DNA of 64,000 nucleotides from assembly GCA_040876265.1 (NCBI GenBank), contig JBBDPN010000002.1, positions 100,818 through 164,817 on the forward strand. The letters run 5' to 3'. The DNA comes from Candidatus Woykebacteria bacterium (GTDB lineage Bacteria > Patescibacteriota > Microgenomatia > Woykebacterales > RBG-16-39-9b). A program made the position numbers and the translations under genes. Positions 1 through 64,000 of the stretch are shown here, one piece after another (the first letter of the stretch is position 1; each line of letters starts with the position of its first letter). Under the pieces are notes generated by a model, which was given only the letters and a program-made list of their open reading frames with translations, made no database searches and was not told where the DNA came from.

Positions 1-248
1 ATGGAGCTACCAACTACCTCTGCGCTACCGTCGCTAACAGCTTTTCCTCCTTGGACGACTCCCGCTACTGACCCAGAAACTATATCGGCAGCTGTTTGGA
101 TAGAAGCCTGGGTTACTTCTCCAGCACCTCTGATGGTGTCAACTACCAATTGTTTGGTGTTGTCGCGCACAGAAGCCACTATATCTGCCGAACCAGAAAT
201 GACTTCGGTGATGGAGCTTTTTGCTTTTTCACCAATTTCACTAAGCAT
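1..248 (-). CDS. hypothetical protein, 5' part only (CDS runs off window start); begins MLSEIGEKAKSSITEVISGSADIVASVRDN...
   Basis: ATG at 246-248 (minus) preceded by GGAGGTG RBS (rc of 256-262); open reading frame continues to window edge; not in ORF track because truncated. Confidence 0.45.
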   Translation of the reverse strand, partial: MLSEIGEKAKSSITEVISGSADIVASVRDNTKQLVVDTIRGAGEVTQASIQTAADIVSGSVAGVVQGGKAVSDGSAEVVGSS

Positions 249-320
249 TTAGTTCACCTCCTCTCACAGAAGTTTCATTATATCACGTCCCTTTTTGTAC
301 AATAGTATGGTTTCGATGGT

Positions 321-1220
321 TTAGACAACTCCGAAACGTTTCAGGAATTCTTCCAGGATCAGTCCTGATTGGATCATTTTTTGCGCGTTTTCGGTTCCTA
401 TGTAGCGCCAGTGCCAAGGCTCGTAAATGTAACCGGTGGTTTTTTCTTTTCCTTCCGGGTAAGAAAGAACCCAACCAAATTTATAAGCGTTTGCAAAAAG
501 CCATTTCCCCTCGCGACTAGTATCAAATTTTTCCGCTAAGCCCAAGTTTACAGACTCGGCGGTAAAATCTACCGCCGTACCAAGTTGATGCTGCGAGTAC
601 CCCGCCCGCGCCGAAAAAGTCTCGGCCGTAGTAAATCCAGCTGAGCCTACCCAAGAGGAAAAGGTCGCTTCTTGGTTCCAGTAGGAACGGTACGCAGAAA
701 GGACCATCAAGTTTACGTCTCTCTTTTTCGCCGCTTTCGCCATTTCACTCAAAGTTTTGGCTGCTTCGGACCGTAACATCATACCCGGGTGAGTTGTTTC
801 AACTAGACCGTCGATACTAACTAAATCAGCTGGCTCGTAGGTTTCCGGTAGTCGGATATTTTTATTGATCAAAACTAATAAATTGTCCCCTTCGTCCGTG
901 ACAATTACACCAGCAGAAATCTCTGATGATTTTTTGGCCGACACAGAGGCAGTAATAGTCGTTTCCTTTGGGATTTTTATAGAAATTCCTTGAGTTTTTC
1001 GGCCGTCAACCACTGGTGCCGACGGGGACTCTTGCTGTTTATTTATCTGAACCAGAGCAACCACAGCAACAACGAGTATCAGTACAGGATAAAGGAAAAA
1101 CCTCGGGTTAATTTTCACTGGTTCATAATAAGTTGGGGTGGCTGTTTTGTCTAGACCACGAAGTGGTTTAAAGTTGGGCGGCGGCCGAGCCGACGGCTTC
1201 GGACCAAGTGGGATAGGCAA
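321..1220 (-). CDS. D-alanyl-D-alanine carboxypeptidase, VanY/peptidase M15B family, N-terminal TM anchor
   Basis: C-terminal motifs HQLGTAVDF ... YEPWHWRYIG typical of VanY-like LD/DD-carboxypeptidases; start uncertain (ORF overlaps upstream gene end by ~50 nt, internal GTG/TTG start likely). Confidence 0.7.
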   Translation of the reverse strand: MPIPLGPKPSARPPPNFKPLRGLDKTATPTYYEPVKINPRFFLYPVLILVVAVVALVQINKQQESPSAPVVDGRKTQGISIKIPKETTITASVSAKKSSEISAGVIVTDEGDNLLVLINKNIRLPETYEPADLVSIDGLVETTHPGMMLRSEAAKTLSEMAKAAKKRDVNLMVLSAYRSYWNQEATFSSWVGSAGFTTAETFSARAGYSQHQLGTAVDFTAESVNLGLAEKFDTSREGKWLFANAYKFGWVLSYPEGKEKTTGYIYEPWHWRYIGTENAQKMIQSGLILEEFLKRFGVV

Positions 1221-2532
1221 ATATCGCCCGGCCGAGGGCGTCGGCAGAAACGTTCCCAGCCATAGCCACTACAATTTGGTGGACCAGCTCACCGGCTTCT
1301 GGACCAACAATAAAGCCGCCCAGGATCTGGTTTTTCTCATCAACGAGCAGCTTGACGAAACCATCGTATTCAGCTTGAGTACTGGCCTTCCCCAGATTTT
1401 TAAATTCAAAAATGCTTTTTTCGTATTTTATCTCCTTTTCTCTCAACATGCGCTCTGTCATACCGACTCCGGCAATCTCCGGATCAGAAAAAGCAACCCA
1501 AGGTACCACTCGGTAATTTACTTTCTGCGGTTCCTTTGTCGTCAAAGCATTGTAGGTCGCGTAAACTGCTTGGTACGTAGCCATGTGGGTGAACTGCATG
1601 ACCCCGGTGATATCACCGGCGGCGTAGATATTACTTATACTCGTTTTGAGCGTGTCGTCCACAACAATTCCCTTTTTGGTTGTTTCGACACGAGCCGCCT
1701 CTATATTTAGTCCGTCAAAATCTGGCCTTCTACCAGTCGCCATCATCACTTCCTCGGCTGAAAATTCCTTGGTTTTTCCGCTTCCTATATCAACCACTAC
1801 TTTCTTTGTCTCGCCTACCTTTTCAAACTTGAGCACTTTAGCGTTTACGTGAAATTTAATTCCTTGCTTAGCCAAAAATTTCCCCAGAGTCTCAGCAGTT
1901 TCTTGGTCTGCGGCGGGGATGATATGAGGTGCGGCTTCAAAAACAGTCACATCAACGTCAAATCTAGAAAAAATCTGAGCAAATTCTATGCCGACGGCGC
2001 CACCACCCACTATCATTATCGACTTTGGTAGCTCCGGGAGATCAACGGCTTCGTTTGAAGTAATGTAACCAACTTTATCCAAACCTTCGATCGGAAAAAC
2101 TGCCGGTTGGGAACCAGCGGTGATGATGATTTTTTTGGCTTTAAGGGAGGTGTCTTTAACCTTAACTTCTGTTGGCGAGACAAAACTGGTTTGACCCCAG
2201 AAGAGATCCACGCCTTGGGATTTGAGCGTTGCTTCACTTTCATATTTGCCTCTTTCAGCAACCACTTTGTCTTTCCAAGCTTGGATTTTCTTCCAATCAA
2301 AGGAAATGTTTTCAGCCGTAATTCCGTATTTTTCTGCTTGCTGGAACTGTTTGTAAAGTTTGGCGCTGTGAAGCAGAGCTTTGGTGGGAATACAGGCGCG
2401 GTTTGGGCAATCCCCACCCAGTTTCCATTTCTCAGTGATCGCTGTCTTTGCGCCCATAGCTGCTGCTTGAGCAGCCGCGACCATCCCAGCACTTCCCGCA
2501 CCGATCACTAAACAATCATATTCTTTGGGCAT
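1168..2532 (-). CDS. pyridine nucleotide-disulfide oxidoreductase (dihydrolipoyl dehydrogenase-like, class I)
   Basis: N-terminal FAD fold DCLVIGAGSAG, redox-active GGDCPNRACIPTKAL disulfide motif, second NAD Rossmann (IVGGGAVGIE), dimerisation domain. Confidence 0.75.
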   Translation of the reverse strand: MPKEYDCLVIGAGSAGMVAAAQAAAMGAKTAITEKWKLGGDCPNRACIPTKALLHSAKLYKQFQQAEKYGITAENISFDWKKIQAWKDKVVAERGKYESEATLKSQGVDLFWGQTSFVSPTEVKVKDTSLKAKKIIITAGSQPAVFPIEGLDKVGYITSNEAVDLPELPKSIMIVGGGAVGIEFAQIFSRFDVDVTVFEAAPHIIPAADQETAETLGKFLAKQGIKFHVNAKVLKFEKVGETKKVVVDIGSGKTKEFSAEEVMMATGRRPDFDGLNIEAARVETTKKGIVVDDTLKTSISNIYAAGDITGVMQFTHMATYQAVYATYNALTTKEPQKVNYRVVPWVAFSDPEIAGVGMTERMLREKEIKYEKSIFEFKNLGKASTQAEYDGFVKLLVDEKNQILGGFIVGPEAGELVHQIVVAMAGNVSADALGRAIFAYPTWSEAVGSAAAQL

Positions 2533-2565
2533 ATTAACTTTAGGATAACAATCCTCCCAACAAAA

Positions 2566-2596
2566 AACCAGCCCTTTTCAGGCTGGTTTCCTGTCC
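2566..2596 (-). terminator. rho-independent terminator (hairpin GGAAACCAGCC-TGAAAAG-GGCTGGTTT followed by TTTTTT on minus strand)
   Basis: perfect stem-loop plus T-run read on minus strand, downstream of the 2773-3454 minus-strand genes. Confidence 0.55.
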
Positions 2597-2772
2597 CAAG
2601 AAAACCTTTTTTAGCCTTAAATTCTAAGTTTTCAGTTGTAAGCTCTAAAACCTACGACTTACATCTTAGATCTAACCCGAAGATTTGCTTAGGAAGTGAG
2701 GCACCGATCGAAACCGGTGGTGGCAAAAGCCACAATCTCGCCGCTTGGCGGATTCCTCTATCGTGGTTGGTA

Positions 2773-2874
2773 CTAGCCCACAAGCCAGGTTATCAGCATG
2801 GCGCCGCCATAAGCTACGAGCACCAATGCGACCGTAAAGGCTAACGGCTGCCAGTACTTCGGTAGGAACTTCAT
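2773..2874 (-). CDS. possible 33-aa hydrophobic micro-protein MKFLPKYWQPLAFTVALVLVAYGGAMLITWLVG
   Basis: ATG preceded by GAAAGGAGGAC RBS immediately downstream of the 188-aa membrane gene; single predicted TM helix; below ORF-track size cutoff. Confidence 0.35.
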   Translation of the reverse strand: MKFLPKYWQPLAFTVALVLVAYGGAMLITWLVG

Positions 2875-2887
2875 CACGTCCTCCTTT

Positions 2888-3454
2888 CTATCTTAGGTTG
2901 ATCACTAGCTCATTGGGCAAGATCCGTCCGCGTGTCTTGTCGACCAACGGTGTTTGGTCGATGAACCACGCGAAGACGTAGACCGACAGCCCGACCCCAG
3001 CGATAAACGCTTGCCATGAGGGCCCGTCGCTTTCGAGCACCGCGGGAAGCACCGTGACCATCAGGTAGAACATTACACCGGCGATCACCGTATGATACAC
3101 CTCACTCGCGTTGACGGCATCACTCCAGGAGAAGAACCCAGTCCGCAGGTTGTTTACGTGCAGACCCATGAAGAAAGCGTAGCCGACCACGAGAACCGCA
3201 ATGTGCCACCAGATCTCGGTGTAGAAACCGGAGAACTCTCCGTCGGAGACTACAGCCGCGGCGAATCCAGCGTACACTGGAAGGCCGATCGTGTCTCCTA
3301 CCTTGAAGCTCCACCAACGCAAGAAGTAGAGTTTCCGCTCCACATAGATCCGGATGGTCATAATGACCCCGAAATCGATGACGAAGACGAAGAATCCCAC
3401 CAGCGCCGGGTGCCAATCCCATATCGGGAAGAAGCTCCCGAATTGATCGGGCAA
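2888..3454 (-). CDS. hypothetical polytopic membrane protein (GC-rich gene, ~57% GC)
   Basis: several hydrophobic helices, W-rich; no recognisable family; GC content and codon third positions clearly differ from flanking genes; overlapping shadow ORFs on both strands typical of a GC-rich coding region. Confidence 0.55.
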   Translation of the reverse strand: MPDQFGSFFPIWDWHPALVGFFVFVIDFGVIMTIRIYVERKLYFLRWWSFKVGDTIGLPVYAGFAAAVVSDGEFSGFYTEIWWHIAVLVVGYAFFMGLHVNNLRTGFFSWSDAVNASEVYHTVIAGVMFYLMVTVLPAVLESDGPSWQAFIAGVGLSVYVFAWFIDQTPLVDKTRGRILPNELVINLR

Positions 3455-3598
3455 GATAACACCTCCAGTGTGCTAGTAACAGATTTCAATGTGCGAGAGC
3501 ACAACTTTCTTGTACTCAGTTACTCTAATATACTAGACTATGGGTTATTTTGCAAGTTTAGCGGGTTCGAACATGAAGCAAGGTAGGTAAATCTCTTT

Positions 3599-4633
3599 CT
3601 AGGCTAAGGTTTTGGGCTTATCTTCGTAAATATTAGGAAAATTCCACAGCGAAGCGATCGACCCTTTCGTATTCGCCCACGCAAAGCCTAGCCGACTATC
3701 CTTACGCTTCAGCAAAATTTTTAAGTTTACCAAGATCAATGATCGAAATAGGTAAAGCCAGTATTTAAGAAATTTTTCCCTTCGAATTACATAAAGATTA
3801 CTACTTACTCCGTGAGGATATTTCCAAAGGTTGTGAGGCTCATCTGTAAATACATTTATGTCGCTGGTATTCTTCATATGATGATGGACGATACTGTCTG
3901 ATACATAAAATCCCATCATTCCGGCCGACGTAATTCTATTGGAATATTCCAGATCGTCGCCCCATATCTTGAAACTTTTGATGGGGTAACCAACTTGTTC
4001 GATTGTTTTGCGGCCAATTAAAAAAGACACAAAAGAGCATTCTTTTACAATCAGCACGTTTTTATCTTCATACAAATTAAATGGTGTACCGTGCGAAAAA
4101 GTTTCAATTATCGGTAGGTTCATTTTTAAAATTGTATCGTCTTTCCAAAGGCACTTACTTCCCAGAAAGCCTATATTTTCATTTTTGACAAATCGGATCT
4201 TTTCCATGAGTTTTTCTAAAGTATCTGGCCGCGCCATGGTATCATCATCGACAATCCAAAACCAATCGTATCCGCTCTCATAGTCACTTTTAAGAGCGGT
4301 GTGACGCCCACCCCCGGAACCAAGATTCTTGGAATATCCCATGTACTTGAATTTAACCGGTCGTCCTTTTGCATCTTTAATTTCTGTTTCCGCCACCCCG
4401 GGTTCTTGCTGGTTTACTTTTGGCAATTTTGATATGTATTTTTCTTCCAATAGCATCTGGTCCGTGCCGTCTGTGGATCCGTTATTCAAAACTGTGATCG
4501 CCGCTAAAGGGTAGTTTTGTTTGGTGAGAGCGCTCAAACACTGTTTGAGAAGGCTCTTACGGTTCATTGTAACGACGTTGGCGGCGATTTTTGGATAATT
4601 ACTCATAAAAATACCTTCTCTACTTGCTTCCAA
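3599..4633 (-). CDS. glycosyltransferase family 2
   Basis: N-terminal GT-A fold (VVTMNRKSLLKQCLSAL...NNGSTDGT) and DDDT (DXD) motif. Confidence 0.7.
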   Translation of the reverse strand: MEASREGIFMSNYPKIAANVVTMNRKSLLKQCLSALTKQNYPLAAITVLNNGSTDGTDQMLLEEKYISKLPKVNQQEPGVAETEIKDAKGRPVKFKYMGYSKNLGSGGGRHTALKSDYESGYDWFWIVDDDTMARPDTLEKLMEKIRFVKNENIGFLGSKCLWKDDTILKMNLPIIETFSHGTPFNLYEDKNVLIVKECSFVSFLIGRKTIEQVGYPIKSFKIWGDDLEYSNRITSAGMMGFYVSDSIVHHHMKNTSDINVFTDEPHNLWKYPHGVSSNLYVIRREKFLKYWLYLFRSLILVNLKILLKRKDSRLGFAWANTKGSIASLWNFPNIYEDKPKTLA

Positions 4634-5651
4634 ACCTAAGTATCTTTCGGACCGGCCGGCGCCAGATTTCTACTACTTTCATTAATTGGTACTTACTGCT
4701 GTACGGTAAATCAAAAGGGGATTCATAACATTCTTTAGTCGCGCCAAAGGAAAGTTTGAAGCTGGTTACCCCACTCCAAGGGTGTTTCGGATCCTCCGTA
4801 GGTGCGGCTCCCCAAAAGTCAAACTTTTTCAAACCCGCCCTTTTTGCTTGCAAAATCGTGTGCCAAACCAAAGGGTAACTTGCTCTCAGATTTTTCTTTT
4901 CTAAAGAATTGGCGGCGTGCAAATAATAGGCGGTGTCAGCGTAATTTACCACTAAAGCTGCCGACAGAGGCTGCCCGTTACCCTCGGCTATGTAAAGCTT
5001 CATCAAACCCTCTGCCGCTAGAGTCTCATATTGTTTTTTATGGTAATTTTCTTGAGCCGATAAAACTAGTGTTTTCCTATCAGCGGTTTCTTTTAAAAGT
5101 TTCAAAAAAACACCAACTTCACTTTTTTTCCCCTCCCTTACTCTTACCCCTTTCCTCTGCGCGGAGTTAACATTGTAGCGGGTAGAACTACTCATGTTGT
5201 GACGTAACTCTTCTTCGCTTTTTGTTAAATCAATGATAGCGCTGCATTGGGGCTGAGTAAATTCTGGGGCTTCGGTGAAACCGGCTTCGACAAACAGATT
5301 TTTTTCTGTTTCGCTTACCTTTCGTGGATCTACCCGTAGAAACACCCCACCGTGTTTTTTTACCAAATCGCCCACATATTCCAACCATGTCTGGACTTTC
5401 TTTTTATCGAGTCCTTTAAACACAGGACCAGCCGAGCAGTAAAAAAATGACCCCAGCTTAGCTCTTTCTTCGTAAATTTGGGAGATCCCGACTAAATCTT
5501 CTCCATCAAAAATTCCGAGCCGAAATATGTTGAGGCCTAATGCTTTTTGAAACTGCCCCCACGCCCAGGACTGGAGAAATGACGGCTCGGAACTGGCTAA
5601 ATTAAAGACCTCCCAGGTATTTTTGTCGGTTATTTCTTTTATCTGGAACAC
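4620..5651 (-). CDS. FemAB-family peptidoglycan interpeptide-bridge aminoacyltransferase
   Basis: N-terminal FLQSWAWGQF signature of FemABX family; ~340 aa; overlaps downstream GT2 gene by 14 nt (operon). Confidence 0.65.
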   Translation of the reverse strand: MFQIKEITDKNTWEVFNLASSEPSFLQSWAWGQFQKALGLNIFRLGIFDGEDLVGISQIYEERAKLGSFFYCSAGPVFKGLDKKKVQTWLEYVGDLVKKHGGVFLRVDPRKVSETEKNLFVEAGFTEAPEFTQPQCSAIIDLTKSEEELRHNMSSSTRYNVNSAQRKGVRVREGKKSEVGVFLKLLKETADRKTLVLSAQENYHKKQYETLAAEGLMKLYIAEGNGQPLSAALVVNYADTAYYLHAANSLEKKNLRASYPLVWHTILQAKRAGLKKFDFWGAAPTEDPKHPWSGVTSFKLSFGATKECYESPFDLPYSSKYQLMKVVEIWRRPVRKILRFGSK

Positions 5652-5697
5652 GCTGCGTCTAGATTAACAAAAAAGGGATGGTTTGTGTATCTTAAAT

Positions 5698-5961
5698 TTA
5701 TCTTTGGAGATCTTTTTGATTTTTGGGATCAGGCTTCAAACCCATTCGTCGCAGCCACCTACGCACTCTTAAGGGGATACCGCCCCAAGGCGTTATTTCG
5801 CCTTCCCAGTTTTCGAGGGTATGGTGGTCCTTTGCTTCGCCTCCAACCGACTTTGGAGTACGAAAAATAAAAAAGCTACCACCTTCTTTTTTCACCAAAA
5901 AATATTTTTTGCCGAAGGTTTCCCGGACAAATTCCCAGCTAAGTTCCTTCTTTGTTGCCAT
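5698..5961 (-). CDS. hypothetical small basic protein
   Basis: 87-aa ORF, K/R-rich, no family recognised; competing + strand ORFs look compositionally worse. Confidence 0.3.
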   Translation of the reverse strand: MATKKELSWEFVRETFGKKYFLVKKEGGSFFIFRTPKSVGGEAKDHHTLENWEGEITPWGGIPLRVRRWLRRMGLKPDPKNQKDLQR

Positions 5962-6244
5962 GACAAAACAATTGTACCCTAAGGGTCAATAAATTCTAGT
6001 ATCACCAAGTAACAGACGAGTAAAATAAGCAATCGAATCTTGTCAGGACGTAACCTGCTATAATTTTGGAAAATAAACCTAATTAAGAAGCTGCCGATTT
6101 ATCTAAATAGTGGATCGACTCTGGCTACAATATCGTAATTATGATAAAAAACCGTACATTACTTTTTGGAGATAATCTCGATATACTCCGCGAGAAATTC
6201 CCAAATAATAAAGAAGGTTACTTTAAATTTAGTAGTAAGGGTAG

Positions 6245-6571
6245 TCAGAACTGGGCGGTGTCGGTGTCGTTGGCGTCTAGATCAGTTTCGAGCTCATCAA
6301 CATTCGTATTATTTAGTTCGTTTTCCAGCTTCTGTAGATCAGCGTCGGTTTTTATTTCGGCAGACCCCGTAGATTGGGTCGTAGTCGTAACAGTTGGGGT
6401 TTGGTTTGTAGTGTTAAAAGATACTAGGGCGAACCAAACAGAGGCAGCCACTACCGAGACAACCAGAATTACAATTATTCCGATAACCATATTTTTACTT
6501 CGCGCGCTGGGCGCTGGCGAAATAGACGGTGTCGGTGTATTTGATTGTTGTGGTTTTACTTCTAAAGCCAT
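6245..6571 (-). CDS. hypothetical membrane-anchored protein with Thr-rich linker and acidic C-terminus
   Basis: P/S-rich N-terminus, one TM helix, TVTTTTQST stretch; 4 nt downstream of preceding gene (operon). Confidence 0.45.
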   Translation of the reverse strand: MALEVKPQQSNTPTPSISPAPSARSKNMVIGIIVILVVSVVAASVWFALVSFNTTNQTPTVTTTTQSTGSAEIKTDADLQKLENELNNTNVDELETDLDANDTDTAQF

Positions 6572-6574
6572 AGT

Positions 6575-7225
6575 TTATTGATTTGCACTGCTAGTGGCTT
6601 CCTTTTCCGCGGCTGCTTTAGCGGTCCTGACAGCAACAATAAGATCTACAACTGATTTCCGATGCGCCTTTAAAGCGGCCAAAACTCCCTTCATATCGTC
6701 CCGAAACAAAGCTAAAACTCCTTTGGGAGTATCGCCGCTACAATCAAACTCAGCAATTGCTGCTTTTGCATCCGCCAAAGCTGTATCAACGGCGGCACTT
6801 TTTGCAGCAATATCAGCTACCAGTGCATCGTAACCTTCCACCGTTACTCCAGCAGGTACTAGCTTGTCCGTATAATAATTTTCGACTCTACCGGCGATAT
6901 TATCAAAACGGTTAGTCATATTTTGAGCTCTGGTAGTGAGGCGGTTCGATCTCCCTGTAATCCGAGATTCAACTCTCTCACAAAGTTTCTCTTTTCTGGC
7001 TTCCAATTTCTCCTCAAATTTTTCCCTAAGTTTCTCGACTCTATCGTGGATCTTATGCCTTATTTCGTCTCTTTTTGTAGCCGAGGAGGTCGCTTCGTCT
7101 TCTTCGTGAAGTACTCTAGATCTTTCAAAGATAAACCTGGCGGAGACGTTTGTTGCGAACACAAAGGAAAAAATCAAAAAGGAACTAAGAAATACCGTAA
7201 GAAATTTAGCAAGACCGCTTTTCAT
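6575..7225 (-). CDS. secreted coiled-coil protein (signal peptide plus helical repeats)
   Basis: N-terminal signal peptide MKSGLAKFLTVFLSSFLIFSFVFA, long charged helical region, Ala-rich C-terminus. Confidence 0.5.
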   Translation of the reverse strand: MKSGLAKFLTVFLSSFLIFSFVFATNVSARFIFERSRVLHEEDEATSSATKRDEIRHKIHDRVEKLREKFEEKLEARKEKLCERVESRITGRSNRLTTRAQNMTNRFDNIAGRVENYYTDKLVPAGVTVEGYDALVADIAAKSAAVDTALADAKAAIAEFDCSGDTPKGVLALFRDDMKGVLAALKAHRKSVVDLIVAVRTAKAAAEKEATSSANQ

Positions 7226-7322
7226 GGATTACTTAAACTATATCAACCTAGCTGGAAACCTGTCAAGAAACCTATCGTTTATTTCCTTGACGCTGGCAAC
7301 TTAACCGCTTAAAATCGCTCCT

Positions 7323-8306
7323 ATGGCCCGTTTTTTCTTCTCTCTCGAGCACGAACAATTTCAACCCGAAAAAATAGTTGGTCTGGCAAAATTGGTAGAA
7401 GAGGCTGGATTTGATGGCATCGCTGTTTCTGAACATTTCCACCCTTGGGTGGATGATATTGGCGCTGGTGGCTTTGCTTTTTCGACTCTTGGCGCAATAG
7501 CGGCTGTTACCAAGAAAGTCCGGCTAATGACTAATGTTGTCTCGCCCCTTTTCCGTTACCACCCGGCCATTGTCGCTCAAGCGGCTGCTACTATTGATAG
7601 GCTCTCTAGTGGTCGTTTCGAGCTTGGTGTTGGGACTGGTTGGAGCTTGAACGAAAGCCCGCTTGGCTACAAATTCCCCAATTATAAAGAGCGGGCTGAA
7701 AGAATGAGAGAAGCCTTAGAAATCATGCGTCGCCTGCTGGATGGAGAAAAGCTTACTTACACTGGTAAATATTACAAGACTGATCGAGCTAAACTTTATT
7801 CGCCGCCAAACAGAAAAATCCCAATTTATATGGCTGCGGCTGGACCAAAATCGGCGGCTCTTGCCGGCCAAAAAACAGATGGTGTCATCGTTAGTGTCAA
7901 AAACCCGGCTGAAAGCCTACAGAAAGTAATTGAGCCAGCAAAAAAAGCGGCTACCAGTGCCGGAAGGACCAATCCGAAAATTATTGCTTCTCGATGGACT
8001 ATCATTGCCAGGGATTATGACGAGGCCTGGAAAGCGATACAGCCTTGGCGGGGTTTGAGAGTTCCTGGAAGAGACAAAGCAGTTGATCCGCAAGACCTTC
8101 GTATGGAAGCAGACATGCTCGGTCCAAAAGAACTATTAAAAAATTTTACACTTGTACAGGACCAAAAGGAACTAACAGAAGTTTACTCTACTCTTATCGA
8201 AGAGCTCGGCGCAGATACTGTGGTAACCAGTATCGCTTCAACCAATCCGGAAAGTATAATTAAGATGGTCGCGAAACAAGTCTTGCCCACTCTTAAAAAA
8301 TTATGA
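7323..8306 (+). CDS. LLM-class F420-dependent oxidoreductase, F420-dependent glucose-6-phosphate dehydrogenase (FGD) family
   Basis: closely follows FGD signature: ...SEHFHPW...(V)SPLFRYHPAIVAQAAATIDRLSSGRFELGVGTGWSLNE (cf. FGD TPTFRYNPAVIAQAFATM...FLGVGTGEALNE). Confidence 0.7.
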   Translation: MARFFFSLEHEQFQPEKIVGLAKLVEEAGFDGIAVSEHFHPWVDDIGAGGFAFSTLGAIAAVTKKVRLMTNVVSPLFRYHPAIVAQAAATIDRLSSGRFELGVGTGWSLNESPLGYKFPNYKERAERMREALEIMRRLLDGEKLTYTGKYYKTDRAKLYSPPNRKIPIYMAAAGPKSAALAGQKTDGVIVSVKNPAESLQKVIEPAKKAATSAGRTNPKIIASRWTIIARDYDEAWKAIQPWRGLRVPGRDKAVDPQDLRMEADMLGPKELLKNFTLVQDQKELTEVYSTLIEELGADTVVTSIASTNPESIIKMVAKQVLPTLKKL

Positions 8307-9160
8307 AAGTAGGAATTGTAATAGCCGGTTACGATTGGCCAAATATCGGTCCAACGCTAGAAAAAATCGCTAAAACCAGCGAAGAGGTTGGCTTTGATAG
8401 CGTTTGGGTGGTGGATCATTTCTTTGGCATGGGCGACGCCACCGAACCCATGCTTGAATCTTACACAAATCTTGGCTTCATCGCTGCAGTAACAAAAAAG
8501 GTAACAATAGGTGCGATGGTAGCCGGAGTGATTTACCGTTACCCCGCTCTTTTGGTGAAGGCCGCCACAACTCTTGACGTAATTTCCGGTGGCCGCGCGT
8601 ATTTTGGCATAGGGGCAGCTTGGTACGAACGGGAGGCGGTAGGCCTTGGTTTTCCATTTCCGCCGGTAAAGGAACGGTTTGAACGTCTGGAAGAGACACT
8701 GCAGATCGCGAAGCAAATGTGGTCCGGTGAAACTAAAGCATTCAGAGGTAAACACTATCAACTGGAGGAAACAATTAATTCACCCCAGCCTATATCTAAG
8801 CCTCATCCACCCATAATTATCGGTGGTGGTGGCGAGAAAAAAACATTGCGCCTGGTGGCAAAATATGGCGATGCTTGTAATTTATTTGTGAAAGGTGGTT
8901 TAAACCAAGTAGCTCACAAACTCGATGTGTTAAAAGATCATTGCCAGGATGTCGGCAGGAATTACGAAGAAATTGAAAAAACCGCTTACGCTGGCAGGGA
9001 CGTTACTTCCAATCTAGCACCTTCCCGGTTGGTAGACATGTGTAAATCCCTGGCAAAAATGGGAATAGTGCACACAATATTTGCAATAACAGATATTGAT
9101 AAAATCGCACCATTAGAAACCTTCGGAAAAGAAATTATTCCTGCTGTGAAAGAGTTTTAA
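8303..9160 (+). CDS. LLM-class F420-dependent oxidoreductase (luciferase-like monooxygenase family)
   Basis: VVDHFFGMGDA...YRYPALLVKAATTLDVISGGRAYFGIGAAW...IGGGGEKKTLRLVAKYGDACN pattern of TIGR03560-type LLM proteins; start overlaps previous gene stop (ATGA). Confidence 0.65.
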   Translation: MKVGIVIAGYDWPNIGPTLEKIAKTSEEVGFDSVWVVDHFFGMGDATEPMLESYTNLGFIAAVTKKVTIGAMVAGVIYRYPALLVKAATTLDVISGGRAYFGIGAAWYEREAVGLGFPFPPVKERFERLEETLQIAKQMWSGETKAFRGKHYQLEETINSPQPISKPHPPIIIGGGGEKKTLRLVAKYGDACNLFVKGGLNQVAHKLDVLKDHCQDVGRNYEEIEKTAYAGRDVTSNLAPSRLVDMCKSLAKMGIVHTIFAITDIDKIAPLETFGKEIIPAVKEF

Positions 9161-9505
9161 ATGGAATTACTCCTACTTCTTCTCACGACAACCGGATACA
9201 AATCTGGAAAGAAACATACGGTACCGCTCGGTTTTTTAAAAGACGGTACGAATTATATTGTAACCGCTTCTAATGCTGGCCGGGACCAAAATCCAGACTG
9301 GTTTTTAAATTTGAGAAGAAATCCAGAAGTTACGATCCGACTACAAGGTGTTGAGAGGAAAGTAAACGCAGAAGTCGTCAATCCAAAAGAACGAGAGCGT
9401 CTTTGGAAGAAACTAATGATCGAGGCTCCTTCTTATCAACGTTATGAGAAACAGACAAAACGCACTATTCCAATGGTAATATTACGCCCAATTAGCGAAA
9501 AATAA
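9161..9505 (+). CDS. deazaflavin (F420H2)-dependent nitroreductase family protein (Ddn/DUF385, PNPOx-like)
   Basis: LLLTTTGYKSGKKHTVPL...NPDWFLNLRRNPEVTI...ERERLWKKL...YQRYEKQTKRTIPMVIL matches the DUF385/Ddn family consensus. Confidence 0.7.
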   Translation: MELLLLLLTTTGYKSGKKHTVPLGFLKDGTNYIVTASNAGRDQNPDWFLNLRRNPEVTIRLQGVERKVNAEVVNPKERERLWKKLMIEAPSYQRYEKQTKRTIPMVILRPISEK

Positions 9506-9541
9506 CCTGATCTCTCTCCTCTATAGTCAGTATCCGTTTTC

Positions 9542-9724
9542 TTACATACCAGTCTGGCCGCCACTACTCTTATCACCGTTGTCTCCGCTTTCACCGCCTT
9601 CCTGGCCTTGTTCGCTGCCTTCGCCTTGGCCTTCGCCACCATTACCTTCCTTTTCCTCGCCATTATCATCTGATCCACCCGTTGCTGGGTTGTTTACATC
9701 TGGCATATCGTCCACAAACATCAC
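9542..9724 (-). CDS. small intrinsically disordered acidic Gly/Glu/Gln-rich protein (60 aa)
   Basis: strong RBS AAAGGAGGTG directly upstream of ATG; no hydrophobic core, no Cys. Confidence 0.4.
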   Translation of the reverse strand: MMFVDDMPDVNNPATGGSDDNGEEKEGNGGEGQGEGSEQGQEGGESGDNGDKSSGGQTGM

Positions 9725-9826
9725 CTCCTTTATAACTAGTTTATTATCTCAAAAAAGTGGGCAATTGCAACTATAACAATGGTTGTTAAATAACCCAAAT
9801 CACGTAGATGATATACTGGATCTTCC

Positions 9827-10375
9827 ATGAAAGATCTAGAAACAGCAACCCTGGCAGGAGGGTGCTTTTGGTGCACAGAAGCTGTCTTTAAAAGGTTAAG
9901 AGGGGTGATAAGGGTTCTCCCAGGGTATGCAGGAGGCGATGTAAAAAATCCCTCTTATGAGCAGGTTTCAGCAGGAACAACCGGTCACGCCGAAGCTGCC
10001 CAAATAAAATTTGACCCACAGGTGATTTCTTACGAGCAACTTCTCGAGGTATTTTTCAAACTTCACGATCCCACGCAAATGAATCGCCAAGGCAATGACG
10101 TGGGTAAGCAGTACCGATCGGCCATTTTTTATCACAACGAAAATCAAAAAAAGGCAGTTGAAGCAAAAATAAAAGCGTTGGAAATGAACCCAGATCTAAA
10201 AGGTAAAATAGTTACCCAAATAGAGCCTTTCCAATCTTTCTACGAAGCAGAAGATTATCACAAAGATTACTACGATAAAAATAAAACCGCTGGTTATTGC
10301 CAGGTGATAATCGATCCAAAAATCCACAAGCTTTACAAAGAATTTTCTGATCTAACGAAGGAAGGAGGTGACTAG
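9827..10375 (+). CDS. msrA: peptide-methionine (S)-S-oxide reductase MsrA
   Basis: GGCFWCTEAVF active-site motif and full-length MsrA similarity. Confidence 0.9.
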   Translation: MKDLETATLAGGCFWCTEAVFKRLRGVIRVLPGYAGGDVKNPSYEQVSAGTTGHAEAAQIKFDPQVISYEQLLEVFFKLHDPTQMNRQGNDVGKQYRSAIFYHNENQKKAVEAKIKALEMNPDLKGKIVTQIEPFQSFYEAEDYHKDYYDKNKTAGYCQVIIDPKIHKLYKEFSDLTKEGGD

Positions 10376-10377
10376 AT

Positions 10378-10578
10378 ATGAAATACACCATGCATTGTCC
10401 TGTAGAAACCTGCGAGCACGTCATGGAAGCTGATGCAGAAAACGATGACGAAGCTGTAGGAAAGCTCATCGCGGCTGGAGACGCTCATTTTGCAGAAGTT
10501 GGGCACCCAATGGATCAATCTATGACTCCTGAAATGAAAGATAAAATGACCAGCGAGCACATGCAAAAGGAAGGCTAA
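10378..10578 (+). CDS. DUF1059-like small metal-binding protein
   Basis: 66 aa, MKYTMHCP..C.H......D.A...H.....H pattern; RBS AGGAAGGAGGTG upstream; translationally coupled to msrA. Confidence 0.45.
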   Translation: MKYTMHCPVETCEHVMEADAENDDEAVGKLIAAGDAHFAEVGHPMDQSMTPEMKDKMTSEHMQKEG

Positions 10579-11204
10579 GATGTTCTTGCTGAAGCTTCAT
10601 TGAAGAGCGAGCCGCCTTTTATATACGCGTAAGCAAACGAGGCTAGTTCCAACACGAGAAAAACTCCTGCAAGGATACTCCAAATACTTATTCGCTGCAA
10701 AGCTGTGTGAAAAAGAATTAATAGTAAAGCCACGTAAACCAACCGGTGCAGGGGTTTCCACCACTTCCCCAGCCGCCGGACGCTGAAATTATTCGATGTA
10801 GCAAACATGAAAAACAAAATCATCAGTGCCGAAGAACCAAATATCTGAAAAAGTGGAATCATGATAGGTTCGATCCCCGCCAATTTGGGCAAAGTAACTA
10901 AATGGTAATGGGTGAAGGCGAGTAGAAAGACCAGTATTCCCAGTCTCCTTCGGTAAAGTGTAATGATTCGACTTATCTTAAATTCAATTCCAAGTCTTCC
11001 GATTATTCCGGGAGTAATCACAACCAAAAGTACAGAAAGCGCGGCTCTGCCAAACCACGCTCTCTTTACAGCAAAAAAATTGTAAATTTCCTGATCATTG
11101 TAAATTGAATACGCAGTAACAAGAACGACGCCAACTAACACTAGATACAATGCGTTGGTGAAGAGATGGACGACAGAACTGTTTCTCGCAAAAGCCTCAA
11201 ACAA
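10575..11204 (-). CDS. ferric-reductase-like transmembrane heme-binding protein (MsrQ/YedZ-like)
   Basis: 6 TM helices, RRLGKWWKPLHRLVY motif and conserved His pairs characteristic of MsrQ/FRD TM domain. Confidence 0.55.
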   Translation of the reverse strand: MFEAFARNSSVVHLFTNALYLVLVGVVLVTAYSIYNDQEIYNFFAVKRAWFGRAALSVLLVVITPGIIGRLGIEFKISRIITLYRRRLGILVFLLAFTHYHLVTLPKLAGIEPIMIPLFQIFGSSALMILFFMFATSNNFSVRRLGKWWKPLHRLVYVALLLILFHTALQRISIWSILAGVFLVLELASFAYAYIKGGSLFNEASARTS

Positions 11205-11384
11205 GCTATCTTGCCAAACTTACGGTTTATTTGGTGTGGAAGTACTCATCAGGAGAAATTATATCAAACTAGTTCGAAAACTTAGTTAAAAAAGTTCTGC
11301 CAACCGATCAAGGGCTTTTTACCAATACTCCTGCATTTTTTCGTACGTAAGTCAAAATTTACAACTTCTTGTATACTTTTAAAC

Positions 11385-11837
11385 ATGCAAAGTAATGCGA
11401 AGACAGTAGAGGAATACATTTCTTCCCTTACAGCTGAACGGGCTGAAGCAATAAAAAAAGTGCGCGAAGTTATTCTAAAAAATCTACCTCCTGGCTATGA
11501 AGAAAATATGAATTGGGGAATGATCAGCTACGAAATCCCTCTATCGAAATTTTCTGACACTTATAACAAACAGCCTTTAGGTATCGTTGCTCTTGCCTCG
11601 CAAAAACAGCATATGTCAGTGTATCTCATGAGTATATACGCGGATCCAAAGATGGAGAAGTGGTTTACGGATGAATATAAAAAATCTGGAAAAAGGATGG
11701 ATATAGGTAAATCTTGTGTGAGATTTCGCAAACTGGAAAACCTCCCGCTTGATCTTATTGGCAAAGCGATAGCAAAATCTCCTTCTCCTGATGATTACAT
11801 CTCATTCTACAAAAAAAGCAGGGGGTTACGTAAGTGA
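11385..11837 (+). CDS. DUF1801 (YdhG-like) domain protein
   Basis: VEEYISSL..E.AEAIKKVREVI....P...E...WGMISY pattern of DUF1801. Confidence 0.55.
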   Translation: MQSNAKTVEEYISSLTAERAEAIKKVREVILKNLPPGYEENMNWGMISYEIPLSKFSDTYNKQPLGIVALASQKQHMSVYLMSIYADPKMEKWFTDEYKKSGKRMDIGKSCVRFRKLENLPLDLIGKAIAKSPSPDDYISFYKKSRGLRK

Positions 11838-12826
11838 CCACCTTTATATTTTTTCTCCTTGGTCTTGCTATTCTTATCAAAGGTGCTGACTATCTTGTAG
11901 ACGGAGCCTCCTCTGTATCTTTAAAACTAAAGATAAGTCCTTTGGTAATTGGTCTCACCGTAGTCGCTTTTGGTACCTCTGCTCCAGAACTTGTGGTTTC
12001 GGTACTCAGCGCCCTGCGTGGTAGCACACAACTAGCCTTGGGTAACGCCGTAGGATCCAACATCTTCAATATCCTGGTAGTTTTGGGTTTGGCAGCGATA
12101 GTTTATCCCCTGACTGTCCAAAAAAGTACTGTTTGGAAAGAAATTCCAATGTCTTTCCTAGCGGCCGTGGTGCTTACTGTTCTAGGAGTGCAAGTCTTAC
12201 TAGACGAAAAGGCTTTTTCTCCTCTTTTGAAGGCTCTCAATTCTCCAGAAATAATCGGTGGTATTACCCTCAGTAATGGTCTGATACTTCTATTCTTTTT
12301 CATAATTTTTCTTTACTACACGTTTGGGATGGCCAAAGAAAATGCGGATGAAGAAAGCACTATAAAGGAGGCGAGCATCCCTAAATCTGTTTTTTGGATA
12401 TTCTTGGGGCTAATCGGTTTGGCACTTGGGAGCGGTTTGGCGGTGGAAAATGCCGTAACTATTGCTAAAAATCTGGGAGTTAGTGAGAGCTTGATTGGTC
12501 TTACCCTACTGGCGGTTGGTACCAGTTTGCCCGAACTTTTTACCAGTATATCAGCAGCTTTGAAGAAAAACACTGATATTGCAGTGGGCAATGTCGTGGG
12601 TTCCAATATTTTTAATATTATGCTGGTACTGGGGATCACTTCCCTTATTCACCCTATCCCCTTGAGCGGGCAAAATCTAGTGGATATCCTAGTGCTTTTT
12701 GGGGCTACGCTGCTGTTATTTGCGGCTCTTTTTGTAATCGGGAAACACAAAATTACCCGAGTGGAGGGTGCCTTGATGTTTACCTCTTACCTAGCATATC
12801 TAGGTTTTCTCATTTATAGAGGTTGA
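11834..12826 (+). CDS. Ca2+/Na+ antiporter, CaCA family (YrbG-like)
   Basis: two alpha-repeats GNAVGSNIFNILVVLG / GNVVGSNIFNIMLVLG, 10 TM helices. Confidence 0.85.
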   Translation: MTTFIFFLLGLAILIKGADYLVDGASSVSLKLKISPLVIGLTVVAFGTSAPELVVSVLSALRGSTQLALGNAVGSNIFNILVVLGLAAIVYPLTVQKSTVWKEIPMSFLAAVVLTVLGVQVLLDEKAFSPLLKALNSPEIIGGITLSNGLILLFFFIIFLYYTFGMAKENADEESTIKEASIPKSVFWIFLGLIGLALGSGLAVENAVTIAKNLGVSESLIGLTLLAVGTSLPELFTSISAALKKNTDIAVGNVVGSNIFNIMLVLGITSLIHPIPLSGQNLVDILVLFGATLLLFAALFVIGKHKITRVEGALMFTSYLAYLGFLIYRG

Positions 12827-12844
12827 CTACAAATCGTTAAAAAT

Positions 12845-13084
12845 TTATTTCCTTGCTGCTGGAGGTTTCTTGCGGTTGCTAAAATACTGACGACGGGCTT
12901 CTTTGGCAGCAAGCTGTTCTTCAACCTTTTTTTGGCAATCTTTATCTGGGCAAACGAAAAGAGTTATCTTCACCACTGAAGAGTTTAGAACCATAGTCTT
13001 TTCGCTTGCTTTTACACGCTCTTTACCACACCGAATACACAGGGTTGCCTTCATAGGTATATTTCTCGGTGGGCAGGTAACCAA
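12845..13084 (-). CDS. small zinc-ribbon protein (C-x2-C ... C-x4-C), hypothetical
   Basis: four Cys in two pairs, basic C-terminus; probable start at internal MKATLCIRCGK. Confidence 0.35.
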   Translation of the reverse strand: MVTCPPRNIPMKATLCIRCGKERVKASEKTMVLNSSVVKITLFVCPDKDCQKKVEEQLAAKEARRQYFSNRKKPPAARK

Positions 13085-13095
13085 GAACCTTTAGT

Positions 13096-13431
13096 TTAGT
13101 ATCTACGACCGCCGCCTCGACGATCTGGACCACGCTGGTTAAAACCGCCTGGTCGCTCTTCCCTAGGTCGGGCTTCATTTACAACGATGGTGCGTCCAGA
13201 AAGCTCTTTACCATTTAATTGCTCTACTGCTTTCTGAGCGTCTTCATCGCTTGCCATCTCAACAAAGCCAAAACCCTTTGAATTGCCGCTGAATTTATCT
13301 GTTATTAAATTTACAGACTCCACAGCCCCGACAGAAGAAAATAGCTCTTCCAGTTGGTCCTGGGTAACTTCATAAGCTAGGGAACCGACAAATAGTCGCT
13401 TAGCCATATTTTCCTTTCTAGCAAGATTCAC
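13096..13431 (-). CDS. RNA-binding protein with RRM domain and Gly/Arg-rich tail
   Basis: RNP-2 LFVGSL and RNP-1 KGFGFVEM motifs; C-terminal RGG/RR repeat. Confidence 0.9.
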   Translation of the reverse strand: MNLARKENMAKRLFVGSLAYEVTQDQLEELFSSVGAVESVNLITDKFSGNSKGFGFVEMASDEDAQKAVEQLNGKELSGRTIVVNEARPREERPGGFNQRGPDRRGGGRRY

Positions 13432-13555
13432 ACATCTGCCAAGCGCCCAACTTCTTCTTCTGGAGAACAGAGAGTAGAGAAATTAAGGAAATTGTAATGG
13501 AAGCATTATACCACAATCGTCTAAATATTGGTGGGAAGCGGAGGTTGAAAGAGGC

Positions 13556-13741
13556 TTAACCTTGCCCGTCACCAACGTCCTGGCCTTCTTGATTTTCTCC
13601 ATTTTGACCTACCTCTACGTGATTTTCTCCTGGTACAGATGGGGCGTCAGGATGGGTTTCTTTGTGGTGACCATCTACTTCTTCGGGACTTTTGAAAACT
13701 TTGGTACCACAGGTTTTACAGGCTAAAGACCTATCCAGCAT
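13556..13741 (-). CDS. small protein with C2H2-like zinc-finger spacing and acidic Gly/Gln/Glu-rich tail
   Basis: CKTC-x13-HH-x3-H; AGGAGGTG RBS 5 nt upstream of ATG (MLDRSLAC...); tail NGENQEGQDVGDGQG. Confidence 0.4.
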   Translation of the reverse strand: MLDRSLACKTCGTKVFKSPEEVDGHHKETHPDAPSVPGENHVEVGQNGENQEGQDVGDGQG

Positions 13742-13835
13742 ATACTTCACCTCCTGTTTTAATTATAGCCTAAATATTAAAATGGCTTTGAAGCGTAGAG
13801 GAAGATAGGCTCTCTTACTTGGTTTGCTATTGTTT

Positions 13836-14033
13836 TCAGGCAAGCTTTACGTTTTTTGCACTTGGGCCTTTGTCGCCATCCACAACATCAAACTCAACGG
13901 CGGCTCCTTCTTGAAGCTCGTCAAAAGTAACGCCATTTAAATCGTTTGAGTGGAAGAAAAGATCTTTTTCTTCACCTTCACGAGAAATAAATCCGTAGCC
14001 TTTATCTGTTTTTGTTTTGACTGTTCCGTTCAT
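13836..14033 (-). CDS. csp: cold-shock protein (CspA family)
   Basis: KGYGFI ... FFH RNA-binding motifs; start at MNGTVKTK with GGAGGTACC RBS (ORF-track TTG start upstream is unlikely). Confidence 0.85.
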   Translation of the reverse strand: MNGTVKTKTDKGYGFISREGEEKDLFFHSNDLNGVTFDELQEGAAVEFDVVDGDKGPSAKNVKLA

Positions 14034-14111
14034 ATGGTACCTCCTTTCGTTCCTTATTATAAAGTATCCAGGGGTAATTACCAAATTTTAAGGGAACGCA
14101 GCTAATATTCG

Positions 14112-14186
14112 TGGCTCCCCGGGCAGGATTCGAACCTGCAACCTTGAAGTTAACAGCTTCCTGCTCTACCATTGAGCTACCGGGGA
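14112..14186 (-). tRNA. tRNA-Asn (anticodon GTT), CCA encoded
   Basis: cloverleaf TCCCCGG-TA-GCTC-AATGGTA-GAGC-A-GGAAG-CTGTTAA-CTTCA-AGGTT-GCAGG-TTCGAAT-CCTGC-CCGGGGA-G-CCA. Confidence 0.85.
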
Positions 14187-14419
14187 ATAATGGACTTCAA
14201 AAATTCTTTACCTATTCCGCTTTTTAGATATTTCTCTCTTTTCCTTGCTTGCAAACGAGTTGCTGTTTCCTCTTTATACAAAATTTTCCACGGTCTGTAA
14301 CCTTTTGTTGAAAATACTCTTCCCAAATTATGTTCTCTTATTCTTCTGCCCAAATTCGTGGTGAAACCAACGTAAATCCTTCCGTCTTTTTCACTTATTA
14401 AACCATAAACTGTAACCAT
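14177..14419 (-). CDS. GIY-YIG nuclease family protein (YhbQ/UPF0213-like, 80 aa)
   Basis: VYGLISEKDGRIYVGFTTNLGRRIREHN matches GIY...YIG...R..EH core; stop codon TAG lies inside the tRNA-Asn acceptor stem. Confidence 0.7.
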   Translation of the reverse strand: MVTVYGLISEKDGRIYVGFTTNLGRRIREHNLGRVFSTKGYRPWKILYKEETATRLQARKREKYLKSGIGKEFLKSIIPR

Positions 14420-14421
14420 AG

Positions 14422-14496
14422 TTTACAGCTTCCTGCTCCCTGCCTACCGACAGGCAGGTACCATTGATCCGCCGGCTGGTGGAGAGCTACCGGGGA
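14422..14496 (-). pseudogene. degenerate copy of tRNA-Asn 5' half (acceptor to anticodon loop) interrupted by two hairpin insertions
   Basis: shares TCCCCGGTAGCTC / AATGGTA / GAGCAGGAAGCTGTaAAC blocks with tRNA-Asn at 14112-14186; inserted 18-nt and 20-nt (perfect hairpin CCTGCCT-GTCGGT-AGGCAGG) segments; ends 2 nt before GIY-YIG start. Confidence 0.6.
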
Positions 14497-14609
14497 ACGC
14501 GAATTGCTATTTTAGCATTTTACACCAACCTATTCAAGCCTTAGCCATTTTAACTGTTTACTTTTTCCTCTATCTTTGCTAAAGTGGGCCCCAGCAAAGG
14601 AAGGGCTTT

Positions 14610-15131
14610 ATGAACAAAGTATTCGGAAAGCTGATCGACTTTATTTCCCCACCTACTCTTGTTTACGCTCATTGCGATATTCCTTGCGGAATTTATGACC
14701 CGCACAACGCCCAAATGGCTGCTCACACCGTAATCCGTATGACGACTCTTATCAACGAGCTTCCAGAGCCAAAACCGGATTGGAAAAAGAAAGAGGCTGA
14801 CAGCTGGGCCCACAAACTTTCCAGATACACATCTGTCAAAGAAGAGCACGCCGAACTAGTGAACCGGGAGATAAGAATTTTGTGGGCTGACTACTTTAAA
14901 CCCGAGCATCTGAATAAACATCCAAAACTGCACGAAATAGTCTGGAATATCCTGAAAACCGCATCAAAAGCTAGACAAGAGGTGGATATCCAAGTGGCCG
15001 ATAAACTACTAGACGAGGTTAACACTCTAGCAGAAATTTTTTGGCAGACAAAAAATATGGGGCACACAAAATTCAGAGCGCCTTACCCTACCGAAAGAGA
15101 AACAGTGTACCCAACTTCGAAGAAAAATTGA
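14610..15131 (+). CDS. sodN: nickel superoxide dismutase precursor (SodN) with N-terminal propeptide
   Basis: HCDIPCGIYDP nickel-hook motif located after a ~19-aa leader (processing site after ...LVYA). Confidence 0.85.
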   Translation: MNKVFGKLIDFISPPTLVYAHCDIPCGIYDPHNAQMAAHTVIRMTTLINELPEPKPDWKKKEADSWAHKLSRYTSVKEEHAELVNREIRILWADYFKPEHLNKHPKLHEIVWNILKTASKARQEVDIQVADKLLDEVNTLAEIFWQTKNMGHTKFRAPYPTERETVYPTSKKN

Positions 15132-15134
15132 TTT

Positions 15135-15428
15135 ATGCTACCTATCAGAAGCTTTATCGTCAAAGGTCACAGTATGCAGCCGAGCCTCTCTGAAGGCGAT
15201 CACATTTTGGTAAACAAGTGGGCTTATTTGTTTTCCAGACCAAAAGTTGGAGATGTCGTAGTCTTCAAAAGTATAAACGAGGGTAAGTATATTCTAAAAC
15301 GGATCCAAAAAATTGCTACCCAGGGATTAATTGTCAGGGGCGATAACAAAGTAGACAGCGCTGATAGTAGTTTCTTTGGAATTATTAAGCCAGAACAAGT
15401 ACTGGGTAGGTTTTTAACCAAATATTAA
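15135..15428 (+). CDS. sodX: Ni-SOD maturation protease (SodX, S26 signal-peptidase-like)
   Basis: VKGHSMQPSLSEGD catalytic Ser motif of S26 family; immediately downstream of sodN. Confidence 0.8.
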   Translation: MLPIRSFIVKGHSMQPSLSEGDHILVNKWAYLFSRPKVGDVVVFKSINEGKYILKRIQKIATQGLIVRGDNKVDSADSSFFGIIKPEQVLGRFLTKY

Positions 15429-15429
15429 A

Positions 15430-15690
15430 ATGAAGTTAAAGATTAGTAGAGTACGGCTCTTTGAATTTTTTATTGTCGGTTTGCTGCTTGGTGTGATCGA
15501 AGATCTACTTGCTATTTGGCTGGCTACTGATTCAATGATCGATTTACGAGTAATATTAATTGCCGCCTTGGTAGCTCTTCCCTTTGCGTTTGTGAGTGAG
15601 ATAGTTGTTGATCTCCGTCACTTACCAGCGGGCTTGAAGAGATTTCTAAAAATGGAAGAAGAGAGTATTTTCAAGAGACTAAAATTTTAG
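15430..15690 (+). CDS. small membrane protein, hypothetical
   Basis: two predicted TM helices; coupled to sodX (2-nt spacing). Confidence 0.4.
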   Translation: MKLKISRVRLFEFFIVGLLLGVIEDLLAIWLATDSMIDLRVILIAALVALPFAFVSEIVVDLRHLPAGLKRFLKMEEESIFKRLKF

Positions 15691-15729
15691 CCCGCCTTCG
15701 CTAAAGCTTCGGCGGATTTGCGCTGCGTT

Positions 15730-15933
15730 TCAACAAAATTCGCAGGTCAGGGCCTTACCTTCTTTTTTCTTCTGCTCTACTCTTGGCCCCGCGTCGCAGC
15801 AAGCATCACAACAAAAATGTCCGTCTTCTTTTCGAACGCCTTCACCGGGTGCAAGTTTTTTGCCACAGTTTGGGCAAGTCTTTCCGTCAGCTAACGGATT
15901 TTCTTTTGTGTCGGTTCCGCCAAAAAAACCCAT
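15730..15933 (-). CDS. small Cys-rich protein (9 Cys in 67 aa; CPNC, CCDACC, CEFC), possible metal-binding/metallothionein-like
   Basis: Cys spacing; divergently placed next to cation P-type ATPase. Confidence 0.4.
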   Translation of the reverse strand: MGFFGGTDTKENPLADGKTCPNCGKKLAPGEGVRKEDGHFCCDACCDAGPRVEQKKKEGKALTCEFC

Positions 15934-16006
15934 ATTAAATTTATATTACCTGTATGTATTGAATACTGTCAAATCTCCATTACAACTAACCTAGCAATAC
16001 ATTATA

Positions 16007-18712
16007 ATGAACTCAGAGGATGCTGCCTTGAAAGAAACCGATCATCTATATTCCCTAACAAAAGAAGGCTTATTCGAAAGATTTGAAACGAGTGGTGATG
16101 GTCTTTCTGACCAAGAGGTCTCTCGCCGCCTGGAACAATATGGCCAAAATAAGCTTTCGGAAAAGAAACGTATTTCCCCGTTGGAAATTTTTGCCGGGCA
16201 ATTCAAAAATTTTCTGATAATTATTCTACTTGTGGCTGCAGCGCTGACTTTTCTTGTTTTCTTTTTCGGCGATCAAGAGCGTTCAGACCTCATCGAGGGC
16301 TCTTTAATACTTGCAATCATTCTAATGATTGCTGTTCTAGGATTCATCCAAGAATATCGGGCTGAAAAAGCTATTGATGCTTTAAAAAAACTTTTGGCGT
16401 TTAAAGCCCAGGTGTGGCGTGGTGGAAAGGAGATGGAGATTGATACCGTAGGTCTAGTACCAGGAGATCTTGTGGTTCTTGAGGAGGGAGGGAAAATTCC
16501 AGCCGACATTCGACTGGTAGAAGTGGCTAGTTTGCAAACCAATGAAGCATCTTTGACTGGTGAATCCGCTCCGATCACGAAACAGATAGATACTTTATCC
16601 GGAGACCTTCAGATTGCTGACCAAAAAAATATGGTTTTCTCAGGAACTGCCATTACGAGTGGTCGTGGCCTGGGAGTGGTCGTGGCCACAGGCGATCGAA
16701 CCCAAATTGGCAAAATTGCTCAGTCTGTAGCTGAAACAAAGGAGGAACAAACCCCCATCCAAATTCGTTTGGACAAACTAGCAAAAATTTTAGGGCTCAT
16801 CACTCTTGCTGTAAGCATCGTCGTGTTTATTTTTATATTATTTTTTGCGAAGGACCTCGCCCACTTAGACCTAGTAGACAAAATGCTCACCGCTTTTATT
16901 GCCTCAGTTGCCTTGGCCGTGGCCGCCATACCAGAGGGCCTACCGGCAGTGGTGACTATTTCTTTAGCTTTTGGGACCCAGAGAATGCTAAAGAAAAATG
17001 CGCTGGTGAGGAAGCTCGCCAGCATCGAAACTCTCGGTAGTGTCGACGTGATTTGTGCCGATAAAACCGGCACGCTGACTCGAGGTGAAATGACGGTCAG
17101 ACAAATTTATTTTGATGGTAACAGTATTTCGGTTTTGGGGCATGGTTATGACACCAAGGGTGATTTCATTTTTGATGGGAAGAAATCAAATCCAAAGGAA
17201 CTTTCCCCCATCCTTTTAGCTGGTCTCGCCTGCAATAACGCGGCTCTTACCGAAAAGGGAACTATATTAGGCGATCCTACTGAAGCAGCCTTAGTAGTTT
17301 CTGCCGACAAAGCTGGTTTAAGCAAAAAGCCTGAGCGAATCTTTGAAATTCCATTTAGCTCTGAGAGGAAAAAGATGAGTGTTGCTGTAAAAGAAGGTTC
17401 GGGCGTTACAGTTTATGCCAAGGGTGCTCCCGAAGTAATTTTGTCAGCCAGCAAATATTTACTATCGGGAGGTAAAGAAATCCCTCTGACACAAAGCGAA
17501 AAAAGCAAGATTCTCAAAGAAAATTCAGACCTGGCGCACAAAGCTTTACGTGTACTAGGATTTGCTTATAAAAAGGTGGGGTCGCTAGACAAAAAAACAA
17601 TGGAGGAAGAATTGGTATTTCTAGGCCTCCAAGGTATGATGGATCCTCCGCGAGAAAATATCCAGTCTTTGATAAAACAAACGACAGAAAACGGGATTGA
17701 TGTGGTAATGATTACCGGTGATCATTTAGCTACCGCTACTGCTGTCGCTCGCGAAATAGGTATAGAGGGGGCATCAATCACTGGAAGTGATTTCGAGAAG
17801 CTTTCCGATGAAGAGTTTTCCAAAAGAGTCGAGAAAATAAAAATCTACGCTCGGGTGAACCCAGAGCATAAATTTAGGATTGTCGAAACACTTAAGAAGA
17901 ACGGACACTTAGTAGCGATGACCGGTGATGGTGTAAACGACGCGCCAGCACTCAAACGGGCCGACATCGGCGTGGCCATGGGTATTACCGGTACCGATGT
18001 CGCCAAAGAAGCCAGTGATATGGTGCTTCTGGATGATAAATTTGACACGATAGTAGCCGCCATAGAAGAAGGGCGGGGTATTTTCCACAATATTCGCAAA
18101 TTTGTAGATTATCTACTCTCCTGTAACGTGGGTGAAGTATTTGTCGTCTTTCTAGCTTTAATAATTTTTCAAGATGTCATCCTTACAGCTGTAATGCTTC
18201 TTTGGATCAATATTGTTACCGACGGAATCCCAGCGGTAGCTTTGGGTCTAGATCCTGCTGAAAAAGGGATTTTGAAATACTCTCCGAAAAAATTTCAAGA
18301 GCAAATAATAAATAGGAGGGTTTGGTTGGAAATAATTTTCTTTTCTATTACGTTAACCATAACCACCCTAGTTTTGTTTAGTATTAACCTTGGCGAAAGT
18401 TTGGAAGAAGCCAGAGCCGCAGCTTTTATAGCGATAGTAATTTTTGAACTTGTCCGGCTGATAAATATACGAAGTGACTACAAAATCCCTTGGACCCAAA
18501 ATCTGTTTTTACCGATCTCAATAGTCATAGCAGTTTTACTCCAGCTCACCATAGTTTATGTACCTCTTTTCTCAAGTTGGTTTGAACTCACTCCAATAGA
18601 TACTTTTGATTGGATTTATATCGTAGTTGTTGGGGTTGTCCTTTATTTTGCTTTTAGGATCTTCGACGGTTTCCTAGATAGAAATTTAGAAACTTCGGTG
18701 GAAAGATTATAA
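16007..18712 (+). CDS. P-type ATPase, type IIA (Ca2+-transporting, SERCA/PMCA-like)
   Basis: DKTGTLT phosphorylation site, TGDGVNDAPALKRADIGVAMG hinge, TGES actuator motif, 10 TM helices. Confidence 0.9.
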   Translation: MNSEDAALKETDHLYSLTKEGLFERFETSGDGLSDQEVSRRLEQYGQNKLSEKKRISPLEIFAGQFKNFLIIILLVAAALTFLVFFFGDQERSDLIEGSLILAIILMIAVLGFIQEYRAEKAIDALKKLLAFKAQVWRGGKEMEIDTVGLVPGDLVVLEEGGKIPADIRLVEVASLQTNEASLTGESAPITKQIDTLSGDLQIADQKNMVFSGTAITSGRGLGVVVATGDRTQIGKIAQSVAETKEEQTPIQIRLDKLAKILGLITLAVSIVVFIFILFFAKDLAHLDLVDKMLTAFIASVALAVAAIPEGLPAVVTISLAFGTQRMLKKNALVRKLASIETLGSVDVICADKTGTLTRGEMTVRQIYFDGNSISVLGHGYDTKGDFIFDGKKSNPKELSPILLAGLACNNAALTEKGTILGDPTEAALVVSADKAGLSKKPERIFEIPFSSERKKMSVAVKEGSGVTVYAKGAPEVILSASKYLLSGGKEIPLTQSEKSKILKENSDLAHKALRVLGFAYKKVGSLDKKTMEEELVFLGLQGMMDPPRENIQSLIKQTTENGIDVVMITGDHLATATAVAREIGIEGASITGSDFEKLSDEEFSKRVEKIKIYARVNPEHKFRIVETLKKNGHLVAMTGDGVNDAPALKRADIGVAMGITGTDVAKEASDMVLLDDKFDTIVAAIEEGRGIFHNIRKFVDYLLSCNVGEVFVVFLALIIFQDVILTAVMLLWINIVTDGIPAVALGLDPAEKGILKYSPKKFQEQIINRRVWLEIIFFSITLTITTLVLFSINLGESLEEARAAAFIAIVIFELVRLINIRSDYKIPWTQNLFLPISIVIAVLLQLTIVYVPLFSSWFELTPIDTFDWIYIVVVGVVLYFAFRIFDGFLDRNLETSVERL

Positions 18713-18752
18713 CTCCTCTTACCCGCTAGCTTCTTTTGTGATATAAATATTA

Positions 18753-19679
18753 GTGAGGGTGTTAAAATTACTGCCTAAGATAGTTCCAATCCTATATCTT
18801 TTTCTTTCCTGGCCTGTTTCTTTTGTATCCGCCCATGAAGGAGAGGAGGAGACGGCCACCACCACTATAACCACCTTGGAAGATACCCTGCGGACTAACA
18901 CCGTAAAGGTGGTGGTCGTAGCCGGAGTTATAATTCTTGGGTTTGTTACTATCACTATTTTACTCAAAAGTCTTGGCGAGGGCGTAAAAAAGCTACTTTT
19001 CGCCGGAATCGTAATTCCGACGTTAATCGCCACCATCTACATGGTTGGCTCAACCCTTTACTTAAACTTTACGTCCGAGAGCGGTGGCCCGGTCCACTGG
19101 CACGCTGATCTGGAGATCTGGGATTGTGGGCAGAAATTGGATCTAGAAGACCCCCAAGGTTTTTCAAACAAGGTAGGCACGGCTACTTTTCATGAACACA
19201 ATGACGATCGTATCCACGTCGAAGGGGTGGTAACCAGAAAAGAAGAAGCTGCTTTAGGCGGATTTTTTGGGTTCATTGGCGGTTCTTTAACCGACGATAG
19301 TTACCGGATTCCTACAAATGAAGGTCTTATCGTTCGCCACAATGGCGATACGTGTCCTGACGGCAGTGAAGGAACCCTCCAAGTTTTTGTGTATAAGACG
19401 CATAATGATTCTTTTTCCCAGGAAAAACTCTCTGAGGGAGCAAGCTATATTTTGAGCCCAGAAGGTAATGTCCCACCCGGAGACTGCATAATAATCGAAT
19501 TCGGGCAAGAAAAAGAAAAAACAGAGAAACTCTGCAATTTCTATAAGTTAAAGCTGCAGACTGGCGAGATAAAGGAAGCACCAGGTACCTTGCCACCTGA
19601 AACAAACTTCGAACCAGATGTAGACGAGGGAACCTCTACACAGCTAAATCATCAAGACGAGGAGGAACATGGGGATTGA
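18753..19679 (+). CDS. membrane-anchored exported protein with conserved Cys/His residues, hypothetical
   Basis: signal peptide, second TM, then soluble domain with HWHADLEIWDCG, CPDGSEG, PPGDCIIIEFG; acidic C-terminus. Confidence 0.4.
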   Translation: MRVLKLLPKIVPILYLFLSWPVSFVSAHEGEEETATTTITTLEDTLRTNTVKVVVVAGVIILGFVTITILLKSLGEGVKKLLFAGIVIPTLIATIYMVGSTLYLNFTSESGGPVHWHADLEIWDCGQKLDLEDPQGFSNKVGTATFHEHNDDRIHVEGVVTRKEEAALGGFFGFIGGSLTDDSYRIPTNEGLIVRHNGDTCPDGSEGTLQVFVYKTHNDSFSQEKLSEGASYILSPEGNVPPGDCIIIEFGQEKEKTEKLCNFYKLKLQTGEIKEAPGTLPPETNFEPDVDEGTSTQLNHQDEEEHGD

Positions 19680-20379
19680 GGCGCATCTACCAACCCTTGG
19701 TGTTGTAGTCGGCAGTGCCGCCATAGACAGCATTAACCCTTGCGCTATCGGTGTATTAATACTGATGATATCGGTGATTCTCTCCGGAAAAGGAAGCGTC
19801 GGTAGAATGCTTTTCTTGGGAGGATTGTATGTTTTCGCGGTGTTCATCACCTACCTGATAGCAGGTTTAGGCCTCATCTACTTTTTATCTTCGATTCCAC
19901 TTTTTGTTACAGAATACATTTCTCTTTTTGTAGGTTCTTTTATAATTCTCGCTGGGCTAATAGAGGTCAAAGACTTCTTCTGGTACGGTCGTGGCTTTTC
20001 TTTGGGAATCCCGGTTTACTTTGCCGATAAGATTCACAAATTCGCGAAAAATACCACTATTCCAGGTGTTTTACTACTCGGGGCCTTCGTCTCCGGTGTT
20101 GAGCTACCTTGTACAGGGGCTCCCTACTTGGCAATTATTACAATACTATCTCTAAACTTCGATGCCGTCGCTTTCCTAATGCTGGTTTTGTACAATATTG
20201 TTTTTGTAGCACCATTGCTATTCATCTTGATCCTGGTGGCGTTCGGGGTTAAACTGCAACACGTAAAGCGCTGGAAGCAGGACTCCCGCGGCTACATGAG
20301 ACTATTCATCGGCTTGCTTTTAATTGGCCTAGGCTGGTTATTAATTTTGATCGCTAATGGCACCGTAAATTTTGGATAG
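19669..20379 (+). CDS. DsbD/CcdA-like thiol-disulfide transporter transmembrane protein (DsbD_2 family)
   Basis: 6 TM helices with INPCAIG and ELPCTGAPY Cys motifs in TM1/TM4; overlaps upstream gene by 11 nt. Confidence 0.45.
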   Translation: MGIEAHLPTLGVVVGSAAIDSINPCAIGVLILMISVILSGKGSVGRMLFLGGLYVFAVFITYLIAGLGLIYFLSSIPLFVTEYISLFVGSFIILAGLIEVKDFFWYGRGFSLGIPVYFADKIHKFAKNTTIPGVLLLGAFVSGVELPCTGAPYLAIITILSLNFDAVAFLMLVLYNIVFVAPLLFILILVAFGVKLQHVKRWKQDSRGYMRLFIGLLLIGLGWLLILIANGTVNFG

Positions 20380-20653
20380 TAACATGACTCTAATTGTCAA
20401 ACGTAAAGGACATAAAGAAAATTTTGACTCAAGAAAAGTGTACGCGAGTGTATACGCTGCATGTTTAAACGTGCATATGCACGAAGGCGAGGCAGAACTT
20501 ATTGCCGACAAGGTAAGTAAAGAGGTGGGGGAACAATTAAAAAGTAAGGTGGAAATCAGCTCAAATCAAATCTTGCAGTCGACCGCAGAAACATTACGTA
20601 AATACAATTCTGACGCTGCTTTTATGTACGAGACCCACCGTGATGTTTCCTAA
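20372..20653 (+). CDS. ATP-cone domain protein
   Basis: LIVKRKGHKENFDSRKVYASVYAA pattern of ATP-cone (NrdR/NrdA N-terminal regulatory) domain; 93 aa. Confidence 0.5.
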   Translation: MDSNMTLIVKRKGHKENFDSRKVYASVYAACLNVHMHEGEAELIADKVSKEVGEQLKSKVEISSNQILQSTAETLRKYNSDAAFMYETHRDVS

Positions 20654-20739
20654 TGTTTCACGCGTCAAGCGTCATGTATCATGTTTTTGGTTAATTAACA
20701 CCCCTACTTGATTCTTGACGCCTGATACTTGAGACCGAT

Positions 20740-21225
20740 CTACGTGTGACGATCAGCAACTTTTGTCGCTCCAAAAGACTCTGGCTTTATTTTGAAGGTA
20801 AATCCGCTACCAAGCACCATTCCAGTTACCCAGCGGATCATATCTCGGGTGAGACCACCCTCACCCACGTCAAGATGAACCTCTGGCTCATATTGGGACA
20901 GTCCATTATGACGAAAGGTATCTCTGAGTTGCCAAGCGAGCTCAATGGAAAATTGGGTTTCTTTGCTTATTCGGTCGGCTAAAGCAACCACGTTCTTAAC
21001 CTTTTTTCGGTTCCAAAAATAAAGTCCGCCTTTACCAATACGGTGGATGATAATCGCCGTAACAAATTCGGTAACGCCGTTTCTTTTTTCAGAATCTGTA
21101 CCAACAATAATTTTGTAGCGGAAATTAGTATCCGCTTTTATATAATCGCCTATTTTTCCTATTACCCCAGAGTAACCAAGTTCACCCCAGGTTGGTGATA
21201 TATACTTCTCTTCCATAGTCCACAA
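20740..21225 (-). CDS. DUF458/YkuK-like RNase H-fold protein
   Basis: IVGTDSEKRNG...VTAIIIHRIGKGGLYFW resembles YkuK family core (xVGSDSQ...GGFFF). Confidence 0.4.
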   Translation of the reverse strand: MWTMEEKYISPTWGELGYSGVIGKIGDYIKADTNFRYKIIVGTDSEKRNGVTEFVTAIIIHRIGKGGLYFWNRKKVKNVVALADRISKETQFSIELAWQLRDTFRHNGLSQYEPEVHLDVGEGGLTRDMIRWVTGMVLGSGFTFKIKPESFGATKVADRHT

Positions 21226-21242
21226 TTGTATCTAAACAAGGC

Positions 21243-21725
21243 TCAAAATGCAATTTCCACAGATCTCTTCAAAATCTCCACGATACTTCCCCAGAAAACT
21301 CCTGTCCAAATTATTGCGCTCACTAGTGAGGCAGCTACTAACAAAATTTCCGATCTACCTTCGGAATAGCGGAGCAGACGCAAAAAAATTGCGTAGGTGA
21401 AAACACCCAAAATAATGCTTGAAAAAAATAATGCGACTGGTCCTTGGCGTTCGATGTTTTTATGGGCCCAACTCGGTAACTTTCTCAGCAGTCTTTCCAC
21501 AAAAGTTTTCCCAGAGGTGAGCTCAAGCAATCGGAAGAAAATTAAAGAAGTTACGCCAGTTAAAACCCCCATTCCCAGTATAGCCAGTACAATCCCCCCA
21601 TAGAAAACAAGCAGAGGGGCTAATATTCTGAAGAGATTCACTGGCAACGGACCAGCAATTGGTCCGGGCCAAATAAAGGCGATGATTGTTTGGCGAAGTT
21701 TTTCAGTCATTTTCTCTGAGCGCAA
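21243..21725 (-). CDS. hypothetical integral membrane protein
   Basis: 4 predicted TM helices; no family recognised. Confidence 0.4.
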   Translation of the reverse strand: MRSEKMTEKLRQTIIAFIWPGPIAGPLPVNLFRILAPLLVFYGGIVLAILGMGVLTGVTSLIFFRLLELTSGKTFVERLLRKLPSWAHKNIERQGPVALFFSSIILGVFTYAIFLRLLRYSEGRSEILLVAASLVSAIIWTGVFWGSIVEILKRSVEIAF

Positions 21726-21848
21726 GGAGTTGATTCAATTTGTGAGCCTTCAACAGCACAAGCGAGTATAAGAATGGGTTTAGTGTTTCTAACTTTTTTT
21801 CGGGCGGATTTGAAGGCGAACAAAGTGTTAATCAACGACTAAAGCGCT

Positions 21849-22919
21849 TTATTCCAGATAGTCTTTTAGTTTCTTGCTTCGAGTAGGGTGCCGTAGCTTC
21901 CTCAATGCCTTTGCTTCTATCTGTCTAATCCGTTCCCTGGTTACGCCAAATTCCTTGCCGACTTCTTCCAACGTCCTTTGGCGACCGTCCTCAAGACCAA
22001 AACGTAGCCGCAGCACTTTTTTTTCTCGGTCATTTAAAGTATCTAAAACTTCAGCTAAGTGAGATTTGAGCAATTCGGCGCTGGCCTGATCTTCTGGTCT
22101 AATTTCCTCATCTGGAATGAAATCGCCAAGAGTGGAATCTTTTTCCTCGCCCACCGGCGCTTCAAGACTGGTCGGTTCTTGCGAAACCTTAATGATTTCG
22201 CGCACTTTTTCGGGATCTATATCCATTTCTTTAGCGACTTCCTCTGGAGTTGGTTCACGGCCAAGCTCTTGCATAAGCTTCCTACTTGTCCGAATGAAAC
22301 GATTTATCGTTTCTACCATGTGAACAGGAATTCGAATCGTTCTTGCTTGATCTGCAATTGCCCGAGTAATCGCTTGTCGTATCCACCAAGTAGCGTAAGT
22401 AGAAAATTTAAAGCCTTTTCGCCAATCAAATTTCTCTACCGCCCGCATAAGTCCAATATTTCCTTCCTCAATCAAATCCAGCAAAGTAAGACCACGACCT
22501 ACGTATTTTTTGGCGATTGAGACCACTAAACGAAGGTTTGAGTTTATTAAAACTTCTTTTGACTTTGGGTCTCCTTTTTCTACGCCTTTTGCAAGAGTAA
22601 TCTCCTCATCAGCGGTTAAAAGATTTATCCGACCGATTTCTTTTAGATACATACGAACCGGATCAGTTATTTGTCCACCTGCCAGGGCGGTCAAAACCTC
22701 GATCTCTTTATCGATATCGCCGCCCTTCATTTCTTCTTCGGCCCCTACCTCTAGCACATCTACCCCTTCCTCGCCCAAGCGTGTGTATAGCTGATCAATC
22801 TCCTCAACATGTTTCTCAGCTTCCGGATAAACCGCCAATATATCGTCTTGGGTTACAAAACCCACTTCTTTCCCTCTTTTAATTAGGTCGCTTACACTTG
22901 TCACTACCTTTGTTGCCAT
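21849..22919 (-). CDS. rpoD: RNA polymerase sigma-70 factor RpoD
   Basis: regions 1.2-4.2 incl. [46 protein letters not shown]. Confidence 0.95.
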
Positions 22920-22940
22920 AGAAAAACGCGAAAATATTTG

Positions 22941-24698
22941 TTAGTTTGTTTCTAAACTGCTGAGGGCTTTGGACAAATCCCTAAATTGTTTACTAAGATT
23001 AATCACCTTAACTTGATTTTTTACACCTTCGGCTTGCCTGATTGCCAAAGAAAGCTCTTTTAGCTTAGTTCGTAAGTTTAACTCTTTTAGTCTTGAGCTG
23101 CAATAACGTATCTCCTTATTAATCTTTTCCTCATCTTCCAGGATCTCTGCTCTTATATCCAGGAGCAATAGTTCGTCAAAAATCGGCAAAAGCGCTTCAG
23201 GGATATTTTTTGCCAAGGATTTTATCTTTATACGTCTTTCCGCGCTGTTAAACTTGTCTATTATTCTAAACAGCTCCTTTATCTCCCGGTCGCTAAAAAT
23301 TTTTTCATCCAGTATATCTGGTAGTTGACCGGCCTGCAAAATACAGGCTAACAAATATTTCTCTACCAATACTTGGCCTTTTGCACTCAGAGGTTTTTCT
23401 AGGATTTCTTTAATTTGCTCGCTTGTTTGCCCACCTTCGTATTTTTTTATCGCTTCCCTAAGTACTGACTCTTCTAGCCCGAGCTTTGAGGCCAACATCT
23501 GTAGATAATGAGATTTGAGAATTTCATCGCTAATTGTAGATAGGTTAGGTAAAACTTGGGCAGCCACTTTTCTTTTAGCCTCTGCATCAGAAACTCCAAA
23601 CCTATCAATGGCCGAATTTATAAAATAGTCAAAGACCGGCACGGCGGCGCGTATGGCGCCCTTCCAGGCGAGGGGGTCTTTTCTGATGATCTCATCAGGA
23701 TCTTTACCGCTCACCATTTTCACTACACGTATATTCAAACCAGCTGCTTCTGCTATTTCTATACCTCTCTTGGCAGCAACGTCCCCGGCTAGATCTTTAT
23801 CAAAAGCAAAAAAAACCTGCTCGGCCCATCTTTTAACGAGTTCTATCTGAAGTTGAGTAAGTGCTGTCCCCAAAGGCGCGACTACGTTGCTTACGCCGAT
23901 CTGGTGGGAAGAAATAACGTCTAGATTTCCTTCCACTAGCACAGCTGTTCCCTCCTTCTTTATGCTATTTTTGGCCAGATGAATACCGTATAAAGACTTG
24001 CTCTTATTAAAAATTGGTGTGTCTGGGCTATTTAAATATTTCGGTTCTACGCTACCTAGCGCTCGACCAGAAAAAGCAATCACTTTACCCTGAGCGTCGA
24101 AAATAGGAAACATTATTCTACCTCTAAAGCGGTCTCTTGGCTTGTTCTGGCCCACCATAGCTAATCCCGAGATAATTACCGCCTGGGCCGAAAAACCTTT
24201 TTTTGCAAGATAATCCAAGAGTATGCTTTCTCTATCGGGTGCCACTCCAAGAGAAAAATCACGGATAGCTGCTTGTTTTATACCTCGCGCTTTCAAGTAT
24301 TCGAGCGCCTTTTTGCCTGTTGGGTGGTTGATGAGTAGGTGGTGATAAAGATTGGTTGCCGCCTCATGAGCTTTTAACAACACTTCTTTCTGCTGTTCAG
24401 CCCTTGTAGGCTTGTAATCCTGCAATTGCACGCCAGCTCTGACCGCCAGTGCCTTCATTGCCTCACCAAACTCGACGCCCTCCATCCTTTTGTAAAAGGC
24501 AAAGACATCGCCGCCCTCACTACAACCAAAACATTTGAATATTTGTCGGTCCGGACTGACCATAAAAGAAGGGGTTTTTTCATTGTGAAATGGGCAAAGT
24601 GCTTTGTAGTTTCGACCAGCTTTTTTTAGAGGCGTATATTCGTTAATCAGCCCAACAATATCAATTCTTTTCTTTACTTCATCCACCTGACTGTCCAT
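22941..24698 (-). CDS. dnaG: DNA primase DnaG
   Basis: zinc-binding CPFHNEKTPSFMV...CFGCSEGGDVFAF, TOPRIM domain; upstream of rpoD (MMS operon). Confidence 0.95.
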   Translation of the reverse strand: MDSQVDEVKKRIDIVGLINEYTPLKKAGRNYKALCPFHNEKTPSFMVSPDRQIFKCFGCSEGGDVFAFYKRMEGVEFGEAMKALAVRAGVQLQDYKPTRAEQQKEVLLKAHEAATNLYHHLLINHPTGKKALEYLKARGIKQAAIRDFSLGVAPDRESILLDYLAKKGFSAQAVIISGLAMVGQNKPRDRFRGRIMFPIFDAQGKVIAFSGRALGSVEPKYLNSPDTPIFNKSKSLYGIHLAKNSIKKEGTAVLVEGNLDVISSHQIGVSNVVAPLGTALTQLQIELVKRWAEQVFFAFDKDLAGDVAAKRGIEIAEAAGLNIRVVKMVSGKDPDEIIRKDPLAWKGAIRAAVPVFDYFINSAIDRFGVSDAEAKRKVAAQVLPNLSTISDEILKSHYLQMLASKLGLEESVLREAIKKYEGGQTSEQIKEILEKPLSAKGQVLVEKYLLACILQAGQLPDILDEKIFSDREIKELFRIIDKFNSAERRIKIKSLAKNIPEALLPIFDELLLLDIRAEILEDEEKINKEIRYCSSRLKELNLRTKLKELSLAIRQAEGVKNQVKVINLSKQFRDLSKALSSLETN

Positions 24699-24748
24699 CG
24701 GCTACCTTATACTAGTAGATTAGGTAAAATTTGACAAGATTGTTGAGG

Positions 24749-24985
24749 TTAAGCCAGTCTTTTGTTTCTAAATGCTTGTCCAGAACCAGTTTTTAGGTAA
24801 CGTTCAAATCTTAATGCCTTTAATCTATCGGTAAATTCGCAGTACCAAACAAGTTTTACTGGCCTTAGGTCTTTCGTGGACCCAACCAAACCGTTTTGAT
24901 GTTCATTAAGGCGTTCTTTTAGCTTGGGTGTGGAACCCGTGTAGACAGATTTGTCTTTCAATCGTAGTAGGTAAACGTAATACAT
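24749..24985 (-). CDS. GIY-YIG nuclease family protein (YhbQ/UPF0213-like, 78 aa)
   Basis: MYYVYLLRLKDKSVYTGSTPKLKERLNEHQNG matches GIY-YIG URI core. Confidence 0.75.
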   Translation of the reverse strand: MYYVYLLRLKDKSVYTGSTPKLKERLNEHQNGLVGSTKDLRPVKLVWYCEFTDRLKALRFERYLKTGSGQAFRNKRLA

Positions 24986-25095
24986 AAGTGACCACCCTAC
25001 GTTAAAACTTCTGGTGACACCCTCCGCTAACTTTACTAACCTAATTACCTACTCTATTTAGGTGGCTTGCAGCCACCTGAAGCTTTAGCGAAAGG

Positions 25096-25185
25096 TGGCG
25101 GAGGCGAGAGGATTCGAACCTCTGGTACCGTCACCGGCACACGCGATTTCCAGTCGCGCCCGTTCGACCACTCCGGCACGCCTCC
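25096..25185 (-). tRNA. tRNA-Ser (anticodon GGA), long variable arm, CCA encoded
   Basis: GGAGGCG...anticodon loop CTGGAAA, variable arm GTGCCGGTGACGGTACC, T-arm GAGGTTCGAATCCTC. Confidence 0.85.
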
Positions 25186-25287
25186 AAAACACTAGGGCAC
25201 TTAAGATAGCGCCCAAAGGCACTATCGCAAGACGCAAAGCGGCTTATATGGCCCCTCCAAAGTCAAAAGATTTTACTTCACCTAGGC

Positions 25288-25707
25288 TTATTTTTCAAGA
25301 AGGGTTGTTGCTTTTTCGATCATTTTTTTCTCGCCTGGATAATCAAGTTTTTCAATGGCGTCTTTTGAGTTTAGCCAGGCAAAATCTTCCATTTCCCAGC
25401 CCAGGTCTTTGGCTGGGTCGCCACTTTTGTATTTCATGAGGAAAAAATGGCTGGTTTTGCGGACTTTTTCTTTCTCAGGACTGGTGTAAAAAATCTTAAC
25501 CTCGCCGAGATACTCTTGGATTTCAGCCTCCACCCCAGCTTCTTCTTTTACTTCCCGCGCAGCAGCCTGTTCTTTCGTCTCGCCAGGATCCACCCAACCT
25601 TTTGGCAATACCCATCGATGGTGACCAGAATGCTGAACAACTAGGAATTCGGTTTTGCCTCTAGATTTTCGGAATACAACCCCTCCTGCGCTAGTCTCGG
25701 TCTTCAT
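25288..25707 (-). CDS. NUDIX hydrolase
   Basis: Nudix box LPKGWVDPGETKEQAAAREVKEEAGV. Confidence 0.85.
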   Translation of the reverse strand: MKTETSAGGVVFRKSRGKTEFLVVQHSGHHRWVLPKGWVDPGETKEQAAAREVKEEAGVEAEIQEYLGEVKIFYTSPEKEKVRKTSHFFLMKYKSGDPAKDLGWEMEDFAWLNSKDAIEKLDYPGEKKMIEKATTLLEK

Positions 25708-26126
25708 ATCAAAATTCTTTTTATTACTCGAAGGTCTTTTCTTGTCAAAAAATCTGTTACTTTTTCCTCAATTACTTTTTTTGCTTCTCCTCGGGCATTA
25801 ATAACCTTACCTTTTCCCACATAAAGCGCTACGTGGCCGATACCCTCGGGAAATTCTGGGTTATAATGTCCCCAACCCCCTTTTATAAAAATTAAATCCC
25901 CGGGTTCTAATTTACTTTCTATTGGTTCGATAATCTTTCCTTCCGAAGCTTGGTCAAGAGCTGTTCGAGGTAATTCAACGCCGACTTTTTTATAAAGATA
26001 TTGGATAAAACTTGAGCAATCAAAAACTTTGGGGGCTAGATAGAGTTTAGCGCCATAAACATAGGGTTTTCCCAGGTATTTACGAGCCAACCTAATTATT
26101 TTTCGAACCTTTTCTGTTTTAGTCAC
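25704..26126 (-). CDS. NlpC/P60 family cell-wall peptidase (C40)
   Basis: catalytic Cys in FDCSSFIQYLY and His in GHVALYVG; start assigned to GTG at 26126 (GAGGA RBS upstream) because the ORF-track start at 26156 would overlap tRNA-Arg. Confidence 0.7.
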   Translation of the reverse strand: MTKTEKVRKIIRLARKYLGKPYVYGAKLYLAPKVFDCSSFIQYLYKKVGVELPRTALDQASEGKIIEPIESKLEPGDLIFIKGGWGHYNPEFPEGIGHVALYVGKGKVINARGEAKKVIEEKVTDFLTRKDLRVIKRILI

Positions 26127-26128
26127 TT

Positions 26129-26205
26129 TGGTATCCTCGGCGGGAATCGAACCCACAATCTTCGGCTCCGGAGGCCGACGCTTTGTCCGATTAAGCTACG
26201 AGGAC
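26129..26205 (-). tRNA. tRNA-Arg (anticodon CCG)
   Basis: GTCCTCG..anticodon loop CTCCGGA..T-arm GTGGGTTCGATTCCCGC..CGAGGAT-A-CCA. Confidence 0.8.
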
Positions 26206-26206
26206 T

Positions 26207-26298
26207 TGGCGGAGGGAGGAGGATTCGAACCTCCGAGGGCCTTACGACCCAACCGCTTTTCGAGAGCGGCGCATTAAACCGGGCTCTGCCATCCCTCC
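26207..26298 (-). tRNA. tRNA-Ser (anticodon CGA), long variable arm
   Basis: GGAGGGA..anticodon loop CTCGAAA..variable arm..GGAGGTTCGAATCCTCC..TCCCTCC-G-CCA; 1 nt from tRNA-Arg. Confidence 0.8.
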
Positions 26299-26309
26299 AA
26301 GTTTTAAAC

Positions 26310-26386
26310 TGGCGCGCTCGGTGAGACTCGAACTCACAACCTCCAGCTCCGCAAGCTGATGCTCTATCCTATTGAGCTACGAGCGC
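26310..26386 (-). tRNA. tRNA-Arg (anticodon read as GCG; isoacceptor assignment less certain)
   Basis: GCGCTCG-TA-GCTC..GAGC..anticodon loop TTGCGGA..GTGAGTTCGAGTCTCAC-CGAGCGC-G-CCA. Confidence 0.65.
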
Positions 26387-26540
26387 ACTCTATAGACCGC
26401 TCCATACTTCAAAACCAAGGTTTTTCAGTATTCCCGCGTCCTGCGACCACTCGCCTCGCGAAGCGGGCTTCGTGGGCTACCAATTGAACTACGGGGACAA
26501 AGTTTTCCAATTGTATCAAATGAAGCTTTTTGTCGCAAAG

Positions 26541-27191
26541 CTAGCTAGTAAGTTTGTGGAAGCCGTTGGAGAAAAAATCTGCGGCTGTATCTAGCCAAGT
26601 AGTTTTTGGCAATTCTCGATAGGGAATGTAACGGGCGAGGATTTCCCTTATCTTTTCCAAATCATGTTTGTTTATTAAAATAATTAGTCTCCTTGGCCAC
26701 TGTAAGTAAGTGTCTATGTACAAAATTGTAAAATTATTTTTTTCGCTGCTCCAAAAATCATCCAGTTCTTCCCAAATGTAACTATGCCCAGCAGTATTTA
26801 TACCTTGCGTGGTGATTTCATTTTCAATTGTTTCTGGTGGTATCGTCGAAAGGATATAAGCCACAAAAGCAAGTGCTAAAACAGGTGCGATGATGAAAAA
26901 TTCACGCACAAAAAGCAGGATTAGAATAATGGTCGCTACCAGCAAAAAGGTGTAGATAAACCATTTGGAACCTCTTTTGGTATATGGTCTGGAAAAACTC
27001 TGCCAACGAAATAGACTCTTTACTGATTTTTGCTTTTTCTTGCCTGTTTCAAGCCCCGAAATTTGCTCTTGCAGGCGCTCTACTTCTGCTTTTAAGGTTT
27101 TGACGGCACTTTGGGACGGCATTTGGTCTCCTAAAATTATTTTAAACCAAAAAATAAAATAGTGAAAGGGGTGTGGTTTACTCCTTAACAC
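26541..27191 (-). CDS. hypothetical membrane protein with N-terminal coiled-coil segment
   Basis: two TM helices; no family; probable start at internal MPSQSAVKTLKAE. Confidence 0.4.
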   Translation of the reverse strand: MLRSKPHPFHYFIFWFKIILGDQMPSQSAVKTLKAEVERLQEQISGLETGKKKQKSVKSLFRWQSFSRPYTKRGSKWFIYTFLLVATIILILLFVREFFIIAPVLALAFVAYILSTIPPETIENEITTQGINTAGHSYIWEELDDFWSSEKNNFTILYIDTYLQWPRRLIILINKHDLEKIREILARYIPYRELPKTTWLDTAADFFSNGFHKLTS

Positions 27192-27444
27192 CTTGGCGGT
27201 GTCTGTTTGAAAATATCCGAACGGAACTCTCTGGGCTCGGTGGGCGGAATTCCCCCCTCACCACCCTTCCGCCCGCCTCGCCTTGAACGGGAGCGGAAAG
27301 GCAAACTGCCAAAGAACCTGTTGAGAATGTCGGTTCGAACTTTACGAAGGCCAAAAGCGGGCTTTTCTTTACGGAATGAACCTTTTTTGATATCATACTC
27401 TTGAAAACATATCCATGAGTTGATGATATCAAAGTTTTGAAACC

Positions 27445-27642
27445 ATGGCAACAATAGGCGAGAATATCAAGAAATACCGCAACAAACTTGGCTTGACGCA
27501 AGACGATTTAGTGAGAAAGGCAGGTGTGAAGTACACCACCCTTACAAAAATCGAGGGCGACTTTGTGCAAAAGCCGAGTGTTCAGATGATAGCGAAAATC
27601 GCGAAGGCTTTGGACGTTTCAATAGAAGAATTGATAAAATAA
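27445..27642 (+). CDS. XRE-family helix-turn-helix transcriptional regulator
   Basis: IKKYRNKLGLTQDDLVRKAGVKYTTLTKIE HTH_3 pattern; 65 aa. Confidence 0.85.
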   Translation: MATIGENIKKYRNKLGLTQDDLVRKAGVKYTTLTKIEGDFVQKPSVQMIAKIAKALDVSIEELIK

Positions 27643-27651
27643 ATAACCTCC

Positions 27652-28242
27652 ATGAAAGATTCCATAACAAAACAGGAAGAGCTTGCAGAGCGTAAAGAAA
27701 ACAGGGAGGAAGATGTTATTAAGGAGCGAGTCGATCATCTCATTGAGCATCGGATTCCTTGGTTGATTCTGGGTATTTTAGGCGGATTTGTAGCTACTTT
27801 TGTTGTTTCAAAATACGAAGCAATTCTATCTGCCGATGTTCGACTCGCTTTTTTTATTCCCATCATTGTCTACTTAAGTGACGCGGTGGGAACTCAAACT
27901 GAAACTATCTATGTCCGCGTGCTTTCAGAAAAGAAAAAAATAAATTTTTACAAATACATTATTAAAGAAAGTTTTGTTGGGCTTGGTTTGGGTACCATTT
28001 CCGGAATACTTTTGGGGATTTTTGCTAACTATTGGCTTACATCGTCTCTGATTGGACTTACGATAGGAATTACAATGGTTATCAATCTTACTTTCGCGCC
28101 TATTCTTGCGGTTCTTATACCCAGCATTCTCTACAAGAAACATGCCGATCCTGCACTGGGCTCGGGCCCCGTTGCCACTATTATTCAAGATGTGATTAGT
28201 TTATTGGTTTATTTCCTAGTTGCGAGCTTTATTCTTTTTTGA
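27652..28242 (+). CDS. MgtE-family divalent-cation transporter, transmembrane domain only
   Basis: C-terminal DPALGSGPVATIIQDVISLLVYF matches MgtE TM5 signature; lacks MgtE N-terminal and CBS domains. Confidence 0.55.
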   Translation: MKDSITKQEELAERKENREEDVIKERVDHLIEHRIPWLILGILGGFVATFVVSKYEAILSADVRLAFFIPIIVYLSDAVGTQTETIYVRVLSEKKKINFYKYIIKESFVGLGLGTISGILLGIFANYWLTSSLIGLTIGITMVINLTFAPILAVLIPSILYKKHADPALGSGPVATIIQDVISLLVYFLVASFILF

Positions 28243-28332
28243 GAATTTGCCGCCAAAGAACCTGGCCGAACGGTGTTCGGCGAAATGCTGGATCGGATTT
28301 GCGCGGGCGAGCCAATGACTTCATTTCCTAAC

Positions 28333-28422
28333 TGGCGGAGAGGGTGGGATTCGAACCCACGAAGAGCTTGCGCCCTTAGCGGTTTTCAAGACCGCCGCAC
28401 TAGTCCACTATGCGACCTCTCC
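28333..28422 (-). tRNA. tRNA-Ser (anticodon TGA)
   Basis: GGAGAGG..anticodon loop CTTGAAA..long variable arm..GTGGGTTCGAATCCCAC..CCTCTCC-G-CCA. Confidence 0.85.
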
Positions 28423-28488
28423 ACTTCAGTTCACAGTAAGTTCACTGCAAGCTACTCAGTGGAACGTTTCCATTGAGGGTAAGCGAAA

Positions 28489-28581
28489 TGGCGGAGGGAG
28501 TGGGATTCGAACCCACGCGGCAGCTTTTAAACCACCAACGGTTTAGCAAACCGTCGCCTTAAACCACTCGGCCATCCCTCC
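28489..28581 (-). tRNA. tRNA-Ser (anticodon GCT)
   Basis: GGAGGGA-TG-GCCGAGTGGTTTAAGGCGAC..anticodon loop TTGCTAA..GTGGGTTCGAATCCCAC-TCCCTCC-G-CCA. Confidence 0.85.
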
Positions 28582-28616
28582 AAACACGCCAATTTTAGCA
28601 AAAAACCCCTTCAAGT

Positions 28617-29294
28617 TCAATGAGAACTAGCCAAGGTGATACCCCACACCTTGTTTGCTCCTTTTCTTTTTATGGCTGCGCCAGCGGCTTTTAGAGTTGC
28701 TCCGGTTGTCCAGACATCGTCGAAAACGATAAAATTTCTTCCCGAAACAGTCTCTTTCGGTAAAGATTGAAAGCTCCACTTCATTTGTTTTAATCTTTCT
28801 TTTCTTTTCAACCATACCTGGGGCTGTGTTTCTCTTGTCTTTTTTAGGAACTCCGGTTCATAAACCGCTTTTATACTCTTACTAAACAAGTCTCCCAAAA
28901 CTTCGGCTTGATTAAAACCTCTCCATCTTTTGCGAGAAGCGGAGAGGGGGATTGGAACCAGTGTGTAGCCAGAAAAATCGTACTTGCCCAGAGTTTTTAT
29001 TTTTCGCAGTTCCGCTTTTAAAACTTGCCTCAGATCAGTTACAAATCTGTACTTCAACGCGGTAACAATTTCTTTCATTGGGCTTTTATACTCATATATA
29101 CAAATCAGCCCGTCCAAAGACCAACTTCCTTTGCATTTACTGTGGGTGGTACCACCAATCGCTGCTTTTAAACATACCGGACAAAAAGATTTGGCTGGTT
29201 GTATTTTCGTTCTATCCGATTCGCACAAGTAACTTCCAAATTTTCCACAAGCTACACAGGTTTTTGGAAAGATTAGATCGAGTAACCCCATCAT
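28617..29294 (-). CDS. comF: ComF-family protein (double zinc ribbon + phosphoribosyltransferase domain)
   Basis: N-terminal CxxC pairs (CVACGKF..C...CPVC), C-terminal PRTase motif IVFDDVWTTGATL. Confidence 0.8.
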   Translation of the reverse strand: MMGLLDLIFPKTCVACGKFGSYLCESDRTKIQPAKSFCPVCLKAAIGGTTHSKCKGSWSLDGLICIYEYKSPMKEIVTALKYRFVTDLRQVLKAELRKIKTLGKYDFSGYTLVPIPLSASRKRWRGFNQAEVLGDLFSKSIKAVYEPEFLKKTRETQPQVWLKRKERLKQMKWSFQSLPKETVSGRNFIVFDDVWTTGATLKAAGAAIKRKGANKVWGITLASSH

Positions 29295-29430
29295 TGATAT
29301 TATAGTTCGCTCCGCACTTCCCCGCTCTTACTAAGAAAGGGTGGGGTCAGTACTCCCGCGTCCTGCCTGACCGTCCGGCAGGCGGGCGACCATTTCCTCC
29401 GATCAAATCGGAGTTCGCGGTCGAAGCACA

Positions 29431-29460
29431 CAAAAACCCACCTTTTAAGTGGGTTTTTGT
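29431..29460. terminator. bidirectional intrinsic terminator hairpin (AAAAACCCAC-CTTTTAA-GTGGGTTTTTGTG)
   Basis: 7-bp GC-containing stem flanked by A-run and T-run; sits immediately 3' of tmRNA. Confidence 0.6.
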
Positions 29461-29462
29461 GA

Positions 29463-29826
29463 TGGTGGAGCTGCCCGGCTCTTCCCCGGGGTCCGAAAAA
29501 AGAAACGACTATTAGATACTACAAGCTTATCTAACCTTAAATTTCCTTTAAGCCTCCTGGTTAGAACGATAAAGCTTAAAAGTTAGGTCTAATTGTTTAA
29601 GGACCGTTTTCAAAATGACCGATTCTGAATAAGTCCTCTTGGCTAAAGTTGTATCCCACACACTCCACCAAGAAAGAGACGTGCGAGATACCCGCTTTAC
29701 GCTACTGCGTAGGCGGGAGCCAAACGTTTGTTGGCAATTGTGTTTTGATCAGATTTTTTACGGTGTTTCCAATCGCCACCGGCTTGCACCAATAGTGCTT
29801 CTCTCCCGTCGAATATATACAGCCCC
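29463..29826 (-). ncRNA. ssrA: transfer-messenger RNA (ssrA/tmRNA), ~364 nt, standard one-piece
   Basis: 5' GGGGCTGTATATATTCGACGGGA... and 3' ...GGACCCCGGGGAAGAGCCGGGCAGCTCCACCA match tmRNA tRNA-like domain (cf. E. coli GGGGCUGAUUCUGGAUUCGACGGGA / GGACGCGGGUUCAACUCCCGCCAGCUCCACCA); internal ORF GCC AAC AAA CGT TTG GCT CCC GCC TAC GCA GTA GCG TAA gives tag ANKRLAPAYAVA; adjacent to smpB. Confidence 0.85.
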
Positions 29827-29859
29827 ATGAAATTAGATTTAAGTTGTAAGTCTTAGGAC

Positions 29860-30336
29860 TTAGGATTTGTTAAGGTGCTCTCTTTGGTACTTAAGTTTAT
29901 CGCTGCGGAGGAATTTTTGTGCTTCTTTCTCTTCCTCCCTACGTTTTATTGCTTCCCGTTTGTCGTATTTCTTCTTGCCTCTCGCGAGAGCGATCTGTAT
30001 TTTAGCATAATTGCGCATAAAATACAAGCGTGTGGGCACAATAGTCAGGTTGGTGCCGGCAAGTTTCCCAGCCAGGTAGTCGATTTCCTTTTTGTTGAGG
30101 AGTAGTTTGCGACTGCGACGACTATCAGTATCTGCCAAAGCCCCTTTTTCATACGCCGCTATGTGCGCGTTTGTTAGAAAAGCTTCGCCCCCGCGCAGTA
30201 ATACATAAGCTTCATCCAGGGATATTTTACCGGCTCGAACTTGCTTTATCTCATCACCGGTTAGCACGATACCAGCTTCGATTTTCTCCAAAAGTTCATA
30301 GTTGAACCCTGCTTTTTTATTAACAATCGGTTTCAT
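29860..30336 (-). CDS. smpB: SsrA-binding protein SmpB
   Basis: full-length SmpB similarity (GIVLTGDEIKQVR, LLLNKKEIDYL, basic C-terminal tail). Confidence 0.9.
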   Translation of the reverse strand: MKPIVNKKAGFNYELLEKIEAGIVLTGDEIKQVRAGKISLDEAYVLLRGGEAFLTNAHIAAYEKGALADTDSRRSRKLLLNKKEIDYLAGKLAGTNLTIVPTRLYFMRNYAKIQIALARGKKKYDKREAIKRREEEKEAQKFLRSDKLKYQREHLNKS

Positions 30337-32291
30337 TTTAACCTAAGTGACTTGACCCCATCTTTAACAAGCACGTAAACAGTTTTCGCAGCCTCGTTTA
30401 CAACTATAGCATCGGCGTCCTTTAAATCTTTATTTTTGTAAAATCCCAGGTATTTACCACTGCTTTTTTCAACAACAAAAATTCCACTCTGACCCTTATC
30501 TAAAATGTAAAGATTTTTAAGCCCTTCGCCGGTGAAAATATTAGCTATATCGGCGAAGGGTTTTGGCAAATTTGTAATTGAAAATGGATCTTCCCCTCCG
30601 GCAAAGAATTTAAAAATTTTATCTTTACTGGAAACCCACAAAGCTCCATCAACCGCAAAACTGGTTGGGTCAAATTTCAGTTCTTGCGAAAAGTAATTTT
30701 GCGGCCCTCCAAGACCATTACCAGCCGGAACGTACTTCCAAATCTGGTTCGCTGTCGGATCCAATAAATAAAGGTTGCCTCTATAAGCATCGGCAGCGAT
30801 AATTTTTTTCCACTCTTGTGAAGCTGAGGTTACACTTGTTTCAGCCCCTGTTTCAATATCAACCTTGAAAATTCCATCATTAGTCTGAGTATAAAGAGCG
30901 CTTCCGGAAACGGCTATATTTTGAAGTCCCTTTTTTTCTGAAACTATTATCGATGGTTCGCTGGTTGCCAAATCCACTTTGTAAACAGAACCGGTTCCAC
31001 TATCAAGCACGAGAACGGCCCCGGAGGCAAACTTTAATCCAGAAGTTTTTACCCCTCCTTTCAGAACCGAAAGGTCTGCTGCGTTTGTCAAGGTTACCGA
31101 GAAAATCTTATTTATTTGGGCAAAAAGGCTTTCTAGCTTTTTTTGTAATTCCTTTACTTTTAGATCGTTTTCCGAAAGCTTATCCAAAGCATCAGCGGCT
31201 TCTTGCAAATAGGTTGCGGCTTGGGCGGAATTTATGTCTTTCAGATTTTCCGCATCTTCAAGTTTATTTTCGATAGTATTGATTGCTTTTTCATATTTTT
31301 CCCTGCTTTGCCGACTGTTGTGGTTGACAAACCCAACCACGATACTTATGAGCAAAAGAGCCGCCAAAAATACCACAATTTGGAAAACCCTTTGACGTTT
31401 ACGCACGGTCCGATCACCCAATTCACCAGGTTGCGGCGGAAGCCAAGGCGAGAGGATAAAAAATGAAATTCTTCTTAGGGCTTCTTTTACATAAGGCGCC
31501 GCTTTACGGGTTAGCTCTTTCGCCTTTACCCAATACTTGTCCAAAAAAGATAATTTATTTGGTAGTGCTCGGAAAAAAGGCAAGATTTTTTCTTTCCAAA
31601 CCTCTGATCTCGTCACTACCAGTACAACACCGCTCCCTTTATCCTTGTCCAAATCGGCAATAAATACTGGCTGAACTGTTTCTACCGGCTCCTGAACAGA
31701 AAGTCGGACGCAAAAGGCGGTGCCTTCTCTCTCCTGTACCGCTTGCTTAATGGTACGCACAAGCTCATTAAAATCATCTCCACTGGCGAACTGGCCCAAA
31801 AAATCAATTCCTACGTTTGCCAAAAACTTTGGGTCAACGAAAAATACTGTATCCTTGTCTTTTAAAACTCCAGAAGCCGTTCTAACTACTTCTATTTTTC
31901 TAGCTTTGCCATCTCTTACCAAAACTACCCCAGTATCCCCTAACTTGGTCACATAGAGTACGGAACCCCACAGGTTGCCAATCACTAAGTCTGCTTTCAA
32001 TGCCTGCTGTTTCAAGCTGGCCGAAAACTGGTTGAGAGCTTCCTCCAAAACCTTTAAATTGCTTCCAGAAGCTGTATAGAAATAATTTTTGAAGCTATCA
32101 AAAAGCTGACGCGCCAAAATTAATTTTTTATCTTCAGGTTGGTCGCCGGCTAAAGCAATTAGGAAAAATAGAGAGCCTCGAGTTTGCTTTAATTCCTCCT
32201 CATCAGGCGTAGACTGGAAAGTAAAAGTGGCAGCTCCATCTTCTTTTTTTCCGCGTATTTCACTAGTCTGGGAAAACAAAATCTTTTCCAT
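30333..32291 (-). CDS. hypothetical membrane protein: N-terminal PP2C(PPM)-like domain, TM helix, coiled coil, C-terminal beta-rich repeat domain
   Basis: LGDTGVVLVRDGKARKIEV resembles PPM motif GDSRAYLLRDGKL; single TM (VFQIVVFLAALLLISIVVGFV); overlaps smpB start by 4 nt. Confidence 0.35.
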   Translation of the reverse strand: MEKILFSQTSEIRGKKEDGAATFTFQSTPDEEELKQTRGSLFFLIALAGDQPEDKKLILARQLFDSFKNYFYTASGSNLKVLEEALNQFSASLKQQALKADLVIGNLWGSVLYVTKLGDTGVVLVRDGKARKIEVVRTASGVLKDKDTVFFVDPKFLANVGIDFLGQFASGDDFNELVRTIKQAVQEREGTAFCVRLSVQEPVETVQPVFIADLDKDKGSGVVLVVTRSEVWKEKILPFFRALPNKLSFLDKYWVKAKELTRKAAPYVKEALRRISFFILSPWLPPQPGELGDRTVRKRQRVFQIVVFLAALLLISIVVGFVNHNSRQSREKYEKAINTIENKLEDAENLKDINSAQAATYLQEAADALDKLSENDLKVKELQKKLESLFAQINKIFSVTLTNAADLSVLKGGVKTSGLKFASGAVLVLDSGTGSVYKVDLATSEPSIIVSEKKGLQNIAVSGSALYTQTNDGIFKVDIETGAETSVTSASQEWKKIIAADAYRGNLYLLDPTANQIWKYVPAGNGLGGPQNYFSQELKFDPTSFAVDGALWVSSKDKIFKFFAGGEDPFSITNLPKPFADIANIFTGEGLKNLYILDKGQSGIFVVEKSSGKYLGFYKNKDLKDADAIVVNEAAKTVYVLVKDGVKSLRLK

Positions 32292-32294
32292 GGT

Positions 32295-32555
32295 TTAGTT
32301 GAGAATTAACAACAAGATGTTTGTGACCAAGAGAGCTAACGTTGCAAATAAATGTGTCAAAGCTAACGTATTTAGCAGCTCCCCTCTTGCCGTAGTAATA
32401 CTTTTATTCAAAATTCTAACTTGTTTTAAAACCAAAAACGCAAAAATCGTATACAGAGCCAGCCCAAAGAGTAAAAGCAAAAGGATCACAAAATCTACTT
32501 TCGCCACTAGATCGCCGCTTATATTATTGAGTTGGCTGATAAGATCTAGGTTCAT
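32295..32555 (-). CDS. small membrane protein, hypothetical
   Basis: two TM helices; overlaps upstream gene by 32 nt. Confidence 0.35.
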   Translation of the reverse strand: MNLDLISQLNNISGDLVAKVDFVILLLLLFGLALYTIFAFLVLKQVRILNKSITTARGELLNTLALTHLFATLALLVTNILLLILN

Positions 32556-33126
32556 GATGACCCGCTACCCCTCCTTTATACTTTGCTACTAGGTTCAAAA
32601 TCTGTTGGACACTGCCTTCCGGGTCTGGTATAGCGTGAAACTCAAAGTTAGGTAACGTACCGGCAGTTTGAATGTGAACATCTCCAAAATCAAAAAAATT
32701 TTGTAACACACCGTGCTTTGAATAGGTAACGTCTTCGACATTCCTTAAAGTCGTCTGGGAAATTTTCCTATGAAAAAGTCCAAAAAAATCAATATCTACA
32801 AGTCGTTTATTGGTGAGTACGTAAATATTGAAATACCAATGCAAAAACCACTGGAAAGCCCCACCGGCTATAACCAAGTCAAACACCAAAATTGATAAAT
32901 ACACTGTAGTTGGCTCTAGCGGCAACTCAAAAAACTGATTATTCGGCAAAAAGGCGACAACCCCCGTAGACAAAATTAATAAGAAGACCGCGACTAATAC
33001 CCAACCCACATTTATTATCGCGTGGGGTCTTAAAAAAAATAAAGTTTCTTCTTGCTTGTCTTCACCCTCAAATCTTAAATTCCGGTAATCTTGTGCTTGC
33101 ATAGTTAAATTGTAACCACCAGACAA
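32524..33126 (-). CDS. bacterial PH-domain (bPH_2/DUF304) membrane protein
   Basis: two TM helices followed by YVLTNKRLV... bPH core. Confidence 0.55.
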   Translation of the reverse strand: MSGGYNLTMQAQDYRNLRFEGEDKQEETLFFLRPHAIINVGWVLVAVFLLILSTGVVAFLPNNQFFELPLEPTTVYLSILVFDLVIAGGAFQWFLHWYFNIYVLTNKRLVDIDFFGLFHRKISQTTLRNVEDVTYSKHGVLQNFFDFGDVHIQTAGTLPNFEFHAIPDPEGSVQQILNLVAKYKGGVAGHHEPRSYQPTQ

Positions 33127-33151
33127 ACCTTGGTCAATTAAAATCTAGATG

Positions 33152-34912
33152 TCACTTAATTAGAACGTCGTAGAGAGAGGTCAAAATAACCAAATTTCCA
33201 AGTGAGCGCAGGTTAAATATTGACCGGAAGAAGCTTCCGGAAAACGTTTTACCAGTTGGATATTTGTTGCTTACGAATGTTAACGACGAGGTATGGCCCT
33301 TACCGTCAAAAGCGGTGATAACATTTGAAAGCGTTCCCACATCTTTAACCCCTAGTTTACTCAGCTCGCTTCTGACTTTACTGGCGGTCCAGCCAGGAGT
33401 ACGACCAGGACAGGCCGGGTTTTGGGAAAGATATTGATTATAATTACTGCTCTTTTGAGAAAGTAAGGCGGCGTTGAAGAGGTCAGTTATTTCTGCCTTT
33501 GTCAGCCAAGGAAAGGCCCCGGAGCAGCCCTTTCCGTTCCAAAAAGTATGGTACCAAGGACTACCACCGTACTTTGGGCCATCATAGGCTCCTTTGGGTC
33601 CAAAGTCTTTGATACCGCTAGCATAGGCTCGGGCACTACCCCAAACCTCTTGAGAAGAAAGGGTGTAACCACCGGCAGTGGATGCGTACCAAGCGGTAAT
33701 CGGCGAACCCGCGTAAGTTATCACAACTCCTTTTGTCGCGTTTACGGCCGAGCACCAGCGGCTATTATAAGTACCACTGCAGTTTAATTTATCGCTACTT
33801 GGACTGTAAACTTGGCATGATTGGCTGGTACAGATCGCGCTACCGGGGTTGGCCTGTATCCAATTCAAAGCGTAGGTACGAGCAGCAACTGCCTGAGCCT
33901 TCAGAGCTTCCATGTGCCAACTGCGCGGCATTTCGGAAATCCCTCTCAGGTAATTGCCCTCAAAAGAAATGTTTCCGTAGCCAGCCACATTTATCTTACT
34001 AGGAACTGGGTAGCTTCCCACCGAAACGCTCTTGTAGTAAGCCTTTAAAATGGTTTTGTAACTTTGGCCCGCAAGAGCCCGGCCGTATGCACCATACTGA
34101 CTCATGCCAACCCGGTGAGGGTAACCGTAAGTTAGAAATACGTAGGCGGGTGAAAATCCAGCGTTTGGTAAGGGCTCTGAAACAGGAGCGACATCACCAA
34201 CACTTTGGTTTTTTGAAGCTTTGGCAAGTTTCTCGGATATTAGCTTCTTTTGGGTGGAGGTTAGATTTTTCAGTGAAGACTCTATTTGGCCCACCTGGTA
34301 GGAAAGGAAATTTTGCTGGTTACTACTGGAAGCGATCTGGCCTTGGACAGCCGCGTATCTGGCAGCAATGGAGGCGGCCGCAGCTTCAAGATCATCTTTG
34401 ACAACCGCGATCTCATCACGAGTTTTCTGTATTTCCAGGACTTCTTCGTTAACAGCCGTGATGAGGTCTTTACTGGTATCAAGCACTTGTTTTTGAAATC
34501 CGGATAGGAGCGCAAAATCAGAAAATCCACCACTACTGATAAACAGTTCCAAGGGCGAGTCGCCAGGGTGTTTGTAGAGGAAACGCATTTGTTGGTCCCG
34601 GATATTTATCGCCACTTGCAGCTGGTCTCTTTTCTCGCTCAGATCTGCCTCCACTTGCGCCAAATCCTTTCTTATTGCCGCCACTTTTTTATTTGCACCA
34701 TCAAGCTCTGCGCTCGTGGTATAGGCAGCCGAATTTAGGGCGTTTATTTGCAGCTTTATATCCTCGATAGCTTTTTGGGTATCAGAGTACTCTTTGTTTT
34801 TCTGATCTATCTGTTTTTGCACATTGAGAAGATCATCCGCACTCGCAGCGGTGATTGATATGGTGAAAAGCAAACAAAATAGAAAGAAAAGACGGGCAGC
34901 TCTTTTTAGCAT
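33152..34912 (-). CDS. SpoIID/LytB-domain protein with N-terminal signal peptide and coiled coil
   Basis: HRVGMSQYGAYGRALAGQSYKTILKAYY matches SpoIID/LytB signature; W/G-rich C-terminal region. Confidence 0.6.
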   Translation of the reverse strand: MLKRAARLFFLFCLLFTISITAASADDLLNVQKQIDQKNKEYSDTQKAIEDIKLQINALNSAAYTTSAELDGANKKVAAIRKDLAQVEADLSEKRDQLQVAINIRDQQMRFLYKHPGDSPLELFISSGGFSDFALLSGFQKQVLDTSKDLITAVNEEVLEIQKTRDEIAVVKDDLEAAAASIAARYAAVQGQIASSSNQQNFLSYQVGQIESSLKNLTSTQKKLISEKLAKASKNQSVGDVAPVSEPLPNAGFSPAYVFLTYGYPHRVGMSQYGAYGRALAGQSYKTILKAYYKSVSVGSYPVPSKINVAGYGNISFEGNYLRGISEMPRSWHMEALKAQAVAARTYALNWIQANPGSAICTSQSCQVYSPSSDKLNCSGTYNSRWCSAVNATKGVVITYAGSPITAWYASTAGGYTLSSQEVWGSARAYASGIKDFGPKGAYDGPKYGGSPWYHTFWNGKGCSGAFPWLTKAEITDLFNAALLSQKSSNYNQYLSQNPACPGRTPGWTASKVRSELSKLGVKDVGTLSNVITAFDGKGHTSSLTFVSNKYPTGKTFSGSFFRSIFNLRSLGNLVILTSLYDVLIK

Positions 34913-35161
34913 ATTTTAGGTTGATTAGTACTAATATTTTAACCTATAAGTGCAACCTAAACAACTTTGTGTCGAAAAAAACTCTAACCAGGCAAAAGTT
35001 GCCTGGCGCAGGATTCGGGAATACTTGAAGAATTAAGAAGCTTGAAAATTCTGAAAGTATGGAGAATTCTATAGCCACAACAAACTCAACCTTACTGGCC
35101 CCTAACCTCTGGTCTCTTAATCAACAATTCCCATTCAATAGCTGTTCCCTGTTAGCTATTT

Positions 35162-35185
35162 GATAGGCAAGTGTACTTGCCTATC
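35162..35185. promoter_or_regulatory. perfect 11-bp inverted repeat GATAGGCAAGT-gt-ACTTGCCTATC, candidate operator ~50 nt upstream of the pilin-like gene array
   Basis: seen directly in sequence; located in 320-nt intergenic region before 35236. Confidence 0.4.
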
Positions 35186-35235
35186 GTTTGACACCCACCG
35201 ACCCACCAAGCTAAAATTAAACTAATCAACCTGCC

Positions 35236-36003
35236 ATGAAAAAAATCTCTCTACCGAGCGTAACTTTCCTAATCTTATCATTGATTGGCCTTATCTTTCT
35301 TCATCAGAAGGTGGCGGCCCAAGAAGTTTTCGTCGGATCGCTTATTAATGATAATAAAACGCTATCCAGCATATCATTTACAGGTCTGAAGCCTGGTCAC
35401 TACTACATAGTTGAGCTGACTGGAAGATGGGGTGAAAGAGACTATTTGGAAGGAACAGACGATAAGCAACTCCACCTGGCCAGTAGTAGTGGAGTAGTCA
35501 AGATAGGGTCGATATGTGAAAACGGAGAAGGTGACAGGGACAACTGCGGCGAGGAGTTCCATTCAGGTGATTACAATATGAGAGTACTTGAGTTTAATGG
35601 CACTCCAACTAGCCTTCGAATTGATGATCAGTGGGATCAGATAGGAGCTGTAGTAACCGCTTATTCCTTTAATGTGGACGAGGATGGCAACGTTGGCGAC
35701 GTTGTTGAGTCGCCAGGTGGTGCTGTAATTGGTGATCCAGACTTAACTCGCGATCCAAATCCAAACGCCAGAGAGGCCGCAAATACATTTCTTGGCTTTG
35801 GCCTTGGGACGGCGGGTGGGATAGCATTCCTGCTGATGGTGTTTGGAGCGTATCGGTTGATATTTGCCGCTGGAAATCCAGAGAGCATTCAGCAGGGTAG
35901 AGAAGTGATCACCGCTGCTATTGCCGGCCTGCTGGTTATTGTCTTTGCGGTGTTTATCCTGCGCTTCCTTGGCTACACTATTCTGAACATTGGAGGTCTC
36001 TGA
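35236..36003 (+). CDS. exported protein with C-terminal VirB2/TrbC-like pilin module
   Basis: signal peptide; C-terminal TM-GNPESIQQGREVITAAIAGLLVIVFA-TM motif shared with the four downstream paralogs. Confidence 0.55.
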   Translation: MKKISLPSVTFLILSLIGLIFLHQKVAAQEVFVGSLINDNKTLSSISFTGLKPGHYYIVELTGRWGERDYLEGTDDKQLHLASSSGVVKIGSICENGEGDRDNCGEEFHSGDYNMRVLEFNGTPTSLRIDDQWDQIGAVVTAYSFNVDEDGNVGDVVESPGGAVIGDPDLTRDPNPNAREAANTFLGFGLGTAGGIAFLLMVFGAYRLIFAAGNPESIQQGREVITAAIAGLLVIVFAVFILRFLGYTILNIGGL

Positions 36004-36609
36004 ATGGACGACTGGTTTGGAGTTAGTGGTGGTGCGAATTTTTCAAACATAGGTGAGGCTATTTCTTTACTTCTACTGCCTATCTTCACTTTGGCGGGGA
36101 TGATCGCCCTTCTTTTTGTTATGTGGGGAGGGCTACGCTATATGCTTTCCCGTGGCGATCCAAAGGCTGCCGAGGCGGCCCGCGGTACTTTGACCAGCGC
36201 GATAATTGGGCTTCTGATAGTGCTTTTTTCAGCGGCTATTTTTGTTATTTTTGCAGACATCCTAAGGATTGATATTTTCGTCGGTGCTGTACCGACAGCG
36301 CAAGCAGCTGTATCTATCGGTGACACGGTACGGTTGGGTGGTGGCCTTCGAATAGGGTTCTTTCAGAACATCGGCCAAGTGTTTTCCGGATTTGTCTTGT
36401 TAGCACTGGCGGCCGCAGCCCTGATTTTTCTGGGGATGATGATCTGGGGTGGTATTCGCTACCTAAATGCTGGTGGCAACCCGGAAAATGCTGAATCTGC
36501 CCGTAGCACCCTCACCAGCGCCGGAATCGGTCTATTGATTATTGTAGCTGCTTTCCTGATAATAGAACTAGCAACTAACGTGATCGGGCTAGCCAGCATC
36601 TTTAATTAA
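36004..36609 (+). CDS. tandem-duplicated VirB2/TrbC-like pilin protein (two pilin modules)
   Basis: two copies of TM-G(D/N)P(K/E)..(A/S)AR.TLTSA.IGLLI-TM. Confidence 0.55.
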   Translation: MDDWFGVSGGANFSNIGEAISLLLLPIFTLAGMIALLFVMWGGLRYMLSRGDPKAAEAARGTLTSAIIGLLIVLFSAAIFVIFADILRIDIFVGAVPTAQAAVSIGDTVRLGGGLRIGFFQNIGQVFSGFVLLALAAAALIFLGMMIWGGIRYLNAGGNPENAESARSTLTSAGIGLLIIVAAFLIIELATNVIGLASIFN

Positions 36610-36611
36610 TT

Positions 36612-36920
36612 ATGGGGCCTTCTGTAGGAAAAATAGCCTTACCATCACTGGCTTTTCTAAACATCGGCGGTATCGTGGGTAATTTACTTACCATTGCTTT
36701 TTTTGCCGCTGCTTTATTTTTTCTTATCCAAGTTGCTATCGGTGGTATATCGTGGATAAACGCCGGCGGTGATCCCAAAACCCTTGAAGCAGCTCGTGGC
36801 CGGATTACGAACGCCGTAATTGGCATTGTAATTGTTGCCGCCGCTTTTGCAATCACTATCATCGTCACCACAGCTCTGGGAATAAATATTTTTAAAGCCG
36901 GTGGCATCACTATACCTTAA
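36612..36920 (+). CDS. VirB2/TrbC-like pilin paralog
   Basis: GGDPKTLEAARGRITNAVIGIVIVAAAF motif between two TM helices. Confidence 0.55.
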   Translation: MGPSVGKIALPSLAFLNIGGIVGNLLTIAFFAAALFFLIQVAIGGISWINAGGDPKTLEAARGRITNAVIGIVIVAAAFAITIIVTTALGINIFKAGGITIP

Positions 36921-36992
36921 AGAACCGCTTGCATTGCTTGTTTACTTTTGTATAAAATAATAGGAGGAGGTGAGTTTTAAAAGAAAGACGTT

Positions 36993-37376
36993 ATGAAAAA
37001 AATATTAACTGCCGCTACTTCGCTAGGATTTTTACTTTCATCGGCTGCACCAGCACTTGCAGCTGAGTTTACATTTGTAGGGGACGTGCCGTTTAGAAAT
37101 CTTGGGGAGCTGCTTGGAAATCTGTTAATCCTTATCTTCGCCGGTGCCGCTATTTTGGCCTTTATCTTTATTGTCATCGGGGGCTTGCAGTGGATAACCG
37201 CTGGGGGTGACAAAATGGCTGCTCAGTCCGCTCGAGATAGGATTACCGCTGCGGTCGTCGGTCTAGTAATTATCGTCGCCGCGTTTGCGTTGACTCTGAT
37301 CATCACCACTGTACTTGGTGTAAACATATTCGAAGGGACCATTGTCTTCCCAGAGCCAGAAACACCGGTATTCTAG
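36993..37376 (+). CDS. VirB2/TrbC-like pilin paralog with signal peptide
   Basis: signal peptide AAPALA; GGDKMAAQSARDRITAAVVGLVIIVAAF. Confidence 0.55.
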   Translation: MKKILTAATSLGFLLSSAAPALAAEFTFVGDVPFRNLGELLGNLLILIFAGAAILAFIFIVIGGLQWITAGGDKMAAQSARDRITAAVVGLVIIVAAFALTLIITTVLGVNIFEGTIVFPEPETPVF

Positions 37377-37401
37377 AACCAAATTGACGCCGATTTCTTG
37401 A

Positions 37402-37776
37402 TTGGTTAAAATCTATTTAATGAGGATAAAGGTTTTATGTATCGTTTTTTCCTTTTTACTTTTTCCTTTTTACTTTACCAACGCTTCCTCTGTTTTCGCC
37501 CAAGAGCCAGCTACTCTTCAGGACCTTGAAACCGTCTTCCGAAGTGTAATCACTTGGGTTGCCGTAATAGGTGGCTTTCTAGCCTTTATCGCCATAATAA
37601 TCGGGGGATTTAAATATATTGTGGCTCGGGGTGATCCAAAGGCAGTTTCTAGCGCTCAAAATACCATTACCTGGGCGGTGATTGGCCTAGTACTGATCAT
37701 TGTAGCCTGGCTCGTACTAGTGGCTATTTCTCAATTCACCGAACAGAACGTCAGGGTATTCGATATTCCATTTTAG
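37402..37776 (+). CDS. VirB2/TrbC-like pilin paralog with signal peptide
   Basis: signal peptide SVFA; RGDPKAVSSAQNTITWAVIGLVLIIVAW. Confidence 0.55.
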   Translation: MVKIYLMRIKVLCIVFSFLLFPFYFTNASSVFAQEPATLQDLETVFRSVITWVAVIGGFLAFIAIIIGGFKYIVARGDPKAVSSAQNTITWAVIGLVLIIVAWLVLVAISQFTEQNVRVFDIPF

Positions 37777-37836
37777 GCAGATGGTTTACGAATACAATTG
37801 TTAGGTTATTGAAAAATTCGTATGCAGAATATTTTA

Positions 37837-38811
37837 CTATTTAGTCACAGCTTGCACGATTGTTTTTATCTCAACTCGTTCCCCCCGGTCCCCAAAAGTA
37901 AAACCCTCTGCGAAGTACACCGGCCGGAGATATTTATCTTTGTTCGTCAGTAAGTAAGTGAGCTTGATATCAGTGTATCTGACCCTAATAGTTTTAGTTA
38001 GTATCGGGATTGGCCCCCCAATACCAACTATTGTCCCAGAACCCTTCTCTAATTCTTCCCTGACCTCCTCGATAGATTTTATTTTGTAGGTAGATTGATC
38101 GGAAAATTTCAGGGGCTGCAAACTAGCTTTTATCTTTACGATACTATTATCGACAGCTATCCAAATTTGGATTGTATCTTGAATCCCTCCCTCGTTTATT
38201 ACTTCATAATCGCCAGCCGCTTTGCTAAAACTAAATGAATATGTATCAAATTTCTCCTCCCCTTCTACCACCGTTGCCTCAAGTCTACCGGCCACTAACA
38301 AGCGCTCTCTATCTTCCAACTTTATATTCGCCACGTCCCCAATCAAGTTTAGACCCTTTAAAGTCTGTTCCGCCTTTACCGTTGCGTCTCCTTCAGAGAT
38401 AGTAGATTTCTTGATAGGTTTTATATTTGTATAAGTAAATTCCGCTGTAACCGGATCAAATCTTAGATTTTTTGTTTTTTCGCTCCAAACCCTCTGGCCG
38501 CTAATTTCTTTTTCAGAGCTATCAAAGCCAAGCTTCTCTACAATAGTTTCTAAATCAACTGCCGACGCGTTTACATAAACATTCATTACCTCTGGGGTCT
38601 TTCCCTTCGTTCTTACGTCCGAAGCGGTTCCCTCTACGTCAATTTCTTTCGTAAGAGCTGATTTTATTTGTATGGGTTCTAGTTTACCAAACTTTTCTTC
38701 AGCTGCCGGCCCTCTGGACAACCACCAGTAACCGGTAAAAACTACCGTGATAAGGAACAGTGCTGGGATAGACCAATTTTTAATTATTGTCTGGAAATTT
38801 TTTAAACTCAT
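37837..38811 (-). CDS. hypothetical membrane-anchored extracellular protein
   Basis: N-terminal TM anchor, beta-rich soluble domain; overlaps downstream M23 gene by 4 nt. Confidence 0.4.
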   Translation of the reverse strand: MSLKNFQTIIKNWSIPALFLITVVFTGYWWLSRGPAAEEKFGKLEPIQIKSALTKEIDVEGTASDVRTKGKTPEVMNVYVNASAVDLETIVEKLGFDSSEKEISGQRVWSEKTKNLRFDPVTAEFTYTNIKPIKKSTISEGDATVKAEQTLKGLNLIGDVANIKLEDRERLLVAGRLEATVVEGEEKFDTYSFSFSKAAGDYEVINEGGIQDTIQIWIAVDNSIVKIKASLQPLKFSDQSTYKIKSIEEVREELEKGSGTIVGIGGPIPILTKTIRVRYTDIKLTYLLTNKDKYLRPVYFAEGFTFGDRGERVEIKTIVQAVTK

Positions 38812-40013
38812 GGGTGAGGCTTCAATGCACCATAATCTTTAGGATCAACTAGTGATCCTGATAATTCTAGCTCATAATGTACGTGGCTTCCCAAGGAAGC
38901 GCCAGTATCATCCATAATCGCCAGCGGTGTGCTTGTATTCACTACATCACCAACACCCACGGTGACCGATCCTCTCTGCAAATGCGCAAAAAGAGCTTTG
39001 AAGGGGCCGCTGGATAGCTCGATCCTTTGACCGTAGCAGTTACCGCACTCACCATCATCGTGGACAACAGTTACCGTTGCCAGGCCGGAGAAGGGCGAAT
39101 AAACGTTCCAATCTCCGCCAGTTGTGGCAATATCAATACCCTCATGGACATAATAATTTCCAGGGCAGTAGGTGCTACCAGGATTTGGTGTACCGGTTGG
39201 CCAAAAATCACTTCCCGAACAATATACCGCCTTAAGTGGTGCATAGGCTGGCGGCCCTTCCGGAGGATCCCCGATAATTACTGTACCGGTACCTTCTCCT
39301 GGTGTCAGCTGCCCATCCAGATTTCCCTCAACAGTAACATCATTAGAATATATAATATCCATATCTGTAGGGACAGTACAGTCAATGTCTCTAGTGTCGC
39401 TTTCTCCTGCAGCTAATTGCGAGATAGTATAGCTAGTACCAGCGCATTGAGGATCGACTACTTGAATATTGGTCACGTCGGACTCCCCCTCATTTGTTAC
39501 TACGATCGTGTAGGTAACAACCGCCGTGGAACCCGCCGGTCCCAAAGGTAGGGAAGCTACGTTGGGCGTTTTTTGAACGGCTAACACGCTGCCAGCTTCA
39601 GCTTCGGGTATACCACCGACAATAACCATGATAAAAACGCTAATAATAACCACTATAAAAACGATTACAATAACGATAGGTATGAGTATAAGTGCCGCTA
39701 TCACTCCTAGAGCGATTGCGGCTTTTTTAACAACCCCTTGCAGGTATTTTAGCGGGTGGCGAACAGCCTGAAAGGCCTGATCAGCTACCTCGGCGGCGAT
39801 AGCAGCTTCCGGACCAGCAGCGGCGGCGGCCTTTTTTAATCCTTCTTTGGCTACTTGCTTACCACCCTGCTTAACTGCCTCCTTTCCTGCCTGTTTACCG
39901 GCCTCCTTGCCGGCCATTTTCCCGCCTAGTTTTTCACCAGCTTTACGAGCACCATGTCGACCTAGTTGGTCTGCTCCAGATTCTTGTTCTGACTTTTCTT
40001 CTTCCTCGGCCAT
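38808..40013 (-). CDS. M23-family metallopeptidase with N-terminal Lys/Ala-rich repeats and TM segment
   Basis: C-terminal HEGIDIAT...GSHVHYELE M23 motifs; AGKEAGKQAGKEAVKQGGKQ repeats. Confidence 0.7.
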   Translation of the reverse strand: MAEEEEKSEQESGADQLGRHGARKAGEKLGGKMAGKEAGKQAGKEAVKQGGKQVAKEGLKKAAAAAGPEAAIAAEVADQAFQAVRHPLKYLQGVVKKAAIALGVIAALILIPIVIVIVFIVVIISVFIMVIVGGIPEAEAGSVLAVQKTPNVASLPLGPAGSTAVVTYTIVVTNEGESDVTNIQVVDPQCAGTSYTISQLAAGESDTRDIDCTVPTDMDIIYSNDVTVEGNLDGQLTPGEGTGTVIIGDPPEGPPAYAPLKAVYCSGSDFWPTGTPNPGSTYCPGNYYVHEGIDIATTGGDWNVYSPFSGLATVTVVHDDGECGNCYGQRIELSSGPFKALFAHLQRGSVTVGVGDVVNTSTPLAIMDDTGASLGSHVHYELELSGSLVDPKDYGALKPHP

Positions 40014-40112
40014 AGGCAGTACTTAAATATGTTTTACTCTTATTAACTTTATTCTAAGTCTACAAAGCGGTAACTGCAAGTTTAGGATTTTTGGTTATGA
40101 AAAAATTGACAA

Positions 40113-40145
40113 GCCTCTTCTTTTTCTCCTATACTTAAATAGACC
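40113..40145 (+). promoter_or_regulatory. sigma-70-like promoter TTGACA-18nt-TATACT upstream of VirB6-like gene
   Basis: consensus -35 and near-consensus -10 with 18-nt spacer, ending ~8 nt before ATG region. Confidence 0.4.
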
Positions 40146-40146
40146 T

Positions 40147-42078
40147 ATGTCCCTGCCCATAAAGCTAAAGCAGCTTATACTTGGCATTTTAATAACTGTA
40201 ATATTATTCGCTATTCCGACAGCCGCGCTCGCTCAATCAACTAGAGAGTCACCAGCGGGCGAGGGTGCCCAAACCCAAAATTCACAACCACAATATTATA
40301 TAGTGCCTATCCCAAAGTCTGGTGAGGAGACGGGCATTACCCCGATCCCATTACCAAGCGATGATCCCCGTATCCAACAAGCTGCAATTTGGGATGATCT
40401 TGCTAACGCTTTTGGAGCTATCGCCGGAGGGATAGCTAATATAGCCGGTGATGTGGTTGACTGTGTCCTAAGCGCCCCTACCTGTGTTATGGGCGGTTTG
40501 CTCGGTCTCTTCGATTATGGCATGTCTTCAGTCGAAACTTTTGCACTCAGACAAACCGGGGGTGAAGCTTCAGTTGAAGCAGTCGCTGTAGCAGCATCGG
40601 GTAACCCAGTCGCAATACAGGAATTTTTGGATCGAGTATTAGAGGAGGACAATCCCGCTTCGTTCGGTCTTTTAGGATTTGCGGGTAGTTCCTTACCTAC
40701 TTTATTGGCGATGCCCCTACCGATAAACAGCACGCAGTATGTTGCTTCAATAAATCCGTTTACTACGGCAAACGCGGCTATCGGCGACGGCTTTAATGAT
40801 TTATCTGATTCCAACATAATATTAAATATTTGGACAAAAGTGCGTGACGTGTCGTACATCTTGGCAGTAGCGGTACTGGTGATAATTGGTTTCATGATTA
40901 TGCTGCGGGTCCCCATTGGTCCCAGAAATGTTGTCAGCCTCCAAAACACCTTGCCCAGGATCGCTATCGCCCTTTTGCTCGTTACTTTTAGCTTTACTAT
41001 CTCGGGCGTAATGATAGATTTCGTTAGGTTGCTTCACGGTGTCCTGGACAGCTTAGTTGACGTTCCTATTACTTCTACTGCAGGTCTGCTAGGGTTCTTT
41101 GTTGTCATGATAACATCCTTAACAGGAGCTTTATTCGTTACTGGTGGCTTGGCTTTTGGAGCGATACTTTTTATATTGTTACTCACTCTGCTCCTTGCTA
41201 TTGCTATCTTGATAGTTTTCATCATGATCGCTTTCAAACTTATCACTCGGTACGTTATTTTTCTGCTCTTGACGATCTTTGCTCCTCTCTTTTTTATCTT
41301 CGGGGCTATACCAAAAGCCGAAGGCGCTGTCATCTACTGGTTCCGCCGAGCCGCAGCTGCCTTGGTAGCTATCCCGGTCACTTCCCTGGTCATTCAACTA
41401 TCCTTCGCCATTGGTTTTAGCCCAATAAGCGAGCTTGATTTCTTAGCCATACCGGACTTGGAACTTACCGGTGGTGCAGCCGGAGTCTTCCTATCTTGGA
41501 TATTCCTTGCCCCCGTTATTGGACTAGGTATGTTTTTCTACGCTACAAAGGTCCCGGATATGGTTGACCAGATTTTTGATATTAAGCCTGGCCCCCGCGG
41601 CGGCATCGGACCTGGTATAATGCTCGCACCGATTGCTTTAGCTGGAAAGGGTGTCAGATTGGCTTCTGATTACGGTAGATCCCAACAAGGTGTTGAAGCT
41701 CTAGGAAGAACCAACATACCGATAGTTGCCCCTATCGCTAAGTGGGCAGGGAAAACTTTCTACCCACAGGGACATGCAGGTCGCAATCCCGCTGGGCCTG
41801 CAACTATGAATTTGGAAGGAGACGCCGGCCGAACAGATGTGGATAACCAAGATGGTGGATTTCCACCAGGTCCAGCAGGACCACAGCCAGGTGGTCCACA
41901 AGCAGGTGGTAGTGATAGTGCCGTAACAAACGTCACGCCAGGGAAAGGTGCCACAACCCAACAAGGTGGTTCCAGCACGGATGTCAGCAACAGCAATATC
42001 GGCAATCGTGTTGCGAACCTTGAAGGTAGGTCAGCGGAACTTGAAAAAAAGGTCAACAAGGGTACTAAAAAAACATAA
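40147..42078 (+). CDS. polytopic membrane protein, VirB6/TrbL-like topology (signal peptide, large extracytoplasmic domain, 5-6 TM, Gly/Pro-rich tail)
   Basis: topology and position in T4SS-like locus; no strong sequence motif. Confidence 0.35.
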   Translation: MSLPIKLKQLILGILITVILFAIPTAALAQSTRESPAGEGAQTQNSQPQYYIVPIPKSGEETGITPIPLPSDDPRIQQAAIWDDLANAFGAIAGGIANIAGDVVDCVLSAPTCVMGGLLGLFDYGMSSVETFALRQTGGEASVEAVAVAASGNPVAIQEFLDRVLEEDNPASFGLLGFAGSSLPTLLAMPLPINSTQYVASINPFTTANAAIGDGFNDLSDSNIILNIWTKVRDVSYILAVAVLVIIGFMIMLRVPIGPRNVVSLQNTLPRIAIALLLVTFSFTISGVMIDFVRLLHGVLDSLVDVPITSTAGLLGFFVVMITSLTGALFVTGGLAFGAILFILLLTLLLAIAILIVFIMIAFKLITRYVIFLLLTIFAPLFFIFGAIPKAEGAVIYWFRRAAAALVAIPVTSLVIQLSFAIGFSPISELDFLAIPDLELTGGAAGVFLSWIFLAPVIGLGMFFYATKVPDMVDQIFDIKPGPRGGIGPGIMLAPIALAGKGVRLASDYGRSQQGVEALGRTNIPIVAPIAKWAGKTFYPQGHAGRNPAGPATMNLEGDAGRTDVDNQDGGFPPGPAGPQPGGPQAGGSDSAVTNVTPGKGATTQQGGSSTDVSNSNIGNRVANLEGRSAELEKKVNKGTKKT

Positions 42079-42140
42079 ATTGCCCAAAAAGAAAGGGCCG
42101 TAAGCTGCGGGTAAACGCTAGCTTCGGCCCTTTCACCGCT

Positions 42141-45020
42141 TTACGCGGTGAGTAGCTGGTTCTTGCTGGTGAAGAACACAGCCCTAATCGCTCGTATCTT
42201 TTCCCTCCTTTCGTACTCAGGTAGAGCGGCGTAGAGACCCATGAGGTCGGTCTCGAGCTGCGGCCAATCCTCCGGCCCCATGTTGATGATGCGCGTAGCC
42301 AACTCGCTGCCAGGCTGTGGATCCGTCCCGAATCCTGCGTAGGCGTGGATCCACTCCGCTATCTGAGCTATGTTGGTCAGCAGAACCATTTTTCCTTGGG
42401 TGCGGCCTTCCTGAGTCAGGTTCTTGCTGGTCGCCCAGTGCCATCCAACCCTACGACTGAGCAACACATTCCTCGCCCACTGCATGTCATCCTCACCGTT
42501 CCAGGGCTGATCTTCCTGGACCTCGGCCTTGCCATGTAGAGCGTCGTAGACCGGGTTCAGATAAGACATGAAGCCCAAAGCCATGTACTGGCTCTGACCC
42601 CAGGCATCGTCTCCCGTACGACCCGCGATACCGTGAGCCGCCCATTTGCCAAAGATGCTGCCAGTGAAGGCGCGGCTGTTGTAGATGTAGAACATTTCAG
42701 CCGCTCGGTCCCTCATCCACAAGGTTGCCCGACGTCGGTGGAGGTTGGTCACGTACTCGTTGTCGGGACGCCCGTGACGGATGTCGGGCATGCCGTGGCT
42801 CTCCTTTGCCACAACACTAATGGTGTCGTGGATCCGGTTGAGCTCGGCTTCGCTGTGCTCCTCCTCGACACGCTGTGCAAATGGTTGGCTGGGTTGGTTG
42901 CGCCAGAGCTCGTACAGGAAACCCTTGTAGTAGTTGCCCACCTCCTCCATCGGCCTCCAGAATACGTAGCCCATGGTGAGGAAGTCGCCCTGTCCGTTGG
43001 CTATGGCCTGGTTGTAGGTCTCCTCGCTCATGTGACAGTAGGCACGGATGGCCTCGTCTCCCACGACCCGACGATAGATCTCCAAGACCCGAGGTCCGTC
43101 GGGGGTTTTCATGTTGATGCCCCCTTGGGTGGGGTCGAGGATCAACCGGTGGATAAGCCTTTCCGGAAGCCTGGGTGCCCCGTCGGATTCGTATCCCCAG
43201 AGCGAGTCCATGGGATCGAAGCCGAAGTACTCCCAAAGGGCCGCTAGTTGATGGAAGTCTGTCGGCAAGGGTGCCCCCGCCACCAGCTTCGTGAACTCGT
43301 CGAAGTCCATGTTGGACCAGGCGAGCTTGGTGATGAAGCCCCTGTCCGGATCGGTTGATCCGTGCCAGAATCCGTAGTAGGGGAGGTAGAACTCTGCGTC
43401 ACCGAGACCTCGTTCTGCCAAACCCCCGATGTGGGACAGGTACCAGTCGCTCACCGCCTTCGCTAGGTCGCCGAGGCGCAGCATACCTATGTTTTGCTCC
43501 CTCTTTTGACCACTCCGCTGTTTCTTGTGGGACTGCGCCTTGCCGTCCATGACATGGCTTTCCGCGGATCTCTCCAGAGCCAGGTCTGAAGCAGAGTGTG
43601 ATGGACCGATGTTCCACCATTCACAATACTCCAGCTCCAAATTCTGGGTCGGATCATCAGAAGGTCTGCGGGACAAGACACTAAAGAATCGTTTCCACAG
43701 GGATCTCTGGACCCGACTGGGTTCTTGCTTCACTCGGCGCCTGGAGGGGAGGATTGCCTCAGCCATCCGCTCGGAGTCCGAGACGATGCCGTGGGCGACG
43801 TCCCGTACTGGGTAGTAGATGCCGTAGACGTCACGGTAGTGGTTTGGGTGGGGATCGAAGTTGAGCCGACCGTAGCCCTGGTTGAGCTCAAAGAGCTCCT
43901 GTACCTGAGCTTTTGTCCGTATCAACGGACCGTACATTGCTTCACGAGCTTCTTCGATCTTCGCCAACTTCTCGTCGTCGTAAAGCGGCTCCTCCTCACC
44001 GGTCAGTGGATTTCTGACAAGTGGGTTTGGAGTTTCGATCAGCTTCGGTTGGTAGTAGTTTCCGTCCGCTTCGTAGATCGGCATCCCATCTGAATCTAGC
44101 TCCATGAGACGAGTCGGGTTGGCTACTGTACCGTGTCGTCGGTTGGCGTGGTAGTCCACCTGGACGTTGTTGGGATCGTAGTTTCGAGGATCCTCCGCAG
44201 CCCCGCTTTGGATCAGCACTTCTGCGTAGTTGAAGGTGATCAACTGCTCGGTAGGGTTATATGGCACCCAATCTGTGAACTTCTCGCTCAGCCACTTTCC
44301 TGGGGGGTTACCGGCGGCTCTCCACAGGAACTCCTTGATGCGAAGCTCCATGATCTGCTCCAACGGAACGCCCTTGAGTTCTGGGTTCATGGCCCAGTAA
44401 AGCTCCACCACTTTGGGCTCCCAAGGAGTGGTGATGAGCGAAAAGTCGTAGTCATCCCTGGGCACGAAGAAGGGAACCCAACGACGGATTTCAACACGCT
44501 CCTCGTGACATTTGAGATCGTGCATAAGTCCGCCGAACCTTGCTAAGAGGGTCCACCACCGACTCTTCGAGAGTTTCTGGAGCTCCTTTGGCTGGAGTAT
44601 ATTCACCGGCTCCAGGGACTTGTTTCCCTCATCATCCACCACAATGCGGTGGACAACGGAGATCACCGAGTCAACCAGCAAGATTGGCTTGTGAAAGTAC
44701 TCGGTGAGAGTTCTAGGAAAACGGTCCTCTGGCATCGGTAGTACACCAGGGCTTGGCATGACATTCGCGTAGCGGTGTAGTTCCTGCCTGGGTAACTCCT
44801 GCTTCCTGGACTCGTTCGCCACAGCCAAGTTGAGCTGGGGAACAGTTACGGCCGCACTGCGGTCTCCAGGTCGACCCATAACCTGAGAGACCATACCCGC
44901 CCTTAGGTAAGTGGCCAGAGGCGTGCGCCCACCTACTGATGTCGACGGAGCAGCAAAAGCCTCTTCACGCTGTTGCCTCAACCTCTCCAATCGCTGTTCG
45001 CGAGTTTCCTCCTGAGCCAT
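42141..45020 (-). CDS. large orphan protein (959 aa), GC-rich gene (~59% GC), W/Y/F-rich, no signal peptide
   Basis: long uninterrupted ORF with strong GC3 bias unlike neighbours; many shadow ORFs on both strands; no Walker or HUH motifs recognised. Confidence 0.6.
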   Translation of the reverse strand: MAQEETREQRLERLRQQREEAFAAPSTSVGGRTPLATYLRAGMVSQVMGRPGDRSAAVTVPQLNLAVANESRKQELPRQELHRYANVMPSPGVLPMPEDRFPRTLTEYFHKPILLVDSVISVVHRIVVDDEGNKSLEPVNILQPKELQKLSKSRWWTLLARFGGLMHDLKCHEERVEIRRWVPFFVPRDDYDFSLITTPWEPKVVELYWAMNPELKGVPLEQIMELRIKEFLWRAAGNPPGKWLSEKFTDWVPYNPTEQLITFNYAEVLIQSGAAEDPRNYDPNNVQVDYHANRRHGTVANPTRLMELDSDGMPIYEADGNYYQPKLIETPNPLVRNPLTGEEEPLYDDEKLAKIEEAREAMYGPLIRTKAQVQELFELNQGYGRLNFDPHPNHYRDVYGIYYPVRDVAHGIVSDSERMAEAILPSRRRVKQEPSRVQRSLWKRFFSVLSRRPSDDPTQNLELEYCEWWNIGPSHSASDLALERSAESHVMDGKAQSHKKQRSGQKREQNIGMLRLGDLAKAVSDWYLSHIGGLAERGLGDAEFYLPYYGFWHGSTDPDRGFITKLAWSNMDFDEFTKLVAGAPLPTDFHQLAALWEYFGFDPMDSLWGYESDGAPRLPERLIHRLILDPTQGGINMKTPDGPRVLEIYRRVVGDEAIRAYCHMSEETYNQAIANGQGDFLTMGYVFWRPMEEVGNYYKGFLYELWRNQPSQPFAQRVEEEHSEAELNRIHDTISVVAKESHGMPDIRHGRPDNEYVTNLHRRRATLWMRDRAAEMFYIYNSRAFTGSIFGKWAAHGIAGRTGDDAWGQSQYMALGFMSYLNPVYDALHGKAEVQEDQPWNGEDDMQWARNVLLSRRVGWHWATSKNLTQEGRTQGKMVLLTNIAQIAEWIHAYAGFGTDPQPGSELATRIINMGPEDWPQLETDLMGLYAALPEYERREKIRAIRAVFFTSKNQLLTA

Positions 45021-45646
45021 TTCTAATTCCTCCTATTATTTTGGCCTTACGGCCACTGGATGGATTTCTCCACCCTGTGTGGCCTCGGCCAAAACACAGG
45101 GGGAGGATTTGCACGATATTTTGTTTTTCGTGCTATTAAGTTGTTCGACCCCCTCTTTGGAGGGCTCACCCTAGTCTCAATAATTTAAGACCAAAATGAG
45201 CACCCCAATTTGGGAAATTTTCAACTTTTTTGTTAATGTTCTTTTTCCTAAAAAGAAAGTGGGCTCTGGTGACAAATCTTGTTTGCTACCAAAGCCCACC
45301 TCCCAAGGGGGTCCTTACAATACACTTACCCCGGCGGGCTTTGTGCGAAAATATCTAGATCAATAAGCTTATTTTTCATTGGAAAAAAGTATACCAGAGA
45401 TGAAGCTAGATGTCAATCCTATAGTCTCCTACATATTTTCGAGATTTGCGGGCTCCTTAATTTCTTAAGTATTCTCGGATACTGCGCTAGGCAACTCCTC
45501 CCTAGCTAAGCACCATCATTAGATGAGACCAAACTACTATATAAATTGCACCTAAATGTTGGTACGATGACTATCCGATTAAGCTAATTCCCCACTCCTA
45601 ATTAGCTGTTGTTTTTTTATTTATTTAGAGTTATTATCGGGGATAT

Positions 45647-64000: not shown

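Follow-up and report, generated by a model that had tools for sequence, protein, structure and literature searches.

The cofactor F420 is associated with methanogens, Actinobacteria, Chloroflexi and a small number of further phyla. CPR cells are believed to obtain most cofactors from other cells, and cofactor biosynthesis is generally missing from their genomes. A 2021 review of F420 distribution does not list the CPR/Patescibacteria (PMC8498797), and no discussion of F420 enzymes in the CPR was found in literature searches. Among the described enzymes, FGD1 is a luciferase-like (LLM) oxidoreductase of the TIM-barrel family, and the residues that contact F420 or take part in catalysis have been listed (PMC13434993; PMC12384609). 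The F420 complexes of FGD1 and FGD2 define the residues that form hydrogen bonds with the ring and the ribityl chain (Asp39, Val74, Glu109 and Asn112, with Gly106 and Gly108) (PMC13434993). Glu109 is hydrogen-bonded to the ring and donates a proton to N1 of F420 (PMC13434993; PMC12384609). The pocket for glucose-6-phosphate, made of Lys198, Lys259 and Arg283, is strictly conserved in FGD-active proteins (PMC5352752). Characterised enzymes of the dehydrogenase clade bind F420 at 0.09-2.2 µM, and their KD for FMN is above 150 µM (PMC6279831). Ddn (Rv3547; structures 3R5R and 3R5W) stands for a second family, the FDOR-A/Ddn enzymes, which are reported to be exclusively F420-dependent (PMC8518648). 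In Ddn, Arg54 is hydrogen-bonded to the terminal glutamate of the F420 tail, and helix A and the preceding loop are needed for substrate binding; when the N-terminus is truncated, F420 is still bound, yet the tested substrate is not turned over (PMC3267046).

The window analysed here, a stretch of 64,000 nucleotides, comes from a 302-kb contig in a MAG of Candidatus Woykebacteria (CPR). On this chromosome P1, P2 and P3 form a three-gene, translationally coupled operon, with the following features:

7287..7315, + strand: promoter-like TTGACG-17-TAAAAT (10/12 matches); its end lies 8 nt upstream of the P1 ATG
7323-8306, + strand: P1 ORF, 327 aa; luciferase-like (LLM) oxidoreductase, TIGR03557 "F420_G6P_family"
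7641..7643, + strand: codon TGG of P1 Trp107, aligned to FGD1 Glu109
8303-9160, + strand: P2 ORF, 285 aa; LLM oxidoreductase, TIGR03560 (Rv1855c-type)
9161-9505, + strand: P3 ORF, 114 aa; core of an FDOR-A/Ddn-family split-barrel reductase
9197..9199, + strand: codon TAC of P3 Tyr13, aligned to Ddn Arg54

The three consecutive plus-strand ORFs, the overlap at 8303-8306 and the abutting ends at 9160/9161 lie exactly where an earlier sequence-only reading had placed them. The P1/P2 junction is a 4-nt ATGA overlap, in which the P2 ATG occupies 8303-8305 and the P1 TGA occupies 8304-8306; the P2 TAA (9158-9160) is followed directly, in the same reading frame, by the P3 ATG. When promoters and terminators were scanned for the boundaries of the operon, counts were no higher than in shuffled controls. 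Since the regional total of promoter-like sites does not exceed that of these controls, the site at 7287..7315 is only suggestive of an operon promoter with a very short leader. The window has a uniform GC content and carries the chromosomal markers dnaA, dnaN, sigma-70, dnaG and tmRNA, along with CPR-type pilin arrays. MsrA, Ni-SOD and Suf oxidative-stress genes surround P1-P2-P3.

All three proteins pass the curated NCBIfam cut-offs of F420-type families (TIGR03557, TIGR03560 and TIGR00026), in agreement with the sequence-only assignment, and the matches to these families are far stronger than chance would give. P1 matches Bac_luciferase (PF00296) at 208 bits and passes TIGR03557 narrowly (224.8, cut-off 210.4), as do the other members of its clade, which score 216-236 (sisters 216-220, actinobacterial relatives 233-236). 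It falls below both the FGD equivalog model TIGR03554 (182.2, cut-off 420) and the FMN "flavin_revert" model TIGR03885 (202.1, cut-off 398.7). Judged by its sequence, P1 is a member of the dehydrogenase-type clade and not an FGD. The family and subfamily are those of FGD1, and alignment suggests that nine of the ten F420-contact or catalytic positions of FGD1 are kept, including Glu11, Glu37 (for Asp39, as across the whole clade), His38, Trp42, Val72, Gly104, Gly106 and Asn110. Thus the FGD catalytic residues Glu13, His40 and Trp44 have their counterparts in Glu11, His38 and Trp42, and five of the six residues that hydrogen-bond to the ring and ribityl chain appear to be kept, among them the ring contacts Val74 and Asn112 and the ribityl contacts Gly106 and Gly108. 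The site of the cis-peptide bulge in strand beta-3 is likewise conserved as a sequence position, where the non-prolyl pair Asn71-Val72 aligns. The exception is Glu109, which is replaced by Trp107 at a position that is Glu in 119 of 120 homologues. Its codon in the sister genes is GAA, so that three nucleotide changes are needed to reach the TGG of P1. The P2 family always has Trp at the matching position; gene conversion from P2 was ruled out, local nucleotide identity around the motif being 40%.

The phosphate pocket of FGD is also absent from P1, with Lys198, Lys259 and Arg283 replaced by Asn194, Asp251 and Asn274, although Lys193 and Lys273 adjoin the changed positions and keep some positive charge nearby. 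The "near-textbook FGD signature" first attributed to P1 was therefore an overstatement, given the missing pocket and the loss of Glu109. The P1 clade further differs from FGD in having its own invariant lid motif, PWRGLRxPGR. By sequence, the best solved relatives of P1 are Adf (1RHC), fHMAD/FGD2 (9FP4) and the "luciferase family protein" 9HAV (174, 167 and 166 bits), from which the P1 clade is about equidistant. Adf and fHMAD resemble P1 in having no glucose-6-phosphate pocket; these two and 9HAV differ from it in keeping the Glu. The best NCBIfam score of 9HAV is on the FMN-type TIGR03885 (348.8), which suggests that its cofactor may differ. General decay of P1 was ruled out: it is as similar to the outgroup (0.59) as its sisters are, and the remaining changes found in P1 alone are conservative. 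No biochemically characterised member of the P1 clade was found in the literature.

P2 is, as first proposed, a second LLM oxidoreductase, matching Bac_luciferase at 137 bits and clearly belonging to TIGR03560 (288.1, cut-off 231.4), a family whose F420 assignment is that of NCBIfam/TIGRFAM curation and for which no biochemically characterised member was found in the literature. It carries the family motif GIGAAW, whose Trp is invariant in 23 of 23 aligned family sequences, and shows six mild deviations in the 102 columns conserved at 95% or more; P2 thus looks intact. Homologues with 57-64% identity to P2 occur in Chloroflexi and several archaeal groups.

P3 was rightly recognised as Ddn-like, since it passes both PF04075 (F420H2_quin_red; 107.9 bits, cut-off 22) and TIGR00026 (96.8, cut-off 46.35), but it comprises only the core of the fold. 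The Pfam match covers profile positions 25-129 of 130, and P3 aligns without gaps, at 41% identity, to the Ddn core (residues 46-151). Unlike Ddn, it starts at the equivalent of residue 42 and has no N-terminal segment of about 40 residues, that is, helix A and its loop. Only four residues precede the LLLTT strand, where 115 of 119 homologues have 22 or more, and the in-frame codon upstream of the start is the TAA stop of P2. Membership of a natural short FDOR-A class was ruled out: the short homologue P0123 has a mis-called start, because its full N-terminus is present upstream in frame. In the core, P3 keeps all 21 columns that are invariant in a 20-sequence alignment, and among the 26 columns conserved at 95% or more in 120 sequences its sole deviation is Tyr13. 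This position, that of Ddn Arg54, is Arg in 117 of the 120 homologues, and Tyr is unique to P3. When the Ddn contact residues are taken from the structural study (PMC3267046), most contact and catalytic-site residues appear conserved: Pro63, Ser78, Trp88, Asn91, Tyr133, Tyr136, Arg142 and Ile144 in Ddn numbering. Counterparts of the F420 contacts in P3 numbering are Ser15 (for Thr56), Pro22, Trp47, Asn50 and Tyr92. His19 stands at Ddn Arg60, Ala at Tyr130, and Asn38 at Lys79, the last being normal in this subclade (119 of 120 members). The comparison with FGD1 and Ddn that the sequence-only reading had called for suggests that most of the F420-contacting residues are kept in P1 and P3, with Glu109 and Arg54 lost in the window lineage.

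That reading had held such enzymes to be unexpected in a reduced-genome lineage. The host is indeed a member of the CPR, but the locus is not a one-off: P1-P2 is a module common to several CPR lineages, recurring on other Woykebacteria-type contigs, in Saccharimonadia and in Levyibacteriota. Two independent assemblies (L002 and L004) have the pair in the same gene neighbourhood as the window, and P1-type and P2-type genes are adjacent in two Saccharimonadia loci (L016 and L017). Only in the CPR were TIGR03560 and TIGR03557 genes observed as a pair; the pairing was absent at the non-CPR loci examined, one actinobacterial, one archaeal, six from Dehalococcoidia and one from Acidimicrobiia. No remnant of P3 was found by tblastn and blastn in the sister loci L002 and L004. 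P3 was quite possibly acquired on its own at a later time. The trees of P1 and P2 are congruent, with the same basal CPR groupings. In this phylogenetic placement, which had been proposed as a check, the CPR copies of P1 and P2 branch at the base of the actinobacterial and Chloroflexi sequences and are not nested inside them. Most CPR copies of P1 keep the full catalytic set. The L016 copy has also lost the catalytic Glu, beside a two-residue deletion, and the loss is enriched in the CPR, at 2 of 8 intact copies compared with none of 122 (Fisher p = 0.003). In a complete 780-kb CPR chromosome (L020), both genes of the pair are fragmented and pseudogenised.

The search for F420 biosynthesis genes confirmed that the window has none: none appeared in Pfam scans of its 56 ORFs, and tblastn of the window with a CPR CofC, CofD and CofE gave no match. 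The flanks (2.7 kb on the left side of the window and 10 kb on the right) are also free of them, so that no cofC, cofD, cofE, cofG, cofH or fbi gene lies in the approximately 77 kb around the locus, which is probably less than 10% of the genome. In a Levyibacteriota MAG (L010, PLZJ01000003.1), all three enzyme families lie within 6 kb, in the order P1-type, CofE, CofD, CofC, FDOR-A, P2-type, so that 4 kb, including the cof genes, separate the P1-type gene from the P2-type gene. CofE, CofD and CofC pass their cut-offs (264.7 against 180.65, 344.3 against 257.45 and 141.2 against 105), and the GC content is uniformly low. No Fo synthase was found within 10 kb on either side. As in the window, the P1-type gene comes first; unlike in the window, cofE-cofD-cofC and a cytochrome bd oxidase are present, the gene order differs, the P1-type protein keeps its Glu, and the FDOR-A protein is full length (137 aa). 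The arrangement cofE-cofD-cofC-P2-type is repeated at L026, which grouped with L010 in 40 of 40 bootstraps. The idea that the cell scavenges the cofactor gains support from this cluster of tailoring genes with no Fo synthase nearby.

We would give roughly even chances to the explanation that the locus is an F420-type redox module, fed by imported deazaflavin and remodelled or weakened in the window lineage. In its favour are the family scores, the contact residues kept in P1 and P3, the cofactor specificity reported for the families, the conservation of the pair in the CPR, its link to cof genes at L010 and L026, the congruent trees and the chromosomal setting. Counting against it are the missing cof genes around the locus, the changed residues of P1 and P3 together with the short N-terminus of P3, the TIGR03885 preference of 9HAV, the narrow TIGR03557 margin of the P1 clade, the broken pair of L020 and the Glu loss in L016. 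The substrates and the working direction of the three enzymes in this scheme are ones that we infer only. A P1-type enzyme, from the clade of FGD, FSD, Adf and fHMAD, would transfer a hydride to F420 from a substrate of the alcohol or sugar type, giving F420H2. This substrate is probably anionic, to judge from the near-invariant Lys193 and the invariant Arg243, Arg246 and Arg250 of the P1 clade. The P2-type LLM and the FDOR-A enzyme would then consume F420H2 in reductions, for instance to detoxify quinones or xenobiotics, a role that would fit the neighbouring MsrA, Ni-SOD and Suf genes. The deazaflavin, either F420 or Fo, would most likely be taken up from neighbours or hosts, because there are no Fo synthase or cof genes near the locus and the CPR generally lack cofactor biosynthesis; in lineages of the L010 type, CofE, CofD and CofC would turn the headgroup Fo into F420. 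In the window the module seems remodelled, with the proton-donor Glu of P1 changed to Trp and P3 reduced to its core without the tail-binding Arg, and its function here probably differs from, or is weaker than, that in relatives. The lineage might use a tail-less deazaflavin as its cofactor, or P1 might no longer be the F420-reducing step.

That the genes are contaminants, were wrongly binned or were acquired very recently from Actinobacteria or Chloroflexi, and so tell nothing about CPR biology, is highly improbable. The families are most abundant in these groups, from which the named non-CPR matches come, but this origin is already largely refuted for P1 and P2 by the long contig and the uniform-GC window with its dnaA, dnaN, sigma-70, tmRNA and CPR-type pilin arrays, by the same pair and neighbourhood in independent assemblies, by an identity of only about 60% to the nearest non-CPR relatives, and by the basal position of the CPR sequences. 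More has to be weighed for a switch of cofactor, in which the enzymes of a cell unable to make F420 would have turned to FMN or another common flavin, a change already suggested for the TIGR03885 branch within the same LLM subfamily. The lineage-specific loss of two F420-contacting residues keeps both this switch and a partial loss of function alive: the contacts lost are those to the F420 ring and N1 (E107W in P1) and to the polyglutamate tail (R13Y in P3), which would be needless if F420 were not bound. No cof genes surround the locus, the TIGR03885 score of P1 (202) comes close to its TIGR03557 score (224.8), and TIGR03885 is the best model for 9HAV, the closest solved relative of P1. However, P1 remains far under the TIGR03885 cut-off, every other ring and ribityl contact position is kept, and in L010 the same families cluster with cofECD. 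Riboflavin synthesis is usually missing from CPR genomes too, so FMN would need to be imported as well. With the exclusive F420 dependence reported for FDOR-A (PMC8518648) and the weak binding of FMN (KD above 150 µM) by characterised dehydrogenase-clade enzymes (PMC6279831), we consider the switch unlikely.

The operon could also be a relic in early decay, its still-open frames drifting towards loss after access to F420 was lost. The replacement of the catalytic Glu of P1 through a three-nucleotide change, the short N-terminus of P3 and its absence, with no remnant, from the sister loci, the Glu loss and deletion in the Saccharimonadia copy, the fragmented pair of the 780-kb chromosome and the enrichment of Glu loss in the CPR are all in its favour. 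Three intact ORFs with preserved coupled junctions are set against it, as are a P1 no further from the outgroup than its sisters and otherwise changed only conservatively, a P2 that looks fully intact, and a P3 with all its invariant columns and one deviation in 26 conserved ones. A path from GAA to TGG via GGG also suggests selection in favour of a new residue more than random decay, and we doubt that the operon is such a relic. Lower still stands the proposal that P1 and P2 form a LuxAB-like heterodimer, in which P2 is catalytic and P1 is turning non-catalytic in some CPR lineages. It would explain why adjacency with the 4-nt overlap is conserved only in the CPR, the families being unlinked elsewhere at the loci examined, why the two trees are congruent, and why catalytic residues are lost only from P1-type copies while the GIGAAW of P2 is invariant. 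Yet the characterised relatives FGD1, Adf and Mer are homo-oligomers, the two genes of L010 lie 4 kb apart on either side of the cof genes, and the full catalytic set persists in most CPR P1 copies; such a heterodimer is thus quite improbable.

The preferred explanation, a module fed by imported deazaflavin, can be extended to CPR bacteria more generally, although only tentatively. They would then run a lineage-specific deazaflavin redox system built on a co-inherited LLM pair, with Fo or F420 obtained from producing neighbours or hosts and F420 rebuilt from Fo by some, such as the Levyibacteriota MAG. In the Woykebacteria lineage of the window, this system might have been remodelled for a different or tail-less deazaflavin, or P1 might have become a non-catalytic partner of P2. 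We regard this extended version as possible but doubtful.

The natural change of Glu to Trp at the proton-donor position provides a ready-made test of mechanism and cofactor specificity, and P3, as a naturally core-only homologue of Ddn, is likewise a ready-made experiment. Both families matter for biocatalysis and for the activation of anti-tuberculosis prodrugs. If true, this would be a tangible example of cofactor piracy that can be put to the test: an F420-type module conserved in the CPR and, in one lineage, joined to cof tailoring genes but not to Fo synthase. The hosts or neighbours of these cells would need to produce F420, and the module could therefore hint at their identity.

The sequence-only reading had described three consecutive, coupled F420-family genes in the window, and this observation is confirmed, while its interpretation is partly supported. 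The operon is laid out as follows:

7287-7315, plus strand: promoter-like site, ending 8 nt 5' of the P1 ATG
7323-8306, plus strand: P1, luciferase-like (LLM) oxidoreductase, 327 aa; Pfam Bac_luciferase, 208 bits; NCBIfam TIGR03557, 224.8 (cut-off 210.4)
8303-9160, plus strand: P2, second LLM oxidoreductase, 285 aa; Bac_luciferase, 137 bits; TIGR03560, 288.1 (cut-off 231.4)
9161-9505, plus strand: P3, FDOR-A/Ddn-family reductase, 114 aa; Pfam F420H2_quin_red, 108 bits; TIGR00026, 96.8 (cut-off 46.35)

P1 and P2 overlap by an ATGA, and the P2 TAA stop abuts the P3 ATG in the same reading frame (9158-9163); readthrough there would, purely hypothetically, yield an LLM fused to an FDOR-A core. The best promoter-like sites of the region fall in the 97-bp gap 5' of P1, with no excess over chance in their number across the operon region. 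All three NCBIfam cut-offs are passed, which strengthens the F420-family assignment, itself not new: the NCBI pipeline already gives P1-P3 the same family names. The pass by P1 is narrow, but this is a trait of its whole clade, with TIGR03557 scores of 216-220 for the CPR sisters and 233-236 for actinobacterial relatives. P1 stays below the NCBIfam cut-offs of the fHMAD equivalog (191.5 vs. 470) and of the FMN “flavin_revert” family TIGR03885 (202 vs. 398.7).

The window is chromosomal CPR DNA, located on a 302-kb contig of a Candidatus Woykebacteria MAG and carrying dnaA-dnaN-rnpA-yidC, sigma-70, dnaG, SmpB and tmRNA, seven tRNAs, and a T4SS-type pilin gene array. Its GC content is even except for a single GC-rich segment of 2 kb, some 33 kb from the operon; this spike (0.574 vs. 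~0.44) lies inside a 959-aa ORF without a Pfam match (42141-45020, minus strand). A 655-aa ORF (48090-50057, plus strand) has a strong AT skew (+0.31). The replication-origin region (53845-58472; dnaN, dnaA, rnpA, yidC, jag) is also present, and the minimum of the cumulative GC skew falls near 54-56 kb. A cluster resembling those for type IV secretion or pili is made up of five tandem T4SS-type pilin genes (PF18895) with a PrgI-family gene and a VirB4/TraG-like ATPase (35236-37776, 47283-48089, 50950-52776). Directly 3' of the operon come:

9827-10375: MsrA
10378-10578: 66-aa ORF beside MsrA
10575-11204, minus strand: ferric-reductase/cytochrome b561-like membrane protein, beside the 66-aa ORF

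This set is also kept in L002, a sister locus on a Woykebacteria-type contig, and together with SufBC genes upstream of the window it looks like an oxidative-stress neighborhood. A nickel superoxide dismutase (PF09055; 14610-15131, plus strand) is followed just 3' by a small ORF encoding an S26-type maturation peptidase, and the pair recurs in a second sister locus, L004.

P1 was aligned to Rh-FGD1 and Mtb-FGD1, with residue roles taken from published work. In FGD1, the F420 ring hydrogen-bonds Asp39, Val74, Glu109, and Asn112, and Gly106 and Gly108 touch the ribityl (PMC13434993); Glu13 and His40 form the catalytic dyad, Trp44 contacts the substrate, and Glu109 is the acid protonating N1 of F420 (PMC12384609). 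The phosphate pocket (Lys198, Lys259, Arg283) is strictly conserved among FGD-active proteins (PMC5352752). Like FGD1, P1 keeps Glu11, His38, Trp42, Val72, Gly104, Gly106, and Asn110, while Glu37 replaces Asp39, as throughout its clade. However, Trp107 stands at Glu109, and Asn194, Asp251, and Asn274 occupy the phosphate-pocket positions. P1 scores 182 against the FGD equivalog cut-off of 420; it is no textbook FGD, and the FGD identity first given to it does not hold. Position 107 is Glu in 119 of 120 homologues, the window's protein being the sole exception, and the remaining contact positions vary little or not at all. Codon 107 is TGG in P1 vs. GAA in the sister genes, amounting to three nucleotide changes. 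Trp is invariant at the equivalent position in the P2 family (motif GIGAAW). P1 and P2 show no local similarity that would indicate gene conversion. General degeneration of P1 was also rejected: P1 and its sisters share the same mean identity to the outgroup (0.59), and the remaining changes unique to P1 are conservative ones. Two features of the P1 clade, an invariant basic lid motif of its own (PWRGLRxPGR) and a near-invariant Lys193, hint that its substrate may be anionic.

P2 looks intact from its sequence: it is 57-64% identical to homologues from Chloroflexi and several archaeal groups, with mild departures at 6 of 102 highly conserved columns. No characterized member of its family (TIGR03560) was found.

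The Ddn-like character proposed for P3 stands for the core, which aligns gap-free to Ddn residues 46-151, but the N-terminal segment is missing. This is the span of the N-terminally truncated Ddn crystal constructs, which keep F420 binding and lose activity on the test substrate (PMC3267046). At least 22 residues (typically 30-33) precede the LLLTT strand in 115 of 119 homologues, vs. four in P3. The in-frame codon directly 5' of P3 is the P2 stop, so the truncation is real, and P3 is, to judge by its sequence, a core-only FDOR-A. The one apparently short homologue checked, P0123 (113 aa; L007 9863-10342), has a mis-called start and a normal N-terminus upstream in frame; annotation artifacts thus account for some of the “short” FDOR-A proteins in public databases. 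P3 keeps Ddn Pro63, Ser78, Trp88, Asn91, Tyr133, Tyr136, Arg142, and Ile144, and its Asn at Lys79 is the usual state of its subclade. Among the highly conserved columns, P3 deviates only at Tyr13, where 117 of 120 homologues have Arg; in Ddn the equivalent residue, Arg54, binds the glutamate at the end of the F420 tail. By sequence, most of the F420 contacts that were to be compared with FGD1 and Ddn are kept in P1 and P3, while Glu109 and Arg54 are among those replaced. P3 has no close relative (the best homologue is 57% identical, and none is labeled CPR) and is absent from L002 and L004 without a remnant, which makes it a lineage-specific addition.

The P1-P2 pair is more widespread. Two other Woykebacteria-type contigs carry it with a 4-nt overlap in the same neighborhood (FemAB, MsrA, Ni-SOD, P-type ATPase). 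When species-representative genomes were scanned, relatives turned up in a Levyibacteriota locus (L010, from MAG PLZJ01000003.1), two Saccharimonadia MAGs (L016, L017), and the complete 779,761-bp chromosome OY969420.1 (L020), as well as in Dehalococcoidia and Acidimicrobiia. A P2-type gene lies directly 3' of the P1-type gene in L016, L017, and L020, and in none of the non-CPR loci compared. In L020 (10001-11734) both genes are split into several short ORFs and are thus pseudogenes in this complete small genome. The L016 P1-type gene is intact, but Arg and a 2-residue deletion replace its catalytic Glu loop (the region reads GVGTGRSEGMLGY). As window P1 also lacks the Glu, the loss affects 2/8 intact CPR copies vs. 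0/122 others (Fisher p = 0.003), and is therefore enriched in CPR. Next to the pair in L016 (region 9938-10978 and 6585-9947), and divergent from it, are genes for a PNPOx-fold protein, 6-phosphogluconolactonase, 6-phosphogluconate dehydrogenase, and NADP-type G6PD. Of the phylogeny suggested for the trio, neighbor-joining trees were built for P1 and P2. Both place CPR as basal branches with matching Saccharimonadia, Levyibacteriota, and Woykebacteria-type sub-groups. Bootstraps for the Woykebacteria-type clade are 98/100 (P1) and only 10/40 (P2), and all-CPR monophyly is unsupported (21/100 and 0/40). The pattern is consistent with long co-inheritance in CPR rather than recent transfer.

The key find for the wider CPR picture is L010, which contains:

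7671-9941: cytochrome bd oxidase, just 5' of the P1-type gene
10001-10984: P1-type LLM, Glu kept; 227.4 (cut-off 210.4)
10981-11739: CofE; 264.7 (cut-off 180.65)
11743-12666: CofD; 344.3 (cut-off 257.45)
12663-13256: CofC; 141.2 (cut-off 105)
13600-14244: 214-aa protein, no family match
14514-14927, minus strand: full-length FDOR-A, 137 aa; 90.4 (cut-off 46.35)
14981-15883: P2-type LLM; 280 (cut-off 231.4)

Here cofE-cofD-cofC pass equivalog-level cut-offs and are translationally coupled to the P1-type gene. GC is uniformly low (0.30-0.42), so L010 is not chimeric with DNA of high GC. The 10 kb flanking the cluster on each side contain no radical-SAM Fo synthase. On a low-GC metagenome contig (L026), cofE-cofD-cofC are followed by a P2-type gene that clusters with the L010 copy in 40/40 bootstraps.

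As the sequence-only reading had it, the window contains no F420 biosynthesis genes: cofC, cofD, cofE, cofG, and cofH are absent from it and from 2.7 kb to its left and 10 kb to its right. A 2021 review of where F420 occurs names Actinobacteria, Chloroflexi, Alpha- and Betaproteobacteria, Tectomicrobia, Acidobacteria, Firmicutes, Nitrospinae, Rokubacteria, and Dadabacteria, with CPR missing (PMC8498797), and a full-text literature search, which is limited evidence of absence, found no paper on F420 enzymes in CPR. The best-supported reading is that P1-P3 form an F420-type redox module fed by imported deazaflavin. In such a module the cofactor would receive hydride from the P1-type enzyme and pass it on through the P2-type and FDOR-A enzymes, although directions, substrates, and import are inferred. 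This reading draws on family membership, on the retention of almost all cofactor contacts, on the reports that FDOR-A enzymes are exclusively F420-dependent (PMC8518648) and that characterized dehydrogenase-clade enzymes select F420 over FMN (PMC6279831), and on the physical linkage to cofECD in another CPR genome. The scavenging proposed earlier thus gains support from L010, with cofECD and no nearby Fo synthase.

In the window's lineage, exactly two cofactor-contacting residues are altered (P1 Trp107, P3 Tyr13), and the substrate-binding N-terminus of P3 is gone. These changes are consistent with a mechanistic shift, such as reliance on a tail-less deazaflavin or the loss of P1's role as the reducing step. 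Two other accounts also fit: the enzymes may have switched to FMN, or the module may be in an early stage of decay, a process that is complete in L020.

P1-P3 belong to known families. New here are the CPR-specific pairing of two LLM genes, its link in one CPR lineage to the genes that tailor Fo into F420, the natural Glu-to-Trp change in P1, and P3 as a core-only Ddn homologue.

Follow-up and report, generated by a model that had tools for sequence, protein, structure and literature searches.

How does a gene for a tiny GIY-YIG nuclease come to lie between a complete tRNA gene and an interrupted copy of the 5′ half of that same tRNA? The question was raised by one locus in the 64-kb stretch of DNA analysed here (hereafter the window), for which a sequence-only reading had described a degenerate tRNA-Asn 5′ half, a GIY-YIG ORF and a complete tRNA-Asn(GTT); all three held at the positions listed below.

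The tRNA-Asn locus and its GIY-YIG gene

On the minus strand, the locus reads in the order sigma-70-like promoter, interrupted tRNA-Asn 5′ half, 80-aa GIY-YIG ORF and intact tRNA-Asn. The features are as follows:

14112..14186, minus strand: intact tRNA-Asn(GTT) (ARAGORN; Rfam 69.9 bits against a gathering score of 29)
14177..14179, minus strand: ORF stop codon TAG, corresponding to U8-A9-G10 of the intact tRNA-Asn (direct sequence reading)
14177..14419, minus strand: GIY-YIG ORF of 80 aa, a bare catalytic domain (Pfam PF01541, E = 9.1e-15)
14420..14496, minus strand: pseudo-tRNA-Asn 5′ half, tRNA positions 1 to ~39, with two insertions (alignment)
14439..14458, minus strand: 20-nt palindrome CCTGCCTGTCGGTAGGCAGG, exactly between tRNA positions 21 and 22 (GGTA/GAGC, the slash marking the insertion point)
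14467..14484, minus strand: 18-nt insertion after tRNA position 11-13 (alignment; placement ambiguous by 1-2 nt)
14509..14537, minus strand: promoter-like site TTGAAT-17 nt-TAAAAT with a TG extended -10 (consensus scan)

The CCA end of the intact tRNA-Asn(GTT) is encoded. The TAG had been placed inside the acceptor stem by the sequence-only reading, and this did not hold: it lies just 3′ of the stem, which contains only the last two sense codons of the ORF. The GIY-YIG ORF thus has no stop codon of its own and borrows U8-A9-G10 of the tRNA. The whole insert measures about 310 bp and contains this ORF as its only one.

The promoter-like site stops 12 nt short of position 1 of the pseudo-half, and the consensus scan from this site found no second promoter-like site and no terminator-like site before the intact tRNA. 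In relatives in which the site is empty (see below), the same promoter block aligns directly 5′ of the intact tRNA. The site is therefore likely, as inferred from sequence alone, to be the original tRNA-Asn promoter, now serving the pseudo-half, the ORF and the tRNA, and by the same kind of inference the intact tRNA-Asn would have no promoter of its own.

The pseudo-half, immediately 5′ of the ORF, forms its leader and aligns to the tRNA as TCCCCGGTAGC, 18 nt, TCAATGGTA, 20 nt and GAGCAGGAAGCTGTaAACT. Its local alignment to tRNA-Asn scored 57.6, compared to a shuffle mean of 13.8 (z = 17.9), and none of 200 shuffles equalled it. Neither ARAGORN nor Rfam called the pseudo-half as a tRNA, and in Rfam searches at gathering and permissive thresholds the intact tRNA was the sole match, with no group I intron and no other known RNA. 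Folding of the entire pseudo-half was no better than that of shuffles (z = -0.77), the palindrome alone standing out.

The PF01541 domain (55.2 bits against a cut-off of 22.6) spans nearly the whole 80-aa protein, and no C-terminal DNA-binding domain was seen with Pfam or in the AlphaFold model. The ATG of the ORF is not preceded by a Shine-Dalgarno sequence. Residues Y5, Y16, R26, H30 and E62 are invariant in 29 homologues. The AlphaFold model (pLDDT 95.9) predicts a beta-beta-alpha-beta-alpha-alpha layout, and Foldseek matched it to UPF0213 BH0048, to the Slx1 nuclease domain (TM 0.67-0.70) and to the I-TevI catalytic domain; the first two are the closest solved structures, and UPF0213 matches by sequence as well, at 4e-9. 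The protein is probably nearer to the Ssn/UPF0213/SLX1 type than to I-TevI or the Seg enzymes. No specific NCBIfam family was assigned, the group I intron endonuclease model reaching 19.3 bits against a cut-off of 56. Among defence systems and phage families, PADLOC returned only marginal E values (~0.006-0.009) and PHROGs gave no match. The ORF is under purifying selection, with dN/dS of 0.04-0.32 across pairs (dS at or above 1 in most of them) and of 0.08-0.16 for the window ORF against its homologues L002 and L004.

Filled and empty sites and recurrence across genomes

The closest relative, L240 (ATPase 82% identical), carries a tRNA-Asn identical to that of the window at 75/75 positions, next to the same Ni-SOD gene, and neither ORF nor palindrome is found at this tRNA-Asn. 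The distance to the Ni-SOD gene is 112 nt from the tRNA-Asn in L240 and 113 nt from the pseudo-half in the window. In L242/L243 and L244, too, an intact tRNA-Asn without ORF and without palindrome lies by the Ni-SOD gene. The module occupies the site in the window and L002; L240, L242/L243 and L244 lack it there. Because L240 has the same locus uninterrupted and lacking both elements, we consider it likely that a cassette inserted at the tRNA-Asn gene; losses could instead account for the empty sites. An insertion into, or duplication of, the tRNA gene by a GIY-YIG-bearing element had been proposed beforehand and is supported by these empty sites. The proposal would have been refuted by a lack of empty sites together with an upstream segment that could not be aligned to tRNA-Asn; empty sites were found and, as described above, the segment aligns.

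The arrangement is not confined to this locus. We confirmed 559 homologous stretches in GTDB species genomes, and the GIY-YIG family comprises 5,492 cluster representatives at E <= 1e-10. The stop codon falls at tRNA positions 8-10 (-9 offset) in 37 of 92 homologous ORFs and elsewhere inside the tRNA in 18 more; a significant upstream copy of the tRNA's own 5′ half was detected at 64 of the 71 loci that could be tested. The architecture occurs at Asn, Arg, Phe, Thr and Ile tRNA genes in CPR bacteria and Bacteroidota. The arrangement is a module conserved in dozens of loci, and the pseudo-half is more than a relic in passive decay. In the literature that we searched full-text, the exact 20-mer included, we came across no account of such a nuclease gene embedded in a tRNA gene.

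Within clades sharing the derived layout, the upstream copy matched the variant of its own tRNA in 180 of 187 cells. The two tRNA copies thus exchange sequence and evolve in concert. The upstream half of L002 has an anticodon stem of the window/L240 type, unlike the tRNA of L002 itself. Tandem arrays exist, as do full-length tRNA copies interrupted by the palindrome only, which ARAGORN calls as tRNAs of 93-95 nt (L064, L048, L058); in each locus read, an intact copy is adjacent. On the protein tree the tRNA type switches and a few placements cross phyla, which, like the anticodon stem in L002, points to horizontal movement; the distribution of the module is patchy. As the module looks mostly vertically inherited within families, its mobility is likely to be rare.

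Palindromes that co-vary with the nuclease

Relative to the family consensus CCTGCCTGCCGGCAGGCAGG, the 20-nt palindrome CCTGCCTGTCGGTAGGCAGG has two C>T changes. The sequence-only reading had called it a perfect hairpin, which held in part, since the stem consists of seven Watson-Crick pairs and one G-T pair. Of the two inserts that it had proposed to fold, the 20-nt one folds significantly (-13.1 kcal/mol, z = -3.45) and the 18-nt one, taken alone, does not (z = -1.38). The 20-nt palindrome has a single site in the window, with 0 expected. It was recovered at 64 of the 92 homologous ORFs (up to four mismatches, within 120 nt upstream), 41 of them with the exact consensus CCTGCCTGCCGGCAGGCAGG. 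Its insertion point is TA/G, usually at D-loop positions 21/22 and also at 26/27 or 9/10, and its hosts are Asn, Arg, Phe and Thr tRNA genes in CPR and Bacteroidota. The palindrome is near-invariant across phyla despite the saturation of synonymous sites in the ORF. On the sense strand, its substitutions comprise 25 C>T against 10 G>A (p = 0.017, relatedness uncorrected).

A MITE-like nature of the inserts had also been raised as a question, and the 20-nt hairpin proved to be neither MITE-like nor random: the palindrome is near-invariant and occupies a fixed tRNA position, where it interrupts GGTA/GAGC without duplicated bases, which rules out a MITE with target-site duplication at the tRNA sites. 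Restriction of the palindrome to tRNA genes was likewise ruled out, since most of the exact copies found in metagenomes and viral contigs lie between genes, outside tRNA genes and without a GIY-YIG neighbour. These non-tRNA copies have flanking direct repeats of variable length.

The 18-nt insert matches a second palindrome, CTCCGCCAGCTGGCGGAG, with three mismatches (0.02 matches expected in the window). In a second GIY-YIG subfamily, CTCCGCCAGCTGGCGGAG occupies the same tRNA position as this insert at 5/5 loci; these five independent loci (including L044 ORF2) always carry CTCCGCCAGCTGGCGGAG and never the first palindrome. The type of palindrome therefore co-varies with the protein subfamily. 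By inference from its sequence, the 18-nt insert is likely to be a degenerate relic of the second type; the window contains no subfamily-2 ORF that could be its partner. At three other loci (L064, L050, L021) the ORF is intact and the upstream hairpin is different or absent.

Known systems, rival readings and a cassette model

The closest parallel is found in the Ssn family (Neisseria SsnA with its NTS/SRM hairpin repeats; CDD cd10448; Chenal et al. 2025, PMC11893778), single-domain GIY-YIG proteins that cut ssDNA on the 5′ side of a hairpin repeat, which they bind and which flanks their gene (PMC11893778). Taken together, they and the window protein are about 80-94 aa long. The 80-aa window protein also fits the description of an Ssn nuclease as one domain of about 90-100 aa that lacks a DNA-binding domain, and the spacing of the catalytic Tyr, Tyr and Glu is equivalent (Y6/Y17/E64 in SsnA, Y5/Y16/E62 in the window). 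In both systems a hairpin-forming inverted repeat lies next to the gene, the type of repeat follows the protein lineage, and the repeat is also present away from the gene. The differences concern the repeat and its setting. The published motif HGTCWYN(0-2)YYVSBRHN(0-5)WNVSBRGN(0-2)RNCYNB gave 0 matches in the 300-nt flanks of the 92 ORFs, with a regular expression that recovered the Neisseria NTS as a control; the window-type palindromes are perfect, 18-20 nt long and without a conserved asymmetric flank except the TA/GA of the tRNA; one copy is present in the 64-kb window (not the whole genome), compared to hundreds per Neisseria genome; and the gene lies within a tRNA gene duplication and has its stop codon inside the tRNA, while the term 'tRNA' occurs 0 times in the Ssn paper (PMC11893778). 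By analogy, then, the module resembles the Ssn nucleases without having their published motif, and its placement in cd10448 or in cd10456 (UPF0213/YhbQ) remains unsettled.

SegB and the GIY-YIG enzymes of T4-like phages offer a second comparison, as their genes are also physically tied to tRNA genes (PMC13096335; PMC2988022). SegB drives recombination-dependent tandem amplification of a tRNA + segB unit (PMC13096335), and nuclease-associated amplification of this kind is common to both systems, as are presence/absence polymorphism and a nuclease gene whose 3′ end shares sequence with the 5′ end of a tRNA. The Seg enzymes, however, exceed 200 aa and have a DNA-binding domain, and their genes are phage-borne, without a cognate palindrome and without a conserved half-tRNA leader, whereas the window module is chromosomal and unmatched in PHROGs.

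With REP/RAYT and IS200/IS605/PATE elements the module has in common a dispersed short extragenic palindrome paired with a small palindrome-flanked nuclease gene, a short specific insertion sequence, the lack of target-site duplication and a recognition thought to be of an ssDNA hairpin. It differs from them in sitting inside a tRNA duplication and in its hydrolytic GIY-YIG enzyme, which is not an HUH Y1 transposase and performs no covalent strand transfer. Integrase islands and prophages likewise integrate at tRNA genes, regenerate an intact tRNA and leave a partial tRNA direct repeat at the other end, but no tyrosine or serine recombinase is present in the ~310-bp insert of the window, in which the duplicated part is the 5′ half of the tRNA (in islands usually the 3′ part) and a conserved palindrome marks the incomplete copy. 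In fungal mitochondria, free-standing homing endonuclease genes (e.g. Allomyces atp6) carry a replacement piece of the host gene. There, too, an ORF sits in an essential gene, the displaced segment is supplied or recreated so that function is kept, and a pseudo-fragment lies beside it; the fungal cases are organellar, with protein-coding hosts, ORFs fused in frame and no palindrome.

Several rival explanations were weighed. A classical free-standing homing endonuclease would make a dsDNA cut at the D-loop TA/GA, the palindrome being an insertion that confers immunity, and would spread by double-strand-break repair. The constant position of the palindrome at a TA/G site, within the best-conserved region of the tRNA gene, speaks for it, as do the finding of both filled and empty alleles, the precedent of SegB, a GIY-YIG enzyme that cuts tRNA-containing DNA and co-localises with tRNA genes, and the palindrome-only tRNA copies, which resemble short conversion tracts. 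Yet as regards immunity of the donor allele, the palindrome disrupts one tRNA copy while an intact and presumably cleavable one is kept right after the ORF in the filled locus; the 80-aa protein lacks a DNA-binding domain; any insertion would disrupt the target, and still the 20-mer is near-invariant across phyla in which synonymous sites of the ORF are saturated; and the palindrome type tracks the protein subfamily even though the target, the tRNA-Asn D-arm, is unchanged. We therefore regard homing of this kind as unlikely, and the homing-endonuclease-like behaviour suggested by the sequence-only reading remains an inference about a protein that is a bare catalytic domain. No more likely is a domesticated, host-beneficial, RNA-level arrangement in which the hairpin-bearing pseudo-half is a structured leader that regulates how the ORF is translated or the tRNA processed, with the nuclease serving in housekeeping. 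The long persistence of the module within families with strong purifying selection on the ORF, the apparently obligatory co-transcription (promoter/terminator scan) and the C>T excess in the palindrome, compatible with G-U pairs, would fit this reading. Against it, the module is dispensable, being missing in the nearest relatives, its tRNA type switches and its distribution is patchy, the fold of the pseudo-half as a whole is not superior to that of shuffles, unrelated intergenic DNA also contains the palindrome, the Ssn enzyme that has been characterised fails to bind RNA, and the C>T bias could also result from transcription-associated deamination of the non-template strand.

A novel bacterial D-loop tRNA intron, with the palindrome spliced out or tolerated and the interrupted copies functional, would be in keeping with the full-length tRNA genes whose sole interruption is the palindrome (L064, L048, L058). 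This is very unlikely, however: every such locus read also has, next to the interrupted copy, one of the same tRNA without interruption, the interrupted copies are for the most part truncated to the 5′ half, Rfam returned neither a group I intron nor any RNA other than the intact tRNA, and the archaeal/eukaryal splicing endonuclease is not known in bacteria. The decayed tRNA intron put forward by the sequence-only reading is unsupported on the same grounds, namely the lack of an intron match in Rfam and the intact copies that accompany the interrupted ones. A neutral remnant, that is, a decayed tandem tRNA duplication that acquired unrelated hairpin insertions and an unrelated ORF by chance, has in its favour that insertions accumulate in dead DNA and that the pseudo-half of the window has two different inserts. 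It is all but excluded by the geometry shared among dozens of loci, in which the palindrome is nearly invariant and its place in the tRNA fixed, by the concerted evolution of the tRNA copies and by the co-variation of protein and palindrome.

The reading that we favour, with moderate confidence and with its biochemistry inferred, is that of a ~310-bp mobile cassette living inside tRNA genes and consisting of a minimal GIY-YIG nuclease and its cognate palindrome. The tRNA promoter would transcribe the pseudo-half, the ORF and the tRNA as a single RNA, from which RNase P would release the tRNA. If the analogy to the Ssn nucleases holds, the protein would bind the palindrome extruded as an ssDNA hairpin and cut just 5′ of it, and the break would be repaired via homologous recombination between the flanking tRNA repeats. 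Such repair would account for the concerted evolution, the tandem arrays, the palindrome-only copies and precise loss. Occasionally the cassette may be copied into the cognate tRNA gene of another genome, which would be possible because the conserved tRNA sequence provides ready-made homology arms. Palindrome binding, ssDNA specificity and the cut site are analogies only, the family being without biochemistry. A single crossover with a circular form and double-strand-break repair at 21/22 would each yield both layouts, and the sequence does not discriminate between them.

Some observations stand against the cassette model. A nuclease that cuts its own locus gives no obvious drive into empty alleles, and the published Ssn motif is absent from the flanks of the 92 ORFs. 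The three loci with a different hairpin or none nevertheless keep their ORF, and most metagenome palindromes, intergenic and without a GIY-YIG neighbour, have no established link to the protein.

A bolder reading, to which we give less credence and which we would at present rather doubt than accept, is that these nucleases and their cognate perfect palindromes of 18-20 bp form a class of recombinase-free mobile elements, which would rely on ssDNA cutting by their own hairpin and on tRNA homology arms and would mobilise the bare palindrome in trans. Mobilisation in trans, if true, would explain why the same 20-mer turns up unchanged in viral contigs and between the genes of very different bacteria. 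Such elements would be the GIY-YIG counterpart of REP/RAYT and would provide a natural biological role for Ssn-type ssDNA nucleases.

For the family of tiny GIY-YIG proteins, which has no known function, these results provide a concrete and very widespread genomic context and a link to the newly discovered hairpin-specific ssDNA nucleases, and the defined protein-palindrome pairs are candidate sequence-specific ssDNA tools. For genome annotation they point to a risk, as pseudo-halves and palindrome-interrupted tRNA copies can be miscalled as odd or intron-containing tRNAs. They also suggest a new selfish-gene lifestyle within an essential gene, in which the promoter and the stop codon are borrowed from the tRNA and the tRNA sequence serves for recombination. 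In small CPR genomes, as far as can be inferred from sequence alone, what is likely the sole tRNA-Asn would apparently depend on read-through of the cassette.

The nuclease cassette at tRNA-Asn and its empty sites

The sequence-only reading had described, on the minus strand, a GIY-YIG ORF placed between an intact tRNA-Asn and a copy of the tRNA 5′ half carrying two inserts. This description was confirmed with minor corrections, since the Pfam match, the half-copy alignment and the 20-nt hairpin all check out. The features of this locus and of a second GIY-YIG locus in the window are as follows.

14537-14509, minus strand: promoter-like site TTGAAT-17-TAAAAT, 12 nt before the pseudo-half
14496-14420, minus strand: tRNA-Asn 5′ half (pseudo-half), TCCCCGGTAGC / 18 nt / TCAATGGTA / CCTGCCTGTCGGTAGGCAGG / GAGCAGGAAGCTGTaAACT
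14419 (ATG) to 14177, minus strand: GIY-YIG ORF, 80 aa (Pfam 9.1e-15)
14186-14112, minus strand: intact tRNA-Asn(GTT) (ARAGORN; Rfam 69.9 bits)
24749-24985, minus strand: divergent GIY-YIG ORF, 78 aa, ~44% identical to the first
25060-25078: 19-nt hairpin AGGTGGCTGCAAGCCACCT, after tRNA-Ser
25096-25185, minus strand: tRNA-Ser(GGA)

The pseudo-half aligned to tRNA-Asn well above chance (z = 17.9, 0/200 shuffles); failure of such an alignment would have counted against the reading. The 20-nt insert folds as a strong hairpin (-13.1 kcal/mol, z = -3.45), and folding gave no strong structure for the 18-nt insert or for the pseudo-half as a whole. The claim that the TAG stop lies inside the acceptor stem held only in part: it lies within tRNA-Asn, at positions 8-10, directly past the stem. 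No internal promoter or terminator was found at the locus, the promoter-like site being shared by pseudo-half, ORF and tRNA. The window, part of a Candidatus Woykebacteria (CPR) genome, also contains a tmRNA gene. The ORF start (14419-14440, GCTGTAAACTATG) has no Shine-Dalgarno sequence and the neighbouring cold-shock gene (14033-14050, AAAGGAGG) has a strong one, a difference from which the nuclease might be translated weakly or in an unusual manner.

The proposal that a GIY-YIG element had inserted into, or duplicated, the tRNA gene was supported by the comparison of relatives with and without the ORF, as both states were found. Closest relatives were retrieved through the syntenic P-type ATPase. 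In the relative L240 (ATPase 82% identical) tRNA-Asn is the same as that of the window at 75/75 positions; a gap of 112 nt separates it from the Ni-SOD gene, and one of 113 nt separates the window's pseudo-half from Ni-SOD. In the alignment, the promoter block of the relatives runs straight into tRNA-Asn, and the window has ~310 nt extra between them; neither the GIY-YIG ORF (tblastn) nor the palindrome described below was present in L240, L242/L243 or L244. The window cassette is an insertion relative to these empty sites. Further off among the relatives, L002 (ORF 75% identical) and L004 (71%) each have the complete arrangement at tRNA-Asn.

The 78-aa ORF lies 110 nt downstream of tRNA-Ser(GGA), just before dnaG. 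Since in L244 dnaG abuts tRNA-Ser directly, this region is also an insertion, of ~335 nt; no tRNA copy follows the ORF.

Recurrence and layout across genomes

Scanning GTDB species genomes gave 559 confirmed homologous stretches. The survey covered 92 ORFs, drawn from 80 loci retained out of these stretches, from L002 and L004, and from the two loci in the window. The stop fell exactly at positions 8-10 of a same-strand tRNA in 37/92 ORFs, elsewhere within the tRNA in 18 and 2-12 nt ahead of it in nine; in nine others the tRNA was 13-100 nt downstream, and eight ORFs directly followed an intact tRNA. The occupied tRNAs are chiefly Asn in CPR and Arg (CCT, TCT, ACG, CCG) in Bacteroidota and Chlorobiota, with Phe, Thr and Ile occupied too. 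A significant copy of the locus's own tRNA 5′ half was detected within 140 nt before the ATG at 64 of the 71 testable loci, and a profile search returned 5,492 cluster representatives at E ≤ 1e-10. The tRNA-resident cassette of nuclease and palindrome is widespread, recurrent and conserved.

The layout varies around a common principle, the ORF lying between two tRNA gene copies, one of them disabled by the palindrome. In a minority layout the intact tRNA is followed by the ORF and then by the palindrome-bearing copy (L047, L057, L066, L071). In other loci the ORF is flanked on each side by a palindrome-bearing half, ahead of the intact tRNA (L026, L072, L075). Further variants are tandem arrays (L009, L034), an ORF-less half beside an intact tRNA (L049) and full-length tRNA copies broken only by the palindrome (L064, L048, L058, L008); in every variant locus read, an unbroken copy of that tRNA lies alongside. 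ARAGORN reports the following full-length tRNA-Arg copies, interrupted by the 20-nt palindrome, as 93-95-nt 'tRNA-???', and such copies are therefore liable to mis-annotation as intron-containing or odd tRNAs.

L064:2961-3053 and 3129-3221
L048:379-471
L058:2728-2822

Additional hairpins were observed in several copies. The second tRNA-Arg copy of L008 (2850-2990) has the palindrome at 21/22 and, inserted in its T-loop (TTC|GATT), a longer hairpin that shares the palindrome's stem (CCTGCCTG...CAGGCAGG). Some pseudo-halves bear the hairpin element CCTGTCTRCCGRCAGGTAGA after tRNA position 7 or 17 (L004:1300-1420; L011, L059, L082), others CCTCCC-N3-4-GGGAGG hairpins after position 12 (L019, L027, L038). 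Several small-hairpin families appear to accumulate in pseudo-halves.

Palindrome-protein co-variation and concerted tRNA copies

Alignments identified the window hairpin as a version of a near-invariant perfect palindrome, CCTGCCTGCCGGCAGGCAGG, which was beyond the view of the sequence-only reading. It is inserted at a TA|G site without target duplication, usually at tRNA positions 21/22 (GGTA|GAGC or GGATA|GAAT), in some clades at 26/27 or 9/10 instead. With up to 4 mismatches it occurs ≤120 nt upstream of 64/92 ORFs (exact consensus in 41), and most other loci have a 19-nt or nested palindrome variant. The window copy, two C>T changes from consensus, is the sole such site in the 64 kb.

The exact 20-mer was also found in 35 viral-contig stretches and in at least 120 metagenome stretches. 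Most metagenomic and viral (IMG/VR) copies are intergenic, in DNA of very different GC content and with no tRNA or GIY-YIG gene near; they might be mobilised in trans by the nuclease. They often sit within imperfect 7-nt direct-repeat stutters continuing on both sides; examples, among L085-L239, are L093:8396 (with an exact 14-nt repeat on each side), L122:429, L165:435, L162:10633, L137:3147 and L225:2095. The whole arrangement of pseudo-half, palindrome and GIY-YIG ORF was also seen on one contig classified as viral, L116 (515-534; IMG/VR UViG_3300035537_000177); there the half ends in GGCTTTTAAA, resembling a tRNA-Lys(TTT) anticodon loop.

At L044 (2450-3105) two modules are stacked at one tRNA-Asn, with ORFs of different subfamilies, each after its own palindrome type: ORF1, of the main family, follows the first palindrome, and ORF2, 42% identical, follows an 18-nt perfect palindrome, CTCCGCCAGCTGGCGGAG, in its own pseudo-half. 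Four further independent members of the ORF2 subfamily were retrieved. Each repeats this architecture at tRNA-Asn, down to the TAG stop at positions 8-10; after tRNA position 12 each has the second palindrome with 0-1 mismatch, and none has the first. Palindrome type co-varies with protein subfamily. The window's 18-nt insert occupies the corresponding tRNA position and matches the second palindrome with 3 mismatches (0.02 such matches expected); it is probably a remnant of this palindrome type. The window contains no subfamily-2 gene.

Two GIY-YIG ORFs in tandem at one tRNA-Asn were also seen at L252:683-1314. At L250:1240-1328 and L251:1240-1315 the tRNA-Asn after the subfamily-2 ORF diverges past the first two anticodon bases (...CTGT|CGAGTAAGGCAGC...); ARAGORN calls no tRNA there, and the available sequence ends shortly after. 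This break may mark an insertion, or an intron, within the anticodon loop.

Purifying selection acts on the ORF (dN/dS 0.04-0.32), and its catalytic residues Y5, Y16, R26, H30 and E62 are invariant. Because synonymous sites are saturated (dS ≥ 1) between most clade members, the near-invariance of the palindrome reflects selection and not recency. The neighbour-joining protein tree was poorly resolved, the protein being short; it groups related taxa, suggesting long residence, with repeated tRNA-type switches and a few cross-phylum placements. Concerted evolution was examined in clades whose members have a derived layout in common, for instance Pedobacter, in which a 19-nt palindrome sits at 26/27: the upstream pseudo-copy bears its own tRNA's lineage-specific variants in 180/187 cells, and the two tRNA copies therefore keep exchanging sequence. 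In the upstream half of L002 the anticodon stem is that of tRNA-Asn of the window/L240 type and differs from that of L002's own tRNA, which looks like a fossil of horizontal arrival.

Related systems and a proposed mechanism

The AlphaFold model of the 80-aa protein is a bare GIY-YIG fold, predicted with confidence (pLDDT 95.9). Among solved structures and sequences, the Slx1 nuclease domain and two uncharacterised UPF0213 proteins, BH0048 and EF2693, come nearest, and the I-TevI catalytic domain is further off; no defence-system or phage protein family matched. The closest known system is Ssn, 94-aa single-domain GIY-YIG proteins whose genes are flanked by a cognate hairpin repeat, which they bind as ssDNA only, cutting a few nucleotides 5′ (PMC11893778). 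The present family is similar in genomic terms; however, its palindromes lie outside the published motif (0/92 loci), and the Ssn paper makes no mention of a tRNA-embedded architecture (PMC11893778). A second parallel is SegB of T4/T6, a GIY-YIG nuclease linked to tRNA genes that promotes recombination-dependent tandem amplification of the tRNA and nuclease unit, the segB 3′ end sharing microhomology with the tRNA 5′ end (PMC13096335).

The insertion, the shared promoter-like site, the tRNA-supplied stop, the conservation and co-variation of the palindrome, the concerted copies and the tandem and palindrome-only derivatives are shown; the biochemical mechanism is inferred only. We propose that the nuclease would bind its own palindrome as an extruded ssDNA hairpin and cut beside it. 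Homologous-recombination repair between the tRNA repeats would homogenise them and may amplify, delete or occasionally transfer the cassette, conserved tRNA sequence serving as putative homology arms in a new host. Both layouts are reproduced if a circular [ORF + palindrome-marked tRNA] form undergoes one crossover with a resident tRNA, the common one if the crossover is 5′ of the palindrome and the minority one if it is 3′ of it. The predominance of the common layout would agree with a break immediately 5′ of the hairpin, but could be explained equally well by selection for expression from the tRNA promoter.

The main rival is homing of the classical kind on dsDNA, in which the palindrome would be an immunity insertion. 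We consider it unlikely: an intact tRNA stands in the same locus, the protein has no DNA-binding domain, and the palindrome sequence is conserved and co-varies with the protein. The finding is real and its main interpretation supported. The literature searched, the exact 20-mer included, held no description of a tRNA-embedded module; the cassette is apparently undescribed and is classed here with GIY-YIG selfish or Ssn-like elements.

Follow-up and report, generated by a model that had tools for sequence, protein, structure and literature searches.

The longest open reading frame in the window, as we call the 64,000-nucleotide stretch of Candidatus Woykebacteria (Patescibacteria/CPR) chromosome analysed here, encodes a soluble, modular orphan protein of 959 aa (BIG), and its decisive context is a fixed position in a Patescibacteria type IV secretion system (T4SS) locus beside dnaA. 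BIG is a candidate cargo or accessory part of the T4SS in a few ultra-small Microgenomates, and offers a concrete candidate for the missing T4SS substrate or for an unrecognised machine part in this group; this status rests on its solubility, fast evolution, confinement to the T4SS locus, own leader and a fold unlike the solved ones. Much of bacterial diversity belongs to the Patescibacteria, which live on other microbes. Their T4SS, which descends from conjugative systems but is without their relaxase and coupling protein, is essential to this lifestyle in the only genetically tractable member. In Southlakia epibionticum, where the system is encoded by SEML1_0006-0019, it is required for epibiotic growth (PMC10633639). 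Passages of two reports describe Patescibacteria T4SSs as devoid of a relaxase and, in most cases, of a coupling protein encoded alongside, and propose them to be protein exporters, with no substrate known (PMC10633639; PMC12102498).

BIG is a real gene rather than a chance ORF, because its GC content by codon position (0.60/0.42/0.70), its 20 homologues, its conserved synteny and its confidently modelled C-terminal domain all speak for coding. The frame runs without interruption through 959 codons and a stop from an ATG (45020-45018) positioned ~8 nt 3' of the AGGAGG at 45034-45029, and an identical protein is deposited at NCBI as 'hypothetical protein WD187_03780 [Candidatus Woykebacteria bacterium]'. 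An earlier note on this DNA had singled out the ORF as the longest in the window, with a given N-terminus and with no signal peptide, Walker A or HUH motif, and our analysis agrees: the runner-up ORF has 901 aa, the translation opens with MAQEETREQRLERLRQQREE, a 19-residue hydropathy scan found neither a hydrophobic segment nor a signal-peptide-like N-terminus, and Walker A, HExxH, HUH, DDxxD and DEAD motifs were absent from BIG, with none conserved across its family. The description of BIG as aromatic-rich holds only in part: the W+Y+F total is 10.6% vs ~8.4% in the other genes of the window, but Trp is ~2.5-fold enriched (2.8% vs 1.0%) and, at 2.6-3.9% across the family, is a family trait. 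The strand of BIG, its T4SS-locus position by dnaA, its unusual choice of codons and the conserved, structured leader had been left out of that note. The features are listed in Table 1.

Table 1. Positions of BIG, its regulatory elements and the surrounding T4SS locus in the window.
Feature	Position	Strand	Basis or remarks
BIG CDS (959-aa orphan, stop included)	42141..45020	minus	ORF and translation; 20 homologues
N region, aa 1-360	43941..45020	minus	Acidic N-terminus, mixed alpha/beta; low-to-medium pLDDT; iterative segment search
M region, aa 361-700	42921..43940	minus	Recognisable only in close group; poorly modelled
C domain, aa 701-959	42144..42920	minus	Conserved, all-alpha, 13 helices; alignment A2 and predicted model
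Shine-Dalgarno (SD) AGGAGG	45029..45034	minus	Sequence; AAGGAGG kept in all leaders
Structured 5' leader, ~370 nt	45021..45387	minus	Nucleotide conservation and covariation
Anti-SD hairpin	45068..45106	minus	5' CCUCC pairs locally with GGUGGAG or alternatively with SD
Terminator-like hairpin within leader, GGGCUUUGG...CCAGAGCCC then U-run	45250..45297	minus	Sequence and conservation
Sigma-70-like promoter, TTGACA-17-TATACT with TG	45388..45416	minus	11/12 consensus matches
Upstream partner gene, 286 aa as listed	46304..47164	minus	Zn-ribbon, helical region, acidic tail
Polytopic membrane protein, 643 aa, ~8 TM, convergent	40147..42078	plus	Hydropathy; position kept in all loci
PrgI/VirB3-like	47283-48089	plus	Divergent T4SS operon (47283..52776); Pfam/NCBIfam
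Coiled-coil/CarboxypepD_reg protein	48090-50057	plus	Divergent T4SS operon; Pfam/NCBIfam
TrsD/TraC-like	50063-50953	plus	Divergent T4SS operon; Pfam/NCBIfam
VirB4-like ATPase	50950-52776	plus	Divergent T4SS operon; Pfam/NCBIfam
SpoIID	33152-34912	minus	Rest of locus (33152..40013)
Five T4SS_pilin genes	35236-37776	plus	Rest of locus
324-aa protein	37837-38811	minus	Rest of locus
M23 peptidase	38808-40013	minus	Rest of locus

BIG proved to have only 20 relatives, with full-length identity of up to 48%, among 1.84 billion representative proteins, which were searched exhaustively. Profile searches of a 5.8-billion-protein database with alignments A1 and A2 added no further members, the BIG locus was not found in a scan of GTDB species representatives, and a metagenome scan gave only contigs that were already known or 99.8% identical to known ones. 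BIG itself had zero matches in Pfam, NCBIfam, PHROGs and PADLOC; 15 aligned family members matched no Pfam family, glycoside hydrolases and relaxase domains included; and PDB sequence searches with the single protein, a C-domain profile and a full-length profile reached at best E=0.14, which is noise. Comparison with viral and plasmid sequences, which the earlier note had recommended, was likewise blank (megablast and tblastn against phage and plasmid records). BIG is an orphan and none of the known machine parts, enzymes or defence, phage or plasmid proteins; the earlier view of it as a soluble protein of no described family and with no recognisable catalytic motif, and as the best candidate for something undescribed, was borne out, BIG being the most undescribed large gene of the window. 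A phage, plasmid or defence protein was rejected on the lack of PHROGs, PADLOC, phage and plasmid matches, and a relaxase (MOB) on the lack of a Pfam match in the 15 members, of a conserved H.H and of an invariant Tyr or His.

The slot of BIG was identical in all seven organisms with enough flanking DNA, down to 27% identity, and each genome carries a single copy. On one side lies the PrgI/VirB4 operon and on the other the convergent polytopic membrane protein, in a T4SS-like, origin-proximal locus that adjoins dnaA-dnaN-recF and is devoid of a relaxase. The locus is the MPF-FATA-like T4SS of Patescibacteria as described in passages of PMC12102498, with VirB4, TrsD/TraC-like and PrgI/VirB3 proteins, a VirB2-like pilin array and cell-wall hydrolases; it differs in that BIG corresponds to no component catalogued there, and neither its gene-repertoire section nor a term search of the text pointed to a BIG family, to conserved genes without an assignment or to GC content. 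The 643-aa membrane protein, which matched nothing in Pfam or NCBIfam, is by its position a VirB6 candidate. No coupling protein (T4CP) was detected in the T4SS locus of the window by Pfam/NCBIfam. BIG was rejected as a coupling protein (VirD4/TcpA) in view of its lack of a membrane anchor, a Walker A motif and a Pfam/NCBIfam match, and as one of the canonical parts VirB1, VirB2, VirB3, VirB4, VirB6, VirB8 or TrsD, since its neighbours match the respective profiles while BIG does not, and it has no TM segment.

The BIG protein divides into three regions. Iterative segment search traced the N and M regions no further than the close group, P0001-P0008 and P0011; the two regions have a mean pLDDT of 58 in the full-protein model, and the first ~700 residues evolve fast. 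The C domain is common to all family members and its predicted model is confident (pLDDT 86, pTM 0.82). Alignment A2 shows R751, E755, R772, E775, G797, R801 and D826 as invariant, and the extreme C-terminus is also conserved (VY.T.HN..LD-like); the C domain of P0005, P0007, P0008 and P0020 has diverged to the point of losing the R/E/D residues that are invariant elsewhere. Foldseek searches of predicted models, suggested earlier as a check, gave no match below E=0.5 for the full model against PDB or the C-domain model against BFVD, and the best PDB match of the C-domain model was not significant (E=0.57, TM below 0.3). Between loci, BIG is 27-40% identical, compared with 73-82% for VirB4, 59-70% for TrsD and 38-55% for DnaN/RecF; BIG diverges at the rate of the envelope proteins of the locus.

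Our preferred, though tentative, reading is that BIG is a dedicated substrate of the T4SS, an effector, with the C domain as its docking module. BIG would serve the chromosomal, origin-proximal T4SS of Woykebacteria-like Microgenomates exclusively, as a soluble protein specific to this lineage that the system translocates; its fast-evolving N-terminal ~700 residues would act on or at the host cell, and the highly conserved VirB4/TrsD motor would recognise the ~260-residue helical C domain together with the conserved extreme C-terminus. We infer secretion, C-domain docking and a host-directed activity from several observations: BIG keeps its slot in 7/7 informative organisms despite identities as low as 27%; it has neither TM segment nor signal peptide and yet diverges like envelope proteins; it belongs to none of the known protein classes listed above; its own promoter and conserved structured leader are found only upstream of BIG; and the exporters proposed in passages on Patescibacteria T4SSs have no known substrate (PMC10633639; PMC12102498). 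On the other hand, a machine component would be at least as likely as an effector to keep one copy per genome in one fixed slot, the locus holds no coupling protein to recognise a substrate, fast evolution can equally reflect weak constraint, the charged residues of the C domain are lost in four members, and the low confidence of the N and M models allows no activity to be proposed for them.

T4SS effectors such as those of Xanthomonas (X-Tfe/XVIPCD) and Bartonella (Bep/BID) join a variable N-terminal region to a conserved C-terminal recognition domain. BIG shares this layout, with variable N and M regions joined to a family-wide C domain and C-terminal motif, is soluble without a Sec signal, and belongs to a bacterium whose life on other bacteria would suit an effector. 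However, BIG resembles no solved chain by sequence or Foldseek, its C domain has no homology to XVIPCD or BID and, at ~260 aa, is about twice as large and also large for a signal, and BIG is a single-copy gene inside the machine locus with no VirD4-type coupling protein nearby. A second comparison is provided by Agrobacterium, in which the translocated VirE2 is accompanied by VirE1, a small (~65-aa) acidic chaperone encoded just upstream. Directly upstream of BIG, five of the seven informative loci encode an acidic helical partner with the same codon anomaly; unlike VirE1, it has 270-376 aa and a Zn-ribbon, is absent from two loci and shows no homology. In the window the partner gene probably starts at the ATG at 47110; its product carries a Zn-ribbon (CPKC...CDVC) at the N-terminus, followed by a long helical stretch and an acidic tail, and has positional counterparts in L001, L005, L009 and L010.

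Almost as likely as the substrate reading, if itself doubtful, is that BIG is a non-secreted cytoplasmic accessory of the T4SS, i.e. an assembly platform, an adaptor or a coupling-protein stand-in without NTPase, which would dock on VirB4/TrsD or on the polytopic membrane protein. The strict single-copy synteny within the machine locus, the convergent, adjoining VirB6-like membrane protein and the absence of a T4CP are consistent with such a part, and passages of PMC12102498 report VirB8 and VirB6 as undetectable in Microgenomatia, so that unrecognised parts are to be expected. However, BIG evolves far faster than the motor that it would bind, subgroups share no recognisable similarity over two-thirds of its length, it is transcribed separately with a dedicated leader, and both an NTPase motif and a TM anchor are missing. 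Less probable is that BIG is an enzyme or a nucleic-acid or cell-envelope factor that is tied to the locus by co-regulation only and uses its C domain for catalysis, the invariant R/E/R/E/R/D being the active site; in one version it would be a very divergent relaxase stand-in. The seven invariant residues comprise six charged ones and a glycine, and very different relaxases may await discovery according to passages of PMC12102498; against this, no Tyr or His is invariant, there is no HUH motif, no Pfam or PDB enzyme was matched by sequence or fold, four members lack the residues in question, and no oriT-like element or DNA-processing partner was seen. The earlier note had likened BIG to (alpha/alpha)-barrel carbohydrate-active enzymes. 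The all-helical C-terminal third and the richness in Trp would suit this proposal, but no glycoside hydrolase or other CAZyme Pfam was found in 15 members, neither the C domain nor the full model resembles a solved structure by Foldseek, and BIG has no signal peptide with which to reach an envelope or extracellular substrate, leaving the likeness highly improbable.

The GC content of the BIG gene is 0.57 vs ~0.44 for the genome, with sharp boundaries. The GC3 of its orthologues is 0.51-0.70 compared with 0.30-0.54 in neighbouring genes, and the excess is present in 9/9 orthologues at the same chromosomal position despite proteins only 27-48% identical, indicating that the bias is maintained and not un-ameliorated. 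The shift is strongest in two-fold and weak in four-fold codon families, and BIG mRNA has excess secondary structure that is conserved across orthologues. The partner gene has both features (GC3 0.69); of two further GC3-rich genes, one in related loci encodes a lipoprotein and one in the window a 4-TM membrane protein. The higher GC content and its boundaries could suggest a recent import from a donor of higher GC content, as an island or as a prophage or plasmid remnant, but the conservation of both synteny and bias effectively refutes this reading, which also disagrees with the codon-family pattern, with the lack of phage, plasmid and PHROGs matches and with the annotated neighbourhood, in which no integrase or repeats were seen. 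Four accounts of the GC3 bias were rejected: un-ameliorated horizontal transfer, by its conservation in all orthologues; codon optimisation for high expression, since the organism encodes its GroEL, GroES, L25, RpoD and pilins with ordinary AT-ending codons; a mark of leaderless T4SS substrates, given the lipoprotein and the 4-TM protein; and mRNA structure as the complete explanation, since a GC3-rich 188-aa gene lacks the excess of structure (z=-0.9) and LeuRS shows it (z=-3.2) without being GC3-rich. Literature searches on CPR codon anomalies or Woykebacteria biology retrieved nothing relevant, and we know of no textbook explanation for such a gene-specific codon dialect (GC3 ~0.7, genome 0.4) or for the extra mRNA structure; both may be a sign that host-interaction genes of these organisms are controlled at the RNA level. 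A far-fetched and very unlikely idea is that the relaxase-less T4SS delivers BIG nucleic acid (mRNA or DNA), and not only protein, into the host for expression there or, in a milder version, that the mRNA is stored as a stable silent message switched on by host contact; it is raised because BIG codon usage is unlike that of the housekeeping and highly expressed genes of its own genome, is maintained across deep divergence, and is coupled to a structured transcript and a dedicated leader, as if BIG were adapted to being expressed under conditions other than the normal translational regime of the epibiont.

Returning to the substrate reading, BIG would be expressed apart from the machine operons, from an unusually GC3-rich and structured mRNA with its own promoter, a ~370-nt leader, a terminator-like hairpin and an anti-SD/SD switch. 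A promoter similar to that of BIG (TTGACA...TACAAT) is aligned in L004. Each locus has a single copy of the leader, which invariably precedes BIG, and the leader nucleotides are conserved across loci whose BIG proteins are 33-48% identical. Rfam gave no match at the gathering threshold and only noise at E below 1. The promoter, the conserved hairpin, the stem with U-run and the CCUCC with a choice between the decoy GGUGGAG and the SD recall attenuators and SD-sequestering 5' UTRs, and these sequence features suggest riboregulation by the leader; the differences are that it belongs to no Rfam family and that its terminator-like element lies ~230 nt upstream of the start codon. The alternative CCUCC:GGAGG(SD) pairing is predicted; the local pairing of the anti-SD hairpin (helix 7) is 95% paired across leaders, and the terminator-like hairpin (helix 2) is 100% paired with one compensatory GC/AU pair. 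Over the whole leader, covariation analysis found 83% of cells paired vs 34-52% in slid controls, and 23 double-sided changes vs 5-12 in these controls, with 0/500 shuffles.

The 959-aa gene was real by translation and, as the earlier note had it, proved the longest ORF in a comparison of window ORFs; its ATG start codon is preceded by AGGAGG. An identical protein, annotated as hypothetical, is on record at NCBI for a Candidatus Woykebacteria MAG; the Woykebacteria are a lineage of the Microgenomates group of Patescibacteria. Exploring protein libraries, we found no match in Pfam, PHROGs, NCBIfam or PADLOC, none among PDB sequences with the single sequence or with profiles, and none in phage and plasmid records. 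A HMMER search of 1.84 billion representative proteins returned just 20 relatives, to which added profile, genome and metagenome scans contributed no further ones, and a Pfam domain was found in none of 15 family members. The earlier note saw in this protein the window's best candidate for something undescribed. [quoted passage not shown]

The window is chromosomal, given that it carries dnaA, dnaN and recF as well as seven tRNAs, tmRNA and SmpB. The 959-aa gene lies inside a type IV secretion-like locus (Table), namely the MPF-FATA-like T4SS known from Patescibacteria. PMC12102498 describes these systems as free of a relaxase, usually missing a linked coupling protein and often adjoining dnaA. 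In Southlakia, epibiotic growth requires the Patescibacteria T4SS, whose substrate is not known (PMC10633639). In all seven organisms with sufficient flanks (window, L001+L002, L005, L006-8, L009, L010 and L011), one of them represented by a complete 915-kb genome, the gene had the PrgI-VirB4 operon on one side and the gene of the polytopic membrane protein on the other, and this slot was kept even where the C domain alone was recognisable, at 27-28% identity. Possibly the protein is not secreted and instead serves this T4SS as an accessory part that has escaped recognition, a reading nearly as likely as that of a dedicated substrate or effector.

The rate of divergence bears on this choice. 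In a gene-by-gene comparison of the window with related loci, identity to the window was 73-82% for VirB4 (L005, L006, L009-L011), 59-70% for TrsD, 47-61% for PrgI and 38-55% for DnaN and RecF, indicating that the secretion motor is more conserved than these replication proteins. The 959-aa protein reached only 27-40% (0.07-0.63 bits per residue), resembling M23, the 324-aa protein and the CarboxypepD_reg protein. A hydropathy scan revealed no TM-like or signal-peptide-like segment, in agreement with the claimed absence of a signal peptide. Although it lacks any export signal, the protein thus evolves like envelope or host-facing parts, unlike the cytoplasmic motor; its divergence rate is the main argument that it may exit the cell or contact the host. 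The best-supported explanation, which we hold tentatively, makes it a substrate or effector dedicated to the T4SS. The host would be the target of its variable N and M regions, its conserved C domain would serve for docking to the T4SS motor, likewise conserved, and its synthesis would be under RNA-level control.

The family is modular. The N (aa 1-360) and M (361-700) regions were detectable in the close group only, the C domain (701-959) is common to all members, and in most of them the N-terminus is acidic and the extreme C-terminus conserved. In four members the C domain is very divergent and was seen by hhalign alone (97.9% probability, first ~150 residues); R751, E755, R772, E775, G797, R801 and D826, invariant elsewhere, are lost in these four. 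The full-length AlphaFold model was poor (pLDDT 58), the C domain excepted, and this domain modelled alone gave 13 helices (pLDDT 86, pTM 0.82). A catalytic role of the C domain is improbable. The protein carries no classical catalytic motif and none is conserved across the family, as the earlier note had reported for the single sequence, and its suggestion of a carbohydrate-active enzyme is effectively rejected. Of the aromatic richness it described, the ~2.5-fold enrichment of Trp, a family trait, stood, and aromatics overall were just mildly raised.

The GC content of the gene (0.57; 0.60/0.42/0.70 by codon position) contrasts sharply with a background of ~0.44. GC3 was 0.70 in the 959-aa gene, 0.69 in the 286-aa partner gene and 0.75 in an unrelated 188-aa membrane protein gene, versus 0.29-0.53 in all remaining window genes. 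The excess recurred in nine of nine orthologues (0.51-0.70 vs 0.30-0.54; window, L001, L003-L006, L009-L011), and GC3 was raised also in positional partner genes of related loci and in the small lipoprotein gene of three (0.52-0.61). Given that protein identity is only 27-48%, synonymous sites are saturated, and we concluded that a bias conserved in spite of this must be actively maintained. Un-ameliorated horizontal transfer is thereby ruled out and recent acquisition effectively rejected. The shift was strongest in two-fold codon families (TAC 0.92 vs 0.56, AAC 0.88 vs 0.42, ATC 0.76 vs 0.29, AAG 0.76 vs 0.32) and weak in four-fold ones. The high-expression dialect of the genome was rejected as its source: GC3 was 0.42 in GroEL, 0.32 in GroES, 0.37 in L25 and 0.38 in RpoD, and the pilins use ordinary codons.

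The coding region also folds more stably than synonymous shuffles (z=-5.1 in the window, -3.7 to -10.6 in eight orthologues), while VirB4, the VirB6-like gene and GroEL were near zero. Under a stricter null, in which shuffles kept the protein, the codon usage and every dinucleotide count, the signal persisted: sense-strand z was -3.1 in the window gene, -3.2 to -9.4 in five orthologues and -3.2 in the partner. The antisense strand was likewise negative, and one of five controls, LeuRS, was level with the window gene (z=-3.2), which is therefore not alone in showing the effect. The excess was spread diffusely along the gene, and the first 150 nt were, if anything, less structured than shuffles. 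The GC3-rich 188-aa gene showed no structure excess (z=-0.9), indicating that GC3 bias and structure are related, not identical. This combined anomaly is the most surprising and least explained element of the 959-aa gene. The 188-aa gene itself, highest in GC3 in the window, encodes a 4-TM protein without family match, flanked by oxidoreductase and glycosyltransferase genes.

Nucleotide-level conservation of the leader extends to loci in which protein identity is just 33-48%. Its three elements were found by nhmmer exactly once per locus, always 5' of the 959-aa gene; besides the window, five organisms had them, the signal in L009 was weak, and none was detected in L006 and L011. Rfam contained no matching family. 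In five sequences, 83% of cells were paired vs 34-52% with slid partners, 23 pairs carried double-sided changes vs 5-12 in slid controls, and none of 500 shuffles attained the observed values. These five sequences support a series of local covarying hairpins. A CCUCC (anti-SD) has two alternative predicted pairing partners, a GGUGGAG close by and the Shine-Dalgarno (SD) sequence.

In the window genome the interval from the partner gene to the promoter of the 959-aa gene holds an opposite-strand insertion, a ParE-like toxin gene and a small ORF upstream of it that overlaps it by 20 nt; no pair of this kind was called at the matching position of other loci. The small upstream ORF, without Pfam match, is probably the antitoxin. 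Insertions in L010 indicate that small toxin-antitoxin-like modules land repeatedly in intergenic gaps of the T4SS locus. The small lipoprotein gene (signal peptide and lipobox) adjoining the polytopic membrane protein gene is missing from the window, and no gene was called there in L010 or L011.

Table. Positions of features in the window and, where prefixed, in related loci
Feature	Position	Strand	Remark
959-aa ORF	42141-45020	-	
Near-consensus sigma-70-type promoter	45416-45388	-	upstream of 959-aa gene
Leader, including promoter	45021-45416	-	~370 nt, then 959-aa gene
Leader in relatives	L001:1540-1917, L003:182-550, L004:295-630, L005:9617-10000, L010:9530-10000, L009:9690-10000		
Terminator-like stem and U-run	45297-45250	-	within leader
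SpoIID, five VirB2-like T4SS_pilin genes, 324-aa protein, M23 peptidase	33152-40013		
643-aa polytopic membrane protein	40147-42078		convergent to 959-aa gene
286-aa partner gene	46304-47164	-	same strand as 959-aa gene
PrgI/VirB3, coiled-coil CarboxypepD_reg protein, TrsD/TraC-like, VirB4-like ATPase	47283-52776		divergent operon
VirB4-like ATPase	50950-52776	+	
Small upstream ORF and ParE-like toxin	45647-45868 and 45849-46142	+	Pfam E=1.7e-14 (toxin)
dnaA, dnaN, recF	52767-56498		
LeuRS	61773-63863		
188-aa gene	2888-3454	-	
Pyridine-nucleotide disulphide oxidoreductase	1168-2532		neighbour of 188-aa gene
Glycosyltransferase	3599-4633		neighbour of 188-aa gene
23S-rRNA-IVS-family protein and nucleotidyltransferase/HEPN pair	L010:7183-7521 and 20412-21117		inserted within T4SS locus
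Small lipoprotein gene	L001:6947-7789, L006:15445-16335, L009:14478-15137	-	
RNA-gene cluster	25096-29826	-	dense
tmRNA	29463-29826		
smpB	29860-30336		
Redox/oxidative-stress genes	1168-2532, 7323-10375, 14610-15131		

Elsewhere in the window, four tRNA-Ser and two tRNA-Arg genes lie within 3.5 kb, followed by tmRNA, which adjoins smpB. The redox and oxidative-stress genes form a cluster, notable for so small a genome, and encode the pyridine-nucleotide disulphide oxidoreductase, two luciferase-like monooxygenases, MsrA and a nickel superoxide dismutase.
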